DNA from: Candidatus Tayloriibacteriota bacterium
GTDB lineage: Bacteria > Patescibacteriota > Minisyncoccia > Phycocordibacterales > PALSA-1337
Direction of reading: 5' to 3'
Length of the DNA stretch: 64,000 bases
Assembly (NCBI GenBank): GCA_037129895.1
Contig: JBAXUB010000004.1
Coordinates: 60-64,059 of the forward strand
Shown: positions 1 to 64,000 of the stretch, one piece after another
Position numbering within the stretch: position 1 is the first letter of the stretch
Layout of the letters: each line of letters opens with the position of its first letter
The notes under the pieces: generated by a model
Told to the model about the DNA's origin: nothing
The model's input: the letters and a program-made list of their open reading frames with translations, nothing else
Database searches by the model: none
Position numbers and translations under genes: made by a program

Positions 1-67
1 TTGCCGAGGGAGGAGAAAATACGATACCTGTACCGAATCTGTAAGATTCGAGTCCCTCTCGGCGCAC
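1..67 (+). repeat. 3-prime half (Y part) of a ~110-nt structured repeat element; ends in a tRNA-3-prime-end-like tail (gattcgagtccctctcggcgcac)
   Basis: Homologous to 26664..26727 (gagaaaatacgaNacctgtaccgaaNctgtaagNttcRagtccc...ggcRcac). Hairpin cgaatct-gta-agattcg covaries with gaagct-gta-agcttc in the other copy. Confidence 0.5.
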
Positions 68-97
68 AAAAAAAACCGCGTAAGCGGTTTTTTGAGT
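68..97. terminator. bidirectional rho-independent terminator (A8-ccgcgtaagcgg-T6)
   Basis: Perfect GC-rich hairpin ccgc/gcgg with a gtaa loop, flanked by an A8 run and a T6 run. Confidence 0.6.
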
Positions 98-120
98 GGG
101 CGCCAAGCAAAGCGTTAGCT

Positions 121-170
121 TTGCGGAGGGGACTCGAAAAGGTCGAGTATATTTTCGAGTCCCTCTAAGG
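121..170 (+). repeat. 5-prime half (X part) of the same structured element: gaggggactcgaaaa-ggtcgagtatat-ttttcgagtccctc hairpin
   Basis: Homologous to 26618..26660. ~14-bp near-perfect hairpin with a 12-nt loop. The C/U difference between copies is compensated by G·U pairing. Confidence 0.5.
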
Positions 171-198
171 CAGTACAATGATTCATGAGGACGCCTAA

Positions 199-1530
199 AT
201 GGCGCCCGAAGTAAAAGTCCAGTATAATGTTTCATATATGGAGTGGATAAAGAATTTCATAGGGAATAAGTCGTCAGCTCAATGGGCGTTTGATTTATCT
301 GGTTGGATGCTTGTTGTCATAATTATTTGTGTTGTTATTTTTTTCTTAGGTTTCACTGTACTTAGCGGACTAGATATTCTTGGTATATTTATACTATACA
401 AAATAGTGTACATGATAATACCGTTATTCGCCGTAATCTTCATTCTAGCTTCAGCAACAAGTATCTGGCTGGGTATTCACAGTCTGGTTGCCTCTGGAGA
501 ACGGATTAAATCAGTTACATCAATCATTCTAAGTGTCCTTATTTTTATAGTAAGTACCTATACCGCGTGGATTGTAAGGCCTGCAGCTTTAAATGGAGGA
601 CAAAATTTCTCTTCAGAAGCACCACGAGTAACACCATCAATTTCCCAGGATTTATCTTGTACCACCGAAATCATTAGCAATGCTTCTCAGGCTAAAGTTG
701 TAAAAACTAAATGCAACAAAACGGATCCGATTCACGAATTTCTGACTATCAACGGCGCTCAGCAAAAAACTTATTCTACTATTGATAAAATTACAATTAG
801 TCCCGATGGTAAAAAGATAGCCTATGTAGGACATATAAAGGGAAAGGACGGAAAAATCGGTAGTTATTTGATAGTTGATGGAGTGGAGTATGAGCTTACG
901 TATCCTAACTCTATGACAATTTTTGATGGTGAGGAATATAATATGGCTGGCTTTTCAATGAGAGAAATTGTATTTAGTCCGGACAGTCAACATATTGCCT
1001 ATATTATCTATGCTTTTCCAACAAGCAAAAAATATATAGCCGTAGATATCTACCGAGATGGCGTCATGATCAAAAGATATGATATTCAAGCGGATTGTAA
1101 AAGCACAGTATGTACTTTAGGCGTTGAAGATCTAAAATTCAGTAAAAATAATAAATTAGCCTATATACTCTACAGATCTGAATCGAATACTAAATCAATT
1201 GTTATTGATGGTATGCCGAATAAACTTTTGTATACGGATGTTGGTAAATACGCTGTAAGTCCAGACGGGTCGCATTTTGTATATGTTGGTCATGAAAAGA
1301 ATAGTTCTTACTTAGTAATTGATGCAAATATATTCAAAAGCTTTCCATATTCGGAAAAATACACCGCTCCTGATCTAGAATTCTCTGATGACGGCACAAC
1401 TATTTGTTATACTCGTGGTACTTCTCAATCTGGAGCATATTTAGCCTATAAAATAGTTAACAACAAAGAGAAAGAATTTCCATTTGATAGCATGAAGTTT
1501 CAAGATTTTTCAAATTTTTGTAATTACTAG
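199..1530 (+). CDS. membrane-anchored PD40/TolB-like beta-propeller repeat protein
   Basis: N-terminal TM helices. Repeated (I/F/V)SPDG..(I/F)AY(V/I) blades typical of WD40-like (PD40) propellers. Confidence 0.55.
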   Translation: MAPEVKVQYNVSYMEWIKNFIGNKSSAQWAFDLSGWMLVVIIICVVIFFLGFTVLSGLDILGIFILYKIVYMIIPLFAVIFILASATSIWLGIHSLVASGERIKSVTSIILSVLIFIVSTYTAWIVRPAALNGGQNFSSEAPRVTPSISQDLSCTTEIISNASQAKVVKTKCNKTDPIHEFLTINGAQQKTYSTIDKITISPDGKKIAYVGHIKGKDGKIGSYLIVDGVEYELTYPNSMTIFDGEEYNMAGFSMREIVFSPDSQHIAYIIYAFPTSKKYIAVDIYRDGVMIKRYDIQADCKSTVCTLGVEDLKFSKNNKLAYILYRSESNTKSIVIDGMPNKLLYTDVGKYAVSPDGSHFVYVGHEKNSSYLVIDANIFKSFPYSEKYTAPDLEFSDDGTTICYTRGTSQSGAYLAYKIVNNKEKEFPFDSMKFQDFSNFCNY

Positions 1531-1674
1531 TTCTACCAATTCTGTTCTAATAACGTCCCAGACGGCACACAGAAGAATAAATTTAGTAAGAGAGTAAGTC
1601 GAGTTATTACACGGTGACATATTTTTTGAATGCACGGAAGTTGTTTTTTAATTTTGAAGTGAGAAAATTGATGC

Positions 1675-2520
1675 ATGGATGATCACAAAAAAGAAAAAGG
1701 AATATACTTAGCCATCTTCGAAGGTAAGCAGATTCGCCGACATTGGGATGATCGGTCGGAGAAGTGGTTTTTTTCTGTGGTTGATGTAATTAGTGCTTTG
1801 ACTAGAAGTGGAAATCCCCAAGTGTATTGGCGTGTCATGAAAAAGCGACTTATTGATGAAGGTTCAGTTGAAACCGTTACAAAATGTAACGGGTTGAAAA
1901 TGGTAGCTCCTGATGGCAAAATGCGCTTAACTGATGCGGCTGATACTGAGGTTATGTTGCGATTAGTCCAATCCATTCCCTCTCCGAACGCCGAGCCATT
2001 TAAGTTGTGGTTAGCTAGGGTTGGCTATGAACGACTCGAAGAAACAGCAGATCCAGAGCTCGCCATTCTTCGTGCCCTCAAAACGTATCTAGCAAAAGGC
2101 TACTCATTGAATTGGATCAACCAGCGGTTGAAAGCGATTGAGATTCGCAAGGAACTTACGGACGAGTGGGAGAGAAGTGGAGTTAATGATGGCTTCGAGT
2201 TTGCCATTCTAACAGACGAAATCACCAAAGCATGGACAGGGATGACCACACGAGAATACAAGAATCTCAAAGATCTGAAGAAAGAAAATCTACGTGACAA
2301 TATGTCGAACCTGGAATTGGTCCTCAATATGCTGGCAGAAACGGCCACGACCGAGATATCTAGGAAAGAAGAACCGAAGGGATTGGATCTGAGCAAAAAA
2401 ATTGCAAAACGTGGCGGAAGCATCGCTGGAACTGCGAGGAGGCAGATCGAGAAAGAAACCGGTAGGCTGGCTATTACCAGTGAAAATTGGAGAGTTAGAA
2501 GAAGTAAATTAATCAAATGA
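1675..2520 (+). CDS. Bro-N domain protein, DinD-like (DNA-damage-inducible protein D family)
   Basis: N-terminal Bro-N-like motif LAIFEGKQIRRHWDDRSEKWFFSVVDVISAL. C-terminal region resembles the DinD C-terminus. Paralog of 27088..27939. Confidence 0.55.
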   Translation: MDDHKKEKGIYLAIFEGKQIRRHWDDRSEKWFFSVVDVISALTRSGNPQVYWRVMKKRLIDEGSVETVTKCNGLKMVAPDGKMRLTDAADTEVMLRLVQSIPSPNAEPFKLWLARVGYERLEETADPELAILRALKTYLAKGYSLNWINQRLKAIEIRKELTDEWERSGVNDGFEFAILTDEITKAWTGMTTREYKNLKDLKKENLRDNMSNLELVLNMLAETATTEISRKEEPKGLDLSKKIAKRGGSIAGTARRQIEKETGRLAITSENWRVRRSKLIK

Positions 2521-2593
2521 AAAAACTTATCTTATTTTTAATGCTATAATATTCCCAGTATATAGCTATTTCTTATTAATAATTTTAAATACA

Positions 2594-3892
2594 ATGGCAG
2601 AGAATAATAAAAAGGAAACAAATAATCCTGAAGTAGAAAAAGGTTTTGATATAGATAAGGCATTGAATACAAAGGGGTTTGCGGAATTTTTGGCAAAGAA
2701 AGGGGAGCGTAAGGCAGTTGATGTGAATAAAGAGAATGTTATGGAGGAGACCTTCGAAGTGTTCGAGGTCAAACAAGAAGTGTTGAAGGGTATAAAAGAA
2801 CTATTCAAGAATGAGATCCAGGCCGACATGGGGGTCAAATTGGAAGCGAAAGATTTGGATTCAATAGATACATATATCGATGGTATGGCAATTGATAAGC
2901 CAAATGAGATAGTAAAGTTGAAGGACAAGATCGAGAAGATGAAGGAATTACCAAAACAGATTGCAGAGTACGAGTCACAGTTGAAGGCCTTGGGTAATTT
3001 TGAGGATTTAAATGGTGTACTATCGAAGAAACTCGCAACTCGAGAACAATTCCGCGTAGCGGATAAATACTCAGGTGTATTGGGCAAGTCAGAATATGTC
3101 TTTGCACATCTTAAGCTAGCTTTCAAAGGCGCGGTTCATTTCAAAGAAACAATGAAGATCAAATTCAATCCGGGTTTTGAACCTAGCCAGGAATATCTCG
3201 AATATGTAACTGAACTCCAGACTCTCAAGAAAGAAAAAATCGATATGAAGGCGGTCGAAAAGAATCTAGGTTCGATGGACAAAAATAAGATCAAGTCGGT
3301 TTTGTCTAGTGTAGAAAGCGATATCAAGGAGACAGAAGCTATGCTGGACGCGATTACTAACCTCGAAATGTTGAAAGCAACAGTCGAAAAGTCATTCACC
3401 CAATTGAAGAAGAAAGTGTTCGGCGGCATATCTGATATAAAAGAGATAAATGAAGTTGTACAAACAAAGGCTCTGCAGCAATTGAAAGAGATGGTTACTG
3501 GTGGAACAGTGGATTCATTGAAAAATGCTCAGTCAAAGTTTGAAAAGTTATTGGCAGCGCAGGAAGGATCTACGACAGGGATCGACCCATTTGAAGGAAA
3601 AGATGCCGAGAAAATGCAGGAAGCGATAGACATCACTTTACAGAAAAAAGCTTCCGAGAAAATCATGGAAACTGTAAATAGTGCTACCTTAGGTAATAAT
3701 GCTCTTACAAAGATGGAAAAGGTATTGCAGCCATTCTTGGCTGAAACAAAATTGGGGTCACTAGACAATGATGAGACAAAAGAGTTCATAATAAAGAGCA
3801 TTGAGGAAGTATCGAGTAATCTCGGGGATAGTATAGAAGACAAGGGCAAGAAACTCTTATTGGCCAGAATTCTCGCCAAGGCTCAAGTTTAG
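2594..3892 (+). CDS. hypothetical K/E-rich coiled-coil protein
   Basis: Long ORF with strongly charged, heptad-like composition. No recognisable catalytic motif. Confidence 0.4.
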   Translation: MAENNKKETNNPEVEKGFDIDKALNTKGFAEFLAKKGERKAVDVNKENVMEETFEVFEVKQEVLKGIKELFKNEIQADMGVKLEAKDLDSIDTYIDGMAIDKPNEIVKLKDKIEKMKELPKQIAEYESQLKALGNFEDLNGVLSKKLATREQFRVADKYSGVLGKSEYVFAHLKLAFKGAVHFKETMKIKFNPGFEPSQEYLEYVTELQTLKKEKIDMKAVEKNLGSMDKNKIKSVLSSVESDIKETEAMLDAITNLEMLKATVEKSFTQLKKKVFGGISDIKEINEVVQTKALQQLKEMVTGGTVDSLKNAQSKFEKLLAAQEGSTTGIDPFEGKDAEKMQEAIDITLQKKASEKIMETVNSATLGNNALTKMEKVLQPFLAETKLGSLDNDETKEFIIKSIEEVSSNLGDSIEDKGKKLLLARILAKAQV

Positions 3893-3914
3893 CAATAATT
3901 AATTCAATAATAAT

Positions 3915-4211
3915 ATGGAAACAGAAATAAATAAGCTACAATCTTTGCTAAAGGAAAAGAATTTTGCCGAAGCAACGAAAGTGATCGACCAGATAGTCAA
4001 AGCAGAGATGACCGAAGAAGAGAAGGGTGGAATGTTGGTAGACATGGCTTCGACTTATATGGACGTTGTAAATGCAGTCAACGAGGAGTATCGGGATTCT
4101 CTAAAGGAGGTTATAGAAGGACTCGAAAGGATCAAACAGTCAGAGAGTAGAGTTTCCGACAAGGTCAAGTTGGCAGAAGTGAAACAGGGCCTAAATATTG
4201 GTACAAAATAA
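3915..4211 (+). CDS. hypothetical small coiled-coil protein
   Basis: ORF directly downstream of the coiled-coil protein with similar composition. Confidence 0.3.
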   Translation: METEINKLQSLLKEKNFAEATKVIDQIVKAEMTEEEKGGMLVDMASTYMDVVNAVNEEYRDSLKEVIEGLERIKQSESRVSDKVKLAEVKQGLNIGTK

Positions 4212-4292
4212 ATATTATTTGGCTTTTTCATTAGTTGCTATTCGAATAACCATACTTAACGCACGAAAAGTCTGAGCATGCCTCTACGGGAA

Positions 4293-4946
4293 TTATAACG
4301 AGGGGAATAGTTGGATAGGATTTTCGTTCATACCCCAATTCGCTGGTAATTGCATATCACTTATTGTTTCCACAGGACTACCTGTACTTCCTCCCACCGT
4401 TCCGGCGCTTTCTAGTCTTGCACTTATTTGATAGTTACTTGAGCCACTAGAACCGGAAGCACAACTAATTCCAGATTGTGAACAATAGTATTTCATAGCG
4501 GCTGGTGGAATGTATGTATATCCAAGGGGTTTACCATCTGTGGCAACACAACTACCGCCAATACATGGATCATTCGGAACATTAGGCATATATTTGCTGA
4601 TCGTTGCTGTAAATTTATCCCAAGCAACTTTACCAGCAGTAGGGGTACCATCAGTATTAACACCTGCAGTTGATACAGCTACACAACCTGACACAGAACT
4701 GGTATTCAAAGTATCTACCTGATATTTACAGCTTGCCCACTCTGGTGGGCTTCCATTATTATCTGCAATATAACTCTGTATCGCCAAATCGATCTGATGA
4801 ATCTCTTGCAATCTTTTCGAATCCTTGGCTTGTGTACGTATAGGATTGATGGTCGCCAAGACGACGCTAGCCAGCATCGAGACGAGAGAGATGACAACCA
4901 GGAGTTCGACTAGGGTGAAGGCTTTTGAGGTTGTTATTCTGTACAT
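4293..4946 (-). CDS. type IV pilin / pseudopilin (prepilin-type N-terminal cleavage/methylation domain)
   Basis: Motif MYRITTSKA|FTLVELLVVISLV has the class III signal and a Glu at +5. Cys pairs in the C-terminal half. Start moved to the internal Met (4946), which leaves a 4-bp overlap with alr. Confidence 0.6.
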   Translation of the reverse strand: MYRITTSKAFTLVELLVVISLVSMLASVVLATINPIRTQAKDSKRLQEIHQIDLAIQSYIADNNGSPPEWASCKYQVDTLNTSSVSGCVAVSTAGVNTDGTPTAGKVAWDKFTATISKYMPNVPNDPCIGGSCVATDGKPLGYTYIPPAAMKYYCSQSGISCASGSSGSSNYQISARLESAGTVGGSTGSPVETISDMQLPANWGMNENPIQLFPSL

Positions 4947-4981
4947 ATTAAGATCAATTATATAACAAATATTTACAAATA

Positions 4982-6172
4982 TCATTCAACCACCGTCCTT
5001 TTGAGAACCGCCGGGATATGCACTACCAATTCGTAGGGGAGGAGTTTTCCTTCTCGAGCCAGAGAGGAGATAGAATTCCGATCATTCATATCATTACTGA
5101 AAATCGTAACTTCCATTTCTTGTTTGATATCGTCAACATGCGATACGTCGATAGTAGTCATATTCATACTGACATTGCCGATGATGGGGCAAGTCACATT
5201 ATTTGGTCCGACTTGAACAAAGCCGCAGTTCGAAAGTCGGCGGTCTATACCCTCATAGTAACCAACGGGGATGATGGCAACTGTCATATCACGTTCAGCT
5301 CGGAATGTTCCACTGTAACCAACACTATCATCTCGGTGTAGCTTCTTTAATGAAGTGATGATCGTCTGCATCTTGAGTGCGGGGATGAGTGACATTTTTT
5401 CTGGAAATTGCGATCCGTCAACCAGTCCATAGAGTCCTAAACCCAATCTCGAGACGTTCGCATCAATATCCGGAGTGAATCTATGTCCGTAGGTTGCACC
5501 GAGATGGAAATATTTTAATGAAGGGAACTCATTTTTGAAATGGCTGACGACTCTATTCCAAGTATTGATCTGTCCTTCAGTGAATGATGGGTCATCATTG
5601 TCCGCATCTGACAAATGTGAACACAATCCCTGAATGACGATTTCAGGATTTTCGGCCAGGAGTTCGATCGCCTTTGGTACTTCATCGATCAATATTCCTT
5701 GCCTATGCATTCCTGTATCGATCTTCAAGTGTATGGCTATCGGATGTTCCGTATCTTCCAATTCTTGCAATGACTCGATACTACCTATGGTGAAAGCAAC
5801 ACTATTCAATCTCGAGGCGAGTATAGTTTCTGGGCGACAGTATCCTATGACGAGTAGGGGAGTTTTGATACCTTGTGATCGTAATGCCACAGCTTCGAAA
5901 TATGAATCAATGACGAAAAATGGAACAGTACCTATACCATCAGTATTTCGGGCACCTTTTGAATTGTGTCTATATTTCTCCAATATATTGGCAACTTCGA
6001 ATAGTCCATGTCCATAGGCATAACTTTTCAATACTGGAGCAACTGTGCCATGAGGTGCCAATTTGCGGAATTGATCGAGATTGTTGATTATGGCATGCCT
6101 AGATATTTCAAGCCGAATCAGCGGTTCGTAAGGGAATCGCTTACGAGAGATCCATGTAAGTGGATTTAGCAC
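4982..6172 (-). CDS. alr: alanine racemase
   Basis: PLP-lysine motif VLKSYAYGHG close to the N-terminus. Length (396 aa) and C-terminal beta domain are typical. Confidence 0.7.
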   Translation of the reverse strand: MLNPLTWISRKRFPYEPLIRLEISRHAIINNLDQFRKLAPHGTVAPVLKSYAYGHGLFEVANILEKYRHNSKGARNTDGIGTVPFFVIDSYFEAVALRSQGIKTPLLVIGYCRPETILASRLNSVAFTIGSIESLQELEDTEHPIAIHLKIDTGMHRQGILIDEVPKAIELLAENPEIVIQGLCSHLSDADNDDPSFTEGQINTWNRVVSHFKNEFPSLKYFHLGATYGHRFTPDIDANVSRLGLGLYGLVDGSQFPEKMSLIPALKMQTIITSLKKLHRDDSVGYSGTFRAERDMTVAIIPVGYYEGIDRRLSNCGFVQVGPNNVTCPIIGNVSMNMTTIDVSHVDDIKQEMEVTIFSNDMNDRNSISSLAREGKLLPYELVVHIPAVLKRTVVE

Positions 6173-6362
6173 ACTTTTATTGTACTCCTATAGATATCGG
6201 CTGCAAGGATTAACGGGGCTGAGTAAATAGTGGGGCTATTGACAAAAAAGGAGAAAGGTGCTAGTATATATGGCAGTAGAAGGGCTGAATATAGCCCTAT
6301 AAAAGTGCCTTGAAAACCACATATGTTAGGAAACATAAGCTTTTGCATGGCTGCAAAGGCGT

Positions 6363-6635
6363 ATGTGGTTCGATAGGTGCGAAAGAAGGAATTGGAGAAT
6401 GAACGAAAAACAGCGTAAATACCTGCTTTTGGCATCCGTGATGTTCACTATGGCTATCTGTATGGCGACTGCCATATGGAAGTCGGTTAGTGATAGTGGA
6501 ATACCTCAGGTGAAGTCGGAAGTGGCAAGTGAAGTGAGTACCTCTCAAGAGGCAACCGCTCCGCAGTCAGTTCCCGCTGCTGCCGCCCAAAAGGCGACGG
6601 TAGTGACCGGCACAGTTGCTGGGGGCTTTAAATAG
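6363..6635 (+). CDS. small membrane-anchored protein (paralog of 8108..8380); true start possibly at 6402
   Basis: Motif KQRKYLLLASVMFTMAICMA matches SRKYLLLAVVMFTMAIGMS in the paralog. Conserved upstream leader. Confidence 0.45.
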   Translation: MWFDRCERRNWRMNEKQRKYLLLASVMFTMAICMATAIWKSVSDSGIPQVKSEVASEVSTSQEATAPQSVPAAAAQKATVVTGTVAGGFK

Positions 6636-6719
6636 GTAATTGTAAAAAATAGGTAATTGTAAAGAAGAAAAAAGAAAAGTAGAAAACAAAAAACCAAAAA
6701 AAGAAAGAAAAGGATAGAA

Positions 6720-7820
6720 ATGAAAAAAAATATCGTAAAGTTGGTGTTGGCGACCGTTCTCACGGTCGGGTTCTGTCACATAGTAGCCGCGCAAGTGCTA
6801 CCCATGCTACCCACTAATGTGGATACCATGTCTGACACTACGTCGGACACCACGGCGGTGTCTAAGAACATGCCGACTAGTATGCCGTTCTTGACGTCGA
6901 AGGCTGCGTTGCGCACCTTCGCCATCGAGTCCGCTAGGGGTGCATTCCTGGAGTTGCAGTCTCCCGGAATGGTAGACCCGTCATGGAGTATTGGCACAGC
7001 GTGGCCGTCTCCGCTCAAGGAGGCCGATGTCCTCAACGAGTTCAACCTGATGCAGATAACAATCCCGATGGCGAACATCGAGGATTACGTCCACGCTACG
7101 GCGCGGATCTGCAACGTCGATGGCCGCCCCTTGTTCAGGGGTGAATCATGGGCCAAGCCCGAACTCGTCAAAGGTGGATACGTCCTGCCGCAGATGTGGT
7201 TCTGGTTCTCCATGGAAAGTGTTATTCCGATCAAACTTGATCGGTCTGTGACATCAGTTCGCTTTCGGCACGTAGGTGCTGATGGCCGGACGATCGGAGA
7301 GCCCATCAACCTCAGGGTTCAGAATGGTTACCTCGACTTCCAGAGCGATCTGGCGGGGCAGGGTATCCTGGAACTCTGGGACAACAATGCAAATCAGACT
7401 GAGTACGACCTCCGTAATGGAGGTAAACAGGTACCAGTCCAACGGGTTCTGTACGCCGGTAGCCAGTCGATGATCGACGGTCTGTATAGTTTTACGGATC
7501 CGTCAGAGATCAATTGGCAGGCATGGAGTTGGAATGGTATCGGACAGAATCCGGCATTTGAGGTCACCATGACAACGAAGAATTGGGTAATTCTCAATGT
7601 ATTCTCGAACGAGGGTGCTGTGCCGGTCGGCTTCCAGGTTCGCCTCATGGGCAATACGGACTGGGTCTATTACCCGGTCGTAGCTCCATCGAAGGTAGGC
7701 CAGGTACCGTTAAATCCTGGAGTGTTCTACATCGTTCCGGTGTGGAACGAAACTGAGTTTGCGGAGCCTGAACCTCAGGTACCGCAATCGACGCCCACCA
7801 TGATTGATGGGAAGGGTTAA
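6720..7820 (+). CDS. secreted hypothetical protein (signal peptide)
   Basis: Signal peptide MKKNIVKLVLATVLTVGFCHIVAAQ. Purine-rich leader with AGGA. Similar organisation to 8414..9499. Confidence 0.55.
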   Translation: MKKNIVKLVLATVLTVGFCHIVAAQVLPMLPTNVDTMSDTTSDTTAVSKNMPTSMPFLTSKAALRTFAIESARGAFLELQSPGMVDPSWSIGTAWPSPLKEADVLNEFNLMQITIPMANIEDYVHATARICNVDGRPLFRGESWAKPELVKGGYVLPQMWFWFSMESVIPIKLDRSVTSVRFRHVGADGRTIGEPINLRVQNGYLDFQSDLAGQGILELWDNNANQTEYDLRNGGKQVPVQRVLYAGSQSMIDGLYSFTDPSEINWQAWSWNGIGQNPAFEVTMTTKNWVILNVFSNEGAVPVGFQVRLMGNTDWVYYPVVAPSKVGQVPLNPGVFYIVPVWNETEFAEPEPQVPQSTPTMIDGKG

Positions 7821-7846
7821 TTAGCCCTAGTTCTTTAGTATCACAG

Positions 7847-7883
7847 AGCCGCATTTCCATAGGGAAGTGCGGTCTCTTTTTTT
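7847..7883 (+). terminator. rho-independent terminator
   Basis: Hairpin ccgcatttcc-atag-ggaagtgcgg followed by a T7-8 run. Same sequence recurs at 9542..9579. Confidence 0.6.
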
Positions 7884-7891
7884 AGGTGAAA

Positions 7892-7953
7892 CCTCGACAC
7901 GTTGTAGAGGTCTGACCTCTGCAGTATAACGTCGAGTGTAGAGGTTATCTACA
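7892..7953. repeat. palindromic element cctcgacacgttg-AGAGGTCtGACCTCT-gcag..aacgtcgag plus second half-site
   Basis: Imperfect ~45-bp palindrome centred on AGAGGTC-t-GACCTCT. Copies at 9588..9616 and 10213..10273. Confidence 0.5.
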
Positions 7954-8107
7954 CCTTTGCTGCAATATTGACAAGTGATGATAAGAGTGATAATATGCGG
8001 CATAGTAAGGGGCTTAGTAAAGCTCTATATAGTGCCTTGAAAACCACATAATGTAGCTTCTACATGTTTGTGGAGGCGTGTGTTTGGATAGGTACTAGGA
8101 GGAATGA

Positions 8108-8380
8108 ATGAAGAATACATCTGATAATACTTCAAGAAAGTATCTGCTACTCGCTGTTGTGATGTTCACAATGGCGATCGGTATGAGCGTCGGCCTTTGG
8201 CTTTCGGTCAAGGGTACGGTTTTGGCTTCTGCGGATACCACGGTCTCTGTGCCTACGGTTTTAGCCTCTGAGAAATCAGTGACTGATTTGGCACTCGCAG
8301 AGTTTGGACTTAGTTCAGAGTCGGTAGTTCCGATGAGTGCAAGTGTTCGCCTGAAAAAGTCAAAGTCGTCGGTTCGGTGA
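8108..8380 (+). CDS. small membrane-anchored protein (paralog of 6363..6635)
   Basis: Shared TM segment and shared upstream motif agtgccttgaaaaccacata. Confidence 0.45.
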   Translation: MKNTSDNTSRKYLLLAVVMFTMAIGMSVGLWLSVKGTVLASADTTVSVPTVLASEKSVTDLALAEFGLSSESVVPMSASVRLKKSKSSVR

Positions 8381-8413
8381 TAGAAAGAAAACCAAAAAAC
8401 GAAAAGGATAATA

Positions 8414-9499
8414 ATGAAAAAAAGTAAGATCGCAGTGTCAGTAGTAATGTTGCTGTCCCTTCTCGGGATCAGTGCGTCGGCGCAGCAGATCAGTTCTGTG
8501 AGACCCCCGAATGGCGGAGGCTTCCAGGACTCAGAAATGCTGGCCCGGGCGTTTCTCCGGCATACCACGGATCATTACCGTGGGAACGTGAACACCGAGC
8601 AGAAGCTCGACAATGGGTACACCCAACCTATCTGTATGCAGTTCGGGATGGGTAAGGATATGATGATCACCAACTTGGTGATCAATGGGAAGAATATCCC
8701 GCTTGTTCGTCCGTTGGCGGGGATTCCAGTCCCTGTTTCTGGCTATCACTTCTTTGACTTGAGGCTGGAAGCGTACGACGAGAATGAGTCACTGGCATCT
8801 ACTGGGGATTATCATGCGAAAGGACTACGAGTGGGTGATCGTATCAGTGTTGTTCTCCAGCCGAAAATGCCACTGATAGAGATTCCTCTTCATGACTGGG
8901 TCAGCATTACAAACATTGACGTCATGATGGATGGTGCTGATTGGTTGGGTTGGTGTGTCGAAAATGGCATGCTCATCATTCAGCCGGGACCGTTCTCGAT
9001 CAATGCACGTTATGAAGTCATAGATCGTAGCACCGGAGAAACTGTTGCTCGCAGTTACATCGATCCATTCGCTGGTAAAGAGGGTGATCAAGAAGCAGTC
9101 TTTAGCGTTACTCAAGCCGGCGGAGTGACACCGGTTGACCTCAAGAACATAACATACACAGGGTTTGGCGGTCAGCAGTTTGATGGGCACATCTACCGTG
9201 AAGGGAAAGCCCTTTCGGCCAAGGTGTATAGTTTGAGTGGTGTTAATAGAGAGTCATTTACGATCTGGGTTACTAATCTCGGAGATGGTTCGGTGACGAT
9301 CAAGAAGCCCGTCGAATTCGGGGAAATGCCAGAAATCCCCACCAAGAAGGTGGTCGATGAAGAAGGTATGGTCACATATTCGGCCTCTGAGCCGATCGAC
9401 AAAGCTGTTGTTATTGTGCAGCCAGCCAGTGGCGACACAAATAATACCAAGTTCGGTATTTCGTTTCAGACCACTCGGCTTGCATTCAGTGCGCCGTAG
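8414..9499 (+). CDS. secreted hypothetical protein (signal peptide)
   Basis: Signal peptide MKKSKIAVSVVMLLSLLGISASAQQ. AGGA ribosome-binding site. Confidence 0.55.
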   Translation: MKKSKIAVSVVMLLSLLGISASAQQISSVRPPNGGGFQDSEMLARAFLRHTTDHYRGNVNTEQKLDNGYTQPICMQFGMGKDMMITNLVINGKNIPLVRPLAGIPVPVSGYHFFDLRLEAYDENESLASTGDYHAKGLRVGDRISVVLQPKMPLIEIPLHDWVSITNIDVMMDGADWLGWCVENGMLIIQPGPFSINARYEVIDRSTGETVARSYIDPFAGKEGDQEAVFSVTQAGGVTPVDLKNITYTGFGGQQFDGHIYREGKALSAKVYSLSGVNRESFTIWVTNLGDGSVTIKKPVEFGEMPEIPTKKVVDEEGMVTYSASEPIDKAVVIVQPASGDTNNTKFGISFQTTRLAFSAP

Positions 9500-9541
9500 T
9501 CTGGATTATTAGTTCTTTGCTCTTTTGATAGAGCTCGCGAG

Positions 9542-9579
9542 AGCCGCATTTCCATAGGGAAGTGCGGTCTCTTTTTTTT
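9542..9579 (+). terminator. rho-independent terminator (second copy)
   Basis: Identical hairpin to 7847..7883 plus a T9 run. Confidence 0.6.
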
Positions 9580-9722
9580 AGGTGAAACCTCGATACGTTG
9601 CAGAGGTCTGACCTCTATATTGGGTAATGTTGACAACGTAAATCTATTTGATAAACTTGCATGCATGAAGAGAGCTTTCGGCCGTGGTTTTCGTACCACA
9701 CTTGGCGGGGAGCTTTTTTCGT

Positions 9723-10142
9723 TTAAGAGATAGGATACACTGAAATGAGGGACTTTTCTCTTTTTTGAGTTTTTTCCACGATTTGAACGACGAACTTCTC
9801 CATTTCTCTTGTCACACCATAAAAACGATAGAATGTTTCATCTTTTCGATTTGGGTTTGTTACAACCTCTGGTTTTGAGGTGGTATATATTAATAGATCT
9901 ATAGCACAATTATATAATGAAAGTCTTCTTATTCGGTCGGTCCAATTCTTTGAATCCAGATGTCCCCAGAAGTAATCGAGAAATATTTTTTCCTTATTGA
10001 AATATTTTGATCTAATATAGGGACGCCTCTTTGTTTTTGATGCAATTTTCTTATAAATAGCGTTAGCATGACGATATATTTCGGCTCCATTGGAACCGGG
10101 AAGTCTGGACTTTGAAGACTTGAATATCATTGGCATTAACAT
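9723..10142 (-). CDS. hypothetical protein
   Basis: ORF only. No motif recognised. Start uncertain. Confidence 0.3.
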   Translation of the reverse strand: MLMPMIFKSSKSRLPGSNGAEIYRHANAIYKKIASKTKRRPYIRSKYFNKEKIFLDYFWGHLDSKNWTDRIRRLSLYNCAIDLLIYTTSKPEVVTNPNRKDETFYRFYGVTREMEKFVVQIVEKTQKREKSLISVYPIS

Positions 10143-10212
10143 ACAATATCAAACACATGATAAAGAAATGATGAAATTTGTCTCAAGAAACGATAAAGAA
10201 ATGATTAAGACG

Positions 10213-10273
10213 CCTCGACACGTTGCAGAGGTCTGACCTCTGCAGCATAACGTCGAGTGTAGAGGTCTGACCT
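10213..10273. promoter_or_regulatory. palindromic AGAGGTCtGACCTCT element pair in divergent intergenic region upstream of tuf
   Basis: Two copies of agaggtctgacct 22 bp apart, embedded in a larger inverted repeat ctcgac...gtcgag. Confidence 0.4.
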
Positions 10274-10425
10274 ATGCAAAAAATTTGCGCAAAAACTCGA
10301 CTTGTGTTAAGCTACTCCCACGCGCCTACAAAGCGTTTTATAAGCTATTAATAATTTATCTTTGGTTCTCATCGTTTGCTACTATCACGCGCATGCGATA
10401 GGACCCAAAGCACTAAAACAATAAT

Positions 10426-11613
10426 ATGGCCACAGAATTCAATCGTACAAAGCCGCACGTTAATGTTGGTACAATCGGACACATTGACCACGGGAAGTCT
10501 ACTTTGACAGCCGCTCTTTTGGCAGTTCAAGCCAAGAAAGGTCTAGCAAACGTCAAGGCTTATGCAGACATTACAAAGGGAGGAACAGTTCGTGATGCAA
10601 CAAAGACAGTTACTATTTCTTTGTCTCACGTAGAATATGAGTCTCCTACACGTCACTACGCTCACATCGACTGTCCAGGACACGCTGACTTTATCAAGAA
10701 CATGATTACTGGTGCCGCTCAAATGGACGGTGCTATCCTCGTGGTATCTGCTACAGACGGTGTTATGCCTCAGACACGTGAACACGTTCTATTGGCTTAC
10801 CAAGTTGGTGTTCCAAAGATCGTAGTATTTTTGAACAAGTGTGATCTAGTACCAGAAACAGACCTTATTGACCTTGTTGAGGAAGAGGTGCGTGAACTTC
10901 TCACAAAGAATAAGTTCGATGGAAAGAATATTCCAGTTATCCGTGGTTCAGCTTCGAATGCTCTAGCAGGTGATGCTGAATGGTCAAAGAAGATCGATGA
11001 GCTCATGAATGCTCTCGATACATATATCCCAACACCAGTTCGTGAGATCGACAAGCCATTCCTAATGCCTATCGAAGACATTTTCTCTATCGAAGGACGC
11101 GGAACTGTGGTTACAGGTCGTATCGAGCGCGGTATCATCAAAGTTGGTGAGGAAGTTGAGATCGTTGGCTTCAAAGATACATCAAAGACAGTCATCACAG
11201 GTATCGAGATGTTCAATAAGTCTTTGAAGGAAGGTATGGCAGGAGATAATGCTGGTCTACTATTGCGCGGTACAGGCAAGGATGATGTATCACGCGGTCA
11301 AGTTTTGGCCAAGGCAGGATCAGTCAAACCTCATACAGAATTCGAAGCTGAAGTTTACGTTTTGAAGAAAGAAGAGGGAGGTCGCCACACACCATTCTTC
11401 ACAGGTTACAAGCCTCAGTTCTATATCAGAACAACAGACGTAACAGGTGAGGTAACATTGCCAGAGAAGGTAGAAATGGTTATGCCAGGTGATACAGTTA
11501 CATTCAAAGTCAAACTCGTTGCTCCAGTCGCCCTCGAGGACAAGCAGCGTTTCGCAGTTCGTGAAGGTGGCAAGACAGTAGGTGCAGGAGTTGTAACAAA
11601 GATCGTCGCTTAG
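10426..11613 (+). CDS. tuf: elongation factor Tu
   Basis: [17 protein letters not shown] and NKCD GTPase motifs. 395 aa. Confidence 0.97.
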
Positions 11614-11693
11614 TGAGATTGAAAATGTAAATATCAAAATAGAAAAGTGTTAGAACATTTTAAATTTTGAATTTTCATTTTTGCCTTAATATC

Positions 11694-12092
11694 ATGTCAA
11701 CAAAAGATACAATCAAAGACGAAGTAATCCCAAAGTCTGCCGTAAAGCGAGCCCCTCGCGTAAAGAAATCCAAAGCTGTAGGTGAGGCACCACATCTCCG
11801 GATTCGAGTGAGAGCTTATGAACACAAGATCTTGGACGCTTCATTGAAACAGATCATGGATACCGCCGCTCGATATGATGCGGAGATACATGGTCCAGTT
11901 CCACTACCGACTGAGATCAAGAAGTACACGGTTAACCGCTCCTCATTCATTGACAAGAATTCTAGAGAACAGTTCGAGATGAGGGTTCACAAGAGACTTA
12001 TCGATATTATCAACCCAAATCCGAAAGTTATCGAAGCGTTGACCAACTTGAGTTTGCCGTCCGGAGTGAATATAGATGTGAAGATGATGTAA
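11694..12092 (+). CDS. rpsJ: 30S ribosomal protein S10
   Basis: LRIRVRAYEH...HKRLIDI core of S10. Start placed at MSTKD (ORF opens at 11667). Confidence 0.85.
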   Translation: MSTKDTIKDEVIPKSAVKRAPRVKKSKAVGEAPHLRIRVRAYEHKILDASLKQIMDTAARYDAEIHGPVPLPTEIKKYTVNRSSFIDKNSREQFEMRVHKRLIDIINPNPKVIEALTNLSLPSGVNIDVKMM

Positions 12093-12109
12093 GCAATTGA
12101 AATAAATGA

Positions 12110-12200
12110 TGAAAAGGGATTGAAGGGGACTTGTGAGCGCGACCGGCGCGAACACGAGGAATTTCCTAGCAAGGAAATATCCGTGCCCCTCACATTCTTT
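12110..12200 (-). repeat. structured repeat family copy C: 65-nt core GGGGCACGG...CAAGTCCCC (reverse orientation) with imperfect inverted flanks
   Basis: Core 12125..12189 is the reverse complement of the cores at 35148..35212 and 39782..39846. Compensatory changes occur in two internal hairpins. Confidence 0.7.
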
Positions 12201-12227
12201 TCCATCTTTTATTTTCACGAAAATACC

Positions 12228-12845
12228 ATGAAATTTATATTAGGAAGAAAACTCAATATGACACAGATCTACGATGCCTCAGGCAAGGCTGTTCCAGTAA
12301 CAGCAGTGCAGGTTCGAGGTAATACTGTAGTTCAAGTCCGTACAAAGGAAGCTGATGGTTATGAAGCTGTACAGATAGGTGAAGGTACACGCAATCCTGG
12401 CCGCATCGCAAAACCACAGAAGGGTCATTTCAAGGACCTAGGTTCTTTCGCATCAGTTTGTGAGTTCCGAATGGATGCACCAACACTCAAAGTTGGCGAC
12501 AAGATGGAACTTTCTCAATTCAAGCTCGGTGATAGTGTCGTAGTCAGTGCCATCTCCAAGGGTAAAGGTTTCCAAGGTGTAGTCAAGAGACATGGTTTCC
12601 ATGGAGGCCCTAGAACTCACGGTCAGAAGCACTCTGAACGCGAGCCAGGTTCTATCGGTGGAGGTCTACGCACACACGTACCAGTAGGTATGCGCATGGC
12701 CGGCAGAATGGGAAGTGATAGGGTTACGGTAAAGAACCTAACAGTTGCCCATATTGACCAAGAGGACTCAGTAATGTATGTTTCTGGAGCAATACCAGGA
12801 CATAGAGGGACATTAGTGGAGATAGTGTCAGAAGGTAAAATGTAG
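12228..12845 (+). CDS. rplC: 50S ribosomal protein L3
   Basis: MKFILGRKLNMTQIYD...VTAVQV N-terminus of L3. Start at the internal Met (12228). Confidence 0.9.
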   Translation: MKFILGRKLNMTQIYDASGKAVPVTAVQVRGNTVVQVRTKEADGYEAVQIGEGTRNPGRIAKPQKGHFKDLGSFASVCEFRMDAPTLKVGDKMELSQFKLGDSVVVSAISKGKGFQGVVKRHGFHGGPRTHGQKHSEREPGSIGGGLRTHVPVGMRMAGRMGSDRVTVKNLTVAHIDQEDSVMYVSGAIPGHRGTLVEIVSEGKM

Positions 12846-12898
12846 AAGGTAAAATCAAAAATTTTCAATTTTAACCTTTCAATTTTAAATTAATTATC

Positions 12899-13564
12899 AT
12901 GGAATCAAAAATATACAATCAAACAGGTAAGCCGGTAGGCAGCATCAATCTTCCAGAAAGTATTTTTGGTGTGCCATGGAATGCAGACCTAGTACACGAA
13001 GTTGTTCGTCTCATGAATTCCAATTCAAGGACCAATATCGCTCATACAAAGACTCGCGGAGAAGTCCGTGGTGGAGGAAAGAAACCTTGGAAGCAGAAAG
13101 GTACAGGACGCGCACGTCACGGATCATCACGTTCTCCTATCTGGGTTGGTGGAGGAGTTGCTCACGGTCCTAGAAATGACAAGAATTTTGATCGTAAGAT
13201 CAACAAGAAGGCTCGTGCAAAGGCCTTGTACACTATCCTTTCTCGTAAATTCAAAGAAGGTGAAATATTATTCGTAGATTCATTCAATTTTGTAGCACCA
13301 AAGGCCTCTCAGGCAAAGAGTATACTCGGTTCGTTGGCTTCTATAAAAGGATTTGAGAAATTGTCTACAAAGAAGGCAAATACAGCTATCATCGCTATGG
13401 AAAAGAAGTCAAAGAACATAGAAAAGAGTTTTCAAAACTTTGGTAACGTAGCTGTTGAGGAATTCCGCAATATCAATCCAGTTTCAGTATTGAATCACAC
13501 ATATTTGATAGTAATGAATCCAGCCGAATCATTGAAAGCATTAACAGCAAAGACAGCAAAATAA
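12899..13564 (+). CDS. rplD: 50S ribosomal protein L4
   Basis: GGGKKPWKQKGTGRARHGS motif. Confidence 0.9.
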   Translation: MESKIYNQTGKPVGSINLPESIFGVPWNADLVHEVVRLMNSNSRTNIAHTKTRGEVRGGGKKPWKQKGTGRARHGSSRSPIWVGGGVAHGPRNDKNFDRKINKKARAKALYTILSRKFKEGEILFVDSFNFVAPKASQAKSILGSLASIKGFEKLSTKKANTAIIAMEKKSKNIEKSFQNFGNVAVEEFRNINPVSVLNHTYLIVMNPAESLKALTAKTAK

Positions 13565-13574
13565 TATCAATACC

Positions 13575-14060
13575 ATGGCTATATTTGGATTCAAAAAAAG
13601 AAAAGACGAGAAACTACAACAGTCAGCTGTTGCGACGAAGAATGTTGCAGCAAAGACTGCAAAGAAGCATGTCGTAGTCCCAAAGAAACAAGAGGGAGGC
13701 AAGAAAGAAGTGGTCAAGGAAGCTGATTCTAAGGTTCTCATAACCAAGCCTTCAAAGGCAGTTGTAGTACCTGTTAGTAGTTTCACTAACGTTTCTGGTG
13801 CTATAATCAGACCTCGAGTAACTGAGAAGTCGGGACTACTCAGTCAAGATGGCCGCTATACATTCGAGGTTCAAAAGGATTCAAACAAGAAATCTATATC
13901 CGACGCAGTCAATGCCCTATACAAAGTCAGACCTATTAAAGTCACAGTTATCAATACACCAACTAAGAATGTATTCGTAAAAGGTCGCAAAGGAACAGTC
14001 GCAGGCATAAGGAAAGCTATTGTGACTCTAAAGAAAGGGGACAAGATCGATTTCGTATAA
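13575..14060 (+). CDS. rplW: 50S ribosomal protein L23 (with K-rich N-terminal extension)
   Basis: C-terminal L23 core. Conserved position between L4 and L2. Confidence 0.8.
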   Translation: MAIFGFKKRKDEKLQQSAVATKNVAAKTAKKHVVVPKKQEGGKKEVVKEADSKVLITKPSKAVVVPVSSFTNVSGAIIRPRVTEKSGLLSQDGRYTFEVQKDSNKKSISDAVNALYKVRPIKVTVINTPTKNVFVKGRKGTVAGIRKAIVTLKKGDKIDFV

Positions 14061-14095
14061 TTTCCATTTAATTTTTCCATTTTACATTAACTACC

Positions 14096-14950
14096 ATGAA
14101 AACATACCGACCAACATCCAAATCACGCCGACATATGACGGTTTTGCCGTTCAAGGAATATGTTACAGCGAGTGAGCCACACAAGGCCCTAACTCAAGGC
14201 TTCAAGCGCGACATGGGTCGTAATGCATTTGGTCGTATCACCGTTCGTCACAAAGGTGGAGGTCACAAGAAACTCTATCGTATGATCGACTTCATATATG
14301 ACAAGAAGGACATAATCGCTACAGTAAAGACTGTTGAATACGATCCATTCCGAACAGGATATATCGGTATTGTTAATTACAAGGATGGAGCAAAGAGATA
14401 TGTCTTGCTTCCAAAGACTATGAAAGTTGGTAATTCATTCATAGTATCTGAGAATGCTCCTATCGAGACAGGTAACCGTTTACCTCTAAAGAAGATTCCA
14501 GTTGGTACATATATTTATAATATAGAGGTCAAGCCTGGTTCTGGTGCAAAGTTGGTTCGTTCTGCAGGATCATTCGCTCAGGTAGTTGCTAATGACGCAG
14601 GATATACTCACATCAAGATGCCTTCAACAGAAGTTCGTAAGATTCACGAGGATGCATGGGCTTCTATCGGTGCCGTATCGAATGAAGAGAATCGTCTAGT
14701 CAATATTGGTAAAGCCGGTCGTTCACGTTGGATGGGTATCCGTCCTACAGTTCGTGGTTCTGCTCAAAACCCTGTTGACCATCCATATGGTGGAGGAGAA
14801 CAGAGAAGTGGTCGCGGTCTACGCAGATTGAAAACTCGATGGGGCAAGCCAGCAGGTAAGGGTCAAAAGACTCGTCGTCCAAAGAAGTATTCAAACGTTT
14901 TCGTTGTTTCGAGACGTGTTCCAGGAAAGAATATGACAGCCGCTTCATAA
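14096..14950 (+). CDS. rplB: 50S ribosomal protein L2
   Basis: GRNAFGRITVRHKGGGHKKLYR motif. Confidence 0.95.
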   Translation: MKTYRPTSKSRRHMTVLPFKEYVTASEPHKALTQGFKRDMGRNAFGRITVRHKGGGHKKLYRMIDFIYDKKDIIATVKTVEYDPFRTGYIGIVNYKDGAKRYVLLPKTMKVGNSFIVSENAPIETGNRLPLKKIPVGTYIYNIEVKPGSGAKLVRSAGSFAQVVANDAGYTHIKMPSTEVRKIHEDAWASIGAVSNEENRLVNIGKAGRSRWMGIRPTVRGSAQNPVDHPYGGGEQRSGRGLRRLKTRWGKPAGKGQKTRRPKKYSNVFVVSRRVPGKNMTAAS

Positions 14951-14959
14951 TAGATACCA

Positions 14960-14998
14960 TAAAAAAACCGTTAGATACACATTCTAACGGTTTTTTTG
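14960..14998. terminator. rho-independent terminator inside the r-protein cluster
   Basis: Hairpin aaccgttaga-tacacat-tctaacggtt flanked by an A7 run and a T7 run. Confidence 0.55.
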
Positions 14999-15161
14999 AT
15001 GTGTGGGTATTGTTGATAGAATGTATTCTCAAACGCGATATTTAGTATATACTTATGTAAATGTATAAACTATTCGTAAAGATGGGAAAAAGTGCAGTAA
15101 CACTAATAATGCGCCTCATACTTGGAAGATAGGCTATAGTTATTATTTTATAATATAGTCC

Positions 15162-15190
15162 TTGACTTCAAAGCACGGCTCTGTTAACAT
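15162..15190 (+). promoter_or_regulatory. candidate sigma70-type promoter for rpsS
   Basis: TTGACT, 17-nt spacer, TAACAT. Sits 40 nt upstream of the rpsS start. Confidence 0.4.
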
Positions 15191-15229
15191 GGCTCATGAG
15201 TCCACAAGGGCTTATTTTATTCTATTTTT

Positions 15230-15580
15230 ATGTCACGATCACTTAAAAAAGGCCCATACGTCGAAGAGAGATTGCTACGCAAGATCTTGGGTAAAAAGCC
15301 TGCAACAGCTGGTACTATAAAGACATGGGCACGCCGCTCTCAAATCTCACCAGAAATGGTTGGCTTTACTTTTGGTGTACACAATGGCAAGGCACATATT
15401 GATGTATTTGTAACCGAGGATATGGTAGGACACCGCCTCGGTGAATTTTCGCCTACACGTAAGTTCGTACGCCATGGAGGTAAGATGCAAAAGGAGCTCG
15501 AAATGAAAGCCAAGGAAGCTGAGATGACAGCCGCCAAGTCTGCTAAGGAAGCCGCTACTGCCGTAGTTGCCAAAAAATAA
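15230..15580 (+). CDS. rpsS: 30S ribosomal protein S19 (K/A-rich C-terminal extension)
   Basis: SLKKGPY...[13 protein letters not shown] motifs. Confidence 0.9.
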
Positions 15581-15589
15581 TACACTGCC

Positions 15590-16003
15590 ATGATCACCGC
15601 CTCATTAAAGAATTACAGAATAGCACCACGTAAAGTCCGTCTAGTTGCAGACATGATACGAGGCAAGAGTGTTATCCAAGCTGAAAATATCTTGGTTGGT
15701 GCAGTCAAGAAAGCAACAAACCCACTCGGCGATCTATTGGCGTCAGCAGTAGCCAATGCATCTCATAATTTCAAGATTGAGAAAGATGCACTTTTCGTAA
15801 AGGAGATCCGTGTTGATCAGGGATATGTTTTGAAGCGCAGCCAACCTATGGCACGAGGTTCAGCTTTTCCTATAAAGAAGAGAACGAGTCATGTCACATT
15901 GACACTCGCTCCTATAGAAGCAAAGGTAAAGAAGCAAGCAGGAAAGAACAAGAAGCAAGGAGAAGAGAGCAAGGCAAAAGCAGCAAAGGTTGCAAAGAAA
16001 TAA
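15590..16003 (+). CDS. rplV: 50S ribosomal protein L22 (K-rich C-terminal extension)
   Basis: L22 fold signature. Expected position in the cluster. Confidence 0.85.
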   Translation: MITASLKNYRIAPRKVRLVADMIRGKSVIQAENILVGAVKKATNPLGDLLASAVANASHNFKIEKDALFVKEIRVDQGYVLKRSQPMARGSAFPIKKRTSHVTLTLAPIEAKVKKQAGKNKKQGEESKAKAAKVAKK

Positions 16004-16016
16004 TAAATTTACCAAA

Positions 16017-16694
16017 ATGTCACACACCGTACATCCATATTCACATAGACTAGGAATCATACGCGACTGGAAGAGCCGATGGTTTTCTTCTGATAAGCTA
16101 TATCGAACATCATTGAAAGGGGACCTCATCATTCGAGAATTCCTACAGAAAGAATTGCGTGCGAACTACGTTGGTGGTTTGGATATAGAGCGCAATCAGA
16201 AAGTTCTACGCGTTATAGTGAAGACTTCTCGCCCAGGTATGCTCATCGGCAAGTCTGGTGATGGAGTCGTCAAACTTCGCGAGAAAATATTGAAGCTATT
16301 ACGCAAAAACAAGGTTGAGCTAAAGAGTGTTGAACTCAAGCTCGACATAGAAGAGATCCGCAGTCCAGAATCGAATGCCGCTATAGCAGCTATGATGGTT
16401 GCAGAGTCACTAGAGAAGCGTCTACCATTCCGACGTGTTATGAAGCAGACAATCGAGAAGGTTATGGCCAATAGAGATGTAAAGGGTATCCGTATCCGTC
16501 TCGGAGGTCGTCTAGGTGGTGCGGAGATCGCACGCTCAGAAGAGCTCAAGAAAGGTCAAGTTCCACTTCAGACATTGCGTGCGGATATCGACTTTGCTCG
16601 TGAGAAGGCACACATGACTTATGGAGACATAGGTATCAAGGTTTGGATATATAAGGGTGAGATATTCAAGAAGGACCAAGTCGTAGCCAAGTAA
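16017..16694 (+). CDS. rpsC: 30S ribosomal protein S3
   Basis: VHPYSHRLGIIRDWKSRWF N-terminus, KH domain. Start at the internal Met. Confidence 0.9.
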   Translation: MSHTVHPYSHRLGIIRDWKSRWFSSDKLYRTSLKGDLIIREFLQKELRANYVGGLDIERNQKVLRVIVKTSRPGMLIGKSGDGVVKLREKILKLLRKNKVELKSVELKLDIEEIRSPESNAAIAAMMVAESLEKRLPFRRVMKQTIEKVMANRDVKGIRIRLGGRLGGAEIARSEELKKGQVPLQTLRADIDFAREKAHMTYGDIGIKVWIYKGEIFKKDQVVAK

Positions 16695-16730
16695 TTTCCA
16701 TTTTAACTTTTCAATTTTCATCAAACTACC

Positions 16731-17156
16731 ATGTTATTTCCTAAAAAAGTAAAACATCGCAAGTGGTTCACAATGCGTACTCATCCTGACAAGGAAATGT
16801 CGCACGCTGATACACGTGGAGTAAAATTGGCTTTCGGTTCTTTTGGATTGAAGGCTATGAAATATTCTCGTATCACATCTAACCAGATCGAAGCTGCTCG
16901 TAAGGTCATGGCACGCTATGCTACAAAGTCTGGAAAAGTTTGGATCAGAATTTTCCCGGATCATCCTTTTACACAGAAACCTGCAGAAGTGAAAATGGGA
17001 AAAGGAAAAGGTGATCCAGTTGGCTTTATCGCCGAGGTGAAGCCAGGTCGCATCATGTTCGAGATCGACGGAGTAGATGCAGTCGTTGCTGCAGAGGCAC
17101 TTCGTAAGGCGGGAACAAAGTTGCCAGTCAAGACAAAAGTAGTCTCGAGAATGTAA
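16731..17156 (+). CDS. rplP: 50S ribosomal protein L16
   Basis: MLFPKKVKHRK N-terminus and L16 core. Confidence 0.9.
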   Translation: MLFPKKVKHRKWFTMRTHPDKEMSHADTRGVKLAFGSFGLKAMKYSRITSNQIEAARKVMARYATKSGKVWIRIFPDHPFTQKPAEVKMGKGKGDPVGFIAEVKPGRIMFEIDGVDAVVAAEALRKAGTKLPVKTKVVSRM

Positions 17157-17171
17157 TCAATACCAAATACC

Positions 17172-17378
17172 ATGAAAATGAAAGAAATCGTAAATAAGAA
17201 TAATTCAGACCTGAATCGTCTCATCACCGAGAAGAGAGAGGCTTTGAGAGCATTCAGATTTGGTTCTGCTGGCTCAAAGACAAAGAACGTCAAGGAAGGC
17301 CGAGGTATCAGGAAGGACATCGCACGCATAATGACGGAGCTAGCAAATGTAAAAGTAAAAATGGAAAATGGAAAATGA
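17172..17378 (+). CDS. rpmC: 50S ribosomal protein L29
   Basis: Small helical protein with LRAFRF motif. Expected position. Confidence 0.8.
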   Translation: MKMKEIVNKNNSDLNRLITEKREALRAFRFGSAGSKTKNVKEGRGIRKDIARIMTELANVKVKMENGK

Positions 17379-17467
17379 TGGACTGGAATTGTATTTTCCA
17401 TTTTAATATTTCAATTTTACATTAACTATAGACAAACACAGATAAATCAAGTAATATCAAACCCCAC

Positions 17468-17725
17468 ATGACAACAATCAAAACAACTGAAAATACACCA
17501 AAACGCCAGACATTTTCCGGTGTTGTTGTATCTGACAAGATGAAGGATACTACCGTAGTTGTCGTAGAGAGATACATCAAGCATGCAAAGTATCACAAGT
17601 TTTCAACAAAGAGGACAAAGATCTTGGCTCATGACCCAGGTAATACAAAGAAGATAGGAGACAAGGCCACGGTTGAAGCATGCAGACCAATATCCAAGAG
17701 AAAGGCATTCAAGATAATCGCATAA
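17468..17725 (+). CDS. rpsQ: 30S ribosomal protein S17
   Basis: GVVVSDKM..TVVV OB-fold signature. Confidence 0.9.
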   Translation: MTTIKTTENTPKRQTFSGVVVSDKMKDTTVVVVERYIKHAKYHKFSTKRTKILAHDPGNTKKIGDKATVEACRPISKRKAFKIIA

Positions 17726-17729
17726 TACC

Positions 17730-18101
17730 ATGATACAACCAAGAACGATCGTAAATATAGCAGACAATTCCGGAGCAAAGATCGGACGCATCTTCAAGGT
17801 ACTTGGTGCTACGAGAAAGCGCTATGCAGAGATCGGTGAGGTTGTCGTTCTATCAGTTCAGAAAGCAGAGCCTCGCAAGGCGATCAAGAAGAAAGACGTT
17901 TTGCATGCCGTAGTTGTCCGTCAAGTCAAACCTACACGACGTAAGGATGGTTCATATATACGTTTTGATGAGAATGCAGTCGTTATCATCGAAAAGGACA
18001 AGAAAGAACCAATCGCAGGACGTATATTCGGTCCTATACCTCGTGAAGTCGCCGAGGCAGGCTTCAAGACGATCGCTTCAAAGGCAGCTGAAATCGTATA
18101 A
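17730..18101 (+). CDS. rplN: 50S ribosomal protein L14
   Basis: MIQPRTIVNIADNSGAK N-terminus. Confidence 0.95.
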   Translation: MIQPRTIVNIADNSGAKIGRIFKVLGATRKRYAEIGEVVVLSVQKAEPRKAIKKKDVLHAVVVRQVKPTRRKDGSYIRFDENAVVIIEKDKKEPIAGRIFGPIPREVAEAGFKTIASKAAEIV

Positions 18102-18151
18102 TATTGTAGCGAAATTTTCCATTTTAACTTTTAAATTTTCCACTTACTACC

Positions 18152-18370
18152 ATGCATATCAAAAAAGGAGACACAGTCAAAATACTTTCAGGCGACGACA
18201 AGGGTAAAACCGGCAAAGTTGTAAAGGCTTTTCCTGCAACGAACAAGATCATTGTCGAGAAGGTGAATACTGTAAAGAAGCATGAGCGAGCTCGCAAAGA
18301 AGGCCAGAAAGGTCAGACAGTCGAAGTCGCTATGCCATTCGATGCTTCAAAGGCAGTAAAGACTGCATAA
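18152..18370 (+). CDS. rplX: 50S ribosomal protein L24 (short)
   Basis: IKKGDTVKILSGDDKGKTGKV KOW motif. Confidence 0.85.
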   Translation: MHIKKGDTVKILSGDDKGKTGKVVKAFPATNKIIVEKVNTVKKHERARKEGQKGQTVEVAMPFDASKAVKTA

Positions 18371-18406
18371 TTTTCCATTTTAACTTTTAAATTTAACATC
18401 AATACC

Positions 18407-18964
18407 ATGGCTTACAAATCCGTATACGAATTAAATAAAGATTCATTCAAGACATTGAAGGAACCATTGGGTCTCAAGAATCCAATGCAGACACCTCGCC
18501 TAGTCAAGGTAGTCATTTCTAGTGGTTTCGGTTCTGTGAAGGATAAAAAGAAGATCGAGATCATGGCAGACAGACTGGCTCGTATCACTGGCCAGAAGCC
18601 TGCTGTTCGTGTCACAAAGAAAGCTATAGCAACATTCAAGACTCGTGTTGGTGACCCTATCGGTTATCAGATCACACTTCGTGGTAAAAGGATGTGTGAA
18701 TTCTTGGATAGACTCATACACATTTCATTACCTCGAACAAAGGACTTCCGCGGCCTAGCCCGAACATCAGTTGATGCGATGGGGAACTACACGATCGGAG
18801 TGAAGGAACATACTATCTTCGCTGAGACTTCAGATGAAGACCTCAAGGATGTATTTGGTTTCGCTATCACTATCGTGACGACTTCGGATAACAAGAAATC
18901 GACATTGGCGTTTCTAGAATACTTGGGCATGCCTCTAAAGAAGGAAGGGGAGATAAAGAAATAG
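18407..18964 (+). CDS. rplE: 50S ribosomal protein L5
   Basis: PRLVKVVISSGFG motif and L5 core. Confidence 0.9.
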   Translation: MAYKSVYELNKDSFKTLKEPLGLKNPMQTPRLVKVVISSGFGSVKDKKKIEIMADRLARITGQKPAVRVTKKAIATFKTRVGDPIGYQITLRGKRMCEFLDRLIHISLPRTKDFRGLARTSVDAMGNYTIGVKEHTIFAETSDEDLKDVFGFAITIVTTSDNKKSTLAFLEYLGMPLKKEGEIKK

Positions 18965-19010
18965 GTTTTGTAGGCTCTAAAAGTGAATATATATTGAGAA
19001 AACTAGGCCC

Positions 19011-19039
19011 TTGACAGCCTAGTTCTCGTATGCTATACT
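19011..19039 (+). promoter_or_regulatory. candidate sigma70 promoter (TTGACA-17-TATACT) upstream of the DGR target gene
   Basis: Near-consensus -35 and -10 with 17-nt spacer. Preceded by an 8-bp hairpin aactaggc/gcctagtt. Confidence 0.5.
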
Positions 19040-19093
19040 TGTAATAGGTTCCTCATCCGGCGAAACATAATAAACCTCAAAAAAAGGAATAGA

Positions 19094-19285
19094 ATGAATC
19101 GCAGGAAAAACCGAGTGGATCACGCAATTGACAAGATGGAGTCGCTTCAGTACTTGTACTTCGCGGCTTGGGGTATAGTGCTCATAGGTGCGGTAAGAGC
19201 AGTCTTATACGCCTTCGGCATGAAACTCACCCAGTGTTGGGTGGATGCGCCGCTACGGTGGCTTGTCCATTTCATGGGTTTCTGA
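19094..19285 (+). CDS. small hypothetical membrane protein
   Basis: ORF with one hydrophobic helix. Low support. Confidence 0.25.
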   Translation: MNRRKNRVDHAIDKMESLQYLYFAAWGIVLIGAVRAVLYAFGMKLTQCWVDAPLRWLVHFMGF

Positions 19286-19388
19286 TTAATAACGTGATTC
19301 ATAAAAGACTTGCTCAAAAGGCAGGTCTTTTTCTATACGTCATGATATATTATTTTCTAAACTATTCAGATTATGTTAATATATTGAT

Positions 19389-21641
19389 GTGGAAAGAATC
19401 CCAGAAGAACCAAATTTTCATGAAATATCTGAAAAAAGGAAGGAACTCCGAGGGGCTATTTCTGAACTTGGTGATAAGGGACCTATTTTTGAAAAGCACT
19501 ATAAAAAACCACTAGCCGAGGCGGATGAGGAGGCGAGCAAATTCAAAATAGAAGATTTTGGTGGTATTAGTGGTGCCAAGAAAGTTCTCAAAAAACAAAA
19601 ATCCAAATACGAAGAAGATTTTTCTGAAGATAGGGCTCATATTGATTATGAAACTATTTTGAAGGTAGCGCCAGAAGTGGGCGAAGTGCAAAAGATAACA
19701 GAAGAGATTGCCGATCTTAAGGATTTTAGGATGCGTCGAATGTTAGAGCTTTTAAGCCCGCAAACTTCACTTTCAGCTAAAACGAGAAACGAAGCTGTGC
19801 TTAAAACTGTAAAAGAAGAAATCAGAGAAAACGAAGAAAAATTAGAAGAGGCTGACTCGTTGGTTTTACGCCAGGCAGAGCTTATCGAATACAAAGAAAA
19901 TTTGGCCAAGAGTGGTCATATTTGCATCACACCTAGTGTAGAAAAAGATCTGGAGGCGATAGGCGACAGAATGCTTACTGGCAAGCCGATGTTTCTACAT
20001 GGTCCTACAGGTACAGGAAAAACTTCTCTAGCCAGATTCGCTGCTACTCATTTTACTGGCAATGACCCGGAAATGGTTTTTTGTAATCCACAGACTAAGG
20101 AATCAAATGTCTGGGGGAAGACCGGTATTAAGCCAGCGGGAGGCGGAGCGATAGAAACTGTGGAGATTTATGGCCCGCTCGCCAAAGCAATGATAGACGG
20201 CAAGACCGTGATTTTTGATGAATTTACCGCTTTGCCAAAAGAGCAAATGGTTTTCATTAAAGGTGTTTTTAATGCCAAGGTGGGGGATAGAATAAATATT
20301 GTTGGCAATGGCATCGTCGAAATTGCTCCCGGTTTCCAAATGATTTTTACCGCCAACTTGAAATCTGAGAAAAATCCCGAGAGGCAGGATTTACCGCCAG
20401 AAATTGCCCGAGAATTTGAACAAAATAACCTAGAGGTCAAATATACACCCCAAGGTGAAGCTTACGACATTATGCTTTCTAGGCTTCTGAATCGAGACGG
20501 TTCTATCGATATGTCTTTTTATGATTTGAATACCACTCTGCCGAATCTTTGTAAAGTGATGACAGAAATCCAGGAATCGTATACCAACGAGACTGATAAA
20601 GAGGTGGCGAGAAGAGCAGGGGCAATGGATGCTTCCGGTAAGGTTTATTCCTTGAAAAAATTTGTGATGACACAGGGTTCAGTGGAAGCAATTTTGTCTT
20701 CATATTTGATAGAAAAACAGACGGGCAGGAAGGAGAGAAGTTTCGCAGAATTTTTGGATGAAAGATTCATGACAGCTCTGACTTTCAAAGAATACCCCAA
20801 AGAAGATAGAATCTTGGTGGCTAAGATTTTAGCGTCCAAAGGATTTTTGTTGACATTAAATGTCAAAGATTTGGATTTACCGGAAGATATTTTTCAGTTG
20901 AATACCATCAAAGCAATGCGTGGGGAAGATGCCGTAGAAGAACTCCAAAAAGAGTCTGGTGCGGTTAAACATCTAACCTTGAAGGAGGTGGCGGAGCTCG
21001 ACCCGTTCCATAAAAGGCCAGAATTATTGAAAAAACAAGCAGAAGCACTTTTGGGAGATGAAAAGAGCGAAAAAGACCCATTTTTAAAAAGCTTGAATAA
21101 AAAAATGGAGAAAATTTTTGGTAAGGAGAAACCAGTCAATATAATTGATCTATTGATCGCCCACGAACCTTTCCTCAGAGAAACTTTTGGTAAATGGTAC
21201 AGTGGTGATCAAAAGAAGATCGATATTCCTCAAAGACCATCTCTTGTCGACCCGCAATCGTTAGACTTTTCCTCCCTCAAATCCGATATTGACCCTTCAA
21301 AATTCGGTGAATACACCCTAAACCCCGAATGTCTCGGCCTAGACTTCAAAACTGCCAAAATCAAGGTCCTAGATATCCAAAAAGAAATCAAAACTAACAA
21401 ACTAACTGATATAGCCTCCATTGGTAAATACATTATTGACACCTACAGCAAAGACTATATCATCCCAGATATCTCCTTTTGGCAGTGGATGATTGAAAAA
21501 GGTGCCAATGCTCCAACTGAACTTCTGGATGGCAACTATCACTTTTGTTTCGGCTCTATCCTCCGCCGCTCGGGTGGCGATGCTGAGGTGCCTTATGCGA
21601 ATTGGCTTGGCTCTGAGTTCAGTCGGGATGCCCGCAGGTGA
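19389..21641 (+). CDS. AAA+ ATPase (MoxR/AAA_5-like) with C-terminal DGR variable-region domain; DGR target protein 1
   Basis: Walker A GPTGTGKTSLARF and Walker B VIFDEF. N-terminal coiled coil. The last ~130 nt match the TR with adenine-specific mismatches. Confidence 0.7.
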   Translation: MERIPEEPNFHEISEKRKELRGAISELGDKGPIFEKHYKKPLAEADEEASKFKIEDFGGISGAKKVLKKQKSKYEEDFSEDRAHIDYETILKVAPEVGEVQKITEEIADLKDFRMRRMLELLSPQTSLSAKTRNEAVLKTVKEEIRENEEKLEEADSLVLRQAELIEYKENLAKSGHICITPSVEKDLEAIGDRMLTGKPMFLHGPTGTGKTSLARFAATHFTGNDPEMVFCNPQTKESNVWGKTGIKPAGGGAIETVEIYGPLAKAMIDGKTVIFDEFTALPKEQMVFIKGVFNAKVGDRINIVGNGIVEIAPGFQMIFTANLKSEKNPERQDLPPEIAREFEQNNLEVKYTPQGEAYDIMLSRLLNRDGSIDMSFYDLNTTLPNLCKVMTEIQESYTNETDKEVARRAGAMDASGKVYSLKKFVMTQGSVEAILSSYLIEKQTGRKERSFAEFLDERFMTALTFKEYPKEDRILVAKILASKGFLLTLNVKDLDLPEDIFQLNTIKAMRGEDAVEELQKESGAVKHLTLKEVAELDPFHKRPELLKKQAEALLGDEKSEKDPFLKSLNKKMEKIFGKEKPVNIIDLLIAHEPFLRETFGKWYSGDQKKIDIPQRPSLVDPQSLDFSSLKSDIDPSKFGEYTLNPECLGLDFKTAKIKVLDIQKEIKTNKLTDIASIGKYIIDTYSKDYIIPDISFWQWMIEKGANAPTELLDGNYHFCFGSILRRSGGDAEVPYANWLGSEFSRDARR

Positions 21642-21681
21642 GACAATGACTGGCGCTCCAGCTATCGGGTTGCTCTCCTCG
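21549..21681 (+). other. DGR variable region VR1 (extends ~40 nt past the TGA stop at 21639..21641)
   Basis: 16 mismatches against the TR, 15 of them at TR adenines. The 3-prime ~35 nt (initiation of mutagenic homing, IMH-like) are identical to the TR. Confidence 0.8.
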
Positions 21682-21770
21682 AGAGGTAGTGTTTGTATTG
21701 ACCTTGGCCTTTTGACTTTTGTCTTGTCCCCATCGTCTGTTCTCTTTGATTCTTTTGGATTTTGCAATCC

Positions 21771-21800
21771 TCCCGAATGTAATCATTCGGGAGGATTTGT
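21771..21800 (+). other. perfect 13-bp hairpin atcctcccgaatg-taat-cattcgggaggat downstream of VR1
   Basis: Seen directly. Lies exactly at the boundary where the VR1 and VR2 duplicated modules diverge. Confidence 0.5.
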
Positions 21801-22035
21801 CCTATGTTATACTTGTCAGGCATATACAATAATGCGTCCGGGTACGCTTTGACGCGCTATATGCCGAGACCAACAGAACAGAGTCAAGTGCGGTTATCCA
21901 AACTTGAGCGTGTCTGCTGGTGGTGTAATAATTAAACACACTCTGTGAAGCCCACCAAGACATTATGATGTCAAAGACAAAAACCATCCGTGCTTAGGTG
22001 TCATCACGTGCGGGATTGGATATAGATGATGGGCT

Positions 22036-22165
22036 TCGCTAATCCTCCGCAACTCGGATGGCGATGCTAAGGTGCCTTATGCGAATTGGAATGGCACTGA
22101 GTTCAATCGGAATGCCAACAGGTTAGACAATGACTGGAACTCCAACTATCGAGTTGCTCTCCTCG
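22036..22165 (+). other. DGR template repeat (TR)
   Basis: Adenine-rich counterpart of VR1/VR2. AAC/AAT codons lie in register with the target reading frame. Confidence 0.8.
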
Positions 22166-22195
22166 TTACTGTGTTGATTTTCCACCAATTTGGAA

Positions 22196-22567
22196 TTATT
22201 TAAATTGGTGGTTTTGTTTTTTTATTTGGTTTTTCCAGCCGTATAACATTTTGCCGACTTCCTCAACTTTTTGCGACAGGCTAAAAAAAGTATTTTGATC
22301 TAGTCCTTTAAGCTCAAATAAAGCATAGAACATAAACTTAAGCGTATCATTCTTGGTAATGGCGGACATAATCAGTTCTGTGCGAAGGTGAGGTTCGCTA
22401 TAATATGCCGAAGCGATTGATTCTATCATCGTTGCTAGTATCGTCTCGATTCGTATACCCATGGAATAGCGAAGCGATTTGGGAATATGTTTCGTTTTGA
22501 GTTGCCAATCTACATAAAGAGCCAATACTTTTAAGCTTATGCTGGGCAGTTTGCTTGTCGTAGTCAT
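22196..22567 (-). CDS. avd: four-helix-bundle protein, DGR accessory Avd-like (23S rRNA intervening-sequence protein family)
   Basis: ~120-aa helical protein between TR and RT. Family resemblance to TIGR02436. Opposite strand to the RT. Confidence 0.5.
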   Translation of the reverse strand: MTTTSKLPSISLKVLALYVDWQLKTKHIPKSLRYSMGIRIETILATMIESIASAYYSEPHLRTELIMSAITKNDTLKFMFYALFELKGLDQNTFFSLSQKVEEVGKMLYGWKNQIKKQNHQFK

Positions 22568-22575
22568 TTTGCCTA

Positions 22576-23586
22576 TTGTATATGAAAAAAAATAAAAATA
22601 ACATACCCACCTTCGATGAAATTATAACCCTACCCTCGCTGTTTTCAGCATGGCGAGAGTTTGTTTGTGGCAAGAAATCAAAAGGTGATGTGGCGATATT
22701 TGCTATAAATTTATATTCTAATTTGCGAGCTCTAGGCACTGATTTGATGTATGACAGGTATCAGCATGGCGGATACGAATATTTTAAAGTCAAAGATCCG
22801 AAAGAACGCGACATTCATAAGGCGAGTGTGAGAGATCGGGTTGTTCATCATCTTTTATATTCTGCACTCTATGATCATTTTGACCATTATTTTATTTATG
22901 ATTCGTATTCTTGTCGGAATGGCAAAGGCACACACCGTGCAGTGGAGCGGTTTGCTAGATTTGTGTATTCTGTGAGCCAGAGAAATACGCAACCAGTTTG
23001 GATTCTTAAATGTGATATCCGAAAATGCTTTGCTTCAGTTGATCATAGTATCTTACTCGCTATATTAAAACGGCATATCTGTTGTCCGCATTTATCTGGT
23101 ATCGTTAGATCGGTAATTAGAAGCTTTTCAAGTGGCTTGGAAGGAAAAGGAATTCCGTTAGGTAATCTTACTAGCCAGTTATTTATTAATGTTTATCTTC
23201 ACGAATTAGACACATATATTAAAAGAACGCTCGGAGTAAAATATTATATCCGTTATGCTGATGATTTTGTAATTATGGCCAATAGCCGCTTCCTACTGGA
23301 CAATCAGCTCATCCTTATCCGCCATTTTTTGGAAACTAAACTCAAAATGCAAATTCATCCCGATAAAATATTCATTAAAACACTGGCGACAGGATTAGGT
23401 TTCCTCGGCTGGATAAAGTTTTTTGATCACTTGATTCCACGGGCTTCTACTAGACGGCGGATGTTTAAAACAATTAAAAATAGTCCGCATCGGGAAGTAA
23501 CAATACAGTCATATCTCGGAATGCTATCGCACGGGAATACGCACAAACTCCGGGAAATAATCCGGCAAATGCTTGATGGAAAATAG
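22576..23586 (+). CDS. DGR reverse transcriptase
   Basis: Motifs GIPLGNLTSQLFINVYL (IGxxxSQ hallmark of DGR RTs) and RYADDFVI (YxDD). 336 aa. Confidence 0.85.
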   Translation: MYMKKNKNNIPTFDEIITLPSLFSAWREFVCGKKSKGDVAIFAINLYSNLRALGTDLMYDRYQHGGYEYFKVKDPKERDIHKASVRDRVVHHLLYSALYDHFDHYFIYDSYSCRNGKGTHRAVERFARFVYSVSQRNTQPVWILKCDIRKCFASVDHSILLAILKRHICCPHLSGIVRSVIRSFSSGLEGKGIPLGNLTSQLFINVYLHELDTYIKRTLGVKYYIRYADDFVIMANSRFLLDNQLILIRHFLETKLKMQIHPDKIFIKTLATGLGFLGWIKFFDHLIPRASTRRRMFKTIKNSPHREVTIQSYLGMLSHGNTHKLREIIRQMLDGK

Positions 23587-23618
23587 AAAAAGCAGAAGAA
23601 ATTTGGTAGAATGACAAT

Positions 23619-25508
23619 ATGGAACGACTAGATATTATAGAAACAAAAACAGGAAAAAAGCCAGAAGAAATTGCTGAGGATAGCGAGCATGCTGAGGCGG
23701 TGGCATTGGTGGAAAAGCATAGGGATTTTTTTGAGCATTATGCCAAAGGTAAGATAAAAATTGAGCCGGCACCTAAAAGCATACCCACTTTTGCTTTTAA
23801 TTTGGAAAAGAACACCATTTATGTAAATTCAATGTTCTATAAAAAGCTGGGTTTGTCTGAAGAAAAAACAGTCTTTGCAACTCTACATGAGATAGAACAT
23901 TTTATGGAAAAATTGCAGATTCTCTCTGAAGATGGCGGTGAGAAATCTTTTGATAAGTATTTAAAGAGAATCAAAGCTTCTAAAGCCTATTCTCTGATGG
24001 ATAATTGCGTGGCGGATATTCGCGAGAATCGGGCAGTGGTTGGAAAGACCAATAAAGGAATGGGTGAGCTGGAGGAAAAAACCTACAAAGAGGATCTGTT
24101 CGCGGAAACCGATTTTACCAAACAACCTAGGCATATCCAACTTAGTCAGGCACTTTTGAGAGAGGCTAGAGTACCGGATGAAAAGTGCGATGTATCGTCG
24201 GAAGTGAGGCAAGCGCTTGATGAGGTGGGAAAAGTGAAAGGTTTGATGGAAATAATGACGAACCCAGAAACGCCAATGTCCATGCGTATGAAATTGCAAG
24301 ATAAATATATCTGGCCGAAAGTGGAATCACTTTTGGAAAAAGATATGGAGGATAAGAAAAAACAAAAAGAGCAAGAAAAAAAGGAAAAAGAAAAGGGAGA
24401 AGGGAATGATGGTCGAGAATCAGGTGAAGGTAAGGAAGGGCAAGAGGGTGATAAGGACGAAGAAACAGACCCGAATAAAACATTTGCAGACGAGTATGCC
24501 AGGGCGGAGGCGAAATTTCCCGAAGCTGTGCCGATAGAAGAGATAGAAAAAGCCTTGAAAGAATGGAAAGAAGCGCAAAAAGGTAAAGACAATAATGATA
24601 AAGCAGACGAGGACTATGCAAAGAAAATCGGCGTGGAGAAAGAAGATTTGCAGGACTACAGGAAAATAGTAGAAAATTTGGAAAAAACTGTGAATCCGGA
24701 AACGGATGTTGGTATATTAGACGAATTAAAAAATCTTTTTTCTAGAATTATTGCCAAACGAATAAAGGTTGCTCAAGTACCAAAGTATCCAGTAGAAGAA
24801 GGGGATGAATTGACCGATCCGGCGCAACTCGTGGCAGATGTAAAATCTGGCAATCTTCAACCGAAAGTCTGGGAAGATACAGAAATTATAGAAAAAAAGG
24901 GAAACAGATTTGGTGAAGTAGAAATCACCTTGGTTTGTGATCAGTCTGGTTCCATGGCGGGGCAGAAAGCGGAAGAGCAGAGAAAGTCTGCTGTTTTGGT
25001 AATGGAGGTATTGAAAGAGTTTGGGGAGCTGTGTGAAGCAGAAAAGATAAATATAGACAAACCGCTCGAAGTAAAGTCTGAGATTTACGGTTTCGGTGCT
25101 GGTGATGATGAAAAGCCAATGAAAAAGATGTCTGCGGAGCTTGGTGAAGCGGAAAGGATAGAAGTGCTGAAAAGACTTTATGATGTGCCAGGTGGAACGA
25201 CTGATTTCAATTGTTTGGAAGCAATAGATGGCAATTTGACTGAAAATATAAAAAATAAAATCAAGATTGGCGAGCTTAAAAAAATAGTGATTGTCTTTAC
25301 CGATGGTGGAAGTGATAATCCAGGGAGAGTGCAGGGTGTTTTAAAAAGCTTGAGAGATGGTGGAGTGATAGCGATCGGTGTGGGGATTACTAGCGAAGGA
25401 ACACCAGTCTTGTCTACTTATGCGCCGAATGCATTGGTGGTGGAAGATGTAAGTAAATTACCAATCGTTTTGGGTGAACTTTTAAAAGAACATTTGAAAG
25501 ATTTATAG
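23619..25508 (+). CDS. zincin-like (HEIEH) metallopeptidase motif + acidic low-complexity linker + C-terminal von Willebrand factor A domain protein
   Basis: HExxH in TVFATLHEIEHFM. MIDAS motif CDQSGSM and ...VFTDGGSD in the C-terminal region. Confidence 0.6.
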   Translation: MERLDIIETKTGKKPEEIAEDSEHAEAVALVEKHRDFFEHYAKGKIKIEPAPKSIPTFAFNLEKNTIYVNSMFYKKLGLSEEKTVFATLHEIEHFMEKLQILSEDGGEKSFDKYLKRIKASKAYSLMDNCVADIRENRAVVGKTNKGMGELEEKTYKEDLFAETDFTKQPRHIQLSQALLREARVPDEKCDVSSEVRQALDEVGKVKGLMEIMTNPETPMSMRMKLQDKYIWPKVESLLEKDMEDKKKQKEQEKKEKEKGEGNDGRESGEGKEGQEGDKDEETDPNKTFADEYARAEAKFPEAVPIEEIEKALKEWKEAQKGKDNNDKADEDYAKKIGVEKEDLQDYRKIVENLEKTVNPETDVGILDELKNLFSRIIAKRIKVAQVPKYPVEEGDELTDPAQLVADVKSGNLQPKVWEDTEIIEKKGNRFGEVEITLVCDQSGSMAGQKAEEQRKSAVLVMEVLKEFGELCEAEKINIDKPLEVKSEIYGFGAGDDEKPMKKMSAELGEAERIEVLKRLYDVPGGTTDFNCLEAIDGNLTENIKNKIKIGELKKIVIVFTDGGSDNPGRVQGVLKSLRDGGVIAIGVGITSEGTPVLSTYAPNALVVEDVSKLPIVLGELLKEHLKDL

Positions 25509-25528
25509 TTTAAGCCTATAATTGCAAT

Positions 25529-26344
25529 ATGAATTTTGAATCTATCGTAAACATGGCCAAGGGGTCAAAGAAAGAGGAAATAGTCAAAAAACCGGAAAAA
25601 TCCCAAGAGGAACTCCGAGGAGCTTTGGAGTCAAAATTAGAATCTTCGAAACCAGTCTTGCAAGAGGGAATCAAAGAATATGAGCAGGCTTTGAAAGATG
25701 ATACTTTCGAAGACCAAGATGGTGAGGCAGAAGGAGCTGGTGAGAAAAGGAAGGAAGCTATGCAAGCCAAGCTCAGCTCCATGTTTGACCGAGCGGAAAA
25801 AATGAGGAAGCAATTGGACAGTGGTGAAATTCTCGAGCAAATTCCTGAGGCCGATACTATCTTACGGGAACCTTTCCTCAGAGAAACTTTTGGTAAATGG
25901 TACAGTGGTGATCAAAAGAAGATCGATATTCCTCAAAGACCATCTCTTGTCGACCCGCAATCGTTAGACTTTTCCTCCCTCAAATCCGATATTGACCCTT
26001 CAAAATTCGGTGAATACACCCTAAACCCCGAATGTCTCGGCCTAGACTTCAAAACTGCCAAAATCAAGGTCCTAGATATCCAAAAAGAAATCAAAACTAA
26101 CAAACTAACTGATATAGCCTCCATTGGTAAATACATTATTGACACCTACAGCAAAGACTATATCATCCCAGATATCTCCTTTTGGCAGTGGATGATTGAA
26201 AAAGGTGCCAATGCTCCAACTGAACTTCTGGATGGCAACTATCACTTTTGTTTCGGCTCTATCCTCCGCCGCTCGGGTGGCGATGCTGAGGTGCCTTATG
26301 CGAATTGGCTTGGCTCTGAGTTCAGTCGGGATGCCCGCAGGTGA
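25529..26344 (+). CDS. DGR target protein 2 (short; unrelated acidic N-terminus fused to the same VR-bearing C-terminal domain)
   Basis: Last 159 aa identical to target 1. DNA 25868..26469 identical to 21165..21766. Confidence 0.65.
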   Translation: MNFESIVNMAKGSKKEEIVKKPEKSQEELRGALESKLESSKPVLQEGIKEYEQALKDDTFEDQDGEAEGAGEKRKEAMQAKLSSMFDRAEKMRKQLDSGEILEQIPEADTILREPFLRETFGKWYSGDQKKIDIPQRPSLVDPQSLDFSSLKSDIDPSKFGEYTLNPECLGLDFKTAKIKVLDIQKEIKTNKLTDIASIGKYIIDTYSKDYIIPDISFWQWMIEKGANAPTELLDGNYHFCFGSILRRSGGDAEVPYANWLGSEFSRDARR

Positions 26345-26384
26345 GACAATGACTGGCGCTCCAGCTATCGGGTTGCTCTCCTCG
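26252..26384 (+). other. DGR variable region VR2 (identical to VR1)
   Basis: Exact copy of VR1 including the TGA stop. Confidence 0.75.
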
Positions 26385-26496
26385 AGAGGTAGTGTTTGTA
26401 TTGACCTTGGCCTTTTGACTTTTGTCTTGTCCCCATCGTCTGTTCTCTTTGATTCTTTTGGATTTTGCATTATAGTTATCATGGAATTGTTCCAAA

Positions 26497-26583
26497 GTCG
26501 GAGTGGTGAAATTGGCAAACACGCAGCGTTCAGAACGCTGTGAGCTCACGCTCTTGGGGGTTCAAGTCCCCCCTCCGGCACCA
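26497..26583 (+). tRNA. tRNA-Leu (anticodon CAG), CCA encoded
   Basis: Manual fold: acceptor GUCGGAG/CUCCGGC, anticodon loop UUCAGAA, long variable arm, T-arm GGGGG-UUCAAGU-CCCCC. Close overall to E. coli tRNA-Leu(CAG). Confidence 0.85.
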
Positions 26584-26617
26584 AAATCAGCAGACCACTA
26601 AGCAAGCCAATAATTTG

Positions 26618-26727
26618 GCTTGCGGCGGGGGACTTGAAAAGGTCGAGTATATTTTCGAGCGGCTATGCCGTGAGAAAATACGAGACCTGTACCGAAGCTG
26701 TAAGCTTCAAGTCCCCCCTCCGGCACA
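26618..26727 (+). repeat. ~110-nt structured element (X-Y) whose last 22 nt exactly repeat the tRNA-Leu 3-prime end (T-loop to discriminator); followed by a T9 run
   Basis: ttcaagtcccccctccggcac occurs at 26563..26584 (tRNA) and 26706..26727. 5-prime gggggacttgaa pairs with 3-prime ttcaagtccccc. Two internal hairpins covary with the copy at 1..170. Confidence 0.55.
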
Positions 26728-26905
26728 TTTTTTTTTGCTATTTTCCTCATATTTTGCTAGTCTATATTCTACTGGTTTGAGGTATCAGCTCTGATCTATT
26801 CTCTCAGCAAAATATCTCCGATCTGTAAATGCGCGCGTAGCTGTCTTGGTAGGTCTAAGACATCGGGCGGGCAAATAATGTTTCGTTGATAAATAGAGTT
26901 TATAT

Positions 26906-26978
26906 GCGCGCGTAGCTCAGTTGGTAGAGCACGCCACTGATACTGGCGGGGTCCCAGGTTCGAATCCTGGCGCGCGCA
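26906..26978 (+). tRNA. tRNA-Ile (anticodon GAU)
   Basis: Cloverleaf: GCGCGCG acceptor, D-arm gctc/gagc, anticodon loop CUGAUAC, T-arm ccagg-ttcgaat-cctgg. Confidence 0.85.
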
Positions 26979-27087
26979 CCCGAGTAAATCCGCTTATGCG
27001 GATTTTTAGTTGAGGTTTTATGTATGAGAGCGGAATTTTCCATTATGTCAATATTGCTTTTTTCTCTTCAAATGAGAAAATTGGAGC

Positions 27088-27939
27088 ATGGAGAAAGAGA
27101 AAAAATATTTAGCAATATTTGAAGGTAAACAAATTCGCCGACACTGGGATGGTGGTTCGGAGAAGTGGTATTTTTCTGTAGTTGATGTTGTTGGTGCGTT
27201 ATCAGGTAGCGAGCGCCCAAGAAAATATTGGGATGATCTAAAGCGACGTCTTTTTGATGAAGGAAGTGAAGTGTCCGCAAAAATCGGACAGTTGAAAATG
27301 GTGGCCGAGGATGGTAAATTGCGTGACACTGACTGTGCTGAAACCGAGGTGATGCTCCGTATTGTCCAGTCGATCCCTTCTCCAAATGCTGAACCATTCA
27401 AACTCTGGCTTGCAAAGGTTGGTTATGAACGGCTTGAGGAGACTGCAGATCCTGAACTCGCCATATTACGTGCACTAAAAACATACCTGAGTAAAGGTTA
27501 TTCATTGAATTGGATAAACCAACGCTTGAAAAGCATTGAGATACGCAAGGAACTTACAGATGAATGGGAAAAGTGTGGCGTAAAAGAAGGGTTTGAGTTT
27601 GCTATACTGACAGACGAGATATCAAAGGCTTGGACAGGGATGACAACTAGAGAGTACAAAAGCTTAAAAAATTTAAAGAAAGAAAATCTACGAGACAATA
27701 TGACAAACCTCGAATTGGTACTAAATATGTTAGCAGAGACCGCTACAACGGAGATTTCCAAGAAGGAAGCACCAAGAGGATTTGAACCGAGCAGAAAAGT
27801 TGCAAAAGATGGTGGAAGTATTGCTGGCAATGCGAGAAAACAAATCGAGCAGAAAATTGGAAAATCTATTTTGACAAGTGACAATTTCGAGACATTTAAG
27901 AATAAGTCTCTTAAGGAAAAAGGCAGTCAATCTATTTAA
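27088..27939 (+). CDS. Bro-N domain protein, DinD-like (paralog of 1675..2520)
   Basis: Motif LAIFEGKQIRRHWDGGSEKWYFSVVDVVGAL. ~65% identical to the first copy throughout. Confidence 0.55.
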   Translation: MEKEKKYLAIFEGKQIRRHWDGGSEKWYFSVVDVVGALSGSERPRKYWDDLKRRLFDEGSEVSAKIGQLKMVAEDGKLRDTDCAETEVMLRIVQSIPSPNAEPFKLWLAKVGYERLEETADPELAILRALKTYLSKGYSLNWINQRLKSIEIRKELTDEWEKCGVKEGFEFAILTDEISKAWTGMTTREYKSLKNLKKENLRDNMTNLELVLNMLAETATTEISKKEAPRGFEPSRKVAKDGGSIAGNARKQIEQKIGKSILTSDNFETFKNKSLKEKGSQSI

Positions 27940-27957
27940 ATTTGATCACAAGCCATA

Positions 27958-28542
27958 ATGTCCCTATCATTCACCAAAGAAGCTTTAAAAAAGTTCAAAA
28001 CTCAAGGGTCACTTTTTCCGAGTACATCGGCGTTGGGTAAGATGATGATAAAGCCGATCGTTATGAAACCCGGCATGATAATAGTAGAGTTTGGTGCAGG
28101 CACAGGATCGATTACCAAGGAATTGATTCCCAGGTTGCGATATGGTGCGACATTTCTCGTTTTTGAAAATAACAAAGTGTTGGCGGAAAAGTTGCGTGAT
28201 GACTTAGTACCATATATAGAAGCCACGAAATCTCATAGTAAGGTCATTTTGATAGAAGATGATGCAGCGAACTTGAGAGCACATCTCGATAGACTCGGTC
28301 TACCTTTGGCAGATTATGTTATTTCTGGATTACCTATAGGGAATTTCAAGAGACACGAACGACAGAAAATATTCGATGCTATAAATGAAGGAATGAAAGA
28401 GGATGGTATCTATGTTCAATTTCAATACCTATTGGCAAGCTTCCTGCATGTTCGTCGAGTATTCGACGCCAAGGTGATAGGCTATGAAGTTAGGAATGTA
28501 CCACCGGCATTCGTCTATGTTTGCAAGAAGAAAGCAGAGTAA
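27958..28542 (+). CDS. small class I SAM-dependent methyltransferase
   Basis: Gly-rich SAM loop IVEFGAGTGSITKEL. Acidic residue at the end of beta2. Confidence 0.5.
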   Translation: MSLSFTKEALKKFKTQGSLFPSTSALGKMMIKPIVMKPGMIIVEFGAGTGSITKELIPRLRYGATFLVFENNKVLAEKLRDDLVPYIEATKSHSKVILIEDDAANLRAHLDRLGLPLADYVISGLPIGNFKRHERQKIFDAINEGMKEDGIYVQFQYLLASFLHVRRVFDAKVIGYEVRNVPPAFVYVCKKKAE

Positions 28543-28618
28543 CCTAGGTACATTGTTACTGAACATTCGCTAGATTTGAATATTTTGAGAAAGGTCTAGT
28601 TTGGTGTAAAATTAGCCC

Positions 28619-29614
28619 ATGAATACAAATACATATATGAGTCCCAAGGACTTTTTTCTGCACCTGGGTGCAACCGTAGCCTTGTATGCAAGTGCTATCG
28701 CTATTATCAATCTGGCATTTGAGATAATGAATAGACTGCTGCCAGACACACTCTCCAATTATTGGAGTTCTAGTTCTATAGCATGGCCGATATCTATGCT
28801 AGTTGTCCTCGTCCCTATTCTATATACATTGGAAAACCTCATCAACCGAGATATCAGGAAGATTGCCGAGAAAAAAGATATCTGGATCAGGAGATGGAGG
28901 ATATATCTCACATTGTTTCTGTCAGGCGTCACTATCGCCGTTGATGTGATAACTCTGATCAATACATATTTAAATGGTGAGATATCGAGTAGGTTCATCT
29001 GGAAAGTTATCATCATTCTCATAATTTCTGCCGTCATATTTGCTTATTATATTTTGGCAAAAAATGTAGCCGGTGATCCGAGTGTTGAGTCGATAACAGG
29101 TGTAAAATCAAAAAAGCTTTGGCAGAGAATACTGGCAATAGTTGGAATAGTCGTTACTTTATCTGCGATCATCGCTGGCTTCATGATCGTCGGGTCTCCG
29201 AATACTCAAAGATCACTCCGTTTTGACAGTCAGAGAGTCAATGACCTCTCGAATATCCAGTGGCAGATCGTTACATATTGGCAGAGAGCAGGTAATATGC
29301 CAGATAGTCTATATGATCTCCGTGATCCGATCTCAAGTCTACAAATACCTCTAGATCCAGAGACAGGAAAACAATATGAATATGTTTCTATGAACAAGGA
29401 CCCATTGTCATTCGGCTTGTGTGCGACTTTCGATCTCGCTAGCAATTTCAAGAATAATGCTGTAAGCTCTCAAACTCAGCCGATAAAAGCTATGAATAAT
29501 GATGGGCTAGATTATGGCTGGGAACATCCAGCGGGATACTATTGTTTCGAAAAGAAGATCGATCCGAAACTTTACCCACGATCTGGTACAGTAGAAAAGC
29601 TATTTAATATTTAA
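28619..29614 (+). CDS. hypothetical integral membrane protein
   Basis: Several TM helices in the N-terminal half, soluble C-terminal domain. Confidence 0.4.
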   Translation: MNTNTYMSPKDFFLHLGATVALYASAIAIINLAFEIMNRLLPDTLSNYWSSSSIAWPISMLVVLVPILYTLENLINRDIRKIAEKKDIWIRRWRIYLTLFLSGVTIAVDVITLINTYLNGEISSRFIWKVIIILIISAVIFAYYILAKNVAGDPSVESITGVKSKKLWQRILAIVGIVVTLSAIIAGFMIVGSPNTQRSLRFDSQRVNDLSNIQWQIVTYWQRAGNMPDSLYDLRDPISSLQIPLDPETGKQYEYVSMNKDPLSFGLCATFDLASNFKNNAVSSQTQPIKAMNNDGLDYGWEHPAGYYCFEKKIDPKLYPRSGTVEKLFNI

Positions 29615-29633
29615 TATTCTTTTTATTATATTT

Positions 29634-31049
29634 ATGAATTTAGGCAAAAAAACCAAGATTGTCTGTACCATAGGACCAGCTACCAAATCAGCAGAGAAGC
29701 TCGAACAACTCATGAACGCAGGGATGAATGTGATGCGTCTCAACTTTTCTCACGGTGATTTTCCAGACCACCAAGATCGAGTAGATACTATGAGGAAAAT
29801 AATGCAGGATACAGGTAAGACTGTTGCAATACTCCAAGACCTTTCTGGACCAAAGATCCGTATCGGTAAATTCAAGGACGGCAAGATCACATTGAAGAAA
29901 GATCAGACTTTTACACTGACGACAGATGATTGTATAGGTGATGAGACAAGGGTATTCATCAATTATCCAAATCTACCAAAAGAGGTCAAAGTCGGCGGTA
30001 CGATCATGCTCCAAGATGGGACGAAGAGGTTGGAGATCATAGAAATAAAAGGAAATGACATCATTACTACAGTGAAAGTTGGAGGCACTCTAGGAGATCA
30101 TCGTGGCGTGAATGTTCCAGGAGCTAGTCTCTCGATCAGTTCTCTCACGGAGAAAGATCGTGCTGATCTAGAATTTGGTATAAAGAACAAAGTTGATTAT
30201 GTAGCTCTCTCGTTCGTACGCCGAGCTGATGATATCAAGGAGCTCCGTGCATTGCTCGAGAAGTCAGGATCTCACGCTCACATCATCGCCAAGATAGAAA
30301 CTCCGGAGGCTCTGCATAATATAGACGATATATTGGACGCTTCTGATGGTATCATGGTTGCTCGCGGTGATCTCGCTATCGAGATTCCCGCTGAAGAAGT
30401 TCCGTTGGTGCAGAAGATGATCATCCATAAATGTAACTCTGTAGGTAAGCCAGTTATCACCGCTACTCAGATGTTGGAGTCAATGCTCGAAAGTCCTGTA
30501 CCTACTCGTGCAGAAGTTTCTGATATAGCGAATGCTATCATCGACGGTACTGATGCGATCATGCTTTCAGAGGAAACTACTCTAGGAAAATTCCCAATAG
30601 AAGCGGTAGAGATAATGACTCGTGTAGCGACTAGGGTTGAGAAGGAAGTATATACTCGGGATACTATAGCCGAGTATGATGAATCACACGGCGTGACTGA
30701 CGTTGTATCGCAGTCTGCAGTTCGTATGGCTCATGCGGTCAATGCCAAGCTGATAGTGGCCCTAACACGTTCTGGCCGTACTGCTAGGATGATCGCACGT
30801 TATAGGCCAGCTGAGGCTATCCTGGCTCTTTCTGATGCCAAAGAGAATGCCAATAAGCTCATGCTCACCTTCGGCTGTTTCCCTATGGTCGCGCCAACAT
30901 TCAATTCCGCTGATGAGATCATGGATATCGTCCGTAAGATGACATTGGATAATAAACTAGTGAAAAAAGGGGATAAAGTCATCATTGTTGCTGGTATGCC
31001 TATGGGAGTTTCTAGGGAGACTAACTTTATTGTGGTGGAGACGTTATAG
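29634..31049 (+). CDS. pyk: pyruvate kinase
   Basis: KIVCTIGPA, MNVMRLNFSHG and MVARGDLAIEIP motifs. Confidence 0.9.
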   Translation: MNLGKKTKIVCTIGPATKSAEKLEQLMNAGMNVMRLNFSHGDFPDHQDRVDTMRKIMQDTGKTVAILQDLSGPKIRIGKFKDGKITLKKDQTFTLTTDDCIGDETRVFINYPNLPKEVKVGGTIMLQDGTKRLEIIEIKGNDIITTVKVGGTLGDHRGVNVPGASLSISSLTEKDRADLEFGIKNKVDYVALSFVRRADDIKELRALLEKSGSHAHIIAKIETPEALHNIDDILDASDGIMVARGDLAIEIPAEEVPLVQKMIIHKCNSVGKPVITATQMLESMLESPVPTRAEVSDIANAIIDGTDAIMLSEETTLGKFPIEAVEIMTRVATRVEKEVYTRDTIAEYDESHGVTDVVSQSAVRMAHAVNAKLIVALTRSGRTARMIARYRPAEAILALSDAKENANKLMLTFGCFPMVAPTFNSADEIMDIVRKMTLDNKLVKKGDKVIIVAGMPMGVSRETNFIVVETL

Positions 31050-31174
31050 GAATCAAACGGTTGACAAACGGTTCTGAAGGAGTATTATTACAGCATACCT
31101 TCTGTTGCTTCGGTGGCAGAACGCGAAATCGCAACCCTGTGTTGCGATTTCTGCATAAGGGAATATACATTGTA

Positions 31175-31825
31175 ATGAAGTTATATATTTATATAGATGG
31201 TTTTAATTTATATTACGGATGTCTCAAAGACAGTCCTTTCCTTTGGTTGGATGTAAATAAAATGTCTCAACTACTGTTTCCTAATGATGTAATAGTTAGA
31301 GTTAAATACTTTACTGCTCCAATAAAGGTGAGAAAAGATGATGATCCAGATAAGCCCAGCCGTCAACAGATATACCTTCGAGCACTTCGGACTATTACGA
31401 ATCTGGAGATTATTGAGGGTACTTTTTTGAGTCATAAAGTTTCCATGAAGTTGGCCAACAAAGATGGTTATGCTCTGGTTATTAAAAGTGAGGAAAAGGG
31501 CACTGATGTTAATATTGCGTCACATCTGATCAATGATGCACATAATAGACGCTTCGAAAAAGCAGTAGTTGTATCGAATGATTCCGACCTCGTGACACCA
31601 GTACGTATGGTTACTAAAGATTTGAACTTACTAGTTACGGTAATTAGTCCTTTTGATAAGAATAATATTCAACTGCAGGCTGTGGCTACTAGTGTTAAGC
31701 AGATACGCAAAGGCCTTCTTCGTGTAAGTCAATTTAGTGAAAAGCTAGTCGATTCAACAGGTGAATTTTCAATACCCGAAAGCTGGAAGGATGCAGGTCT
31801 GACGTCAGTATCTGGAGCTAATTAG
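31175..31825 (+). CDS. NYN/LabA-like PIN-fold domain protein
   Basis: MKLYIYIDGFNLYYG N-terminus, SNDSDL acidic motif. Start at the internal Met (ORF opens at 31061). Confidence 0.55.
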   Translation: MKLYIYIDGFNLYYGCLKDSPFLWLDVNKMSQLLFPNDVIVRVKYFTAPIKVRKDDDPDKPSRQQIYLRALRTITNLEIIEGTFLSHKVSMKLANKDGYALVIKSEEKGTDVNIASHLINDAHNRRFEKAVVVSNDSDLVTPVRMVTKDLNLLVTVISPFDKNNIQLQAVATSVKQIRKGLLRVSQFSEKLVDSTGEFSIPESWKDAGLTSVSGAN

Positions 31826-31836
31826 CAATAGAATGT

Positions 31837-32625
31837 TTGGACGTATTCAAAAGAATTCGCAAAATTTGTATTTTGGTATATACTTCATATATGCAAAAAT
31901 CTGCATACAAAATATTGGACAATGCGATGTTCCTGGATCGCTCCTTTAGTCGTGACTATATACTCACGATTCATGATCTGCCGAGTGAAGAAAAGCCTCG
32001 CCAGAAACTCATGAGCCAAGGACCACAGTCACTCACTATGCGTGAGTTATTGGCTGTAGCCTTGAATACTGGTTCTACGAAGGAGGATGTTATCGAGATG
32101 TCCAATAGGATCATGAAAGAATATGGGGAAAAGACCATATTATCGGAAACTGATCCAGAGCATTTATCTAGTGATCTAGATATTCCTATAGGCAAGGCAT
32201 GTATTATCGTTGCTGTAGGTGAGATCGTTCGCCGCCAGACTGACAAGAGTCAAGCGGGGTTTGTGAACATCCGTAATGCTCAAGATGTATTCGATTATTT
32301 GCAAGATATGAGGAACCTGCCAAAAGAACATCTACGAGGATTGTTTCTAAACAGTCACAGTAGGATCATCAGAGATGAGGTTATATCAATAGGTACAGTC
32401 AATTCGAATATCATTCACCCACGTGAAGTTTTCCGAGCTGGAATCGAGTGTAATGCAGCAGCTGTTGTTCTCGCACACAATCATCCTTCTGGGGAGGTTA
32501 CTCCGAGTTCAGAGGATATAGAGATCACCAATCAATTGGTGCAGGCCGGGAAAATATTGGGCATCACAGTCCTCGATCACGTCATCATTACGAAGGATAA
32601 ATTCATAAGTATTATTAACAACTGA
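31837..32625 (+). CDS. radC: RadC-like JAB/MPN+ domain protein
   Basis: C-terminal HNHPSGEVTPSSEDIEIT JAMM motif. Confidence 0.75.
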   Translation: MDVFKRIRKICILVYTSYMQKSAYKILDNAMFLDRSFSRDYILTIHDLPSEEKPRQKLMSQGPQSLTMRELLAVALNTGSTKEDVIEMSNRIMKEYGEKTILSETDPEHLSSDLDIPIGKACIIVAVGEIVRRQTDKSQAGFVNIRNAQDVFDYLQDMRNLPKEHLRGLFLNSHSRIIRDEVISIGTVNSNIIHPREVFRAGIECNAAAVVLAHNHPSGEVTPSSEDIEITNQLVQAGKILGITVLDHVIITKDKFISIINN

Positions 32626-32663
32626 AAAATTGAATAGTCAAAGATAGGGATTGAATCATAATT

Positions 32664-33113
32664 TTGAGTCGATCTATTGATTATCAATTATTCATATCTA
32701 TTATGCGTGATTATCAAATAGCGTCTCCTTCACTCGAGGGTGTTTTGAACCATGATTCATTGTTGTATGAGGGTATAAAAAGACCATTGGAGATATTGAG
32801 GATCTTGGACGGACCAGCTTCAAAAGGTAGGGAATCAGATGCAAAGGGCAAAAAGACCGCGGTCTCAGGTAGTGGAAAATCAACGGAGCTAGTTGTAAGC
32901 CAGGTACCAAAAATGAAAATTGGTAGTAACTCCGAGTTAACAGAATCAGAATTCAAGATTTTACAAGAATATTTCTACGATCTATATGGCGTCTTCATGA
33001 AGAAGTTGTCATATTTCTTGGTTGAATCTAGCTTTGAAAGTGACGATAGTGTCAAACTTCAGGCCATGTTGCAGGAGATGATAAAGGTCAGGAGGTGGGT
33101 GATAGGGAAGTAG
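32664..33113 (+). CDS. hypothetical protein
   Basis: ORF only. Confidence 0.3.
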   Translation: MSRSIDYQLFISIMRDYQIASPSLEGVLNHDSLLYEGIKRPLEILRILDGPASKGRESDAKGKKTAVSGSGKSTELVVSQVPKMKIGSNSELTESEFKILQEYFYDLYGVFMKKLSYFLVESSFESDDSVKLQAMLQEMIKVRRWVIGK

Positions 33114-33120
33114 TATTCTG

Positions 33121-33438
33121 ATGGAAATTGTTTATTGGAGTGAAAAAGTGAGAAACTTTAAAAATAATTTTGACCGAATTACCACGTCTCGTGTTATCAG
33201 AACTGTAAATTTACTGGAGGAGCATGGGCCATTGTTAGATATGCCTGATTCAAAAAGTCTCGGTAAAGGACTATTTGAATTACGTATACAAGGTAAGATC
33301 AGGATAAGGCTTCTGTATATTTATCATAATAATAGAGCATATATTATTCATGGTTTTGTAAAGAAAACATGGAAAATACCTATTCAGGATATTCGTTATG
33401 CTAGAAAGATCCAAGACATAATTATTGGAATTGATTAA
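33121..33438 (+). CDS. type II toxin, RelE/ParE superfamily (HigB/Gp49-like)
   Basis: ~100 aa with LFELRI...IRLLY pattern. Immediately upstream of an HTH gene (toxin-first order). Confidence 0.55.
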   Translation: MEIVYWSEKVRNFKNNFDRITTSRVIRTVNLLEEHGPLLDMPDSKSLGKGLFELRIQGKIRIRLLYIYHNNRAYIIHGFVKKTWKIPIQDIRYARKIQDIIIGID

Positions 33439-33467
33439 TATAACATATATGTTATATTGGTAATATT

Positions 33468-33734
33468 ATGAAAACACACAAACAAGATGTCAAAGAGTTC
33501 TTAAAAGACCCTGAAAATATAAGGGCATATGAAAGTCTAGATGTTGAGTTTATGATATATAGCGCCTTAGTAAGGGAACGTATCCAGAAGAAACTTACTC
33601 AAAAGCAGTTAGCTGACAGAATTGGAATTGCACAATCTGCACTCGCGAGATTTGAATCAGGTCGTACGAATCCGACCCTCTCATTTCTTCAGAAAATTAC
33701 TTCTGGTCTGGGATTAAGAATAACAATAGTCTGA
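33468..33734 (+). CDS. XRE-family HTH antitoxin (HigA-like)
   Basis: LTQKQLADRIGIAQSALARFESG helix-turn-helix. Confidence 0.6.
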   Translation: MKTHKQDVKEFLKDPENIRAYESLDVEFMIYSALVRERIQKKLTQKQLADRIGIAQSALARFESGRTNPTLSFLQKITSGLGLRITIV

Positions 33735-33782
33735 GGAATTCTCTTTGCAGGGATTGGTTTTTCGCTGTAAACTGTAGTTATC

Positions 33783-35102
33783 ATGGCTTCTAGAGAATAT
33801 TTCAATGGTAAGAGGGTGGCCGTTATCGGTCTTGGCCCCTTTGGTGAAATGGTTGAAGATGTAAAGTATCTCATCAAGGCTGGCGCCTTGGTCGCGATAT
33901 ACGATCTCCGTAGTGAGGCGAGACTGAAGAGTTACCTGGTATTCTTGCGTTCTATAGGGTTAGCGAACTATGTTTGTGGATCTATTCCAGTAGATGATTT
34001 ACTCGATATGGATATCGTCATCTTATCTCATGAATATCCGAGGAATTCATCTTTCTTGGCTGGTGTAAAATCAAAAAAAATTCCGATCGAATATCCGGAG
34101 ACTATCTTTTTCAGGCAAGCTCCACCGGTCAATGTTGTTGGAGTTATGGGAATGTGTGGTAAATCTACAGTAGTCTCGATGTTGGCTCCTATGCTGGAAC
34201 ATGCTTGTGCTCTATTCGGTGATCAAAAGCTGTTCTGTATCGACCCAGAGTCTGGTGAAGGAGTGATATCTCATCTAAAGAAGATAAAAAGTGGTGACAT
34301 CGTACTGATGCGAGTGACTGAGGATATGGCTGTTGAACTGCATGCTATGCGTATGAGTCCGCATGTGGCGATATTCACAACTCTGCCAAACAAGGGAACG
34401 TACTCTGATGCGGCTTTCGAACTACTCGAATATCAGACGTATAACAATTTTATCGTTAGTAATGATGCTGTCATAGATCTCATCCATGCTCTCAAGATAC
34501 AGCCAAAAGCCAAAATGCTCCGAACAAAGTCCAATGTCGTTCCTGAATCATGGGGATTTGAAGGTAGGGGCTCGCATGATAAGGACAATGCGTCTCTAGC
34601 TCTGCAAGCAGCTCGTTTGTTCAAAGTTGAAGATGATGATGCACAGAGGTTCCTATCCTTATGGAAACCTCTAAAAGGTCGCATCGAATTTGTAAAGAAA
34701 GTAAAGAATGTGGAGTTCTATAATGATACAGCTTCTGTTGTGTCGTGTTCCACGGAGATCGCTCTGGAATCGTTATCAAAAAACAGAAATATTGTATTGG
34801 TCTTGGGTGGTGCTGAAAGCGCATGTGATTATACGCATCTATTTTCAATATTGCCACAGTTTGTCCATTCAATAATCCTCGTTCCTGGTAGTGGAACGAT
34901 GAAAGAGAGGGCATACTTGCGTGATTTGAAAGACGTCAATATCGTCTCTGCACCTTCTATCGAAGAAGCGGCGACTCTAGCTTTGGAAAATTCAAAGAAA
35001 GGTGACAAGGTCCTCTTTAGTCCAGGTTTTGAAGCCTATGGTATCGATGGGTCCAGAAGAGAGAGAGGTGAGAGATTCGTCAAGGCTGTCCGAGGGTTGT
35101 AG
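33783..35102 (+). CDS. murD: UDP-N-acetylmuramoylalanine--D-glutamate ligase
   Basis: N-terminal KRVAVIGLGPFG Rossmann, central Mur ligase domain, C-terminal LFSPGFEAYG...ERGERF. Confidence 0.75.
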   Translation: MASREYFNGKRVAVIGLGPFGEMVEDVKYLIKAGALVAIYDLRSEARLKSYLVFLRSIGLANYVCGSIPVDDLLDMDIVILSHEYPRNSSFLAGVKSKKIPIEYPETIFFRQAPPVNVVGVMGMCGKSTVVSMLAPMLEHACALFGDQKLFCIDPESGEGVISHLKKIKSGDIVLMRVTEDMAVELHAMRMSPHVAIFTTLPNKGTYSDAAFELLEYQTYNNFIVSNDAVIDLIHALKIQPKAKMLRTKSNVVPESWGFEGRGSHDKDNASLALQAARLFKVEDDDAQRFLSLWKPLKGRIEFVKKVKNVEFYNDTASVVSCSTEIALESLSKNRNIVLVLGGAESACDYTHLFSILPQFVHSIILVPGSGTMKERAYLRDLKDVNIVSAPSIEEAATLALENSKKGDKVLFSPGFEAYGIDGSRRERGERFVKAVRGL

Positions 35103-35121
35103 GTTAGGTATTTTGCTATCT

Positions 35122-35242
35122 ACTGTACGTGCTGGAAATGGAATATAGGGGCACGGATATTTTTCTGCTGAAAAATTCCTCGTGCTCGCGCCAGTCGCGC
35201 TCGCAAGTCCCCTATATTCCATTTTCAGCACGTACAGTTCTC
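35122..35242 (+). repeat. structured repeat family copy A: 65-nt core embedded in a 30-bp near-perfect inverted repeat
   Basis: Arms actgtacgtgctggaaatggaatatagggg / cccctatattccattttcagcacgtacagt. Core identical (1 nt) to copy B. Confidence 0.75.
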
Positions 35243-35254
35243 AGAGATAAACAC

Positions 35255-36118
35255 TCAATCTCCGCAGATAATACAAACAACTTCGCCACCAATTTCCCAA
35301 CCTCTGTAGATAGATTGCATGGCGCCAACAACTGATAGGGCACTATTCGTGGAAATGTCTAGCCCTGTATTATCTTTGACCAGATCTATGGCAGTCTCGA
35401 TTTCTTCGTTCGTGGCAACCCAAGCGTTGCCGCCAGTTTTCTCGATCATTGGTACTAGTGTATTTTTGCGCATGGCAGTGCGATCAACTATTGCGTCAGC
35501 TATAGAATCGTCATTTTCACCATCATAAGTTTCAATACCATCAGCGATAGGGTGACAACTAGATGTCTGAACGATATGGACCTGAATAGGTAGTCTATTT
35601 GCTATGAAATATGAGGCCAAAGCTTGAGCCGTTGTGCCTGATGATGTGCCTATAAATATAGCCCCAACACCCTCTATTTGGCTCAATTCTCGCGCTAGAG
35701 ACTCGTAACCTACGAGTGCTTCATCATCCGTTGATTGGCGTAGACTAGTGGCTCCTTCTTGGGCTGCCAGTGTTGCTGCTTGCAGGGGTCTTTCCTTGAT
35801 CAAGACACGGATGTTGTCATTTTCAAAGGCTTTGAGTTTGTCGAGTTTATGCGGTGCTATGTGATTACCTACGAATATATCCAGATTGTATGACGGATCG
35901 TTCAGAAATTTGATATGCATGGCCGCAGCTAGTGCTGCATTACCAGAAGAAGATATGACAAATTCCTTTGCACCAGTACTCATATAGTGATCGATCATTA
36001 CAGGAATAGAACGGCCTTTATGAGATCCGTATGGATGTAAGTCCTCACGCTTGAGAGATAGGCTGGTTAGGCCTATTACTTTTGCGAGTTCGGGGTATTT
36101 CTCTATTGGTGTTATCAT
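35255..36118 (-). CDS. PLP-dependent enzyme, tryptophan-synthase-beta superfamily (cysteine synthase/threonine synthase-like)
   Basis: LHPYGSHKGRS matches the NPxGSxKDR PLP-lysine motif. Confidence 0.5.
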   Translation of the reverse strand: MITPIEKYPELAKVIGLTSLSLKREDLHPYGSHKGRSIPVMIDHYMSTGAKEFVISSSGNAALAAAMHIKFLNDPSYNLDIFVGNHIAPHKLDKLKAFENDNIRVLIKERPLQAATLAAQEGATSLRQSTDDEALVGYESLARELSQIEGVGAIFIGTSSGTTAQALASYFIANRLPIQVHIVQTSSCHPIADGIETYDGENDDSIADAIVDRTAMRKNTLVPMIEKTGGNAWVATNEEIETAIDLVKDNTGLDISTNSALSVVGAMQSIYRGWEIGGEVVCIICGD

Positions 36119-36189
36119 ATTGGTTACCTTGTAATCCTACACTTTTTCCATTATTATTGGAAGAACGCTCGATCGGGCGAATATCAATA

Positions 36190-36387
36190 ATGTTTCAACA
36201 AAATTTTAAAGCCATGAATACTCTACTCATTTGTCCAGAATGTAAAAATTCAGTAGACCTCGCTCGTTATCCGAACGTTGCACCGGGTATGGTTATTGAG
36301 TGCAATCATTGTGGTATGACTTTGCTTGTAAAAGAGATCGAATCTACTGGTAATGTCAAAACTGATATTGTTGATGAAGGTAAATAG
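36190..36387 (+). CDS. small zinc-ribbon protein (LysW-like amino-group carrier?)
   Basis: CPEC...CNHC four-Cys ribbon with an acidic C-terminal tail ending ...DEGK. Start ambiguous (36190 or 36214). Confidence 0.35.
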   Translation: MFQQNFKAMNTLLICPECKNSVDLARYPNVAPGMVIECNHCGMTLLVKEIESTGNVKTDIVDEGK

Positions 36388-36432
36388 AAGTTGGATCAGT
36401 TTCGTCAACTTTCTATTAATATTCTGATTATA

Positions 36433-37878
36433 TTAAATTATCGTTATATTTTTTATTGTCTCTTCAATCATTCCTCTGAATCCATGTGATCCCAAAAAGG
36501 CGATCACGTCTCCCTTTTTTGCAATCGATAATATATACGAGACTAGTTTTTCATCGTCATCTATATGAATAGTGTTTTTCTGTGTCTTTCCGATTATCTC
36601 AGCTAATTCCTGACCTTCGATTGGTACGTTTGGATCATCCGTAGCAACTTTGAGCTTCGTCAGTCGTGGGATGATGACAGTATCGGCATCTCTGAAAGCA
36701 TTGTCATATTTGTGAGCTGACTGACGTTCTCTGCCACCACTGTTCGGCTCGAATATTACGATAACTTTGCCACCTTTACTCTCACTACTAGAACTTCCAT
36801 AAATGTCTTTGAGTGTTGATAATACAGATGAGGCCTTTTCTGGGGAGTGTGCGATGTCATCGATGACCGATATACCTTTCGTAGATTTGGATCCATCAAG
36901 CCTCTTTTCCATGCGTCTTTTCAAGCCATTAAATTCTGAGATGGCTCGTATGACCGTTTCTGCATCTATGCCAATAGATATAGCCATTGCGAAACATCCT
37001 GTTATGTTCTCGGCTTGATATGATCCGAGCATCGGTGATTGTAATCTGTAATGTTTGTTATCGTGAGTGATTTTGAAATCAAGCCCCAACTGAGATTGGA
37101 TAACGTCAGAGTATATAAAGTCTGCAGTATTCTGTGTTCCGTATGTAATTATTTTCCCAGTGAAGTTTTCTATAATCTTGTTTATTCCAGGCTGATCGCA
37201 TCTCGTTACCAATCGTCCGTTCTCGGGTACTTCTCGAAGCAATTTCCTGAAGGCTTCAAAGTAGCTCTCTTCTGTAGGGTATAGATCAGCATGATCCCAG
37301 GATACAGCCGAAAGTAATAGATGGGTAGGTTTGTAATGGAAAAACTTGGCACGATCATCTGTTGGTGAACTCTTGTATTCATCTCCTTCAAATACATTCC
37401 ATGGAGAGTCGGTAACCATCGCCGAAGACTCATGTGATAGAGAAACACCGCCAAACATATAGCTGGGGTTTAATTGGGCTTTTTCCAAGATAAATGAAAG
37501 TAATGCTGAAGAAGATGTTTTACCCCATGTACCTGAACAAACTATAGAATTGTCCCTGACAAAATATTTTCCTAGAATTTCTGGATATGAAAGCATAGGG
37601 ATGCCATGTTCCTTTGCGTATATCGTTTCAGGGTTCTGACTTCCAGATGCAGCACCGATCATGACAACGTCCGGAATGCCGCCCTCAATCATCTTTTCTG
37701 GGTGCCAACCAGCATAGTAGGGGATATTGTGCTTTTCTAGTTCAGTAGAGACTGGTGGAAAAAAACCTTTGTCACTACCTGTTACATCGGCGCCAGCATT
37801 TTTCAGTGCTATAGCTATAGCACTTGTTGCGACACCGCAAATACCGATTACGTGGATTTTTCTTGGTAAATTAATCAT
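36433..37878 (-). CDS. Mur ligase family protein (MurC/Mpl-like)
   Basis: N-terminal HVIGICGVATSAIAIAL Rossmann. Central GTWGKTSS P-loop (GTNGKTT-like). Confidence 0.65.
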   Translation of the reverse strand: MINLPRKIHVIGICGVATSAIAIALKNAGADVTGSDKGFFPPVSTELEKHNIPYYAGWHPEKMIEGGIPDVVMIGAASGSQNPETIYAKEHGIPMLSYPEILGKYFVRDNSIVCSGTWGKTSSSALLSFILEKAQLNPSYMFGGVSLSHESSAMVTDSPWNVFEGDEYKSSPTDDRAKFFHYKPTHLLLSAVSWDHADLYPTEESYFEAFRKLLREVPENGRLVTRCDQPGINKIIENFTGKIITYGTQNTADFIYSDVIQSQLGLDFKITHDNKHYRLQSPMLGSYQAENITGCFAMAISIGIDAETVIRAISEFNGLKRRMEKRLDGSKSTKGISVIDDIAHSPEKASSVLSTLKDIYGSSSSESKGGKVIVIFEPNSGGRERQSAHKYDNAFRDADTVIIPRLTKLKVATDDPNVPIEGQELAEIIGKTQKNTIHIDDDEKLVSYILSIAKKGDVIAFLGSHGFRGMIEETIKNITII

Positions 37879-38552
37879 TATTTTGTTATAAGAACCTTCT
37901 TTGCTTCTTCTAGATCTGTACTCCAGATTTTACCATCGAACCATTCGAGACCTTCGAACTGAAGTTTGTATGTGTCTGATGGACGTTGGAGGGAACCTAG
38001 ATATATGTATTTCAAATTTAGAGATTTTGCATATTCTATAGCACGAATCATCATTCCGAGACCCATATCTTTCGGTGCCAATGTGAGGTCATAGAATGGA
38101 TATGAATAATGTAATAGTGAAGATGTCTGATTGCAAATGACGAAACCAATATCTGTCGAGGTATTTGTTGAAGAAGATAGAGAATACGTCAGTAATGTAT
38201 TGAAATTGCTTTTTGCATTGTCGGATAGCATTTCTTTTACCTTTTGAGCACTCATCACACCTGTTTCGAATTTGGTATCATAGAAATCTTTGGCCAGTTT
38301 GCCGATACTGAAGTTATAATCCTGAAGAGGCAAGTTTCCAACTTTCGGTCCAGATATTTCCGAGGTCTTTTTCAGAATGCGCCTGTTCTCGCTAGTTAGG
38401 TTGAATTTCGATAGATCGATCCTAACTGATCTCGTCTGTTGCATCGCTCCTCTAGCTATACGCGTAAATACATAGCCATTCTCATACATGTTGGCTATAT
38501 TATCTTCGGAAAAATCGTTTAATATTTTTTCATTCCAATTGAGGTATTTCAT
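37878..38552 (-). CDS. hypothetical protein (possibly aminoacyl-transferase/GNAT-like)
   Basis: Sits between a Mur ligase and mraY. Weak resemblance only. Confidence 0.3.
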   Translation of the reverse strand: MKYLNWNEKILNDFSEDNIANMYENGYVFTRIARGAMQQTRSVRIDLSKFNLTSENRRILKKTSEISGPKVGNLPLQDYNFSIGKLAKDFYDTKFETGVMSAQKVKEMLSDNAKSNFNTLLTYSLSSSTNTSTDIGFVICNQTSSLLHYSYPFYDLTLAPKDMGLGMMIRAIEYAKSLNLKYIYLGSLQRPSDTYKLQFEGLEWFDGKIWSTDLEEAKKVLITK

Positions 38553-38561
38553 ACTTGATTC

Positions 38562-39689
38562 TTAGTGTAGTGCCAACCAGAATCCAAATACTACGAATAT
38601 GAAGTGAACAACCCAGAAGCGCATGACGGTTTTCTCCTCACTCCAACCTTTGAGTTCGAAATGGTGATGTAGTGGTGCCATGCGGAATACCTTGCGGCCG
38701 AGGAAGTATCGAGACATGACTTGGATAACTACCGAGATTGCCTCGACGTAGAAAATAAATCCGAGGAATAATAGGGAACTGGTTTCACCGATAGCCATAG
38801 CGTTCACTGCTAGTAGTGCGCCAAGTCCTAAACTACCGACATCTCCCATCATGAATCTAGCGGGTTTGATATTGTAGTATGTGTACGCTACCAGTGCACC
38901 TATAGTTGTAGCATTCAGTATTGCGATCTCGCCGAATCCATTGATCCAGGAAAGTAATGTAAGTGAGCTAAACGTGATGATGAGTGTTCCTCCAGCCAGT
39001 CCGTCCATACCGTCAGCAATGTTCACGGCGTTAGCGGTAAACATGACGATAAAAATGATGATTGGAATTATGAATATTCCAGCGTTCAGTGCTATGTCGA
39101 ATGGAAAATATATATAATGCCACGCAGGGCCTAATTTCGTATAAATCCACCACGCAGTCAATGTTCCAGCGATAAACTGGAGGATCAATTTCTCATGTAC
39201 AAAAATGCCTTTTCCAGGTCTCGATCCGAACCATACCGACATACGTTTGAATGCTGTCCAAGGCAATGTGAGCATGTACCATAGACGCATCTTGAAGTCC
39301 TTGTGAACTCTTATGAGTTTGAGAACATGTCCTAACTTTCTCGAATGCCTCTCTCTGCCATAGATATTCATGAAGTCGTCGATCGCACCTAATCCAGCAG
39401 AGAGTAGCATCACACCTATTGGTACCCAAGTAAAATTGCGTGACCAATTGAATAAGATCGTGATCACTGCCACTGTGACTATGACCAATAGACCTCCCAT
39501 GACTGGTGTACTGTTCTTGTATGCATGGGAACCGAGTTTACTGAGCTCAGTTTTTGGTCCCTTTATTACATGGAGGCGATAGAGTACTTTCGACAAAAAA
39601 GGTGCCCATAACATAGCCACGACGGCTCCAGCCAAGGCAAAACTCATAATATAGGCCAGATCTGCTGTGCCCTGTAATATCGTTATCAT
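38562..39689 (-). CDS. mraY: phospho-N-acetylmuramoyl-pentapeptide transferase
   Basis: NAVNIADGMDGLAGG and MMGDVGSLGLG motifs. Polytopic membrane protein. Confidence 0.85.
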   Translation of the reverse strand: MITILQGTADLAYIMSFALAGAVVAMLWAPFLSKVLYRLHVIKGPKTELSKLGSHAYKNSTPVMGGLLVIVTVAVITILFNWSRNFTWVPIGVMLLSAGLGAIDDFMNIYGRERHSRKLGHVLKLIRVHKDFKMRLWYMLTLPWTAFKRMSVWFGSRPGKGIFVHEKLILQFIAGTLTAWWIYTKLGPAWHYIYFPFDIALNAGIFIIPIIIFIVMFTANAVNIADGMDGLAGGTLIITFSSLTLLSWINGFGEIAILNATTIGALVAYTYYNIKPARFMMGDVGSLGLGALLAVNAMAIGETSSLLFLGFIFYVEAISVVIQVMSRYFLGRKVFRMAPLHHHFELKGWSEEKTVMRFWVVHFIFVVFGFWLALH

Positions 39690-39753
39690 ACCTATTAAGA
39701 TACCATAAAATATGGGATCTGTTCAATTGGGGATTAGGTTGTTTGGTAGTTTG

Positions 39754-39873
39754 TTAAGTAGCCCTGCATTCTTCAAATGGCGGGGCACGGATATTTTTCT
39801 GCTGAAAAATTCCTCGTGCTTGCGCCAGTCGCGCTCGCAAGTCCCCGCCATTTGAAGAATGCAGGGCTACTTA
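39754..39873 (+). repeat. structured repeat family copy B: 65-nt core within a perfect 32-bp inverted repeat
   Basis: Arms ttaagtagccctgcattcttcaaatggcgggg and the exact reverse complement. Confidence 0.75.
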
Positions 39874-39908
39874 AAATATCCCAATTCAATTAATTTAAAA
39901 TATTTGAG

Positions 39909-40685
39909 CTACAACCACTTCAATCTACGTAATTCAGTTTTTGATTTTTGAGCTCTTATGAAAAGTCGATTCGTCGGACCTTCTTTACCATCTTCGATCC
40001 ATCGAGCTTCTAGGAAGCCTTTTTGTGGGTCGAGTATCTCTATCGAACCTTGTCTGACACCAGTATTGGAGACACCGTCTTCAGGGTATGCAACGGAATG
40101 TGAGTAATGAATCTTTGTAGGGAAAAAGTTTTGGTAATCGATCTGATGAATGACAAGTATGTGATCTCTCTCACTGTCATCGTTATCGCCAGTCATCGTG
40201 ATCATATCTCCAGGAGTGACTTCTCCCAATGTTACGAGCCGACTGTTTCTGTCATCTGCGAATGTTGCAACATCACAATTCTCAGCTGGTCGCAGGGAAC
40301 ATCGAATCTTGGAGATGATTCCAGAACAGTTCACAAACTTGAGGTGTTTATCTATCGATCCTTTATTCGATTCTAGACATTCAGCATTCAATACGTAATA
40401 CGCGAATCCAGAACAATCAATGCCGATGTTATGATCTACCAGTATCTTTTTTAAAGTTTCATCTGCAAGTTGTTCCACTGGGAAGTGACTCTTATTCATT
40501 ATTGAGTCGACTTCTTCGAAAATATCTTTTGGACTGCCTTTACCAACATAGGTACGAAGAGTGCCGCGAGATCTAGCGACTTTATTATTATAATAGGGGA
40601 CTCTGCATACTGACGTGCCGACAGTAAAGTGGTTGTATTGGTCAATAACTGATAGTGCTCGATTTGAAAGAGTTTTTGTATTCAT
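39909..40685 (-). CDS. hypothetical protein with NlpC/P60-like Cys-His motif (putative cell-wall peptidase)
   Basis: DCSGFAYYVL...H pattern. Cell-wall gene neighbourhood. Confidence 0.35.
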   Translation of the reverse strand: MNTKTLSNRALSVIDQYNHFTVGTSVCRVPYYNNKVARSRGTLRTYVGKGSPKDIFEEVDSIMNKSHFPVEQLADETLKKILVDHNIGIDCSGFAYYVLNAECLESNKGSIDKHLKFVNCSGIISKIRCSLRPAENCDVATFADDRNSRLVTLGEVTPGDMITMTGDNDDSERDHILVIHQIDYQNFFPTKIHYSHSVAYPEDGVSNTGVRQGSIEILDPQKGFLEARWIEDGKEGPTNRLFIRAQKSKTELRRLKWL

Positions 40686-40693
40686 TATGTAGA

Positions 40694-41959
40694 TTATATC
40701 TCAATTTTGAAATGTGCACTCTTTATAGCCTCTGCGATCTCATGACCTTTGGTATTCAATGATCCATGAGATTCCATAATACCTTGGTCATATTGGATGC
40801 GTAGAAGGTCAGCGTTGTATCCAGTATTCTGATAGGCAACGACATTGTAGCCAAGTTTTTGTAGGGAAGATGAGACATCATCGAATATTGCTTGAACATT
40901 TTTTGTGACTCTCTGAACAACTTGCGCACCGCCATCTATCTTTATGATGTCTTGATCAATAGGTAGACCTGAAAGAGCGCGAATGTGTGCCTCGAATGTT
41001 GTGAGGCCGCGAACACCGCTCTCGCGAGCCTTTTCCTGGAGTGAAGACTCAAATGTTGTTGACGCTGGTTGGCGAGCATTGATCTCGATCAAAAATATTC
41101 GGCCACTCTTTTCATGTTTGATGAGGTCGATACCAAATAGACCTCTCCAGCCATCTGTTTGGAGTTTCATACCTATCTCGTTCGCCATTGTTTCAATACT
41201 CTTCGTGTCTTCTGAAGTCAAAAGCTTCTTTGCTAGAGACCAATCATTGCCAACAGTACTGAATGTGCCGTCAGTAAATGGTGGTACACCTGTGATCTGG
41301 TAGCTCAGATTCCCTAGAATGATCCTTGTTGGAGTAACTACAACATTCACGGTGAATGATGGTCCTGTAACAAAGGCGGATATTCTAGCGATTCTCTCAG
41401 GGAATTTTTCTTGGACTGCGCGCAGATCGTCGAATGTCTTTATGAGCATCGTTCCATCACCGGTGTGTCCATGATTCCATTGGATGATGAAAGGGTTTTC
41501 TCCTTTCCATGTGATCATCTTCGTGATTTTTGCAGCATGTGGTGGTAAATATTTCGTGCCGAGTGAACCTAACCATCGAAGTTGAGTGATCTTGTTTTCT
41601 ACTCTTTCGGAGAGCATTGCTCCAGGATTGAGTAGGTTACAATTCAATAGTTTGGCGGAAGTTTCTACTCGAGTGGTATTCTTGAATACTAGAATAGAAG
41701 GAGCGATCGAAGAATCTACACTGCGAGATTTGATATCAGATATCAAAGATTTCGTTATCTCATGTCCTAGTAGGTCAGTGGTTCCTAGTAAACCCTTTTC
41801 TCCACCATCGATCAGTATTACTGAATCTGGAAATTGTTGCTTCACACTTTCTCCGTATCTAGTTTTGTTAGAAACGATAATATAATGTTCGTTCGGCTTC
41901 GTACCTAGCGCCCTCTCGATTTCTCTGGTGATATATATAATAGTAGTGTTTGTGTTCAT
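40694..41959 (-). CDS. ATP-grasp domain ligase (Ddl-like)
   Basis: GLFGIDLIKHEKSGRIFLIEINARQP motif. Confidence 0.5.
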   Translation of the reverse strand: MNTNTTIIYITREIERALGTKPNEHYIIVSNKTRYGESVKQQFPDSVILIDGGEKGLLGTTDLLGHEITKSLISDIKSRSVDSSIAPSILVFKNTTRVETSAKLLNCNLLNPGAMLSERVENKITQLRWLGSLGTKYLPPHAAKITKMITWKGENPFIIQWNHGHTGDGTMLIKTFDDLRAVQEKFPERIARISAFVTGPSFTVNVVVTPTRIILGNLSYQITGVPPFTDGTFSTVGNDWSLAKKLLTSEDTKSIETMANEIGMKLQTDGWRGLFGIDLIKHEKSGRIFLIEINARQPASTTFESSLQEKARESGVRGLTTFEAHIRALSGLPIDQDIIKIDGGAQVVQRVTKNVQAIFDDVSSSLQKLGYNVVAYQNTGYNADLLRIQYDQGIMESHGSLNTKGHEIAEAIKSAHFKIEI

Positions 41960-42057
41960 ATTTGCAGTCTAATATAGTTTGGCGATAATCTCAACTCGTT
42001 GAATCCTTTCATGCGACTAGTCTGAACCTGTGCACAATATCTAGTATGTGATAATGT

Positions 42058-42783
42058 ATGGAAATGGTGACTTTTTCCGTACTTGGAACCCCGATAGGCA
42101 ATCTCGAAGATATTACACTTCGGGCTTTGAATGCGTTGCGGGCGGCAGACCTCGTATTATGTGAGGATACTCGTACGACAAAAAAACTTTTTGATAAGTA
42201 TGATATCCATATAAAGACCATGTCTTATCATGTTCACAGTAAACTTTCTCGTACTGAAGAGATAGTCAGGATTTTGAGGGAGGCTTGTATTAATGAAAAT
42301 ATAGAGAATTTCAGAGTCATTCTAGTATCAGATGCTGGAACTCCTGGTATATCTGATCCTGGATCGGAACTCGTAGGTAGGATAAGGAGCGAATTGTCGG
42401 TTGAGATTGCGGCCGGCTCGGTCAAAATCGAAGCGTTACCAGGGCCATCAGCTATCACTGCCGCGCTCTCTATCGCCGGTGTTCCGTGTGCTGATTTTGT
42501 ATTCCTCGGTTTCTTACCACATAAAAAAGGTCGGCAAACATTATTCAGAGAAATCGCTGAATCAGAAAGGACCGTTGTATTTTATGAATCACCACATAGG
42601 ATTATGAAGACGTTGGAAGCATTGAGAGTTGAAGTGAATGCAGAGAAGAAAATCACCATATGTCGTGAACTAACGAAAATATTTGAAGAGGTCGTGGCCG
42701 GTAGTGCAGAGGAAGTATTCCAATATTTTACTAGTCATCCAGATAAAGTCAGGGGAGAGTTTGTCGTTATCGTGTCTGGATAA
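42058..42783 (+). CDS. rsmI: 16S rRNA (cytidine1402-2'-O)-methyltransferase
   Basis: Tetrapyrrole-methylase fold. LSVLGTPIGNLEDITLRAL...LCEDTR motifs. Confidence 0.8.
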   Translation: MEMVTFSVLGTPIGNLEDITLRALNALRAADLVLCEDTRTTKKLFDKYDIHIKTMSYHVHSKLSRTEEIVRILREACINENIENFRVILVSDAGTPGISDPGSELVGRIRSELSVEIAAGSVKIEALPGPSAITAALSIAGVPCADFVFLGFLPHKKGRQTLFREIAESERTVVFYESPHRIMKTLEALRVEVNAEKKITICRELTKIFEEVVAGSAEEVFQYFTSHPDKVRGEFVVIVSG

Positions 42784-42859
42784 TCGATGAAAATATTTTT
42801 GTAAAAAAATACCGAGGCCAGATGGTCTCGGTGTGTGACACTATGAAGTTCGGTGTCTT

Positions 42860-43255
42860 TTACTTGGTTTCTTTTACGCGACCGTTGTTTATGAGTTGGT
42901 CGACCTTTTCCTCTTCTACGGGGTCTCTAGATAGAATGATTTTGTCTCCAGTCACAGACATGAAGACTGTTGTGAGAAGTTTTGTCTCTTCGTGGATGAG
43001 CCGGCACTCGTCAAAGACCGAAGTATAATTCTCATGTCGATGCGTCACTATTTCGTGCACTTCTCCCTTGTGGTCGGCTTTTCTCAGTGTGAGAAATGGA
43101 GCGATCGTCAAGGTCAGTGTATGACCGACAAAACGATAACTGAATATTTTCCCAGCGTGTGAGTCGCCCAGTGGTAGGACGAGTCGGCAGACTGTGAATT
43201 TCTTTAGAACATTACCATCATCGTAGACTGAACTCCGAAATTTATCTGTAAACAT
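42860..43255 (-). CDS. hypothetical protein
   Basis: ORF with His-rich motifs. No family assigned. Confidence 0.3.
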   Translation of the reverse strand: MFTDKFRSSVYDDGNVLKKFTVCRLVLPLGDSHAGKIFSYRFVGHTLTLTIAPFLTLRKADHKGEVHEIVTHRHENYTSVFDECRLIHEETKLLTTVFMSVTGDKIILSRDPVEEEKVDQLINNGRVKETK

Positions 43256-43360
43256 ATTTTATTTTTCTAGTGTTTCTGGGGTCATCCTACCATGATGTGA
43301 CGTATTCGCAAGGAGTGATAACTTCCACAAGTTATCACTAGATGTTACAATGGCAACACT

Positions 43361-43582
43361 ATGTCCAAAAGACAAATCATAATGATACTAGGATTGTTGG
43401 TTTCCATCATTCAATTTCTAGGATTTCCCAGTAGTTGGAACAAGATATTTTATGTTTTCGTTGGAATATTGATAATAGGAGTTGCATATAATATGGCCAA
43501 GAAAATCAATCCCGTAGACGCCAAGGCTTTACCATACGAAGAACACAAGAGTGGGCAAAATAATATCGGAGAAAGCAAATGA
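43361..43582 (+). CDS. small membrane protein
   Basis: Two predicted TM helices. Overlaps the next gene by 4 nt. Confidence 0.35.
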   Translation: MSKRQIIMILGLLVSIIQFLGFPSSWNKIFYVFVGILIIGVAYNMAKKINPVDAKALPYEEHKSGQNNIGESK

Positions 43583-44784
43583 GGATACCTTGGAAAGACA
43601 ATGGAGCCACACGCATCGTAGTAATATTACTCGGCGTGTGTTTCATTTTTGTTTGTACACTCGTTATCTTCTGGTCAGTTCCTGTTGGGAAGATGACATA
43701 CTCGGAGGCAGAACAACAGCTTCCGGCAACTAGTACGATCGACACAGTTCAGGTAGTGAAACCCGTAACTCATCTCAAGACCCCAGTTCCACTAAAGGCG
43801 GTTTACATGACGAGTTGGGCTGCTGGTAATGACAAGTTCAGAGCAGAACTATTCGACCTCGTAGATACAACAGAGATAAATGCAGTTGTCATAGACGTAA
43901 AAGATTATTCCGGAAGAATCAGTTTCCCAGTTGATGATCCGGCCCTTATTAAAATCGGATCCGCTGAAAAACGTATTCCGGATATAAAGGAGTTTATAGA
44001 GAAACTTCATACTAGGGGGGTGTATGTCATCGGGCGCATTTCTTCTTTTCAAGATTCATTCTTGGTAAATATTCGTCCAGAGTTGGCTGTGAGGACAGGA
44101 AGTGGTGCTATCTGGAAAGATTATAAAGGTGTGAAGTGGTTGGATGCTGGTGCACAACCTGTGTGGGATTATTTGGTCGCTATAGGTAAGCAAGCCTACG
44201 CTTATGGTTTTGATGAATTGAATTTTGATTACATAAGATATCCATCAGATGGCAATCTTGATGACATCGCGTATTCATGGAGTAATGGCAGGACGCGCCG
44301 AGAAGTTATGCGTGATTTTTTCCTGTATCTCCGTGAGCAGTTAGCGGGAACTCCGGTACCTATCTCTGCTGACTTGTTCGGTCTCACGACGAGTGCCAAT
44401 GATGATCTCGGTATCGGTCAAGTTTTGACTGATGCGTTGCCATATTTCGACTATGTATCGCCTATGGTCTATCCATCTCATTTTTCCAAAGGTTATCTCG
44501 GCTTCAATAAACCGGCAGAGCATCCTTATGACGTTATACATTTCGCTATGAATACGGCGATCAATCGTGCTATAGCAGCATCGTCTTCACCTGATAAACT
44601 CCGTCCATGGTTGCAAGCATTCGATATGGGAGCAACTTATACACCAGCTATGGTTCGTGCGCAGATACAAGCTACCAATGATCTCGGTCTAACTAGTTGG
44701 ATGCTCTGGGATGCTGCGAGCAGGTATGACAAAAAGGATCTGGTTCCGAAGTCAGCCACTACTAGTAGTTCTGTCTCTAGATAG
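43579..44784 (+). CDS. membrane-anchored putative glycoside-hydrolase-like (TIM-barrel, DUF4015-like) protein
   Basis: N-terminal TM anchor. KAVYMTSWAAG...VVIDVKDYSG pattern. Confidence 0.4.
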   Translation: MRIPWKDNGATRIVVILLGVCFIFVCTLVIFWSVPVGKMTYSEAEQQLPATSTIDTVQVVKPVTHLKTPVPLKAVYMTSWAAGNDKFRAELFDLVDTTEINAVVIDVKDYSGRISFPVDDPALIKIGSAEKRIPDIKEFIEKLHTRGVYVIGRISSFQDSFLVNIRPELAVRTGSGAIWKDYKGVKWLDAGAQPVWDYLVAIGKQAYAYGFDELNFDYIRYPSDGNLDDIAYSWSNGRTRREVMRDFFLYLREQLAGTPVPISADLFGLTTSANDDLGIGQVLTDALPYFDYVSPMVYPSHFSKGYLGFNKPAEHPYDVIHFAMNTAINRAIAASSSPDKLRPWLQAFDMGATYTPAMVRAQIQATNDLGLTSWMLWDAASRYDKKDLVPKSATTSSSVSR

Positions 44785-45101
44785 GTTGTTATATAAATGT
44801 AGTTTACTTTTTATTTAAATTAGTTTTGAGGTGATACATACAGTATGCTTTTCTCATTACTCCTCTGCGGAATGAGGAAACTATTATTCGTCTCGTAAAT
44901 TGGCGCACCACGGAACAGTCCTCGAGTCGTAAGAACAAATGCTTGTCGTATGTCTTACGAAAGTATAATTAATGAATAGAACACCGCGTGATTTTTACCC
45001 CCTTGCATTATCCTATAATAGTGTTATGATTTTTGTGGACCTGATTCGTTGATGGGATAAGAGTACTGTGTCGTACTCTGATCAATGAAACAGATAGCAA
45101 A

Positions 45102-45350
45102 TTGGAATCAGTTATGGCAAAAAAGGCCTATGGAAATGGTTCGGTTGTGATACCGAAGGATCCTCTGCAAAAGCTAGCTGAAGCAAAAGCTAAGAGAGCT
45201 GTTGATACTGGTGTGGTTCGTGGGAACAAGATACTCATGTTCTTCAGAAACCGCAATGATGAGAAGTTCAACATCGAGGCTCCCGCTGAACGGGAGATAG
45301 CTCTCGGTACTGCGATGCAGTTGGTTCGCAAAGGTTGCGTCCCTGTGTAA
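45102..45350 (+). CDS. hypothetical small protein
   Basis: ORF only. Confidence 0.3.
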   Translation: MESVMAKKAYGNGSVVIPKDPLQKLAEAKAKRAVDTGVVRGNKILMFFRNRNDEKFNIEAPAEREIALGTAMQLVRKGCVPV

Positions 45351-45444
45351 CGCATCCAGCACTTCATGTGCGACAAGACACACCCCCCTGCCAATCTTTG
45401 GGCAGGGGGGCTTCTTTATGTTATAATATTCTCATAGCTCATTC

Positions 45445-47283
45445 ATGGACGAAAATCGAATCACATATTTCGCTGAGACGGATGCTCGTAACAAACGGGT
45501 TAAATTTGGTATCAAAGCCAAAGACCGTACGAGACACGTATACGTGATAGGAAAGACGGGTATGGGAAAGTCTACTATGCTAGAGAACATGGCTGCGCAG
45601 GACATCCAAAATGGCGAAGGAATGTGCTTCATAGACCCACACGGTAAAACAGCTGACCTCATGCTCGAATACGTGCCTAAAGAGCGTATAAGAGACGTCA
45701 TATACATAGCACCGTTCGATATAGAACACCCGATATCATTCAATGTGTTAGAACATGTGGATCCAGACAAGAGACATCTAGTTTCATCGGGACTCATGAG
45801 TACTTTCAAGAAAATCTGGGAGGATGCATGGTCGGCGCGTATGGAATATATTCTGACCAATACGTTGCTCGCTTTGCTCGAGTACCCAGGAGCAACATTA
45901 CTTGGAGTGAATAGAATGCTATCAGACAAGGATTATAGAAAAGAGGTGGTCAATAATATCAAGGATCCTTCGGTAAAAGCATTTTGGCAAAAGGAATTTG
46001 CGAACTATACAGAACGCCAAGCGGCAGAAGCGGTACCTGCTATCCAGAACAAGGTGGGACAATTCACAGCAAATCCTTTGATCAGGAATATGATCGGTCA
46101 GCCGAATTCGTCATTTGATTTTAGAAAGGCGATAGATCAGAAAAAGATCGTGATCATCAACTTGTCGAAGGGTAGAATAGGTGATGAGAATATGAAACTC
46201 CTCGGAGGTTTGCTCGTCACGAAGATATATCTAGCAGCGATGTCACGCGCTGATGTTCCTGATCGAATGATGCAGGTCCTGCCAAATTTCTATTTATATG
46301 TGGACGAATTCCAGAACTTTGCTAACGCTTCATTTGCAGATATTTTGTCAGAAGCTAGAAAGTACAAACTCAATCTAACGATAGCGCACCAATATGTTGA
46401 ACAGATGGATGAAATAGTTAGGCCGGCAGTTTTCGGTAACGTTGGAACGATGATCTCTTTCCGAGTAGGAGCGACGGACGCAGAATTGTTGGAGAAGGAG
46501 TTTGCTCCACAATTCGTCATAGAGGACTTGGTCAATCTAGGTTTTACACAAATATATTTAAAGTTAATGATCGATGGGCTATCTTCTGTACCATTCTCAG
46601 CTACGACTTTGCCACCTATAGCACATCCAGATGTGTCATATGTAAAGGAGATCATCGCGGCTTCACGTGAACAATTCTCGAGGCCGAGAGCAGAGGTGGA
46701 AGCGGCGGTTGTATTGTTCCACAATCCAGTGGTGGCGGTGAAGAATCCAGTAAATGTAAAGGCACCATCTACTCCATCAATTAGCCCAGTGACCGAATTA
46801 TCGAAAATAGCCCATAAACCGGCAGTAGTTGCTGGTGCTATATTGTCCGGCATCAAAACTGAAGTTTCCAAGATAAAGACGGAGATAACGCATGTATTGC
46901 CTCATAGTCACAAAGGTGAGGGTCAGGTGGCGGTGGTAAAGGATAATGCGAATGTACAGCCGGAAAAGAATGAGAAGGGGGACAAGACACATAAACCATT
47001 TTCTGATCTATTAGCCAGAGTGATGGCAAAAAATGATAATGGAGAAAAAGTTGCGCCAACTCCGATAAATGAAGCAGCGCAATCAAAAAAGACAGCAACG
47101 GTAAGTTTGTCGAAATTGTCGCCAAAGGTCAGTGAGGATAGACGTCATCTGAAAGTCGATCCAAAGGTTGCGACGAAGCAGAATGTGAGCGATCTCAAGA
47201 ATGCATTGGCTGGGGTGTTGAAGAAGGCGGATGTGAAAGAGGTACCAGAGGATGTACTGAAAAAGGTGTTGGAGGGGAATTGA
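45445..47283 (+). CDS. P-loop ATPase of the FtsK/HerA/TraD(VirD4)-like superfamily (type IV secretion/competence coupling-protein-like)
   Basis: Walker A VIGKTGMGKST. Walker B LYVDEFQNF. Confidence 0.45.
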   Translation: MDENRITYFAETDARNKRVKFGIKAKDRTRHVYVIGKTGMGKSTMLENMAAQDIQNGEGMCFIDPHGKTADLMLEYVPKERIRDVIYIAPFDIEHPISFNVLEHVDPDKRHLVSSGLMSTFKKIWEDAWSARMEYILTNTLLALLEYPGATLLGVNRMLSDKDYRKEVVNNIKDPSVKAFWQKEFANYTERQAAEAVPAIQNKVGQFTANPLIRNMIGQPNSSFDFRKAIDQKKIVIINLSKGRIGDENMKLLGGLLVTKIYLAAMSRADVPDRMMQVLPNFYLYVDEFQNFANASFADILSEARKYKLNLTIAHQYVEQMDEIVRPAVFGNVGTMISFRVGATDAELLEKEFAPQFVIEDLVNLGFTQIYLKLMIDGLSSVPFSATTLPPIAHPDVSYVKEIIAASREQFSRPRAEVEAAVVLFHNPVVAVKNPVNVKAPSTPSISPVTELSKIAHKPAVVAGAILSGIKTEVSKIKTEITHVLPHSHKGEGQVAVVKDNANVQPEKNEKGDKTHKPFSDLLARVMAKNDNGEKVAPTPINEAAQSKKTATVSLSKLSPKVSEDRRHLKVDPKVATKQNVSDLKNALAGVLKKADVKEVPEDVLKKVLEGN

Positions 47284-47335
47284 TATATTGGAATTATAGC
47301 TCGTATTGATTCCGGCAGATATAATATAAGCAATC

Positions 47336-48112
47336 CTATGTTCTTACATATGAAAGTAGTATACGTAAGTATGCTTTGATGGTTCCTAGGTATGACCTAG
47401 GATATAGTTTGGAGTTGTTGCGCACAATTTCCAGAATTTCTCTGGCAGCAGTCAGACGTTTCGTTTTCGTAATGTTCTCACCGTGAATCCTGTACCCAGT
47501 CAAGACCTGAGGAATGTTAGTAAATTTGTGCTTTGTACCGATTTTGAGCCAGAGATCGTAGTCATCGCATATCTTGTACTCGGTTGAATAACCACCACAT
47601 TCGAGGGCGGCAGATTTTCGGTAGAGAAGGGAAGACTGTGCGAAAGGATTGTATTGAAGGACGATGTTCCTGATGAGTGAGTCGTAGATCGGGAATAGTA
47701 CTTTCTTTATCGGTTTTGAATCGACATCGATATGCATGATGCCACCACCGAGCATAGCGTAGTCTGAGTTCTCATCGAGAAATTCTACTTGTTTGCGGAG
47801 TTTTTCTCGGTCTAGCCAGATATCGTCAGAATCGAGAGGAGCGATATAGCGACCACGGGCGATAGAGAGGGCTTTGTTACGCGTCTTTGGGATTCCGAGG
47901 TTTGTTTGGTTTTTCACTATTTTCACACGTTCATCTGACAGGAATTCCGATGCGACCGCGACGGTCTTGTCCTTTGAGCCATCGTCGATGATTATCAATT
48001 CAAAGTCTGTGAATGATTGGTTCAATACACTTCGAATACTTTCCGCGATGAATTTCTCGCGGTTGAATGCCGGCATGATGACGGAGACTCGTGGTTCTGT
48101 ACTCATATTCAT
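47336..48112 (-). CDS. family 2 glycosyltransferase
   Basis: VSVIMPAFN...IIIDDGSKD. Confidence 0.8.
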   Translation of the reverse strand: MNMSTEPRVSVIMPAFNREKFIAESIRSVLNQSFTDFELIIIDDGSKDKTVAVASEFLSDERVKIVKNQTNLGIPKTRNKALSIARGRYIAPLDSDDIWLDREKLRKQVEFLDENSDYAMLGGGIMHIDVDSKPIKKVLFPIYDSLIRNIVLQYNPFAQSSLLYRKSAALECGGYSTEYKICDDYDLWLKIGTKHKFTNIPQVLTGYRIHGENITKTKRLTAAREILEIVRNNSKLYPRSYLGTIKAYLRILLSYVRT

Positions 48113-48137
48113 ATTCTAGGGCTTATCGAGGTGTAAA

Positions 48138-49235
48138 TCAAATGCGGGTCCAGGAGGGGGGACAAATATCTTTGAAGTTCTTTTCTCCTTTTAGTGTCCA
48201 GCGCTTTGGTGCGATGACTATTTTGTCTGGGTTTTCATTTAACCAAGCGCCCCACCAACTGAAAGTGGAGTTGGCGATGATGTTGTGTTTGCACTGAGAC
48301 ATGAGGATGAGTTCTTCATAGTCCGGGATTTCTGGGGATGAGACATAGGTAACGGGGTATTTGAGCGGCATATTCTGTTTGACCCATTCTATGTCGTCTG
48401 AAAAAACGAAAACGTGGATATTCGAACCAATTTTTGAAGTTATGTATTTGATAGCTTTGGAATAATATTCAGGACCGCATGTGCCGTGATATTTGTTAGT
48501 TTTTTGGTCAGAAACGTAGTCGCCGCGGCGGATGTGAATTGAAATACTATTAATCAATGATCCTATCTCAATGGCGAACTTTTTGGCTGCCGATCGTAAT
48601 GGATTTATTAGTGTGAATTCTTTTTTGATGTTGTTTTCAATGCTTTTAAAATATTTCTCATTCTGCCAGTAGCCTTTTTCTTTTATTCCGAGCTTTACTA
48701 GGAATCTATTTAGGTGATCTTTTAATGGGTGTGCGAAGTTGGAGAATCGTGTCGCAGTTTCGAGGTTGAAGTGGTTCAGTTTGAATTCTCTACGCGTATC
48801 AATATTTTTTAATATTTCTTTTGATGCATGTGATAGTTGGCCTCTTGGTTGAAAATCTTTTCTGATCTGCTCGGCAAAATCGGCAAAATATTTCTCACTC
48901 TGCCAATAACCATCTAGATAGATGTTACCCTTTTTTCGTATTATAGATGGTATAAATTTTATATTGTCGATTCTCATTAGTGTCTTCATTTTATTCAATA
49001 ATTTGCCCATCATGATTCCTAATGGGTATTTTAGCGATTTGATATCTGAGTCTTTTGCTATGTTTTCGACAATCTTAAAATTGTTCAGACCATATGGTCT
49101 ATCTGTCACTTGCCTATCTGCCCACTGTGCTAGATCAAGTTCCAGAACGTCGTTGTTACGCAACGATAGTGCACGTCCACAAGCATACTGAAACATCTGA
49201 TTGCCTAGGCCAGCTTTTATTTTGATTATGATCAT
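48138..49235 (-). CDS. GT11 alpha-1,2-fucosyltransferase-like protein with internally duplicated motif II
   Basis: GLGNQMFQYA, two GYWQ(S/N)EKYF repeats, HIRRGDY, VFSDD. Confidence 0.65.
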   Translation of the reverse strand: MIIIKIKAGLGNQMFQYACGRALSLRNNDVLELDLAQWADRQVTDRPYGLNNFKIVENIAKDSDIKSLKYPLGIMMGKLLNKMKTLMRIDNIKFIPSIIRKKGNIYLDGYWQSEKYFADFAEQIRKDFQPRGQLSHASKEILKNIDTRREFKLNHFNLETATRFSNFAHPLKDHLNRFLVKLGIKEKGYWQNEKYFKSIENNIKKEFTLINPLRSAAKKFAIEIGSLINSISIHIRRGDYVSDQKTNKYHGTCGPEYYSKAIKYITSKIGSNIHVFVFSDDIEWVKQNMPLKYPVTYVSSPEIPDYEELILMSQCKHNIIANSTFSWWGAWLNENPDKIVIAPKRWTLKGEKNFKDICPPSWTRI

Positions 49236-49245
49236 GATTGGTAAG

Positions 49246-50421
49246 TTATATTACCACACTTAGTATCTTATCTATACCAGCTATTGCATCACCTATTGAT
49301 ATTGAGCCGATGGATGGATGGATACCGTCGGTTTTCAGACCTCTAGCATTCTCCCATGTTCCTAGCTGACCGCGCCAGGATTTATTATAAACGGCAATAT
49401 TTTTCTCCCGGTTACCATAGGGGAAAAATCTCGATAATCCACCGCTACCGACTATAGCAACTGTCGGTGTGCCCACCGCAATCGCAAGGTGTAGTATTCC
49501 TGTATCGCTACCGAAATAGAAGCATGATTTCCTCAATAGATGTGCTAATGTCGCTAGATCCGTCTGGTTTACCAGATTTATAATATTTTTACTACCAATT
49601 GAAAGCTGGATTACTGTATTTATAAAACCGGCATCTTTGGGCCCTCCGCACATGACTGGCACAATATCCCTACCTTCTAAATATCTTATAAGCTCGGCCC
49701 ATTTTTCCGGTTGCCAAATCTTATATGTAGCACCTGAACTAGGGAAGATGATTGCGAATTTTACATTTCTAAGGTTGTTTGAGTTGAGTAATTGATCCGC
49801 ATGAATAGATGAAAGCATATCCGTGTTTATGGTCGGGAAAGATGGTTCGAATTTTGTACCAGAGACCTCATTTGCAAAATAGACATCTCGGTCAAGTTCG
49901 AGTGTTATGTTTGCTGGAGGCGAGATCAATTTTGTATAAATATTATTGCCTCTAATTTTAGCCTTTAACCCTTGCACGCTGGGATCACCATTGAAACCTA
50001 TTCTCTCCTTCGCACCTGTCATCTTTATCATCTTGTCGCCAATCGTTTCTCTCGAGTATACAGGGTATAGAGCGAAATCGTATCCTGTGCGCTTCAGGTC
50101 TAGCATGAAATTACAACGGTATTTGAAATCACAAGAGAACGATCTGTGATCAAACCATATAATCTTGTCTACCAAATTATTTCCAAGAAGGGGCATAAGG
50201 GAATTGAAATACTTTGGGAATATCAGCGTGATTTCAGCATCCTTGTAATGATCACGATATGCCTTTAGGGTTGGATAAAATAGAATACAATCGCCCAGTC
50301 CGTCCTTGCGGATGATCAGAACTCGTTCCTTTTGATCAACTGACTTGATTTGTGCCGATACGAATAAGCTAGAAATATTGATCAAAGAATTTACAATGAT
50401 TTTGGCTATCGATTTAAGCAT
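49246..50421 (-). CDS. GT9-like (heptosyltransferase family) glycosyltransferase
   Basis: RVLIIRKDGLGDCIL motif. GT-B-like length. Confidence 0.5.
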   Translation of the reverse strand: MLKSIAKIIVNSLINISSLFVSAQIKSVDQKERVLIIRKDGLGDCILFYPTLKAYRDHYKDAEITLIFPKYFNSLMPLLGNNLVDKIIWFDHRSFSCDFKYRCNFMLDLKRTGYDFALYPVYSRETIGDKMIKMTGAKERIGFNGDPSVQGLKAKIRGNNIYTKLISPPANITLELDRDVYFANEVSGTKFEPSFPTINTDMLSSIHADQLLNSNNLRNVKFAIIFPSSGATYKIWQPEKWAELIRYLEGRDIVPVMCGGPKDAGFINTVIQLSIGSKNIINLVNQTDLATLAHLLRKSCFYFGSDTGILHLAIAVGTPTVAIVGSGGLSRFFPYGNREKNIAVYNKSWRGQLGTWENARGLKTDGIHPSIGSISIGDAIAGIDKILSVVI

Positions 50422-51241
50422 TTTTCTTAAATATTATCTGAATGTTACCAAACTCTTTGGCTTTGGAAAAGTTATGTTCGCCAGTCCTGTTAAATAGAGT
50501 TATACCGTAGTAAAAATTTAATAAAATATTCTTTATCATAGCTATGATGGGCAAAGTATTGGACTGTAGAGAAGAAATCATTTTGTTATACGTACCCTCT
50601 TTTTTTTCCCAAAAAATATCGACATTTATTAGTGTTGCACTATTTTGTAGTGATGTGTCAATAATTCTAGACACATATTTATGATCAAATCGGTATTGGA
50701 AAAATGTTTTTTCACCATCTGTAAATTGATTCGTATAGAATGTATCCTCGGACCATTCTTCCGTATATTTCTTTGATACGGGGAATGTAATGTAGACATA
50801 TCCGCCTGGTTTGGTGACGCGTAGCATTTCAATGATAGCCATTTCATAAGACCTATAAATGTGTTCGATGACACTGACAGAACATGTTAGGTCGAAGGTA
50901 TTGTTAGGTATGGTTAGGTGAGTTGCGTCTTCGATGGCAAAGGACAAATTGTGGTTTTCTTTAATAAATCTTTTTTCTGACTCGTCAAGGTTAGTCTTTA
51001 ATACTATATTTTCGGCAGATAGAATATATGAAATAATGTGGGGTGATGATACGTCGAGCACATTTAAGTTATATAGGTTATTAGTTCTCAGGAATTTCAG
51101 CAGGTATGAAACTTCAATGTATCTAACAGCATCAAATGGTCTGAGGATTAGACCGATTTTGCTAGTAAGGGAAGGTAGCAAAATGCTTGCTCTGTAAGCG
51201 CGCAGCGTACTACGTATAATATCTAGATTTGATATTTTCAT
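50414..51241 (-). CDS. class I SAM-dependent methyltransferase
   Basis: VLDVSSP...CSVSVIEHI pattern. Confidence 0.45.
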   Translation of the reverse strand: MKISNLDIIRSTLRAYRASILLPSLTSKIGLILRPFDAVRYIEVSYLLKFLRTNNLYNLNVLDVSSPHIISYILSAENIVLKTNLDESEKRFIKENHNLSFAIEDATHLTIPNNTFDLTCSVSVIEHIYRSYEMAIIEMLRVTKPGGYVYITFPVSKKYTEEWSEDTFYTNQFTDGEKTFFQYRFDHKYVSRIIDTSLQNSATLINVDIFWEKKEGTYNKMISSLQSNTLPIIAMIKNILLNFYYGITLFNRTGEHNFSKAKEFGNIQIIFKKNA

Positions 51242-52146
51242 TGTATCAATCGATTAAGATTATTTAGAAAATATTTGATTCTGTTGTATAAAGATGTCAT
51301 AAATATTTTTTCAATAAGAATAGCATCAGCTTCTCGGTCTACTATTACTGAAGATGGGTGTTTGATCACACCCTCTATCTCATGTGTTGGACAACGATGG
51401 GGGTTGTTGTCTGTCGTGTGAGTAGCATCTTTTCCAAAGCCGATATTGTCAACTAAATTAAAGTTAGGGCTTATTACTATTCCTTGATTTAGGAGAATAC
51501 TATATTGCCATTGTGCATCCCACGTATCTACAGAATGACTTTCGATGTGTTTGAAATGTCTTATAAAATATCGGAGGTATTTTTCCTTTGTAAATAATGC
51601 ACCATACGTATTCAAATTGTTTGACAATTTATCGATATTTTTCATGTCGACATCGTAAAGTCTCCATGCTCTATTCCAGCTGGCCCAGCCCCACCCCATT
51701 ACACACCTAGAGAATCGGTAGGTAGATGTAGGATCTGAAATTTCTTCTGGCAAAAGGAAGTCTGTGCCATTTATAGCCAATATTTCCGGATTGTCCCTGT
51801 ACCGTTCTAACATTTTTGTGCAAAATGAAAAAAAAGATATGTTTGGTAAACAGTCATCTTCTAGGACGATGCCCTCGGCTACCTGATTGAAGAACCAGGA
51901 CATTGCATAGGATTCATGCAGTTTGCAACCCATATTATGATCTTGAAATCTAGTAGTCACTTCACATGGCCAGTCAACATCTCTTATAATGCCCCTAGTT
52001 TCTTCACAGAGCATATCTTCACCAACGCGAGTTGTTCTGGGGCCATCAGCGGCAATAAACAATTTTTCAGGACGAACTTCGCGTATTCGTGCAAATACTT
52101 TTCTCGTATTAACTGGCCTATTAAAAATAATTAGAAGTATATTCAT
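51238..52146 (-). CDS. GT-A fold glycosyltransferase (GnT-I/GT13-like)
   Basis: N-terminal ILLIIFNRP...AADGP motif. Confidence 0.35.
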   Translation of the reverse strand: MNILLIIFNRPVNTRKVFARIREVRPEKLFIAADGPRTTRVGEDMLCEETRGIIRDVDWPCEVTTRFQDHNMGCKLHESYAMSWFFNQVAEGIVLEDDCLPNISFFSFCTKMLERYRDNPEILAINGTDFLLPEEISDPTSTYRFSRCVMGWGWASWNRAWRLYDVDMKNIDKLSNNLNTYGALFTKEKYLRYFIRHFKHIESHSVDTWDAQWQYSILLNQGIVISPNFNLVDNIGFGKDATHTTDNNPHRCPTHEIEGVIKHPSSVIVDREADAILIEKIFMTSLYNRIKYFLNNLNRLIQ

Positions 52147-53027
52147 GATCTGTTTTCTTCGTTTGCCACGAAGCTATCTGCTATTTCAGCATCTGATTCA
52201 TGAAAGGCAGCAACGTCATAATATGGGCATGTACCTTTTCTGTTGGTAATATATCGATCTAGTTGTTTCAATATTCTTTCTTCATTTGTTTTTGTTGAGA
52301 TTAGGAATCGTCCGTAGTTGTCATAAAATGCTAACATTGAATATCCTAAAGATTTCAAATATTTAAAGATATCCGTTGGTCTTTCACCTGTTTTGTCTAG
52401 GTAGACGTTGTCGTATTCGAAGAAAATGATTGGTTTTATCTGCTGTAAAAACCTATAAGATCCTCGCATTATTCGAAAATCATATCCATCTGTATCAATC
52501 TTCAAAAGTTTTGATCTTCCAACATTTGGGTTGTCCATTATAAGCGAATCAAGACTGATAAAATTGATATCATTGTTTCTATTCAGATTATGGCCAGTTT
52601 CTAGCCTGAGACTACCATTGTTCTTGTCAAAATTGATGGAAAGTGACTCATTTTTATCACTCAGGAATACTTTGTATAGATGTGTCTGTTTATTGCTTGC
52701 AAAATTTCTACTTAGTAGTTTAAATGCTTCGACGTCTCCCTCAATGCAATATATGTTGTAATTACCATTGTCCGTAAGAAGCATCGCAGCTGTATCACCA
52801 AAATTCGCTCCGACGTCGATAATAGATAAGTTTTTGTATTTTGTGTCGACTATGTTTGCGATACGAATGAGGGCTGTGCCATGATCAGGGAATTTTTTTA
52901 TAATGTAAGGTTGACTATTTTCTGGATCAACCGACAAGACAAAATTACCTATTCGGGTTTTCTTTCCAGTAATGCGCTGAATAGTCTTATAAACAGTCCT
53001 CATCGATTTGTAAATTATATTTGTCAT
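52143..53027 (-). CDS. FkbM-family methyltransferase
   Basis: IIDVGANFGDTAAML motif. Confidence 0.65.
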   Translation of the reverse strand: MTNIIYKSMRTVYKTIQRITGKKTRIGNFVLSVDPENSQPYIIKKFPDHGTALIRIANIVDTKYKNLSIIDVGANFGDTAAMLLTDNGNYNIYCIEGDVEAFKLLSRNFASNKQTHLYKVFLSDKNESLSINFDKNNGSLRLETGHNLNRNNDINFISLDSLIMDNPNVGRSKLLKIDTDGYDFRIMRGSYRFLQQIKPIIFFEYDNVYLDKTGERPTDIFKYLKSLGYSMLAFYDNYGRFLISTKTNEERILKQLDRYITNRKGTCPYYDVAAFHESDAEIADSFVANEENRS

Positions 53028-53031
53028 GTTA

Positions 53032-53766
53032 TTAAATTTTCTTTATAAACCAAAAACATCCGCAAGCATATGATTCCTCACCGATATCTTCAGATGATGC
53101 GTTTCTGATTATACTACCATCGTGTTCCTTGATCAGGGCAAACTCTCTTAGTTCTAAATCATTGAATATTGATAGTACCTGCTCATGCGAGTATATGCGA
53201 TGAGCATTAAACTCTATCTTTGGAACTTTTCCAATAGGCGTGACGAACAGTAGGGAACCATTTATGGCAAGAACTCGTTTTAGTTCGCTGATTGCCTTGA
53301 TGTCACCATTTGGATCGATCGGATCGCCATAACGCCCCAAGCCAACATGTTCAATAGTGTGCATGCATGATATAGAATTAATACTGTTTTCAACAAAGGG
53401 GAGCGACATGAGATCGGCCTTTTTGGTTGTCAGGTTATCAAGCTTCAAGTTAGCTGGTCGGTAATCGTAGAAATCTATCGGTATAAAAGCAGAAGTTATC
53501 GCACTAAAATATAGGCTCGAAGAGATATCAATATGTTTTGCAGGTTTTGTGATAGCCAGTATTCTCGCAGCCCATGCTGTATGATATATATAATGACGAT
53601 CAAAACCTGTCTGGATAGTTTTGTCTCTAATTTGAGGATAGAAATCTCTGAAACGCACGGCAAATCTATCACCAGATATGCTATCCAGTTTTTTATAGGA
53701 AAAATAGTCCTTTAGGATAAAAGGGGAGAATAATATTCTTATAAGTTTCTTGATAAATGCTTTCAT
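53032..53766 (-). CDS. DUF268-like SAM-dependent methyltransferase
   Basis: IEHVGLGRYGDPIDPNGD motif. Confidence 0.45.
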   Translation of the reverse strand: MKAFIKKLIRILFSPFILKDYFSYKKLDSISGDRFAVRFRDFYPQIRDKTIQTGFDRHYIYHTAWAARILAITKPAKHIDISSSLYFSAITSAFIPIDFYDYRPANLKLDNLTTKKADLMSLPFVENSINSISCMHTIEHVGLGRYGDPIDPNGDIKAISELKRVLAINGSLLFVTPIGKVPKIEFNAHRIYSHEQVLSIFNDLELREFALIKEHDGSIIRNASSEDIGEESYACGCFWFIKKI

Positions 53767-53778
53767 TGGTAAAGTTTA

Positions 53779-54597
53779 CTATTTTACATAATCACCCCTA
53801 GACTTCGCGAATCGGAATTGGTAATTGCTGCCGTCGATAGCATTGTAGGGCCATATGACAGAGAAAGGTTTGTCGAAACAGGCGGCGATAGCTGAACCAC
53901 CGGAAAATGTTCCAATGAATCTCTTGCATGAATATATCATATCGACGTATTTGAATAAATCTTGTTTTAAGGTATCGACGTATTGAATCTGAGAAGTCGA
54001 ATCTAAATATTTTTTAGCTTCTTTTTCAAAAGCATTCTTTTTATATAGCCAACCAAATTTTTTTCCACTGATCATATTTTTGTCGATCAATATCACTTTA
54101 GTAAAATCATCCAATATTCTTGGTTTATAGTATAGCCTAGGTAAGCCAGTACCGGTTACATCGAATTGTTTTTCTAGCCTCTCTATAGCATTTAGACCTC
54201 CCTTATCAAATATAAAATTTATGATGTTTTTTTCTGATTCAAAGACATCTAATTTGAAATATTTATCAGCCTGTTCGAAACCTCTAAAAAAAGGGTTCTT
54301 TTCAAAGCAAAGGTTAAGTGTGTCTGGATTACGAAATACAGACCTACTCTCATCCGATAAATAGAAGTCGATATCGAATGTTTCCTTTAGTAATTGGGGA
54401 AGTGTGCTCCAAATCAAACTATCACCAATACCGCCAAAAGATATATCGACTATGATCTTTTTTTCTTTTTTTATGTTCTCTATTTGTCGGTAATAGTTTT
54501 CTCTTCTATCTCGCTCCGTAAGTAACGCTTGAAATCTTGTAATTATACTATATATCATTATTAGTGAATGTCGTATTCTAGGAAATTGTTTGATCAT
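53779..54597 (-). CDS. hypothetical glycan-cluster protein
   Basis: ORF within the glycosylation island. No motif assigned. Confidence 0.3.
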   Translation of the reverse strand: MIKQFPRIRHSLIMIYSIITRFQALLTERDRRENYYRQIENIKKEKKIIVDISFGGIGDSLIWSTLPQLLKETFDIDFYLSDESRSVFRNPDTLNLCFEKNPFFRGFEQADKYFKLDVFESEKNIINFIFDKGGLNAIERLEKQFDVTGTGLPRLYYKPRILDDFTKVILIDKNMISGKKFGWLYKKNAFEKEAKKYLDSTSQIQYVDTLKQDLFKYVDMIYSCKRFIGTFSGGSAIAACFDKPFSVIWPYNAIDGSNYQFRFAKSRGDYVK

Positions 54598-55286
54598 GAT
54601 ATTTTTTTAATGATACAGACGATTTGTGCTAAAATATTTGGATTCATTGTTTGATCGATGGCTTCGTATCTTAGTATAAATGGTCTCAGTAATCGAGGTT
54701 TAACACTCTTTTTTATCAACCAATGGTAAGTTTTTATAATTATGCTAGTTATTATGTTAGGTTTGTGTCTAGGACCGTGTGTGTATAAATTATAATCATA
54801 GCCATCATCTTGGAGAGATAATTTCATGATTTTACTATTTGGCAATGATTGAGCCATGTCGAGGACATTGATCGAAGCATTAGACCAACTTTTTGATTTT
54901 GAAATTGTGAAAGTTGCCTTATGATCAGGATTGAATCTGCTTGGAAATACACCTTGTTCATATAAATCTTCGTCTGGAACTGCAAAAAAAATATATCCTC
55001 CAGTTTTTACCAGTTTCCACCAATCTTTTAGCACTTCTTGTGGTTCAATCATATGTTCAAGACAATGAGATGCGTATACAAAATCAAATTGATCGTGAAT
55101 GTATCTAGATATGTTGTTGGCGTCGCCGTCTTGCATATCAAAAGTTCGCACATTTGGAAGCACAGGATCATTTGCCGGTCCAATATCGATACCTTTTCCT
55201 TTGAGAGCCAGTTCTTCAATGGACCCCTTTAGCCATAATCTTTTTGATTTTGATGTTTCGTTCATATGTTTGTTTATTATACACAA
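54594..55286 (-). CDS. class I SAM-dependent methyltransferase (type 11-like)
   Basis: YASHCLEHM...GGYIFFAVPDE. Confidence 0.55.
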   Translation of the reverse strand: MCIINKHMNETSKSKRLWLKGSIEELALKGKGIDIGPANDPVLPNVRTFDMQDGDANNISRYIHDQFDFVYASHCLEHMIEPQEVLKDWWKLVKTGGYIFFAVPDEDLYEQGVFPSRFNPDHKATFTISKSKSWSNASINVLDMAQSLPNSKIMKLSLQDDGYDYNLYTHGPRHKPNIITSIIIKTYHWLIKKSVKPRLLRPFILRYEAIDQTMNPNILAQIVCIIKKIS

Positions 55287-55307
55287 AATGTTAAAAAGCT
55301 AATACCT

Positions 55308-56531
55308 TCATCGGAAAACTTTGTTAATAATCCTATTAAGTTTCTTGTATATTCTTTTTAGAATGAACATTTTAGACCCCCTCTTTGTTAATGAAAGTCT
55401 TTGTAGTGATCGGGCTTCAATCTCCTTGATTGTCAGTCCATCTATCCCATCTTGGCAGCGAAGTAAACCTTCTTTTACGAACCAACTATCAATATTTTGA
55501 TTCTCAGAAATGCCAAAGTATTTTTTGGCTTCATTGTATTCATTCTGACATAGAAGAATGTAGGCTAACCAGAGGGCGTCGTAAGGGTTTAGATTATTTG
55601 TATCTGATGACTTGATCACATTTATTTGATTTTGTTTTACATTTCTTTGTATTAGAGTCCGATAATTATCTGCTAGGAAATTCCTATGATATATTAGTGT
55701 CTCAATAATGTTGTCATCACTATTGATATCGAATTTTAATATTAGTTTTTTTACATCATCACTAAAGAGATACAGATGTTCGACGAGAATAAATAACCAG
55801 TTCAAATTCAATTTGCCTGATTCATACTCTCGCATGTAATATGACTTATTGTAGTTAATCCTATGTAGATATACTGAGTTCGGACACACATATGCCGTCA
55901 AATCATTTGATAAAAAACGATATGCGAACCCTTGGGTATCAAAGCCGTGATGAGTTGGATAGCCACCGGTCATGACAAAAGCTACTTTTGTAAACATGAA
56001 TGTTGAATACAGCGAACAGAGTGATTGTCCTCGTTTTTGAAATAGGCTTTCAAAAGGAACGATATTGTTGATCGATCCAAAATTAGTTGTCTCAATTACA
56101 TTATTCTGGCTCTTGCCTTGAAAAGTTATTGAAGTACTTATGCCGATACCGTCACATTTCTTTTTTATAATCATCTCAACCATATTTCCTAAAGTTCCTG
56201 GGTATAAAATATCATCGCTGTCAAGACAAAAAAATATGTTACTTGCAGATGATTCAACTGCAGTATTTCTAGTAGCTCCTCCACCAAGATTGACTTCATG
56301 AGAGAAGCATTTTATGTGTGGATATTGTATCGCAAGCTTATCCATCAAGGTGCGCGTACTGTCAGTGGACGCATCATCGACCAGTATTACGTCATAATCA
56401 ATATTTATATTCTGCTTGTACACAGATGCGACAGCTTCTTCAAGTGTTTTTTCGCAATTATAGCAAGCAATAATTATTGAAAGCCTAGGTTCATTTGCGG
56501 GGCTGTTATTTAATTTTGATTGTAATGGCAT
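55308..56531 (-). CDS. family 2 glycosyltransferase with C-terminal helical repeat domain
   Basis: LSIIIACYN...ILVDDASTDST. Confidence 0.75.
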   Translation of the reverse strand: MPLQSKLNNSPANEPRLSIIIACYNCEKTLEEAVASVYKQNINIDYDVILVDDASTDSTRTLMDKLAIQYPHIKCFSHEVNLGGGATRNTAVESSASNIFFCLDSDDILYPGTLGNMVEMIIKKKCDGIGISTSITFQGKSQNNVIETTNFGSINNIVPFESLFQKRGQSLCSLYSTFMFTKVAFVMTGGYPTHHGFDTQGFAYRFLSNDLTAYVCPNSVYLHRINYNKSYYMREYESGKLNLNWLFILVEHLYLFSDDVKKLILKFDINSDDNIIETLIYHRNFLADNYRTLIQRNVKQNQINVIKSSDTNNLNPYDALWLAYILLCQNEYNEAKKYFGISENQNIDSWFVKEGLLRCQDGIDGLTIKEIEARSLQRLSLTKRGSKMFILKRIYKKLNRIINKVFR

Positions 56532-57270
56532 GTCCGTTTATGTTGTAGATTGTTAGTCTATCACTGAGCCTCTTGCTTTCTTCTACAAACTTGGTTATAC
56601 CATCACAGCCTAGAAAACCATAATCATCATAGACAATAATGCCACCAATGCAGAGTCTAGGCCAAATCCAATTAACTATATCTTTTGCAGACTGGTAAAC
56701 ATCGACGTCGATATGACAAAAGCGAAATTCTTTTCCTAAGACCAGTTCTTTTGTTTCTTCTGGAAAGATACCCTTAAGGATCTTTATATTTTTGAGTCCA
56801 TTGGCATTTATCAAATTCTGAACTAATTCGAGTGATGTATCATCGTGTTCGCCACCTTTATACTCCGTATCTTCATTGCTAGCCTTGACAACCCCTGTAA
56901 ATGTATCACAGAGATATACCGGGTCTGTTATCTTGCTTATAATGGCACTCTTTGCAATTATTATACCAGTACCTCCACGCCAAACACCGATTTCAATTAT
57001 GGCTCCGTGGAGTTTTGAACTTTCTTTGACAAGCTGCCATAATTCATAACATCGGTACTTATCTACTAGGGTATTACTTTTGGCACTTTCATAAATACTG
57101 ATGAATGATTGATCGAGAAGCCACGGGGCATAAGAACTAGCTGTAAATATTTTTTCATACCCCTTTTCTACTATCGTCTTGTTACTAATGCGTGAAAATG
57201 ACATGTTGTAGCCGAATAAAGCTGCAAATTTATTGATCGTCCTTTTTATACCGCGAAATATTTTTTTCAT
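56506..57270 (-). CDS. TylF/MycF-family O-methyltransferase
   Basis: IIEIGVWRGGTG motif. Confidence 0.6.
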   Translation of the reverse strand: MKKIFRGIKRTINKFAALFGYNMSFSRISNKTIVEKGYEKIFTASSYAPWLLDQSFISIYESAKSNTLVDKYRCYELWQLVKESSKLHGAIIEIGVWRGGTGIIIAKSAIISKITDPVYLCDTFTGVVKASNEDTEYKGGEHDDTSLELVQNLINANGLKNIKILKGIFPEETKELVLGKEFRFCHIDVDVYQSAKDIVNWIWPRLCIGGIIVYDDYGFLGCDGITKFVEESKRLSDRLTIYNINGHAITIKIK

Positions 57271-57280
57271 ATCAGGTTTA

Positions 57281-57970
57281 TTACTTATGTTTAAATATCC
57301 TAAAACCGATGCTAGCGGGTTGGTCTAGTTGAACAACTTTTTCCCATAAATGACTCTGTTCTATTACAGGTTGAACCTGGGCTGTTTTTGCACTATTCCA
57401 ATCATGCAATGCTATTATTGATCCAGATTTAAAATATTTAAGAAAGAAATTATATTGATCCAGAGTTTCTCTACTATCATTGGAGCCATCAAGAAATAGC
57501 ATAATTTTACAATTGTTCTTGTTTAGGAAGTCAAAAAATACGTCTGGCGAATTACTGTGAATGAATTCTACGTATCTACGATTGCTTTTTATAAATCTAG
57601 AATATCTCATAACTGCCTTATTATAAAGACCTATATCGCTTTCAATAGTGATCAACTTGCCTTTGTTGTTATCTCTCAGTGCTTTCGAAAGAAAATAAGT
57701 ACTACCTCCTCCCGTATATGTGCCGATTTCAAAGCAATAGTCTGGCTTTTCATTGATGACTACGTCATAAAGTGCTTTTCTTTCGGCCATGTACATCTGT
57801 CCTGGTAAAAAGAGGGAACCTTCAAAAAATACCCGGTCCTTCCTACTGATAAACCATCTATAAAACGATAGATAGAATACCTTTTGAAAGTTACTCAATA
57901 CCCAAAAATTGATTTTTAGTTTTTCACTTATTTTCATAATGATCGTATTGGTTCCGCCACAAGGAAACAT
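57281..57970 (-). CDS. class I SAM-dependent O-methyltransferase (CmcI-like)
   Basis: CFEIGTYTGGGSTYF motif. Confidence 0.45.
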   Translation of the reverse strand: MFPCGGTNTIIMKISEKLKINFWVLSNFQKVFYLSFYRWFISRKDRVFFEGSLFLPGQMYMAERKALYDVVINEKPDYCFEIGTYTGGGSTYFLSKALRDNNKGKLITIESDIGLYNKAVMRYSRFIKSNRRYVEFIHSNSPDVFFDFLNKNNCKIMLFLDGSNDSRETLDQYNFFLKYFKSGSIIALHDWNSAKTAQVQPVIEQSHLWEKVVQLDQPASIGFRIFKHK

Positions 57971-58836
57971 CTGCCATCCGGTTCCTCTTTTAAAAGGTTA
58001 ACATCATAATTATTTGTCTGCAATATCTTACAGACATTCAGCATGTTCAGGATGGAGTGAACCTCAAGCAATATTATAGGTCTTGCGGTTTTTAAGGTCA
58101 CAGCCGCACCTTGTAAGGCTAGGTGTTCCGCACCCTCAATATCTATTTTTATCATGTAGGGAATGTTGGTTCTATTGTTCGAGACTTCGTTATCTATCGA
58201 TGTCATCTCTACATTAGCCCTTTCAAATCCACGGGATCGCTCGAAAGCAGCCTTTTCGGATATTGTATCCGCAGTATCGACAAAACTGCCACTACTGGAT
58301 CCATCCTCAATAGTTTTTCCGAAAATAAAGTCAACTCGTCCAGTTTTTTCAGCTACAGCTTTCTCTACTAATGTGATTCTTTCAGATAACTCAGGATTCA
58401 TCTTTGTTATCATCTTTATCCGATAAATGTTCGCAGCATTTGGTTCGAATGTATATACATGACCACCTTTTCCAACCATTTTTGCAAAACATAATGCACT
58501 GTATCCGACATGTGCTCCTATATCAAATACAATCTTGTCAGCCACGTTGTACTTTTCCATGTAATTGATAAAAAAATCATCATATGTGCCATTCAGCATT
58601 TCTTTTTGCCAAGCCCCACTCGGATCGACATACAATTTGACACCCTTTAGAAGTCCAGATTTTATCGTGTTCCATGATGAAACGTATTTCGATGGGAGGT
58701 ACTTATGTGCGGAGGTTTTTATCTTTTTGTAGACAGAAAGCTTCTTGAATCTCAAAAAAATGCAGGAGGGTATTAGCTTATTTATGAGCTCGTATGAATT
58801 TTCCTGTGTAATTTTTTTCATATGCGATGAATCCAT
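57934..58836 (-). CDS. FkbM-family methyltransferase
   Basis: VFDIGAHVGYSAL motif. Confidence 0.65.
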   Translation of the reverse strand: MDSSHMKKITQENSYELINKLIPSCIFLRFKKLSVYKKIKTSAHKYLPSKYVSSWNTIKSGLLKGVKLYVDPSGAWQKEMLNGTYDDFFINYMEKYNVADKIVFDIGAHVGYSALCFAKMVGKGGHVYTFEPNAANIYRIKMITKMNPELSERITLVEKAVAEKTGRVDFIFGKTIEDGSSSGSFVDTADTISEKAAFERSRGFERANVEMTSIDNEVSNNRTNIPYMIKIDIEGAEHLALQGAAVTLKTARPIILLEVHSILNMLNVCKILQTNNYDVNLLKEEPDGRCFLVAEPIRSL

Positions 58837-58842
58837 ACCAAA

Positions 58843-59790
58843 TTACTTGTTTAAATCGAAGAATCTCTTTTTGTCCTCATTTATCAGTTTTTTCCAAAAA
58901 TCCATGTGTAAGGCGTCCCATTTTGCTTTCTTAATAAAGTTATCATATCTGCGTGCTAGATCGAACTCAGTTAATCCATCCAGCTCGTTCCATTCCTTGA
59001 TTATCCATATGGGAAGTCCTATAGATTCGAAGTATCTCATTGCAACGGAATCTTTGACTATAGGAACAGTACGTACGTACAAAGCCTCCCATGTTCTACA
59101 GCTTTCAATAGCGTTGCCAGGTGGAGAAAAAACAAATTTATATGTCATAAGTTTACGTATGTGCAGAGTCGGTGGAAGCATTTCTGTGAATGTTTCCATG
59201 AGGGGGTGTTGGTTACAATATCTATGGGCTGGTCCACGGACACTGGGATTGGTATGGATGCTGAACCTATAGAGTATATTATTCTTTTTAAAGGGCACAT
59301 ATTTTATCGCTTTCTTTTGTATCATATTGTATACGCTAGGTATGCCATTCATATAGTAGTACCAATTCTCAAGTGCAATAGGTATCGGTGTAATTTTCTC
59401 GTGTTTATAAATATTGTCTTGTGCATAAAAACGGATAATATTTTCATCCAACAAGTCAGCAACCTCTTTGCCAACATCATTGTCTCCGTTATGTTCTATC
59501 AATATGTATGGATTTTTGATTTTAGGGTGGATATTTTTTAGGTATGCCAATAATAGGGGATTACTGACGAAAATGATCTCACCCGGGTTCACATGACTAG
59601 GGTCGAAGGTGATAGTCTCGTCGTGTATATGATTTGCCAATGCTCGATATGAATCACCGCTCGGATAAGGATAACTACTCGGTCGGTTATTCTTCGTAAG
59701 TTTCGAATATAAACGAAATAGGAGCCTTCTGGCTCTGAGTTGGTGTTTGAAGACAAAAACGATCAGCCTGTTTGTGGTTTTGGTTTCCAT
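58843..59790 (-). CDS. hypothetical glycan-cluster protein (putative glycosyltransferase)
   Basis: ORF only. Context. Confidence 0.3.
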   Translation of the reverse strand: METKTTNRLIVFVFKHQLRARRLLFRLYSKLTKNNRPSSYPYPSGDSYRALANHIHDETITFDPSHVNPGEIIFVSNPLLLAYLKNIHPKIKNPYILIEHNGDNDVGKEVADLLDENIIRFYAQDNIYKHEKITPIPIALENWYYYMNGIPSVYNMIQKKAIKYVPFKKNNILYRFSIHTNPSVRGPAHRYCNQHPLMETFTEMLPPTLHIRKLMTYKFVFSPPGNAIESCRTWEALYVRTVPIVKDSVAMRYFESIGLPIWIIKEWNELDGLTEFDLARRYDNFIKKAKWDALHMDFWKKLINEDKKRFFDLNK

Positions 59791-59832
59791 GTCGGCTAAG
59801 TATAGAATATTTATATAGTTTTATCCACATAT

Positions 59833-61872
59833 TTGGACTTGATAAAGAGAGATTATCGATGTAGTATGCCATGTTATATGATTTCCAAGTCCCAAAAAAC
59901 TGATCGGCTCGCAAAGGGTGTTGTACTGATTGGGACCAGTCGGTTTGGGATCAACCATTTAAGGATTTTAAAGACGCTGGAAAAAGAGGGTATGGTCACT
60001 ATTGTCGGGGTTGTTGTAAGGAATAAGAAGAAAAGTTTACAGATAAGGAGTCAATTTGATGTATTAACATATGGAGATCTCGAAGAAATTCCGTGGGCAG
60101 AAGTAGATATCATAGATATAGTTACTCCACCAGAGACACATTTTGATTTGATAAAAAAATGCATAGATAAAGTTGATGTTATAGTAGAGAAACCACTTTG
60201 TATGACCAGTAAAGAGGCACATTTGTTGGAAAGTTTGTCAATTAAAAATAATCATAAGATATTTGTAGGTCACATATTTCGATATCATCCCGTCTCTATC
60301 AAACTGAAGGCATTGTTCAAAGACAAGGAGATGCCGCATAAAATTGTCGGTACGTTCGTAAACACTATAGATACTGATCGGGGAAGAGAACCTTCTTTAG
60401 AACTGTTACATTTTTTTGACGTGGTTGATTTTGTCTGGGGCAGGACTCCAATTGTAGTTAGTTCGCGAAGCGAATCGAGAGTATCTATTGTGGATCATAG
60501 ATATTCTGTCGGACATGATGCGAGATATATTCTTGGATGGAAAGGAATAGAGAAGATAAGGTCTTTGGTGTGTAAATTTGAAGGATTTATATTAAAGGCT
60601 GATTACGTCAAGAATATTATTGAAGTTATAAAGGGTGAGTCAATGAAAACATATGATTGTAGGATTGAGATTGAACCGTTGTATTTGGAACTTAAGGACT
60701 TTATTTTAAATGGTAGGACGAATATCGATGTAGCCACAAGAATTATTGTAATTGCCGAGATGTCTATACCTAGAACTGTGAAGAAGTTATCTGTAGCAAT
60801 ACTGGGTGGAGGAATATTTGGAACTTGCATAGCCGCAGAATTAGGAAAATTTTGTGAGGTTGATCTTTTTGAAAAAAATTCTGATTTGATGCAAGAGGGG
60901 TCATTTGTGAATCAATTCCGACATCACAAGGGGTATCATTATCCTCGTAGTGATGAAACGGTTCTAGATATCCAGCAATCTAGTAATGATTTTGAGAAGG
61001 TTTTCAAAAAGGCTATCATTGACACTTCGAAGACATATTATGGCCTTGCTAAGCACGGATCTATGGTAAATGCTAAACAGTTTTTAGCTTTTTGTCGAAG
61101 ACATAGGTTGCCTTATAAGAAGGCTTTTCCACCGAAAGAGATGTTGTCTAGAGAGGTGATGGACTTATCTATCGAAGTACCTGAACCGAATTATCACCAT
61201 GCGATAATGAAAACATTGGTAAAATCTAGATTGGCTAATGTTCCTGCCGTGAAAGTTTTATATGACACACTAGTGACAGGGTGTCGTTTGGACTCTAGTG
61301 GTAAAAAAGATATATCGTTTAAGCGAAGAGGTCATGAGAAGAAGAAAAGTTTTGATATAGTTATAAATGCTACATACGCTAATTTGAACAGGTTCGCTGA
61401 TTGGGTTGGTTTCGATAAGTATCCAATACGGGTTGATCTGGCAGAAGTATTGATTGTTAGGTTGCCAATAGAACCTTTGTCTATAACGGTTATCGATGGT
61501 CCATTTGCGACACTCATGCCTACAGGGAACCCTAATGAATTTACTTTGTATCATGTTAAGGAATCAATAATAGATCGATATGTGCCGACGGACGGCCTAG
61601 TGAAAAAAATTGGACCAGGAAAAACACGACAGCAAATAATATTTGATGAAAGTTTGAAATTGTTTCCAATATTAAAAAGAGCAGAGATTGTTGAATCAAG
61701 AATTGTTCACAGAGGAGTTCAGGCATATCATGAGCATGATGATTCTAGGGTGGCCGATATTATAGAACACGGTTTTGGTTGCTGGTCTATTCTGAGTGGC
61801 AAAATATTGAGTTCAGTAACTACAGCGAAGAAATTAGCTAAAACAATTAAGCAGATGGCCGAAAAATCTTGA
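59833..61872 (+). CDS. fusion protein: N-terminal Gfo/Idh/MocA-like NAD(P) oxidoreductase + C-terminal FAD/NAD-binding oxidoreductase domain
   Basis: GVVLIGTSRFGINH Rossmann at the N-terminus. Second dinucleotide-binding motif VAILGGGIFGTCIAAELGK at ~residue 315. Confidence 0.5.
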   Translation: MDLIKRDYRCSMPCYMISKSQKTDRLAKGVVLIGTSRFGINHLRILKTLEKEGMVTIVGVVVRNKKKSLQIRSQFDVLTYGDLEEIPWAEVDIIDIVTPPETHFDLIKKCIDKVDVIVEKPLCMTSKEAHLLESLSIKNNHKIFVGHIFRYHPVSIKLKALFKDKEMPHKIVGTFVNTIDTDRGREPSLELLHFFDVVDFVWGRTPIVVSSRSESRVSIVDHRYSVGHDARYILGWKGIEKIRSLVCKFEGFILKADYVKNIIEVIKGESMKTYDCRIEIEPLYLELKDFILNGRTNIDVATRIIVIAEMSIPRTVKKLSVAILGGGIFGTCIAAELGKFCEVDLFEKNSDLMQEGSFVNQFRHHKGYHYPRSDETVLDIQQSSNDFEKVFKKAIIDTSKTYYGLAKHGSMVNAKQFLAFCRRHRLPYKKAFPPKEMLSREVMDLSIEVPEPNYHHAIMKTLVKSRLANVPAVKVLYDTLVTGCRLDSSGKKDISFKRRGHEKKKSFDIVINATYANLNRFADWVGFDKYPIRVDLAEVLIVRLPIEPLSITVIDGPFATLMPTGNPNEFTLYHVKESIIDRYVPTDGLVKKIGPGKTRQQIIFDESLKLFPILKRAEIVESRIVHRGVQAYHEHDDSRVADIIEHGFGCWSILSGKILSSVTTAKKLAKTIKQMAEKS

Positions 61873-63382
61873 ATGCGAAGGTTTTTATTGAAATCTCATC
61901 CTCTTTTTCAAAAAAACCTAGTAACCAATATATAAGGATATACATTATTCCTGTAAGGGCGCTTGCGATAAGTAGTGAGAAGAGATTGTGAATTGTGTAT
62001 ACCGTCAAATAATGCGATATAAGAAATACTATTAGTGAGACGGCAATATTTCCGGAGATCATATGGAGATAGTATCTTTTCCGATTAGATAATTTTAAAT
62101 AATGCTTTTCTGTAAAGTAAAACATGAATGCTACTGGAAGTAATGAAAGCAGGTAGGCGTATGCTGCTCCTTTTATTCCGGCCATAGGTAAAAAAATTAT
62201 GAGTAATATGGTATTAAATACAGCCATTGTAATAGAAATTGTAGTCAAGAATTTTAGCTTTCCTAATCCGAGTAGAAAACTCGATAATGGGCCAGACAAT
62301 GCTAGGATGAAGTTTGTGACCGCCAGCACAACCAATACAGTCGTGGCCTTTTCCGCAAAATCAGGAGATATCCAATAAGTAAGTATTTCTTTTGCAAATG
62401 AAATAGTCGTTACTGTTATGGCTGCAGAAATGACAGTTATCAGTCGAAAGGAGCGTATATATAACTGTTTAATTTTCTCTGTCTCTCCAAGCCCGTTCAA
62501 ACTGGAAGTCATTGGAAACATTATCGTAGACAGGCTATTTGCAACACCAGGAATCCTAGTTGTGATATTTCCGGGCAGACTATAATAGGTTAGGTTGGAC
62601 GGGCCCAGGAAGAATGGCATTATTAGTCTGTCGAGATAAGTGAGTGAAGTTGTTGCGATATTGTTTGTAAAGGTTACTAGGCCAAATTTGTAGCATTTAA
62701 TTGCTTCAGCAGTATCCCATGAAAGTTTATAGTTGGCCTCGGGTAAAATTTTATGTATGATTGATTTTTGAACAAAAAATGATATCACGGTTATGAATAA
62801 TATGGTGACAAATATTGAGTTGATTGAATATCCAAGTAATATGAGAGTCAATATGGATAATTGCTGGATAGTCAGGGTAATGATGCCAATCTTTGAACTA
62901 ATATCGAATCTTTGTAGGGAAGTAAATGAAAGTGAGTATATAGAGGTAATAGAGGTAATGAAAAATAGAATTCCTGCAGCGATTATGCCGATCCTGTATG
63001 GCTGGACTTCAATATACAGACTATTGACTATTGGTATAGAAGCTCCAAATATAAATATCAATGCACCCACCAAGCCGATGACAAAGAAAATAATCTTAGA
63101 TGTTGAAATCAATGTTTTAGTCTTTTCACGTTCCCCTTTGGCATGATATTCGGCCAGATATTTGCTAACTGCGGCTGAGAGGCCAAAATCAATAAGCCCA
63201 AGGACACTAATTCCGGTATTAATAAACGTGTAAATACCAAAAATTCTGATACCCATTGAGTGCACTACTAGAGGGGTGATGAATATGGCAAAACATATTG
63301 GCCAAACGAACCCCAATACGCTCCAAGAAATGTTCGTAAGTGCTCGGTGAGAAGTATATTCCATTACACGTAACTCTACCAT
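61847..63382 (-). CDS. Wzx-like polysaccharide flippase (MOP superfamily)
   Basis: ~12-14 predicted TM helices. 511 aa. Typical flippase topology. Confidence 0.6.
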   Translation of the reverse strand: MVELRVMEYTSHRALTNISWSVLGFVWPICFAIFITPLVVHSMGIRIFGIYTFINTGISVLGLIDFGLSAAVSKYLAEYHAKGEREKTKTLISTSKIIFFVIGLVGALIFIFGASIPIVNSLYIEVQPYRIGIIAAGILFFITSITSIYSLSFTSLQRFDISSKIGIITLTIQQLSILTLILLGYSINSIFVTILFITVISFFVQKSIIHKILPEANYKLSWDTAEAIKCYKFGLVTFTNNIATTSLTYLDRLIMPFFLGPSNLTYYSLPGNITTRIPGVANSLSTIMFPMTSSLNGLGETEKIKQLYIRSFRLITVISAAITVTTISFAKEILTYWISPDFAEKATTVLVVLAVTNFILALSGPLSSFLLGLGKLKFLTTISITMAVFNTILLIIFLPMAGIKGAAYAYLLSLLPVAFMFYFTEKHYLKLSNRKRYYLHMISGNIAVSLIVFLISHYLTVYTIHNLFSLLIASALTGIMYILIYWLLGFFEKEDEISIKTFAFKIFRPSA

Positions 63383-63479
63383 GACTTTGACTTCCTGTTG
63401 AGTATTTACTCATTATTCAGTATGATGTATAAATTCTACTATTAATAATTAATAAAGTGAGTTAAATAACATACCTACC

Positions 63480-64000
63480 ATGTCCATAAAAAAGATCGCT
63501 CATTACACATCCATTGTCGCCCTATTCCTCGTCCCATTATTTCCACTCATCATCGCTAACACATATTTCTTCCCATTCATAACAGGGAAGGCGTTCTATT
63601 TTCGAATACTCGTGGAGATAGCATTTGCCGCATGGATCATCCTTGCTTTCCTCGATGCAAAATATAGGCCGAAGCTTACAGCGATGAATGTTGCCGTCAC
63701 TCTATTCGCTGTCATTGCTCTCGTCGCAGATCTACTCGGGGTAAATCCTATACGCAGTATGTGGTCCAATTTCGAGCGTATGGAGGGTTGGATAACAGTT
63801 ATACATCTATGGGCATTCTACATAACCGCTTCATCTCTCTTTGGATCTGGAGCAGAGGCGAGGAAGTTGTGGCATCGATGGTTGAATGTAACCACGGTGG
63901 TTGCGACCTTCATCTCTCTGTATGGTCTAGGTCAACTATTTGGCTGGTTCGCTATCCATCAATCCGCTGCTCGTCTCGATGCTACTATAGGTAACGCCGC
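63480..64000 (+). CDS. polytopic membrane protein, 3-prime partial (possible GT-C glycosyltransferase / O-antigen polymerase-like)
   Basis: ORF runs off the window end. Multiple hydrophobic helices. Confidence 0.3.
   Translation, partial: MSIKKIAHYTSIVALFLVPLFPLIIANTYFFPFITGKAFYFRILVEIAFAAWIILAFLDAKYRPKLTAMNVAVTLFAVIALVADLLGVNPIRSMWSNFERMEGWITVIHLWAFYITASSLFGSGAEARKLWHRWLNVTTVVATFISLYGLGQLFGWFAIHQSAARLDATIGNA

Follow-up and report, generated by a model that had tools for sequence, protein, structure and literature searches.

Small non-coding mobile DNA elements of Patescibacteria (CPR) are probably the origin of three structured repeats in the window, that is, the whole stretch of 64,000 nt analysed here. 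In this reading, to which we assign a probability of about 0.6, an inverted copy of the target sequence would be made at each insertion, and this copy would furnish the element with a long stem specific to the locus. About 40 copies of the element lie in unrelated contexts with near-identical junction sequences, in records labelled Saccharibacteria, Taylorbacteria, Paceibacterota and others, and for this reason the element is considered to be mobile.

In the window, each copy consists of a core flanked by two arms, and each core lies between two genes. The features are as follows, with arms given as unstranded.

12100..12124, unstranded: copy 1, arm on the rpsJ side (GAAATAAATGATGAAAAGGGATTGA...), the degenerate partner of 12190-12214
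12125..12189, minus strand: copy 1, core, 93.6 bits with the covariance model; the minus strand reads GGGGCACGG...CAAGTCCCC
12190..12214, unstranded: copy 1, arm on the rplC side, pairing with 12100..12124
11694-12092 and about 12228/12258-12845: rpsJ and rplC, the neighbours of copy 1, with the core in between
35122..35147, unstranded: copy 2, left arm (ACTGTACGTGCTGGAAATGGAATATA), 25/26 bp paired with 35213-35238, with one G.T
35148..35212, plus strand: copy 2, core, 98.5 bits with the covariance model
35148-35151 with 35209-35212, 35155-35179 and 35183-35205: copy 2, helix P1, hairpin 1 and hairpin 2, respectively
35213..35238, unstranded: copy 2, right arm, pairing with 35122..35147
33783-35102 (plus strand) and 35255-36118 (minus strand): murD and the gene for a PALP enzyme, the convergent neighbours of copy 2, with the core in between
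39754..39781, unstranded: copy 3, left arm (TTAAGTAGCCCTGCATTCTTCAAATGGC), 28/28 bp, 100% complementary
39782..39846, plus strand: copy 3, core, 96.8 bits with the covariance model
39847..39874, unstranded: copy 3, right arm, pairing with 39754..39781
38562-39689 (minus strand) and 39909-40685 (minus strand): mraY and a 258-aa gene, the neighbours of copy 3, with the core in between

A preliminary description of this DNA had reported three copies of a 65-nt core at these coordinates and on these strands, and the copies are indeed there: each half of the core has exactly 3 matches in the window, as compared with 0.00 expected from dinucleotide-preserving shuffles. The lone core folds as a three-way junction, in which a closing helix (GGGG/CCCC) carries an A+T-rich hairpin 1 with a TGCT loop and a G+C-rich hairpin 2 with a CAGTC loop. 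Its GC content is 55-60%, as against about 40% for the genome, which, like the density of 3 copies in 64 kb, is in keeping with mobility. When folded as DNA together with the flanks, copy 2 gives -43.5 kcal/mol (z -12.4) and copy 3 gives -52.2 kcal/mol (z -14.0), while the cassette of copy 1 (12094-12219) gives -25.9 kcal/mol (z -5.0). The compensatory changes that had been noticed between copies are real. Copies 1 and 2 differ at 9 positions, eight of which make up four compensatory pairs with the ninth being unpaired; three of these pairs are in hairpin 1 (TTC/GAA vs CCT/AGG) and one is in hairpin 2 (C..G vs T..A), copy 1 having the CCT/AGG form of hairpin 1 and TGT/ACA in hairpin 2.

The limits of the core and the quality of the arms need some correction. 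The core is a conserved structured centre as described, but its outer 2 bp vary and covary between copies (AGGG/CCCT, AAGG/CCTT, ATGG/CCAT, CGGG/CCCG) and hence belong to the arms, leaving a conserved unit of only about 57-61 nt, GGCACGGA...CAAGTCC. The arms had been described as perfect or near-perfect inverted repeats of 30-32 bp. Perfect or near-perfect repeats are indeed found around copy 2 (25/26 bp) and copy 3 (28/28 bp, or 32 when GGGG/CCCC is counted), whereas copy 1 has degenerate arms, in which 20 matches are accompanied by 4 mismatches and 2 gaps. No inverted repeats of the window are longer than those of copies 2 and 3; the ordinary terminator-like hairpins there have arms of 14-18 bp, and no palindrome longer than 20 bp is found without a core.

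The element is not confined to this genome, which is that of a Taylorbacteria-like member of the Paceibacteria. A pattern anchored on the junctions, with the hairpins left free, finds 8 loci in species-representative genomes, in records labelled Candidatus Saccharibacteria (2), Taylorbacteria, Paceibacterota or unclassified bacterium, and a slightly looser pattern finds 29 metagenome loci, including one G+C-rich chance match and one locus cut by a contig end. A covariance model trained on 22 copies gives 40 matches in the fetched DNA (about 0.4 Mb), among which are diverged copies missed by the pattern. In 36 distinct copies, standard pairs occupy 98.0% of the cells, and 17 of the 22 pairs have changed on both sides, in 77 cells. 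One-sided (wobble) changes are seen in only 7 cells, and G.U-type cells number 12 of 785, split 7 vs 5 between the strands with no preference. Neither any of 500 shuffles nor any slid register comes near the observed pairing.

Rfam offers no family for the core. At the gathering threshold, only two tRNAs are found in the whole window; copy 2 searched at E up to 10 gives only miRNA-precursor noise of 12-19 bits, and the related cassettes in L047, L051 and L054 (E up to 1) give no match. With this result, with 98% of the cells paired and with 17 of the 22 pairs changed on both sides, the element has proved to be what it had been taken for, a new structured repeat family with covarying hairpins. 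A ribozyme or a tRNA-like fold is rejected, since no more than about 6 bases of the junction are unpaired and the ribozyme and tRNA models of Rfam give no match. The core has no match in viral, phage and plasmid collections. The arms have also been considered as acquired anti-phage 'spacers', an idea that was dropped because 22-23-mers of two perfect arms, as well as two core patterns, have 0 matches in viral_contigs.

The arms differ at each locus. In 38 copies with enough flank, the number of matched base pairs in the arms has a median of 24.5 and reaches 49 in the longest case, with none in one decayed in-gene copy, and the arms are unrelated between non-orthologous loci. The earlier statement that the arm sequence is particular to each locus thus extends to the family, and the element is no classical MITE, the arms not being common to the copies. 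The arms are not copied from elsewhere in the genome either, since in the fetched DNA arm 13-mers recur only as isolated, chance-like single words, apart from orthologues and the stem of one subfamily. The bases adjoining the core vary as well (TTTTT, GTTTA, CCTGC, TTCGC, ACTCA and others). The subfamily comprises 8 copies in different gene contexts, which have in common an inner stem, ATAGCTCTTCTCAG / CTGATAAGACTAT, identical in its bulge and in its mismatch. This stem is 13-19 bp long and extends outward to nested lengths (ATAG, AAATAG, TGAAATAG, TTTGAAATAG), beyond which the arms are locus-specific. This nested pattern indicates that a few to about 19 bp of the donor stem can travel with the core.

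Where the arms of intergenic copies overlap genes, it is always the 3' end of the gene that is overlapped (11/11), by 5-18 nt, and one such arm covers conserved C-terminal residues of GroES. Arm mismatches are more often A.C than G.T, those corresponding to G.U on the GGACTTG strand being the commoner (36 vs 10, p = 1.6e-4), and the asymmetry is also present without the position shared by the subfamily (29 vs 9, p = 1.7e-3). It is the same whichever direction the host genes run. This excess points to a strand asymmetry for which the insertion model proposed below does not account.

Orthologous sites in relatives show how the cassettes change after insertion. It had been claimed on the basis of two cases that the element keeps one orientation in the mRNA. 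This does not hold: between co-directional genes, 9 cores are in the sense and 6 in the antisense orientation (p = 0.61), and the relative L040 has the core next to murD the other way round. In this relative (murD product 92% identical), the cassettes at murD and at mraY both have an orthologue. The murD core of L040 (11366-11430) is reversed between arms that are the same, yet the arm G.T mismatch keeps its side, and hence the flip is internal to the cassette. Judging from this pair of cassettes, the core can flip within its arms. At the mraY site, the orthologous copy (16021-16085) has compensatory changes, and hairpin 2 is GCGC/GCGC in the window vs GAGC/GCTC in L040. The arms of the window and those of L040 differ by compensatory double substitutions, 4 at the murD site, where the left arm of copy 2 is orthologous to the L040 arm, and 2 at the mraY site, including the transversion pairs G:C to T:A and T:A to A:T. 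In addition, there are three uncompensated substitutions, and one pair has turned into a T.G wobble by changes on both sides. The arms and the hairpins evidently change in concert, and this concerted pairing, like the near-absence of wobbles, may be due to selection on the DNA hairpin or to hairpin-templated correction during replication.

The occupant of a site can also be different. In L043, with a murD product 81% identical, the mraY site is empty, having a spacer of 22 nt vs 219 nt and no palindrome, and the murD site contains a different cassette of the same architecture, which has two hairpins, arms pairing perfectly over 22 bp, and TCGGCTTC and TGCAGATG as its junction strings. At the rpsJ-rplC site, this second family, with entirely different arms, replaces the window copy in genomes with 94-95% DNA-identical flanks, and a third family, GAGATACCC..GCAGA-hairpin-TCGAGGA-hairpin-GTGTATYGA, is present in genomes with 94% and 87% identical L3. 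The family-1 covariance model gives only weak matches of 13-16 bits on the other families. As they appear in these genomes, the T-shaped cassettes are a class of at least three families that occupy the same sites in relatives. The swap of a whole cassette at the rpsJ-rplC site within 95% identical flanks needs allele exchange or two independent insertions.

Such replacements might be taken to mean that the host gains from the hairpins, which would serve as bidirectional transcription stops or as REP-like stabilisers of mRNA 3' ends, mobility being only the route by which they arrive. Two of the three window sites hold a different family of the same architecture in relatives, as if a hairpin were wanted there; moreover, the hairpins abut stop codons, and the arms are actively kept paired. 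We nevertheless consider a primary benefit to the host unlikely. One orthologous site is simply empty with its 22-nt spacer, and copies are also found in coding regions and in 5' UTRs, as in L001 and L027, where an apparent location within an ORF is an artefact of N-terminal extension. Maintenance of pairing does not require a gain to the host, as hairpin-templated correction can have the same effect. An intrinsic terminator is rejected, because no T-run follows the arms in the 38 copies and no terminator-like site is called at the three window copies.

Some copies are found inside protein genes. The TGT (queuine tRNA-ribosyltransferase) gene of L011 has one full and one half copy, and the gene for an ABC-F ATPase in L012 has a copy in the first ABC domain, for which the solved homologues are too distant to place the insert junctions. 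The full copies of L011 and L012 are in the same orientation and frame, encoding the peptide GDLRxRRxEHEEFxSRxISVP. A profile of the core peptide has 14 matches among 1.84 billion protein clusters, including a ComF-like protein (P0363) with an in-frame copy. In an alignment, the TGT proteins of related Paceibacteria range from 391 to 501 residues and have two variable loops. The first loop contains the family-1 core in L011 and P0242, the second contains the core in the other orientation (GTDISLLGNSSCSRQSRSQVP) in P0248 and P0253, and other members have different inserts at the same two loops. Three independent TGT inserts have lengths divisible by 3 and lack stop codons, and one in-gene copy is half-decayed into ordinary coding sequence. 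The in-gene copies are therefore not introns.

These copies also bear on the view that the family works as RNA, either structured and non-coding or cis-regulatory, for instance as a processing signal, a riboswitch-like element or a protein-binding part of the 3' UTR, with the long stem as a substrate of an RNase III-type enzyme. The strong covariation of the hairpins would suit an RNA, and most of the copies are intergenic, in transcribed DNA close to the 3' ends of genes. A double-strand RNase could use arms of about 25-30 bp, and the excess of G.U mismatches on the GGACUUG strand (36 vs 10) could mean that the strand matters. However, this excess is independent of the direction of the host gene, the cores face either way between co-directional genes and flip between relatives, and wobbles are nearly absent from the core, with no strand preference. 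In-frame copies are present within coding sequences, one of them being half-decayed, and no Rfam family matches. The cores are near-identical across deep lineages, and yet they are swapped for unrelated families at the same site. An RNA function as the basis of the family is thus improbable in our estimation. The preliminary description had listed a terminator/insulator or a cis-regulatory RNA among the candidate functions; as the primary nature of the element, these find no support, in view of the lack of a T-run, the occurrence of both orientations and the translated in-frame copies.

What is added upon insertion is best seen by comparison of filled and empty alleles. Precise empty sites are lacking for the window's own copies, because L040 is filled at both sites and L043 is too diverged at one and has another family at the other. 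Three filled/empty comparisons are available, all at 70-80% protein identity and with junctions uncertain by 2-4 nt. At TGT site 1, filled in L011 and empty in L056/L057, the insert is exactly 24 codons (72 nt), beginning with 16 nt that are the complement of CCTTTGAACCCTGCGAG, the native right flank, and continuing with the core. It sits between ...gaa and cct ttg aac cct gcg agt tct ggt (PLNPASSG), the counterpart of which in the empty allele is ccc ctg aat ccc aaa act tca ggt (PLNPKTSG). The right arm is native sequence, since the PLNPxxSG stretch is present in the empty allele. The left arm CTTGCAGGTGAAAAGG, on the other hand, is within the 72 inserted bases and is the inverted complement of the right arm. 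With CCCC at the start of the empty site, the GG/CC bordering the core can be assigned to neither the element nor the target.

At TGT site 2, filled in L060 and empty in L058, the insert is 30 codons. Its outer part GGAGTT (with the native CTT) pairs with the native AACTCC(AAG) over 6-9 nt, while the inner 10-11 bp of both arms are inside the insert. The third comparison concerns a different hairpin family at TGT site 1 (L062 vs L058). Here the insert contains GCATCCACTTGGAGGAG, the pairing partner of the native CTCTCCCAAAAAGGATGC, and the empty allele has conserved the latter. At the junctions of L011/L056 and L060/L058, no direct repeat is found, an inverted copy of one flank being there instead. 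As read from these alleles, insertion adds the core and an inverted copy of about 6-20 nt of one target flank, the other arm being native. The overlap of intergenic arms with gene 3' ends fits this result. The native arm is on opposite sides with respect to the polarity of the core at the two TGT sites, which calls for a symmetric insertion or for flips that have erased the polarity.

To our knowledge, every well-studied class of transposable elements duplicates the target directly or not at all, and we know of no described bacterial mobile element with this insertion signature. A literature search found no paper on inverted target duplication in bacteria and none linking Patescibacteria or Parcubacteria with MITE or REP terms. 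The family is one of small palindromic mobile repeats, and it lacks the features that define MITEs, REPs/REPINs, the IS200/IS605 group, attC sites and terminators. Like classical MITEs, the copies are small, non-autonomous, numerous and hairpin-forming, but MITEs have family-wide terminal inverted repeats and direct duplications, whereas here each copy has repeats of its own and duplicates the target in inverted form. With REPs and REPINs the copies have in common that they are extragenic hairpin repeats near gene 3' ends, conserved in structure, present in many copies and found in either orientation. In REPs, the stem sequence is common to the copies, as is a 5' tetranucleotide, and there is an associated RAYT gene; here, in contrast, the stems are locus-specific, there is no flanking motif, and no RAYT is found among the window ORFs scanned. 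As is proposed for the present family, IS200/IS605 elements and their miniatures rely on hairpins of folded single strands and not on terminal repeats, and neither group makes a direct target duplication. Unlike in these elements, which have a fixed short target and leave the flank unduplicated, the adjoining bases vary and the flank is copied. The core has two covarying hairpins, and no tnpA is seen in the 64-kb window. The attC sites of integrons, with conserved R''/R' boxes on the outside of an imperfect palindrome and with gene cassettes and an integrase nearby, are rejected as the arrangement is reversed, with a conserved centre and variable ends, and as the neighbours are housekeeping genes.

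It is improbable that the element is a non-autonomous derivative of a known transposon, either a classical MITE, a RAYT-mobilised REP/REPIN or a palindrome element of the IS200/IS605 type moved by an HUH enzyme. Its small size, its many non-coding copies, its two covarying hairpins, which resemble structure-recognised ends, and the lack of a direct target duplication would all fit a derivative of this kind. However, the copies have no shared terminal repeats and no conserved target tetranucleotide beside the core, and inverted target duplication is a feature of none of these families. Among the 40 window ORFs scanned or looked up against Pfam, there is no transposase, RAYT, TnpA or Y1/HUH protein. 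As to an autonomous partner, a search with the covariance model in about 0.4 Mb finds no half-cores flanking a gene.

The least probable view is that of a mini mobile element which targets the loops of pre-existing hairpins or palindromes, e.g. terminators, so that the arms would be older than the insertion: IS elements that target REP loops are a known precedent, and the arms of one subfamily resemble terminators with an A-tract, a stem and a T-tract (AAAAAGCAT...ATGCTTTTT), but all three filled/empty pairs contradict it, the empty alleles have no palindrome, one TGT arm is part of the inserted DNA, and the window has neither a coreless palindrome above 20 bp nor native terminators with arms beyond 14-18 bp. 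The proposal that the core is a module placed in the loop of long hairpins already existing, with uninterrupted long palindromes to be expected at empty sites, is not supported, on the same grounds: the mraY site of L043 and TGT sites 1 and 2 have no palindrome when empty, and of the two arms one is native and the other inserted.

In the reading preferred here, the element proper would be the core of 57-61 nt, either strand of which could fold, when single-stranded, into a three-way junction of two short hairpins on a short closing helix, and the core with its arms would form a T-shaped hairpin. Each landing would copy the neighbouring target backwards, and the core would thereby come to cap a long locus-specific hairpin of its own, with arms that reach about 40 nt in intergenic copies. 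The intermediate would presumably be a folded single-stranded hairpin, of DNA or cDNA, that is joined to the 3' end of a broken or nicked target. The recessed 3' end of the hairpin, base-paired at the foot of the stem, would then prime fold-back synthesis along the joined target strand, so that the arrangement target - core - inverted target would exist by the time the second joint forms. A putative enzyme would drive the insertion. Thereafter, the arms and the hairpin halves would remain complementary through paired changes, and the core could flip. Copies would persist where they do little harm, i.e., directly downstream of stop codons, in the space between genes and now and then, in frame, in the surface loops of a protein. 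If transcripts are affected, e.g. by a stable 3' hairpin, this would be a secondary consequence. Taken as a whole, this would be a new mode of DNA transposition, combining fold-back priming by a T-shaped hairpin, inverted target-site duplication and a putative enzyme, with several families competing for sites and remodelling proteins of CPR bacteria. For this broader proposal we are tentative, and put its chances somewhat below even.

The proposed mechanism is modelled on the hairpin-primed synthesis of AAV; the T shape and the flip/flop forms are common to the two. The 3' end of the AAV hairpin primes DNA synthesis. The ITRs of parvoviruses such as AAV are T-shaped, with a long stem capped by two small palindromes, and exist in flip and flop forms, but an ITR is the end of a linear viral genome and is nicked by Rep, whereas the cassettes are internal to the bacterial chromosome and have no known Rep; the copies found are all internal to chromosomal contigs, which are up to 148 kb long. 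The likeness to parvoviruses is an analogy, not a homology. Template switching and fold-back priming at quasipalindromes provide a route both to paired changes in the arms and to self-templated inverted duplication. Template-switch errors are general, however, and leave a conserved 60-nt core at about 40 unrelated sites unexplained.

Rickettsia palindromic elements (RPEs), as far as is known, share their whole sequence among copies, stems included. They are inserted in frame in unrelated protein genes and are translated (review PMC10969869). The present family resembles them as a short palindromic non-coding repeat of a bacterium with a reduced genome, found both between genes and, translated in frame, within genes (TGT, ABC-F, ComF-like). 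Unlike in RPEs, only the cap is common while the stem is made from the target, and the phylum is another one, so the two are analogues by description only. Another report (PMC2800124) describes hairpin elements in mitochondria of sponges and fungi, likewise small and mobile, which spread into the genes and intergenic regions of a compact genome. They differ by their organellar setting, and the likeness is again one of description only.

If the reading is correct, an element that builds its own inverted repeats from the target would represent a novel chemistry of insertion and direct attention to an enzyme that has not been sought. It would also explain the long unique palindromes of CPR genomes and the assembly breaks that occur there, as well as the wide length variation of conserved CPR proteins such as TGT, with their extra peptide segments. 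The covariance model of the cap could serve as a marker for horizontal exchange among uncultivated ultra-small bacteria, and the flip/flop state would offer a ready test of recombination within palindromes in organisms that cannot be grown.

A link between the elements and the reverse transcriptase of the window was considered and rejected, since this is a DGR enzyme with components of its own and the variation of the core is not adenine-specific. The DGR encoded in the window comprises the reverse transcriptase, Avd, a TR and two VRs.

Two more families of T-shaped cassettes are found in related genomes, at the intergenic sites that hold the family-1 copies of the window. Each cassette of families 2 and 3 has two hairpins and long locus-specific arms. 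The junction strings are TCGGCTTC and TGCAGATG for family 2, and GAGATACCC..GCAGA, TCGAGGA and GTGTATYGA for family 3.

T-shaped cassettes of family 2 or 3 in stretches from related genomes
L047, 1030-1165
L043, 11328-11462
L051, 1030-1160
L054, 1054-1186

Arm mismatches in family 1 are skewed relative to the polarity of the core: on the GGCACGG strand, all family-1 copies together show 36 A.C against 10 G.T, and this skew is independent of the direction of the host gene. Several short-read contigs end within hairpin 1 of the family-1 core; among the related stretches, contig ends lie 75 nt past murD in L039 and 101 nt past murD in both L041 and L042. Family-1 cassettes break assemblies, and counts of their copies in MAGs are therefore probably too low.

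Palindromic inserts also reach coding sequences. The gene for queuine tRNA-ribosyltransferase (TGT) varies in length from 391 to 501 aa in Paceibacteria (alignment A4 of TGT proteins), because palindromic inserts of several families have repeatedly entered two probable surface loops. Examples are a recurrent insert peptide, LGGxIPPDSxxGFEGG, and, in the related stretch L062, a hairpin about 100 nt long that is rich in G+C; the regions of L062 concerned are 637-770 and 985-1130. A protein-cluster match to the core peptide, P0364 (145 aa), carries this peptide at its start, and its remainder may be the translation of a 23S rRNA gene, called as an ORF in error. If the remainder is indeed derived from 23S rRNA, a family-1 copy may adjoin or lie within an rRNA gene.

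The window holds another structured repeat, CCTCGACACGTTGYAGAGGTCTGACCTCTGCAGYATAACGTCGAGTGTAGAGGT, which is about 55 nt long, folds as a nested hairpin and has no Rfam match at the gathering score. Two of its copies are directly preceded by an identical intrinsic terminator, AGAGCCGCATTTCCATAGGGAAGTGCGGTCTCTTTTTTT (7845-7883 and 9540-9578), and the repeat occurs also in the relative L063, at about 6556-6772.

Copies of the nested-hairpin repeat in the window
7892-7945
9588-9616, partial
10213-10266

Within the ribosomal protein operon, there are imperfect A+T-rich palindromes of AAAATGGAAAA-like units, at 12836-12887 and 17341-17428 in the window and at 13742-13844 in L063. Between the window and a relative 91-95% identical to it, the rplV-rpsC spacer and the tail of rplV are replaced.

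A diversity-generating retroelement is located at 19731-26384 of the window. Its two variable repeats have the same sequence and differ from the template repeat at 16 positions, of which 15 are adenines in the template. A perfect direct repeat of 300 nt (21165-21464 and 25868-26167) lies upstream of both variable repeats.

Components of the diversity-generating retroelement
21558-21681, first variable repeat, at the 3' end of the ORF 19731-21641
22042-22165, template repeat
22196-22567, minus strand, Avd-like gene
22582-23586, plus strand, reverse transcriptase
26261-26384, second variable repeat, at the 3' end of the ORF 25529-26344

The interval between the pyruvate kinase gene and radC contains an NYN-domain gene in the window (31175-31825), instead of which L040, a relative whose murD product is 92% identical, has a DNA methylase and an HpaII-type restriction enzyme (5883-7881). 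A toxin-antitoxin-like pair (Gp49/HTH) is found at 33121-33734 of the window. A TrwB/VirD4/HerA-like ATPase gene (45445-47283) is followed by a 16-kb cluster, mainly on the minus strand (47336-63382), which encodes glycosyltransferases, FkbM-type methyltransferases and a polysaccharide flippase and in which the G+C content falls to 33-38%.

Follow-up and report, generated by a model that had tools for sequence, protein, structure and literature searches.

The locus described here is a chromosomal, CPR-type diversity-generating retroelement (DGR) in a genome of the Paceibacteria group (Patescibacteria), and very probably it diversifies a MoxR-class ATPase together with a small sister protein. 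The window, i.e., the whole stretch of 64,000 nucleotides that was analysed, contains the cassette in the order target, structured leader and template repeat (TR), avd on the reverse strand, reverse transcriptase (RT), zincin-like/vWA protein, and second target. A complete DGR with two targets, situated after rplE, had been predicted originally, and TR, both variable repeats (VR1 and VR2), Avd, RT, and both targets are indeed present at that position in the lineage of the window. The principal genes are as follows.

19389..21641, plus strand: long DGR target, 750 aa in the window, GTG start, one uninterrupted frame
22196..22567, minus strand: avd, 123 aa, transcribed divergently from the RT gene
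22576..23586, plus strand: DGR reverse transcriptase, listed ORF of 336 aa from TTG, RVT_1 match with E=1.6e-21
23619..25508, plus strand: partner protein, 629 aa, in which a low-complexity K/E linker connects a zincin-like HExxH domain at the N-terminus with a vWA domain at the C-terminus
25529..26344, plus strand: short DGR target, 271 aa here and 287 aa in relatives
26497..26583, plus strand: tRNA-Leu(CAG), directly after the cassette, at the right edge of the segment that is ~99% shared with the lineage of the related strain L009

The original prediction did not mention that both VRs contain a premature stop, that avd lies on the minus strand, that the target ends are identical over 602 bp, or that a structured RNA precedes the TR. 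The repeats are defined as follows.

22042..22165, plus strand: TR, 124 nt with 32 adenines, reading ILRNSDGDAKVPYANWNGTEFNRNANRLDNDWNSNYRVALL in the frame of the targets
21558..21681, plus strand: VR1, variable repeat of the long target, 124 nt, with gapless homology to the TR
26261..26384, plus strand: VR2, 124 nt, same sequence as VR1, TGA included (26342-26344)

Sixteen differences, the same set for VR1 and VR2, separate the VRs from the TR, and 15 of them are located at TR adenines, exactly as counted before; only the left ends had been placed 6-9 nt too far out, in sequence that is not homologous. Given 32 adenines in 124 nt, the chance of finding at least 15 of 16 differences at adenines is P = 1.8e-8. 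The sole non-adenine difference is the T at TR 22124, which is G at VR positions 21640 and 26343. Nearly all TR adenines (30/32) occupy codon positions 1 and 2. The last 13 nt of VR1, GTTGCTCTCCTCG (21669-21681), are the same in the TR and both VRs and constitute a candidate IMH core.

Seven strain-level relatives (L006-L012), near-identical strains from other metagenomes, were compared with the window. Outside the VRs, the cassette is >99.9% identical between the window and these relatives, with 5 mismatches in ~7 kb with respect to L009. Among the relatives there are five different VR alleles, which have 20-24 changes at adenine sites each. Of the 32 TR adenines, 31 vary in one or more of these alleles; such variation next to ~7 kb of practically invariant flanking sequence shows that the element is active. 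Comparison of the VR positions between strains had been proposed as a check, and they vary at adenines, so that the relatives do not simply share one set of TR/VR differences. In L009, VR1 differs from VR2 although both have the same 393 nt upstream and the same 85 nt downstream. At TR position 15, the TR and both VRs of the window have G and the TRs and all VRs of the relatives have T, which shows that information flows from TR to VR. As judged from these sequences, the DGR shows adenine-specific rewriting, TR-to-VR flow, and recent activity.

The RT displays the motifs LGNLTSQ and YADD, the latter as predicted and the former in place of the IGNLTSQ noted earlier, and its gene has 0 mismatches across 1011 nt when compared to that of L009. 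Its true start is likely the ATG at 22582, giving 334 aa as in relatives, and the start codons of avd and RT lie ~14 nt apart. The anticipated Avd-like gene lies on the minus strand, has matches to bAvd PF22296 (E=5.8e-8) and NF033474 DivGenRetAVD (E=3.9e-9) that are both below the curated cut-offs, and is encountered in the same position and orientation in 30 related loci. Around the TR, three further elements can be delineated.

21806..21814, plus strand: extended -10-like element TGTTATACT upstream of the TR leader, a consensus match only, conserved in alignments of several species
21884..22040, plus strand: 5' leader of the template RNA, structured and conserved, comprising helix 1 (21884-21888/21903-21907) and a three-helix domain (21932-22040)
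22182..22211, plus strand: 13-bp stem-loop and T run, 16 nt past the TR, overlapping avd at its 3' end on the opposite strand

The ~230 nt ahead of the TR hold a conserved structured RNA with strong covariation, in which helix 2 (21945-21956/22028-22039), helix 3 (21959-21963/21968-21972), and helix 4 (near 21985-21988/22012-22015) follow helix 1. According to RNAalifold and pair counts across 18 species, 94.9% of cells are paired, compared to 39-49% with slid partners. In the same 18 species, compensatory changes occur in 20 of 25 pairs, none of 500 shuffles being as good, and the leader covariance model matches the window at 21932-22040 with 69.4 bits. The element TGTTATACT may represent the promoter of the template RNA. 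Downstream of the TR, the stem and T run are kept in 18 loci; they may bind Avd, mark where the template RNA ends on its 3' side, or both. In 207 of 278 DGRs, stem-loops that bind Avd have been described directly behind the TR (bioRxiv 10.1101/2023.10.23.563531).

The long target begins with a charged helical region at the N-terminus, continues with a MoxR-class AAA+ core and a helical middle, and ends in a variable domain of ~175 aa at the C-terminus.

19989..20366, plus strand: AAA_5 (MoxR/dynein-midasin clade) core, aa 201-326; Pfam match with E=4.3e-11 and 43.4 bits against a cut-off of 22

This Pfam match bears out the AAA_5/MoxR-type core of the original prediction. The Walker A motif GPTGTGKT (aa 205-212) and the Walker B motif IFDEF (DE at 277-278) have residues that are invariant across 41 homologues, the best solved relative of the core is NorQ (E=5e-4), and some family members give below-threshold matches to bpMoxR PF20030. 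At the sequence level the ATPase is assigned to the AAA_5/MoxR class; the MoxR clade is defined by an H2-insert. Homologues of the long target number 292, and more than 100 full-length ones have 766-790 aa; because these exist, the target is a single gene, and a mis-joining of separate ATPase and VR-domain genes, which had been considered beforehand, is ruled out. A C-type-lectin fold was not recovered for the variable domain by any search in this analysis.

The HExxH plus vWA(MIDAS) neighbour of the ATPase gene was expected and is conserved. Its HExxH motif reads HEIEH at aa 90-94 (nt 23886-23900), and its VWA domain (E=1.3e-8) contains the MIDAS motif DxSxS...T...D, with DxSxS at aa 441-445 (nt 24939-24953). 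The residues of both motifs are invariant, and in its fold the vWA domain resembles Midasin MIDAS and NorD. A zincin-like nature of the N-terminal domain is plausible, given the invariant HExxH and an arrangement of beta-sheet then helix in the structural model (pLDDT 70-90); peptidase families gave no match to this domain. Among 15 species-level loci with enough flanking sequence, the zincin-like/vWA gene is present in 14 (12 downstream and 2 directly upstream of the ATPase gene), RT is encoded in 13, and Avd in 12. The short target joins a conserved N-terminal helical hairpin to the same variable domain as in the long target (AF2 model, pLDDT 87.6), as foreseen for a second short target, except that its 271 aa reflect the TGA in the VR and relatives encode 287. 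A search of viral contigs for relatives of the family found none.

Both target ORFs terminate at a TGA located inside their VR, and the VRs are embedded in two identical blocks.

21639..21641, plus strand: premature in-frame TGA in VR1, corresponding to the TR codon TTA (Leu) with T->G at 21640; same stop in VR2 at 26342-26344
21165..21766, plus strand: 602-bp block, copy 1, 100% identical to 25868-26469, containing the complete variable domain and VR1 and extending 85 nt past the latter
25868..26469, plus strand: 602-bp block, copy 2, 100% identical to copy 1

Through this nonsense codon the last 16 residues of both targets are lost. The predicted 750 aa are what the long ORF reads in the window; its natural length is 766 aa, the frame would run on to the TAG at 21687-21689, and orthologues have this length, i.e., P0001 (766 aa, 99% identical) and those of L007, L009, and L010 (766 aa each). 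Reading TGA as a recoded codon was rejected, because TGA serves as the normal stop in 15 of 61 window genes; the VR TGA is a premature stop. All seven strain-level relatives have T at the site of the T->G change and their targets read through. Of the differences at adenines, four lie downstream of the TGA, as do two AAC codons that the TR has in frame. Both window targets are truncated and may hence have been non-functional when sampled. Truncated products, the window-type TR, and the window allele were not found in other collections.

The 602-bp identity is due to gene conversion or to assembly collapse. It is quite possible, if somewhat short of an even chance, that the equality of VR1 and VR2, and hence the stop in both targets, is an assembly artefact and that the true genome has the allele in one copy, probably VR2. 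As identical 393 nt and 85 nt surround the VR in both genes, short reads would be unable to phase it. The independent contig L076 (MEGAHIT, k=141), 99.98% identical to window 26130-37937, starts exactly 141 nt before 26270, the de Bruijn graph branch expected if a second allele differed at this first variable adenine of VR2, and it ties the TGA allele to the tRNA-Leu side. L010 has identical VRs, yet the near-identical L009 has two different ones; 24 of 60 related contigs stop within 1.5 kb of the end of the ATPase gene, and L003 and L006 join the long target straight to sequence downstream of target 2. However, a second species (L028, 376-kb contig) has an exactly identical 714-bp block including the VR, so that real gene conversion between the 3' ends is also plausible.

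A decaying, inactive DGR, with two pseudogenes as targets and identical VRs that were never rewritten since duplication, would likewise account for VR1=VR2 and the TGA in both, and Wu et al. dropped over half of their candidate DGRs for premature stops or truncations (PMC5758913). This is improbable, as RT, avd, TR, leader RNA, and vWA gene are intact and differ from L009 at 3 positions in total, none in RT, while in L009 the targets are intact and the two VRs differ. Moreover, non-A substitutions are frequent in CPR DGRs (PMC5758913), and the stop lies in the rewritten tract, where the TR keeps T, so a single further homing event would erase it.

The AAA-fused target, at first thought unusual, belongs to a type already known for CPR bacteria, and the locus is a member of this type from which nothing essential differs. 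According to Dore et al. (2024; PMC10907252), as they cite Paul et al., no other DGR target architecture is as common in CPR. A Midasin AAA motif had already been connected with CPR 'UVR4' targets by Wu et al. (2018; PMC5758913), who also found the layout target-TR-reverse avd-RT ('B3') typical of CPR. With these AAA-fused DGRs (Paul et al., 2017, Nat Microbiol, as reported in PMC10907252; the CPR set of Wu et al., 2018, B3, category g1/UVR4; clade 2 of Roux et al., 2021, PMC8144416) the window shares the host group, the order of target, TR, reverse-strand avd, and RT, a P-loop/AAA (Midasin-like, AAA_5) upstream of the C-terminal VR, multiple targets, and occasional non-A substitutions. The CPR DGR literature compared, leaving Paul et al. 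(2017) aside, makes no mention of an HExxH+vWA partner, a short paralogous target with helical N-terminus, or a folded leader 5' of the TR.

The conflict/surveillance function originally proposed for the cassette is an analogy. In cyanobacteria, gammaproteobacteria, and Thiohalocapsa, DGR-linked vWA-MoxR-VMAP ternary conflict systems (Kaur et al., 2020, PMC7159879; Dore et al., 2024, PMC10907252) also co-encode a MoxR-class ATPase, vWA(MIDAS), a peptidase domain (putatively the HExxH domain in the window), and a diversified binding domain; some loci have a long and a short target, and components are predicted to be cytoplasmic. In contrast to these, the window carries the variable domain on the ATPase itself and not on the vWA protein; the vWA protein bears the putative peptidase, of HExxH type, where the ternary systems have a trypsin or caspase on a VMAP protein. 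A VMAP component and adaptor domains (EAD, Trypco) were not seen, and as a CPR bacterium the host is reduced and non-multicellular. Most CPR RTs fall in a different DGR clade from those of these systems (Dore et al., PMC10907252). Compared to NorQ/NorD, RavA/ViaA, CbbQ/CbbO, and Midasin, the window ATPase has additional N-terminal (~190 aa) and C-terminal (~440 aa) extensions, including the hypervariable domain, the vWA protein bears an HExxH domain, and no metallo-enzyme client is encoded nearby. The DGR of Bordetella phage BPP-1 (mtd-avd-TR-brt) resembles the window in that adenines are mutagenised on the way from TR to a C-terminal VR, that Avd is paired with an RT, and that a stem-loop directly follows the TR. 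Unlike in BPP-1, avd lies on the opposite strand between TR and RT, the long structured RNA is 5' of the TR instead of a 140-nt spacer 3' of it, the targets are predicted cytoplasmic proteins and not a tail fibre, and the CLec fold was not recovered.

Characterised MoxR/vWA pairs such as NorQ/NorD, RavA/ViaA, and Midasin are maturation chaperones, as summarised in PMC7159879, and the ATPase/vWA pair might correspondingly be a housekeeping MoxR-type chaperone, e.g., for ribosome or metallo-enzyme maturation, whose substrate range is tuned by the DGR and whose place in the ribosomal-protein cluster after rplE reflects its role; Wu et al. found ribosomal protein genes within five CPR DGRs (PMC5758913). 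We consider this unlikely: the location is not conserved (between sortase and prfB/ftsEX in L001, between epimerase and secDF in L004), a hypervariable substrate-binding domain in such a chaperone is without precedent, and toxin/defence-type genes (NYN, PemK, AbiEii) are inserted in related cassettes. Attachment to hosts by surface adhesins is the usual reading of CPR DGRs. That the variable proteins are adhesins of an episymbiotic cell facing changing hosts, the ATPase being incidental, agrees with reviews suggesting host-interaction roles (PMC8632793) and with DGR targets being generally binding proteins, but is very unlikely here, since segments resembling a signal peptide or spanning the membrane are absent from both targets and the vWA protein, >100 homologues have the variable domain covalently fused to an AAA+ ATPase of cytoplasmic type, and CPR clade-2 targets typically have no recognisable transmembrane domain (Roux et al., PMC8144416). 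A Kyte-Doolittle scan (19-residue window) of the five proteins found no hydrophobic segments reaching 1.6.

For the reading that we prefer, a DGR acting on a MoxR-class ATPase and its sister protein, the following course of events is proposed. A short plus-strand RNA, comprising the folded leader of ~230 nt, the 124-nt TR, and the 3' stem-loop, would be copied to cDNA by RT with Avd, random bases being introduced opposite the 32 adenines, and the cDNA would replace the VR at the 3' end of both target genes. These genes encode the MoxR-class AAA+ ATPase with its ~175-aa C-terminal variable domain and the helical hairpin with the same domain. The ATPase ring would then display variable domains as cytoplasmic ligand binders and, by analogy with NorQ/NorD, RavA/ViaA, and Midasin, might work with the vWA(MIDAS) protein, to which the HExxH domain would add a putative proteolytic output. 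As a whole, the module would recognise, remodel, and cleave in a programmable manner in the cytoplasm of this CPR bacterium, most plausibly directed at changing non-self proteins, a role that we regard as plausible though tentative.

The segment 19389-26471 comprises five genes, and a 124-nt repeat occurs in it three times; the layout is as follows:

19389-21641 (+), long target, 750 aa; AAA_5 (E=4.3e-11), Walker A GPTGTGKT, Walker B IFDEF
21558-21681 (+), VR1, variable repeat of the long target; gapless homology
22042-22165 (+), TR, template repeat; gapless homology, 32 adenines in 124 nt
22196-22567 (-), avd; matches bAvd PF22296 (E=5.8e-8) and NF033474 (E=3.9e-9), neither reaching its curated cut-off
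22576-23586 (+), reverse transcriptase (RT); RVT_1 (E=1.6e-21), LGNLTSQ and YADD
23619-25508 (+), partner protein, 629 aa; HEIEH at residues 90-94 and vWA domain
25529-26344 (+), short target, 271 aa
26261-26384 (+), VR2, variable repeat of the short target; gapless homology

Apart from a few extra left-hand bases, which are not homologous to each other, the repeats lie where the original prediction had placed them. TR and VRs differ at 16 sites, 15 of which are adenines in the TR (P=1.8e-8), and in related loci adenines account for 10/10, 17/21, 18/18, and 15/15 of the TR/VR differences. Read in the frame of the targets, the TR encodes ILRNSDGDAKVPYANWNGTEFNRNANRLDNDWNSNYRVALL and contains AAC and AAT codons; 30 of its 32 adenines occupy codon positions 1 or 2, as is expected for the template of a diversity-generating retroelement (DGR). 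The VRs are situated at the 3' end of protein-coding targets and share with the TR an identical 13-nt 3' core, GTTGCTCTCCTCG, a candidate IMH. The translated RT, which likely starts with the ATG at 22582, possesses the DGR-type motif 4, [ILV]GxxxSQ, in the form LGNLTSQ and the YxDD motif in the form YADD. The genes for Avd and RT are divergent with their start codons about 14 nt apart, and position and orientation of Avd are conserved in 30 loci. The gene order target, TR, avd on the reverse strand, and RT, encountered here in a genome of the Patescibacteria, is the CPR-type order of DGRs (B3; Wu et al., 2018), and the RT is expected to fall in clade 2 of Roux et al. (2021). Gaps of 32 nt between the RT and vWA genes and of 20 nt between the vWA and short-target genes make these three genes compatible with a single operon. 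A complete DGR with two targets had been predicted, and adenine bias of the TR/VR differences, RT motifs, an Avd with matches below cut-off, and VR turnover are all present; likewise, every component that had been listed, i.e., ATPase target, Avd, RT, HExxH plus vWA protein, and second target, is identified.

A perfect 12-bp hairpin (TCCTCCCGAATG/CATTCGGGAGGA) at 21767-21796 (+), 85 nt past VR1, begins with the first base after copy 1 of a 602-bp block common to both targets. No clear counterpart of this putative GC-rich VR hairpin is present after VR2 and copy 2 of the block; the hairpin may terminate transcription of the long target or mark a boundary of recombination. A small palindrome at the VR end, CTCTCCTCGAGAG, was flagged as terminator-like and is accounted for by the coding sequence for LLER; it was not regarded as a signal.

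Seven strain-level relatives (L006-L012), which are contigs from other samples, carry the same locus behind rplE, and their targets measure 766 and 287 aa in all cases. Between the window and one of them, L009, 5 mismatches are found in the cassette outside the VRs over about 7 kb, none of them in the RT, and 21 mismatches are found inside VR1 and 24 inside VR2. Five VR alleles occur across cassettes that are >99.9% identical, each with 20-24 changes from the TR, of which 0-2 concern non-adenines. Of the 32 adenines of the TR, 31 are variable in at least one allele. Variation of the VRs between strains at adenines, as had been anticipated, is therefore observed on a near-invariant background. 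In L009, VR1 and VR2 differ despite identical flanks, indicating that the two targets are rewritten independently. TR position 15 is G in the TR and both VRs of the window and T in the TRs of the relatives and in all of their VRs; this polymorphism, copied into the VRs, indicates that information flows from TR to VR. At the level of sequence, these comparisons confirm that the DGR is genuine and recently active, and the window together with L006-L012 constitutes a clean natural experiment on adenine-specific turnover and TR-to-VR flow, the background being otherwise invariant.

The single difference at a non-adenine concerns a T in the TR (22124) that is G in both VRs (21640 and 26343). It changes the TR codon TTA to an in-frame TGA, so that both target ORFs end inside the VR, and 16 codons (…DNDWRSSYRVALLER), with four adenine-site differences among them, are left behind the stop. 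An alternative code with TGA for Gly or Trp, as in Gracilibacteria or SR1, was rejected because TGA closes 15 of the 61 well-supported genes of the window, including rpmC and several that overlap the next gene at an ATGA junction, and because code 11 leaves long ORFs uninterrupted. TGA is thus an ordinary stop here and the stop in the VRs is premature. The TGA allele is absent from all relatives L006-L012. As the TR keeps its T and the site is flanked by rewritten adenines, one homing event would erase the stop. Non-A substitutions are frequent in CPR DGRs (Wu et al., PMC5758913). Look-ups of other assemblies with the exact 750-aa, 271-aa, and RT products of the window gave no match, and metagenomes scanned once for the TGA allele and once for the window-type TR were likewise negative. 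The premature stop shows the price of sloppy reverse transcription and the self-repair of a templated variable region.

Both VRs reside in a 602-bp block (21165-21766) that is 100% identical to 25868-26469; it spans the entire variable domain together with the VR and continues for another 85 nt. The identity of VR1 and VR2 in the window may be an assembly artefact, since the VR is bracketed by identical sequence in both genes. Several related contigs point in this direction. VR1 equals VR2 in L010, unlike in the near-identical L009, and 24 of 60 related contigs break just past the ATPase gene. In L003 (5881-8520, compared with L001) and L006 (2341-2560, compared with the window) the long target is joined directly to sequence downstream of target 2, without TR, avd, RT, and vWA gene; these joins reflect either deletion by recombination of identical 3' blocks or a path of the assembler via the repeat. 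Contig L076 (MEGAHIT, k=141), which is 99.98% identical to the window from 26130 and links the TGA allele to the target-2 side, has its first base at a distance of exactly 141 nt from the first variable adenine in VR2, the expected branch point of the graph if another allele existed in that sample. Breaks at the k-mer length (or k-1) before a branch are expected from heterogeneity of VRs within a sample combined with the repeat. Two other contig starts were located: in L011 the first variable site is found at position 128, which fits an assumed k=127 with the first variable adenine as branch, and position 1 of L077 corresponds to window 26440, 30 nt inside the repeat, which fits an assumed k=31 with the right edge of the repeat as branch. 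Alternatively, the identity of VR1 and VR2 may be due to real gene conversion between the 3' ends of the targets. Evidence for this comes from L028, a 376-kb contig of a different species with another variable domain (class-2), where an exact block of 714 bp including the VR (11753-12466) recurs at 16478-17191. Homogenisation of long- and short-target ends is a recurrent event.

A stretch of 230 nt between VR1 and TR is conserved across species. RNAalifold, applied to 18 loci, predicts four helices in a leader that covers 21884-22040 (+) in the window. In these 18 loci, 94.9% of cells are paired, compared with 39-49% when the partners are slid, compensatory changes occur at 20 of 25 pairs, and none of 500 shuffles reaches the observed values. 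A covariance model of a three-helix domain (21932-22040 in the window, with a long helix that stops 2 nt short of the TR) finds 28 matches in 889 kb, all of them on the plus strand and directly 5' of a TR, e.g., L001 12562-12670, L004 12621-12728, and L015 12821-12928; eight, in seven loci, are outside the seed. Among the 25 distinct sequences, 94.3% of cells are paired and covariation is seen at 16 of 20 pairs. Class-2 loci gave no match with this model, and an Rfam scan of 18900-27100 detected no known family except two tRNAs. A 13-bp stem-loop followed by a T run begins 16 nt past the TR. In the DGR of the Bordetella phage, essential RNA elements are located mostly 3' of the TR, and an Avd-binding stem-loop just after the TR was reported for 207 of 278 DGRs in a survey that covered only 40 nt upstream (bioRxiv 10.1101/2023.10.23.563531). 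In contrast to the Bordetella phage DGR, the locus with reversed avd displays a conserved folded RNA 5' of the TR. In the reversed-avd architecture, elements recognized by the RT may therefore reside in the 5' leader, which would make the leader a putative recognition element for RT and Avd. Supported by covariation, it offers a handle on template recruitment in reversed-avd DGRs.

In CPR bacteria, the majority of reverse transcriptases belong to DGRs. With each species represented by one genome, a scan identifies 60 Patescibacteria loci, and the record titles of related loci name mostly lineages of this group, e.g., Taylorbacteria, Zambryskibacteria, and Paceibacterota. Among the 15 loci that are fully sampled (at least 3 kb upstream and at least 6 kb downstream), an RT is encountered in 13, a reverse-strand Avd in 12, and an HExxH/vWA protein in 14. 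In 12 loci the vWA gene lies downstream of the RT, and in two it immediately precedes the ATPase gene, so that the pairing of ATPase and vWA protein holds in both gene orders. Both the ATPase family and the short target have a second class (class-2; P0005, P0032, P0163, and P0168; loci L026, L028-L033, L054, and L072), whose C-terminal variable domain is unrelated and ends in …GVRPxRCFF. This class has TR/VR pairs of its own within the same kind of cassette, and adenines account for 18/18 and 15-16/17 of their differences. More distant relatives are located in other gene neighbourhoods. A phage origin was discarded, as no relatives were detected in IMG/VR contigs. Toxin/defence-type genes (NYN, AbiEii, and PemK) are found inside or beside related cassettes, at 14248-14919, 17193-17873, and 19069-19737 in L001 and at 15329-15721 in L004.

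Upstream of the cassette, rpsS, rplV, rpsC, rplP, rpmC, rpsQ, rplN, rplX, and rplE are encoded; downstream follow tRNA-Leu, tRNA-Ile, and genes for a Bro-N protein, a methyltransferase-like protein, DUF5671, pyruvate kinase, NYN, RadC, and Gp49. The remainder of the spc operon is missing downstream, and the cassette is indeed placed, as originally predicted, where the ribosomal-protein operon is interrupted after rplE. Between the window (17724-26727) and L009 (4107-13120), identity is about 99% from 17724, the start of rplN, to about 26500, the whole DGR cassette included, and only 75-83% in the ribosomal genes further left (15220-17724). This mosaic would reflect either a chimeric contig or a recent exchange, between diverged genomes, of the segment from rplN to tRNA-Leu. 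Within the shared segment, divergence is highest in the 424-nt spacer that separates rplE from the long target (21 mismatches to L009). This spacer contains an ORF at 19094-19285 (+) for 63 aa that include a hydrophobic stretch, and a strong promoter-like site (19011-19039, 11/12 matches) lies ahead of it. Just past the tRNAs, the Bro-N protein (27088-27939, +) matches the PADLOC candidate defence family PDC-S13 (E=5.6e-130), and a diverged paralogue with about 75% nucleotide identity is encoded at 1692-2458. In the window, the toxin/defence-type genes (31061-31825 and 33121-33438) are the NYN, RadC, and Gp49-like genes downstream of the cassette, and in the near-identical contig L076 an HTH gene directly follows Gp49. 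Toxin and defence genes around the cassettes make up an island-like context.

A total of 292 homologues of the long target were collected, with full-length forms of 766-790 aa; those with a stated organism are all from Patescibacteria (among them Taylorbacteria, Zambryskibacteria, and Paceibacterota). A mis-joined ORF can be dismissed, as homologues are uniformly full length. The assignment of the ATPase to AAA_5 holds in a profile search (43.4 bits, cut-off 22), and Walker A GPTGTGKT and the DE of Walker B are invariant in 41 homologues. The closest solved chain is NorQ (E=5e-4), the MoxR-class partner of the vWA protein NorD, and in the sequence alignment the segment from strand 2 to Walker B, where the helix-2 insert characteristic of the MoxR clade (Kaur et al., 2020) would lie, aligns with NorQ at high posterior probability. 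Some family members match the bpMoxR model of the ternary systems of Kaur et al. just below threshold. In the vWA partner, MIDAS residues are invariant and the fold matches NorD and Midasin. Its HExxH motif is invariant in 43 sequences and lies, in the model of the partner, on a helix (81-103) preceded by three strands (47-69); no third metal ligand of the candidate zincin domain was identified.

For the variable domain, neither a Pfam match in 43 members at E<=5 nor a PDB profile match was obtained, and Foldseek against the PDB gave nothing at E<=0.001, the sole lectin-like matches being to rhodocetin at E ~7. In the AF2 model, secondary-structure elements follow the order beta-beta-alpha-alpha-beta-beta-beta-beta and the final three strands harbour the VR, which would be compatible with a CLec-like fold. 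At E<=0.01, the short target has no Pfam match, and VWA is the sole Pfam family detected in the partner. An N-terminal motif (ELR...) seemingly common to both targets was discarded (BLASTP E=0.18), and profile comparison aligned the variable domain only. None of the five cassette proteins displays a hydrophobic stretch typical of a membrane segment. PADLOC and NCBIfam contain no defence-system model matching the targets or the vWA protein, and their matches in the cassette are generic RT models and the sub-threshold Avd.

The long target had been considered unusual; it belongs, however, to a known class of CPR targets (PMC10907252, PMC5758913), and judged by its sequence the locus is a member of a known CPR DGR class. 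The B3 architecture makes up 90% of the CPR set of Wu et al. (2018; PMC5758913), who described P-loop NTPases as targets, reported that UVR4 targets match the AAA motif of Midasin, and left the fold undecided. Roux et al. (2021; PMC8144416) asked whether CPR targets are genuinely non-membrane-bound, and Dore et al. (PMC10907252) proposed that the ATPase of such targets may transduce signals. The accessible literature, which did not include Paul et al. (2017), makes no mention of a vWA/HExxH partner or of a leader RNA of CPR DGRs. DGR-linked vWA-MoxR-VMAP ternary systems, in which the vWA protein carries a fused variable FGS domain, have been described by Kaur et al. (2020; PMC7159879). Although the list of parts is similar, two features that define these systems, the VMAP component and a variable domain on the vWA protein, are missing here. 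The cassette holds only two targets, avd, RT, and the vWA protein; no VMAP or adaptor families are among the matches listed in relaxed scans (E<=5) of 43 short-target and 43 vWA-protein homologues, and no VR was found in the vWA protein, the variable domain residing instead on the ATPase and on a separate short protein.

A function of the cassette as a conflict system may be proposed by analogy. It is possible, if rather doubtful, that the commonest class of CPR DGR targets is not an adhesin and represents the sensing part of an autonomous machine of two cytoplasmic proteins, in which a MoxR-type ring showing hypervariable binding domains would cooperate with a zincin-like/vWA partner, accompanied by a short decoy or regulator with the same domain. 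The cassette would then correspond, in a reduced form specific to CPR, to the DGR-linked MoxR-vWA conflict systems found in multicellular bacteria, and would be served by a DGR whose RNA recognition has shifted to a folded 5' leader. This locus and about 60 species-level relatives show the AAA-fused target in company with a vWA/HExxH partner, which is tightly conserved, and with a short paralogous target, all of these proteins being devoid of membrane segments, and this conserved ensemble turns a vague "variable protein" into a testable ATPase-adaptor-peptidase hypothesis for the main target class of CPR DGRs.

Follow-up and report, generated by a model that had tools for sequence, protein, structure and literature searches.

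The locus described here raises the question of why the homology between a variable region (VR) and its template repeat (TR) continues, together with adenine-specific differences, beyond an in-frame TGA at which the target gene ends. An earlier note on this DNA had offered two explanations: either a very recent T-to-G mutation truncated a domain that had been diversified while still coding, or UGA is a sense codon. The whole 64,000-nt stretch, hereafter called the window, was analysed together with related loci from public collections. Taken together, the TGA is very probably a nonsense allele of a diversity-generating retroelement (DGR) that is read with the standard code; it is secure in VR2, and the copy in VR1 is likely a product of the assembler.

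The window contains an intact DGR of a Parcubacteria-type (CPR) bacterium, which uses the standard genetic code. The element comprises, in this order, target gene 1 with VR1, the TR, a probable avd gene on the opposite strand, the gene for the reverse transcriptase (RT), a gene coding for a vWA-domain protein and target gene 2 with VR2 (Table 1). The DGR is located on the chromosome, and a ribosomal-protein operon adjoins it.

Table 1. Positions of the DGR components, repeats and stop codons in the window.
Feature	Position	Strand	Description
Target gene 1	19389..21641	+	750 aa as assembled; AAA_5 ATPase and C-terminal variable domain; ends at the premature TGA
Repeat copy 1	21165..21766	+	3' part of target 1 including VR1, plus 85 nt downstream
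VR1 as assembled	21558..21681	+	identical to VR2
Premature TGA in VR1 as assembled	21639..21641	+	TTA at the corresponding TR position
Codons lost after the TGA	21642..21690	+	16 codons, translated DNDWRSSYRVALLER, and TAG stop at 21688-21690; four adenine-specific changes
Hairpin	21766..21797	+	perfect 14-bp stem; just past repeat copy 1; absent after VR2
TR	22042..22165	+	TTA (Leu) at 22123-22125; reads ILRNSDGDAKVPYANWNGTEFNRNANRLDNDWNSNYRVALL in the VR frame
avd (accessory variability determinant)	22196..22567	-	123 aa; between TR and RT gene
DGR reverse transcriptase	22582..23586	+	334 aa, intact; Pfam RVT_1, E=1.6e-21
vWA-domain protein	23619..25508	+	629 aa; between RT gene and target 2; Pfam VWA, E=1.3e-8
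Target gene 2	25529..26344	+	271 aa, truncated; orthologues P0001, P0020 and P0022 have 287 aa
Repeat copy 2	25868..26469	+	100% identical to copy 1 over 602 nt
VR2	26261..26384	+	
Premature TGA in VR2	26342..26344	+	family-conserved TAG at 26391-26393

Target 1 matches the Pfam family AAA_5 with E=4.5e-11, and the translation of the RT gene contains the motifs LGNLTSQ, which is of the [I/V/L]GxxxSQ type, and YADD (YxDD). The RT protein is 100% identical to that of the related locus L003, and Avd differs from its L003 orthologue by a single residue; relatives with the same RT protein possess intact targets. The avd open reading frame matches Pfam PF22296 (bAvd) with E=5.7e-8 and 33.7 bits, which is below the curated cut-off of 40 bits, and its orthologues carry precomputed PF22296 matches. 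The vWA gene is kept in all orthologous loci, and its product is likely a partner of the AAA_5 target. For the 271-aa protein of target 2 (P0019), an exact match is found at NCBI in a Ca. Taylorbacteria MAG (MEI6304697.1). An Rfam scan of positions 19000-27500 yielded nothing beyond two tRNAs, and the 85 nt past the VR that both targets have in common contain no inverted repeat of at least 8 nt. The hairpin behind repeat copy 1 is missing after VR2, which makes a role as terminator of target 1 more likely than one as a cruciform for DGR target recognition.

The TGA within the VR frame

The TR aligns without gaps to both VRs over 124 nt, and 15 of the 16 differences fall on TR adenines (P ~2e-8, with adenines at 32 of the 124 TR positions). 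The sole exception is a T-to-G change, from TR position 22124 to VR position 21640, which turns TTA into TGA. The homology extends for another 40 nt past this TGA, as the earlier note had described, and all four differences in this part, at positions 21654, 21655, 21661 and 21668, again lie at adenines (P ~0.004). It ends at 21681 in VR1 and 22165 in the TR, beyond which partial similarity is seen. Five further VR variants from related loci likewise show 17-24 adenine changes and between zero and one non-adenine change each.

As judged from the alignment of the family, the TGA is a premature nonsense allele, which lies 16 codons ahead of a conserved C-terminus ending in RVALLER and a stop. Read through, the VR1 frame runs from ARR across the TGA and the 16 codons given in Table 1 to the TAG. 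In 17 of 17 homologues, the position of the TGA is occupied by L, V or I, and the proteins end 16 codons further on at RV[VA]LLE[RK], exactly as in the read-through frame; W, R, V, L and L are nearly invariant in the part of the alignment that follows the TGA position. Orthologous loci with 98.6-99.6% DNA identity encode a target 1 of 766 aa (L001, L003 and L004) and a target 2 of 287 aa. Furthermore, only one of ten VR variants contains the stop, and the other nine read TTA, TTG or TTC. The comparison with relatives, which had been proposed as a check, thus gave a sense codon at the TGA site of the orthologous targets, and the idea of a recent T-to-G truncation of an ancestral ...RVALLER end agrees with the sense codon and the read-through stop in all homologues and in all remaining VR variants. 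Scans of sequence collections with an adenine-degenerate 45-nt VR/TR pattern retrieved no more TGA variants; they returned the JGI contigs already found and one new locus, L011. The reverse case, in which the TR rather than the VR is the mutated partner, was rejected: the TR of both lineages has TTA, and its leucine is the family consensus. An AF2 model (mean pLDDT 85) predicts with confidence a final β-strand at residues 280-286, which would be lost on truncation. Conservation and the predicted model together suggest that the truncated protein would be non-functional.

The adenine-specific changes behind the stop do not imply that diversification took place in a domain that was still coding, as had been proposed, because retrohoming rewrites a VR en bloc. 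According to the established DGR mechanism, mutagenic retrohoming would transfer the complete TR to the VR while introducing errors at adenines, regardless of whether the recipient is coding or not, and the changes downstream of the stop would be the remainder of one cDNA-derived patch. If the whole VR is replaced in this way, homology and adenine-specific changes beyond an internal stop are to be expected. The variation among relatives suggests that retrohoming is active in this organism: the known VRs comprise ten distinct variants, located on nearly identical backbones, and two lineages that are 3 SNPs apart over 4.7 kb differ completely in VR1 as well as in VR2. L014, L017 and L021 carry the TR of the window, and that of the relatives differs at position 14 alone. 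Each VR matches the base of its own TR at this position, and the private G of the window's TR is also found in the VR; therefore, the transfer from TR to VR postdates the split of the lineages.

The 602-nt repeat and the number of TGA alleles

The earlier note had stated that both VRs hit the TGA. This is true for the window as assembled; however, it probably reflects one target 2 allele, which the assembler duplicated in target 1. VR1 and VR2 both lie within a perfect repeat of 602 nt, so that they do not represent independent replicates. Most of the RT-bearing contigs are 3.7-4.8 kb pieces, which are bounded by this repeat, and the majority of short-read contigs of the locus begin or end at it.

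Two contigs of sample ERZ27300156, which was assembled independently of the window, place the variants on their flanks. In contig L014, an intact VR1 is joined to the flank of target 1, whereas contig L022 joins the TGA variant to the downstream flank of target 2. L022 is 44 kb long and matches the window over 11.8 kb except for one gap of a single base. It starts exactly 140 nt ahead of the first difference between VR1 and VR2, and the contig names (k141_...) suggest that the assembly was made with k = 141. L014 and L017, the latter from a JGI sample, match each other exactly and belong to the lineage of the window, from which they show no difference outside the VR in 4.7 kb; both carry a different, intact VR1 on the flank specific to target 1. 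A similar discrepancy is seen in another pair of assemblies, as L003 (JGI) and L004 (an NCBI MAG) are identical over 16.8 kb, save that VR1 of L004 holds the VR2 sequence. Based on these data, the TGA allele can securely be placed in VR2 of target 2. The copy in target 1 most likely arose when the assembler wrote the VR2 path through both copies of the repeat, and the true VR1 of the lineage probably differs from the assembled one.

Alternatively, both targets could truly carry the TGA, which would have spread from one to the other when the two copies of the 602-nt repeat recombined or underwent gene conversion, thereby making the identity of VR1 and VR2 a biological one. The window itself shows the TGA in both targets, and a second assembly from JGI, a contig of 74.8 kb, also gives a target 1 of 750 aa (P0029). 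In addition, the repeat parts outside the VRs are 100% identical within the genome of L003, which suggests ongoing homogenisation of the copies. We nevertheless regard this explanation as unlikely: in ERZ27300156, which represents the same lineage, the TGA is found on the target 2 flank only, and the intact VR1 of this sample recurs in a JGI sample. Moreover, as the pair L003/L004 illustrates, a VR1 replaced by VR2 can be the sole difference between two assemblies of the same population. The 271-aa target 2 protein P0019 is without a JGI source, and the JGI contig encoding P0029 may itself be a repeat-collapsed join. For short-read MAGs in general, two identical VRs may represent a single VR that was assembled twice, as their repeat cannot be phased.

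Source and fate of the T-to-G change

The T-to-G difference is a non-adenine change, as had been noted earlier, but this does not force the conclusion that it is an ordinary point mutation, since a non-adenine error of the RT is equally possible. It could have been introduced by the DGR RT into the last cDNA that rewrote the VR or by a replication error soon thereafter. We lean slightly towards an RT error, an assessment that draws on two or three events and which the data do not decide. Among the VRs of the target family, three non-adenine changes are found in 552 non-adenine sites, which is above the local background (P = 0.006 or 0.035). All three adjoin a TR adenine and two of them are T-to-G changes just 5' of an A; this adjacency is not significant (P = 0.08). 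For bRT-Avd, non-adenine misincorporation in vitro amounts to 0.3-1.6%, which is at or near the detection baseline (PMC7826257).

The TR still encodes TTA, and RT and Avd are intact; therefore, the next homing event would be expected to overwrite the TGA, and the truncation is probably both recent and reversible. Non-adenine information of the TR has been shown to be transferred with 100% efficiency, and engineered DGRs restored defective reporters (PMC12875486, PMC3240598).

It is tempting to speculate that the stop represents a selected, reversible OFF state, in which non-adenine errors knock out the target and homing restores it in a manner resembling phase variation. The TGA allele has been seen in more than one assembly, although these independent assemblies may share raw reads or derive from one lake system. 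The DGR machinery and the TR are intact, and the non-adenine changes described above adjoin adenines and exceed the background frequency. However, this reading builds on three events, whose adjacency to adenines is not significant, and a stop in one of ten VR variants suits a neutral or mildly deleterious transient; in addition, no sign of regulation was seen. A selected switch is thus very unlikely. It is also improbable that the RT of this family occasionally errs at non-adenines, with a preference for bases next to template adenines, and thereby produces sporadic target knock-outs that homing can reverse. If true, such errors would create stops that are otherwise forbidden by the AAY codon design, and a DGR target in a natural CPR population would have a knock-out state that is built into the element and can be reversed.

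It is highly improbable that the G stems from an error in sequencing or consensus calling, or from a chimeric consensus of a mixed VR population, and that no cell has the allele. VRs are heterogeneous in populations, the consensus of a MAG can blend variants, and assemblers clearly mishandle the 602-nt repeat; however, L022 contains an exact copy of the 124-nt variant with the G, which is also represented in protein P0029. Furthermore, position 82, at which the G is found, is a non-adenine position, where blending of adenine-mutagenised variants cannot yield a G.

Genetic code and comparison with known systems

UGA is reassigned in some CPR lineages, namely Gracilibacteria and Absconditabacteria, and the frame beyond the TGA is open and conserved through RVALLER and the following stop, as would be the case if UGA were decoded by code 25 or code 4, by local read-through or as selenocysteine and the target were full length. 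Nevertheless, this explanation can be dismissed almost entirely: with code 11, the coding density of the window is 92%, TGA ends 22 of its 76 open reading frames, many of them as ATGA start/stop overlaps with the next gene, EF-Tu and pyruvate kinase are full length, and the TGA-terminated RadC has a complete Pfam domain. When TGA is read as sense, no pair of open reading frames in the same frame fuses, and the longest one, which is that with the premature TGA, grows only from 753 to 769 codons. A tRNA scan of the window detected tRNA-Leu(CAG) and tRNA-Ile(GAT) only and no UCA anticodon, and the RNA behind the TGA folds into no stable structure (z = +0.84) and nothing SECIS-like. Lineages identical across 4.7 kb have TTG or TTA (Leu) at the TGA codon, and the residue conserved in the family is Leu and not Gly, Trp or Sec. 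Moreover, Taylorbacteria and Staskawiczbacteria, the labels of the source MAGs, are not code-25 lineages. Open reading frame statistics, stop contexts, Pfam coverage, tRNA scan and RNA fold thus led to the rejection of UGA recoding at the level of the window, and the 64-kb window shows none of the hallmarks of a UGA-reassigned code. The doubt that the earlier note had voiced about a decoded UGA was justified, as TGA is a normal stop in the window.

The locus serves chiefly as a warning that the VR of a DGR is easily misread: adenine-specific changes and TR homology downstream of a stop call for neither recoding nor a formerly coding past. The nonsense allele is unremarkable and belongs to an element of a known type; knowledge of DGRs and of genetic codes is not altered by it. 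It provides a clean natural case, in which a non-adenine change created a stop in a VR, and the template and the enzymes that would erase it are intact. The analysis also documents a CPR target family, which consists of an AAA_5 protein, its small paralogue and a vWA partner.

The prototype of such elements is the DGR of the Bordetella phage BPP-1 (mtd/TR/avd/brt). The element described here resembles it in that the differences between TR and VR are nearly all located at TR adenines, the TR is rich in AAC and AAT codons, the RT carries an [I/V/L]GxxxSQ motif and an Avd-like protein is encoded. In both systems, the VR is positioned at the very 3' end of the target gene and the natural stop follows a few nucleotides past the TR homology, namely after 7 nt here and, in BPP-1, within a 4-bp spacer behind the VR (PMC3240598). 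In contrast to BPP-1, the element lies on the chromosome of a CPR bacterium, has two targets with a common 602-nt repeat, encodes avd on the opposite strand between TR and RT gene and shows no hairpin or cruciform directly after the VR in the common repeat. One of its VRs contains an internal stop, and a Foldseek search with the variable domain gave no match, including to Mtd and other structures with a C-type-lectin fold.

Further counterparts are the DGRs of CPR and DPANN 'microbial dark matter' and the DGR-diversified NTPase/vWA sensors of conflict systems (PMC8144416, PMC10907252, PMC7159879). As in these systems, the host is an uncultured bacterium with a small genome, an AAA_5 NTPase is combined with a C-terminal variable domain, a vWA protein is encoded next to it and one TR serves several targets. 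Unlike in them, the variable domain is without a Pfam model, and at the more distant locus L006, members of the target family are found alongside AAA and vWA genes but without a called RT. With regard to its expected fate, the allele is comparable to the engineered kanR repair assays (PMC3240598, PMC12875486), in which faithful copying of non-adenine TR positions can restore the open reading frame of a defective VR. In these assays, the defects were engineered and under selection, whereas the defect described here arose naturally and its repair is a prediction.

Architecture and setting of the retroelement

The region is a diversity-generating retroelement (DGR), a known class of element: the template repeat (TR) and the variable regions VR1 and VR2, which end target genes 1 and 2, show adenine-specific differences, the reverse transcriptase (RT) is of the DGR type and the targets are truly diversified, while the Avd match is weak (PF22296, below the cut-off). 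As to IMH/hairpin elements, the 85 nt that follow the VR in both targets contain no inverted repeat of 8 nt or more, and a 14-bp hairpin (21766-21797) is present behind target 1 alone. A ribosomal-protein operon (EF-Tu, L3, L2, S3 ... L5) lies upstream. The exact target-2 protein is deposited at NCBI as MEI6304697.1, from a 73.7-kb contig of a 'Candidatus Taylorbacteria' MAG, which identifies the host as a Parcubacteria-type CPR bacterium.

Features of the DGR and the adjacent tRNA gene
Feature	Position	Strand	Basis
Target 1, AAA_5 ATPase with variable C-terminal domain, 750 aa	19389-21641		ORF list and Pfam
VR1	21558-21681		gapless alignment to TR
TR, 124 nt	22042-22165		repeat alignment
Avd-like gene	22196-22567	minus	PF22296 match, score under cut-off
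Reverse transcriptase, 334 aa	22582-23586		RVT_1; LGNLTSQ and YADD motifs
vWA protein	23619-25508		Pfam
Target 2, 271 aa	25529-26344		ORF list
VR2	26261-26384		gapless alignment to TR
tRNA-Leu(CAG)	26497-26583		tRNA scan

Between the TR and the RT gene, the Avd-like gene runs on the opposite strand, so that any TR-to-RT spacer RNA would be antisense to avd, and this antiparallel arrangement is kept in all orthologous loci. The variable C-terminal domain of both targets comprises around 170 aa with an invariant KFGEYTLNPE motif. It has no Pfam family, and a Foldseek search of the confident AlphaFold model of orthologue P0001 against PDB and BFVD gave no match for it; the domain may represent a DGR variable-protein fold that is divergent or has gone unrecognised. 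Two distant homologues of the variable-domain protein, P0015 and P0018, are encoded beside an AAA_5-like ATPase and a vWA protein in another assembly (GCA_964616565.1, CAZTTN010000017.1, 6458-13689), and no RT gene was called at that locus; the module of AAA protein, vWA protein and small paralogue therefore seems to exist independently of a DGR.

Window positions 17724-26727 form a 9-kb block, containing rplN, rplX, rplE, the whole DGR cassette and tRNA-Leu, that shares 98.6% identity with contigs from a different CPR population (L003, 2197-11210), whereas the adjacent S3/L16 genes (15685-17160) are just 77-83% identical and no match extends past 26727. Such a pattern suggests that the DGR island was recently transferred laterally or recombined, anchored by its conserved flanks, or else that the contig is chimeric. 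The 3' end of tRNA-Leu(CAG), TTCAAGTCCCCCCTCCGGCAC (26561-26581), has an exact second copy 145 nt downstream (26706-26726), right at which the shared block terminates. The duplication resembles an att-type scar left by integration at a tRNA gene; a tRNA-Ile and a Bro-N protein (27088-27939) lie downstream.

A premature stop in the variable region

TR and VR differ at 16 positions, 15 of which fall on TR adenines (P about 2e-8). The sole non-adenine difference is a T-to-G change (TR 22124, VR 21640), which turns the TTA of the TR into TGA (21639-21641 and 26342-26344). Homology to the TR extends 40 nt beyond the TGA and includes four changes, all at adenines (21654, 21655, 21661 and 21668; P about 0.004), and the read-through frame is DNDWRSSYRVALLER, followed by TAG at 21688-21690. 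Base-by-base comparison and translation thus bear out the description in the earlier note, which had left two explanations: a recent truncating mutation, or decoding of UGA as an amino acid.

Within the limits of one window, recoding is rejected by ORF statistics, TGA-ended genes, tRNA set and RNA folding. With standard decoding, 92% of the window is taken up by non-overlapping ORFs, and TGA terminates 22 of 76 ORFs, many of them as ATGA-type overlaps with the next gene. Reading TGA as sense lengthens the longest ORF, which is the target itself, from 753 to only 769 codons. RadC has a complete Pfam domain and is terminated by TGA, EF-Tu and pyruvate kinase are full length, the only tRNAs in the window are Leu(CAG) and Ile(GAT), with none of the UCA anticodon, and RNA structure after the TGA is no better than in shuffled sequences (z = +0.84).

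Judged from comparison with relatives, the TGA is a premature stop. A search with the read-through C-terminal domain recovered 18 homologues; the 17 aligned at full length have Leu, or in rare cases Val or Ile, where the window has TGA and all run on to a common end, RV[VA]LLE[RK], which coincides with the read-through stop. The stretch cut off in the window contains near-invariant W, R, V, L and L residues. At orthologous loci (98.6-99.6% DNA identity), targets 1 and 2 have 766 and 287 aa, each exceeding its window counterpart by exactly 16 residues, and among ten distinct VR versions (DNA and protein variants pooled) nine have TTA, TTG or TTC at this position and only that of the window has TGA. 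The 287-aa orthologue, as modelled by AlphaFold (mean pLDDT 85; >90 in the C-terminal domain), has residues 280-286 in a confident beta-strand that the truncated protein lacks, so that loss of function is likely. Another homologue, P0017 (176 aa), tracks P0005 and turns into unrelated sequence after '...DLA'; it looks like a frameshifted copy, which suggests that disrupted alleles of this target family occur elsewhere too.

One nonsense allele or two

VR1 and VR2 are enclosed by a 602-nt block that is 100% identical between 21165-21766 and 25868-26469, and short-read assembly fails at this repeat, as four lines of evidence show. Contigs with the RT of this DGR are mostly 3.7-4.8-kb pieces that start or end at the repeat. 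L003, a JGI contig, and L004, an NCBI MAG contig, differ at 25 positions in 16,793 nt, all of them in VR1, where L004 has the VR2 sequence. Contig L014, from sample ERZ27300156, departs from window 21165-26008 at only 21 positions, all in VR1, and joins an intact VR1 (TTG, ...RVALLER*) to the target-1-specific flank; L017, obtained from a JGI sample, has a sequence equal to that of L014. A second ERZ27300156 contig, L022, is equal to window 26130-37937 and joins the TGA variant to the target-2-specific flank. It starts exactly 140 nt ahead of the first VR1/VR2 difference, as would be expected from a de Bruijn assembly at k = 141, the value suggested by the contig names (k141_...). Aligned over 11.8 kb, L022 and the window show a single gap: pyruvate kinase, one 471-aa gene in the window and in contig L023, is split into two gene calls (179 and 265 aa) in L022 (3505-4922 versus window 29634-31049), a one-base indel between assemblies of the same lineage.

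These linkages assign the nonsense allele to target 2, and the TGA copy in target 1 is most likely the VR2 path written twice by the assembler. The earlier observation that both VRs hit TGA holds for the sequence as assembled, but probably concerns one VR. Real gene conversion between the repeats, leaving TGA in both targets, would agree with the identity of the non-VR part of the repeat within genomes and with a JGI assembly that likewise gives a 750-aa target 1; given the flanks of L014 and L022, it is considered unlikely. The TGA is best regarded as a nonsense allele of an ordinary kind within a hypervariable region, its double appearance probably owing to an unphaseable repeat.

Origin and fate of the nonsense allele

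Mutagenic retrohoming makes a cDNA of the TR transcript, with errors specific to adenines, and the entire VR is exchanged for this cDNA. TR bases other than adenine are carried over faithfully (PMC12875486; PMC3240598). The T-to-G change is beyond the reach of adenine mutagenesis and could have arisen in the last cDNA, through an RT error at a non-adenine base, or later, through a replication error. Across six DNA-level VR variants, three of 552 non-A sites (0.54%) are changed, namely T82G (window), T105G (L014) and G29C (the more diverged copy L001), against 3 of about 4,720 sites (0.064%) for the non-VR divergence of the two lineages; the excess is modestly significant (P = 0.006; P = 0.035 without L001). 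For bRT-Avd, in vitro misincorporation was reported as 0.5% at U, 0.3% at C and 1.6% at G, values equal or close to the baseline of detection (PMC7826257). All three changes (L014 394-517, L001 7804-7927, window 21640) directly adjoin a TR adenine, two being T-to-G immediately 5' of A, an adjacency that is not significant for three events (P = 0.08). We lean slightly towards an RT error. Relatives whose targets are intact have an identical RT protein and an Avd with one residue changed, and the TR keeps TTA, so the next homing event should bring back Leu; that RT errors beside adenines create reversible knock-out states is very doubtful.

An internal stop would leave the copied patch at full length. 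At position 14, the window TR has a private G where relatives have T, and the VR also has G, indicating that, since the lineages diverged, this TR has served to rewrite the complete VR, position 82 included. Since retrohoming copies the VR as a block, the post-stop adenine changes do not need the proposed history of diversification while this stretch was still coding. The layout is that of the prototype: here, TR homology stops 7 nt short of the natural stop, and in BPP-1 the mtd stop lies inside the 4-bp spacer directly after the VR (PMC3240598).
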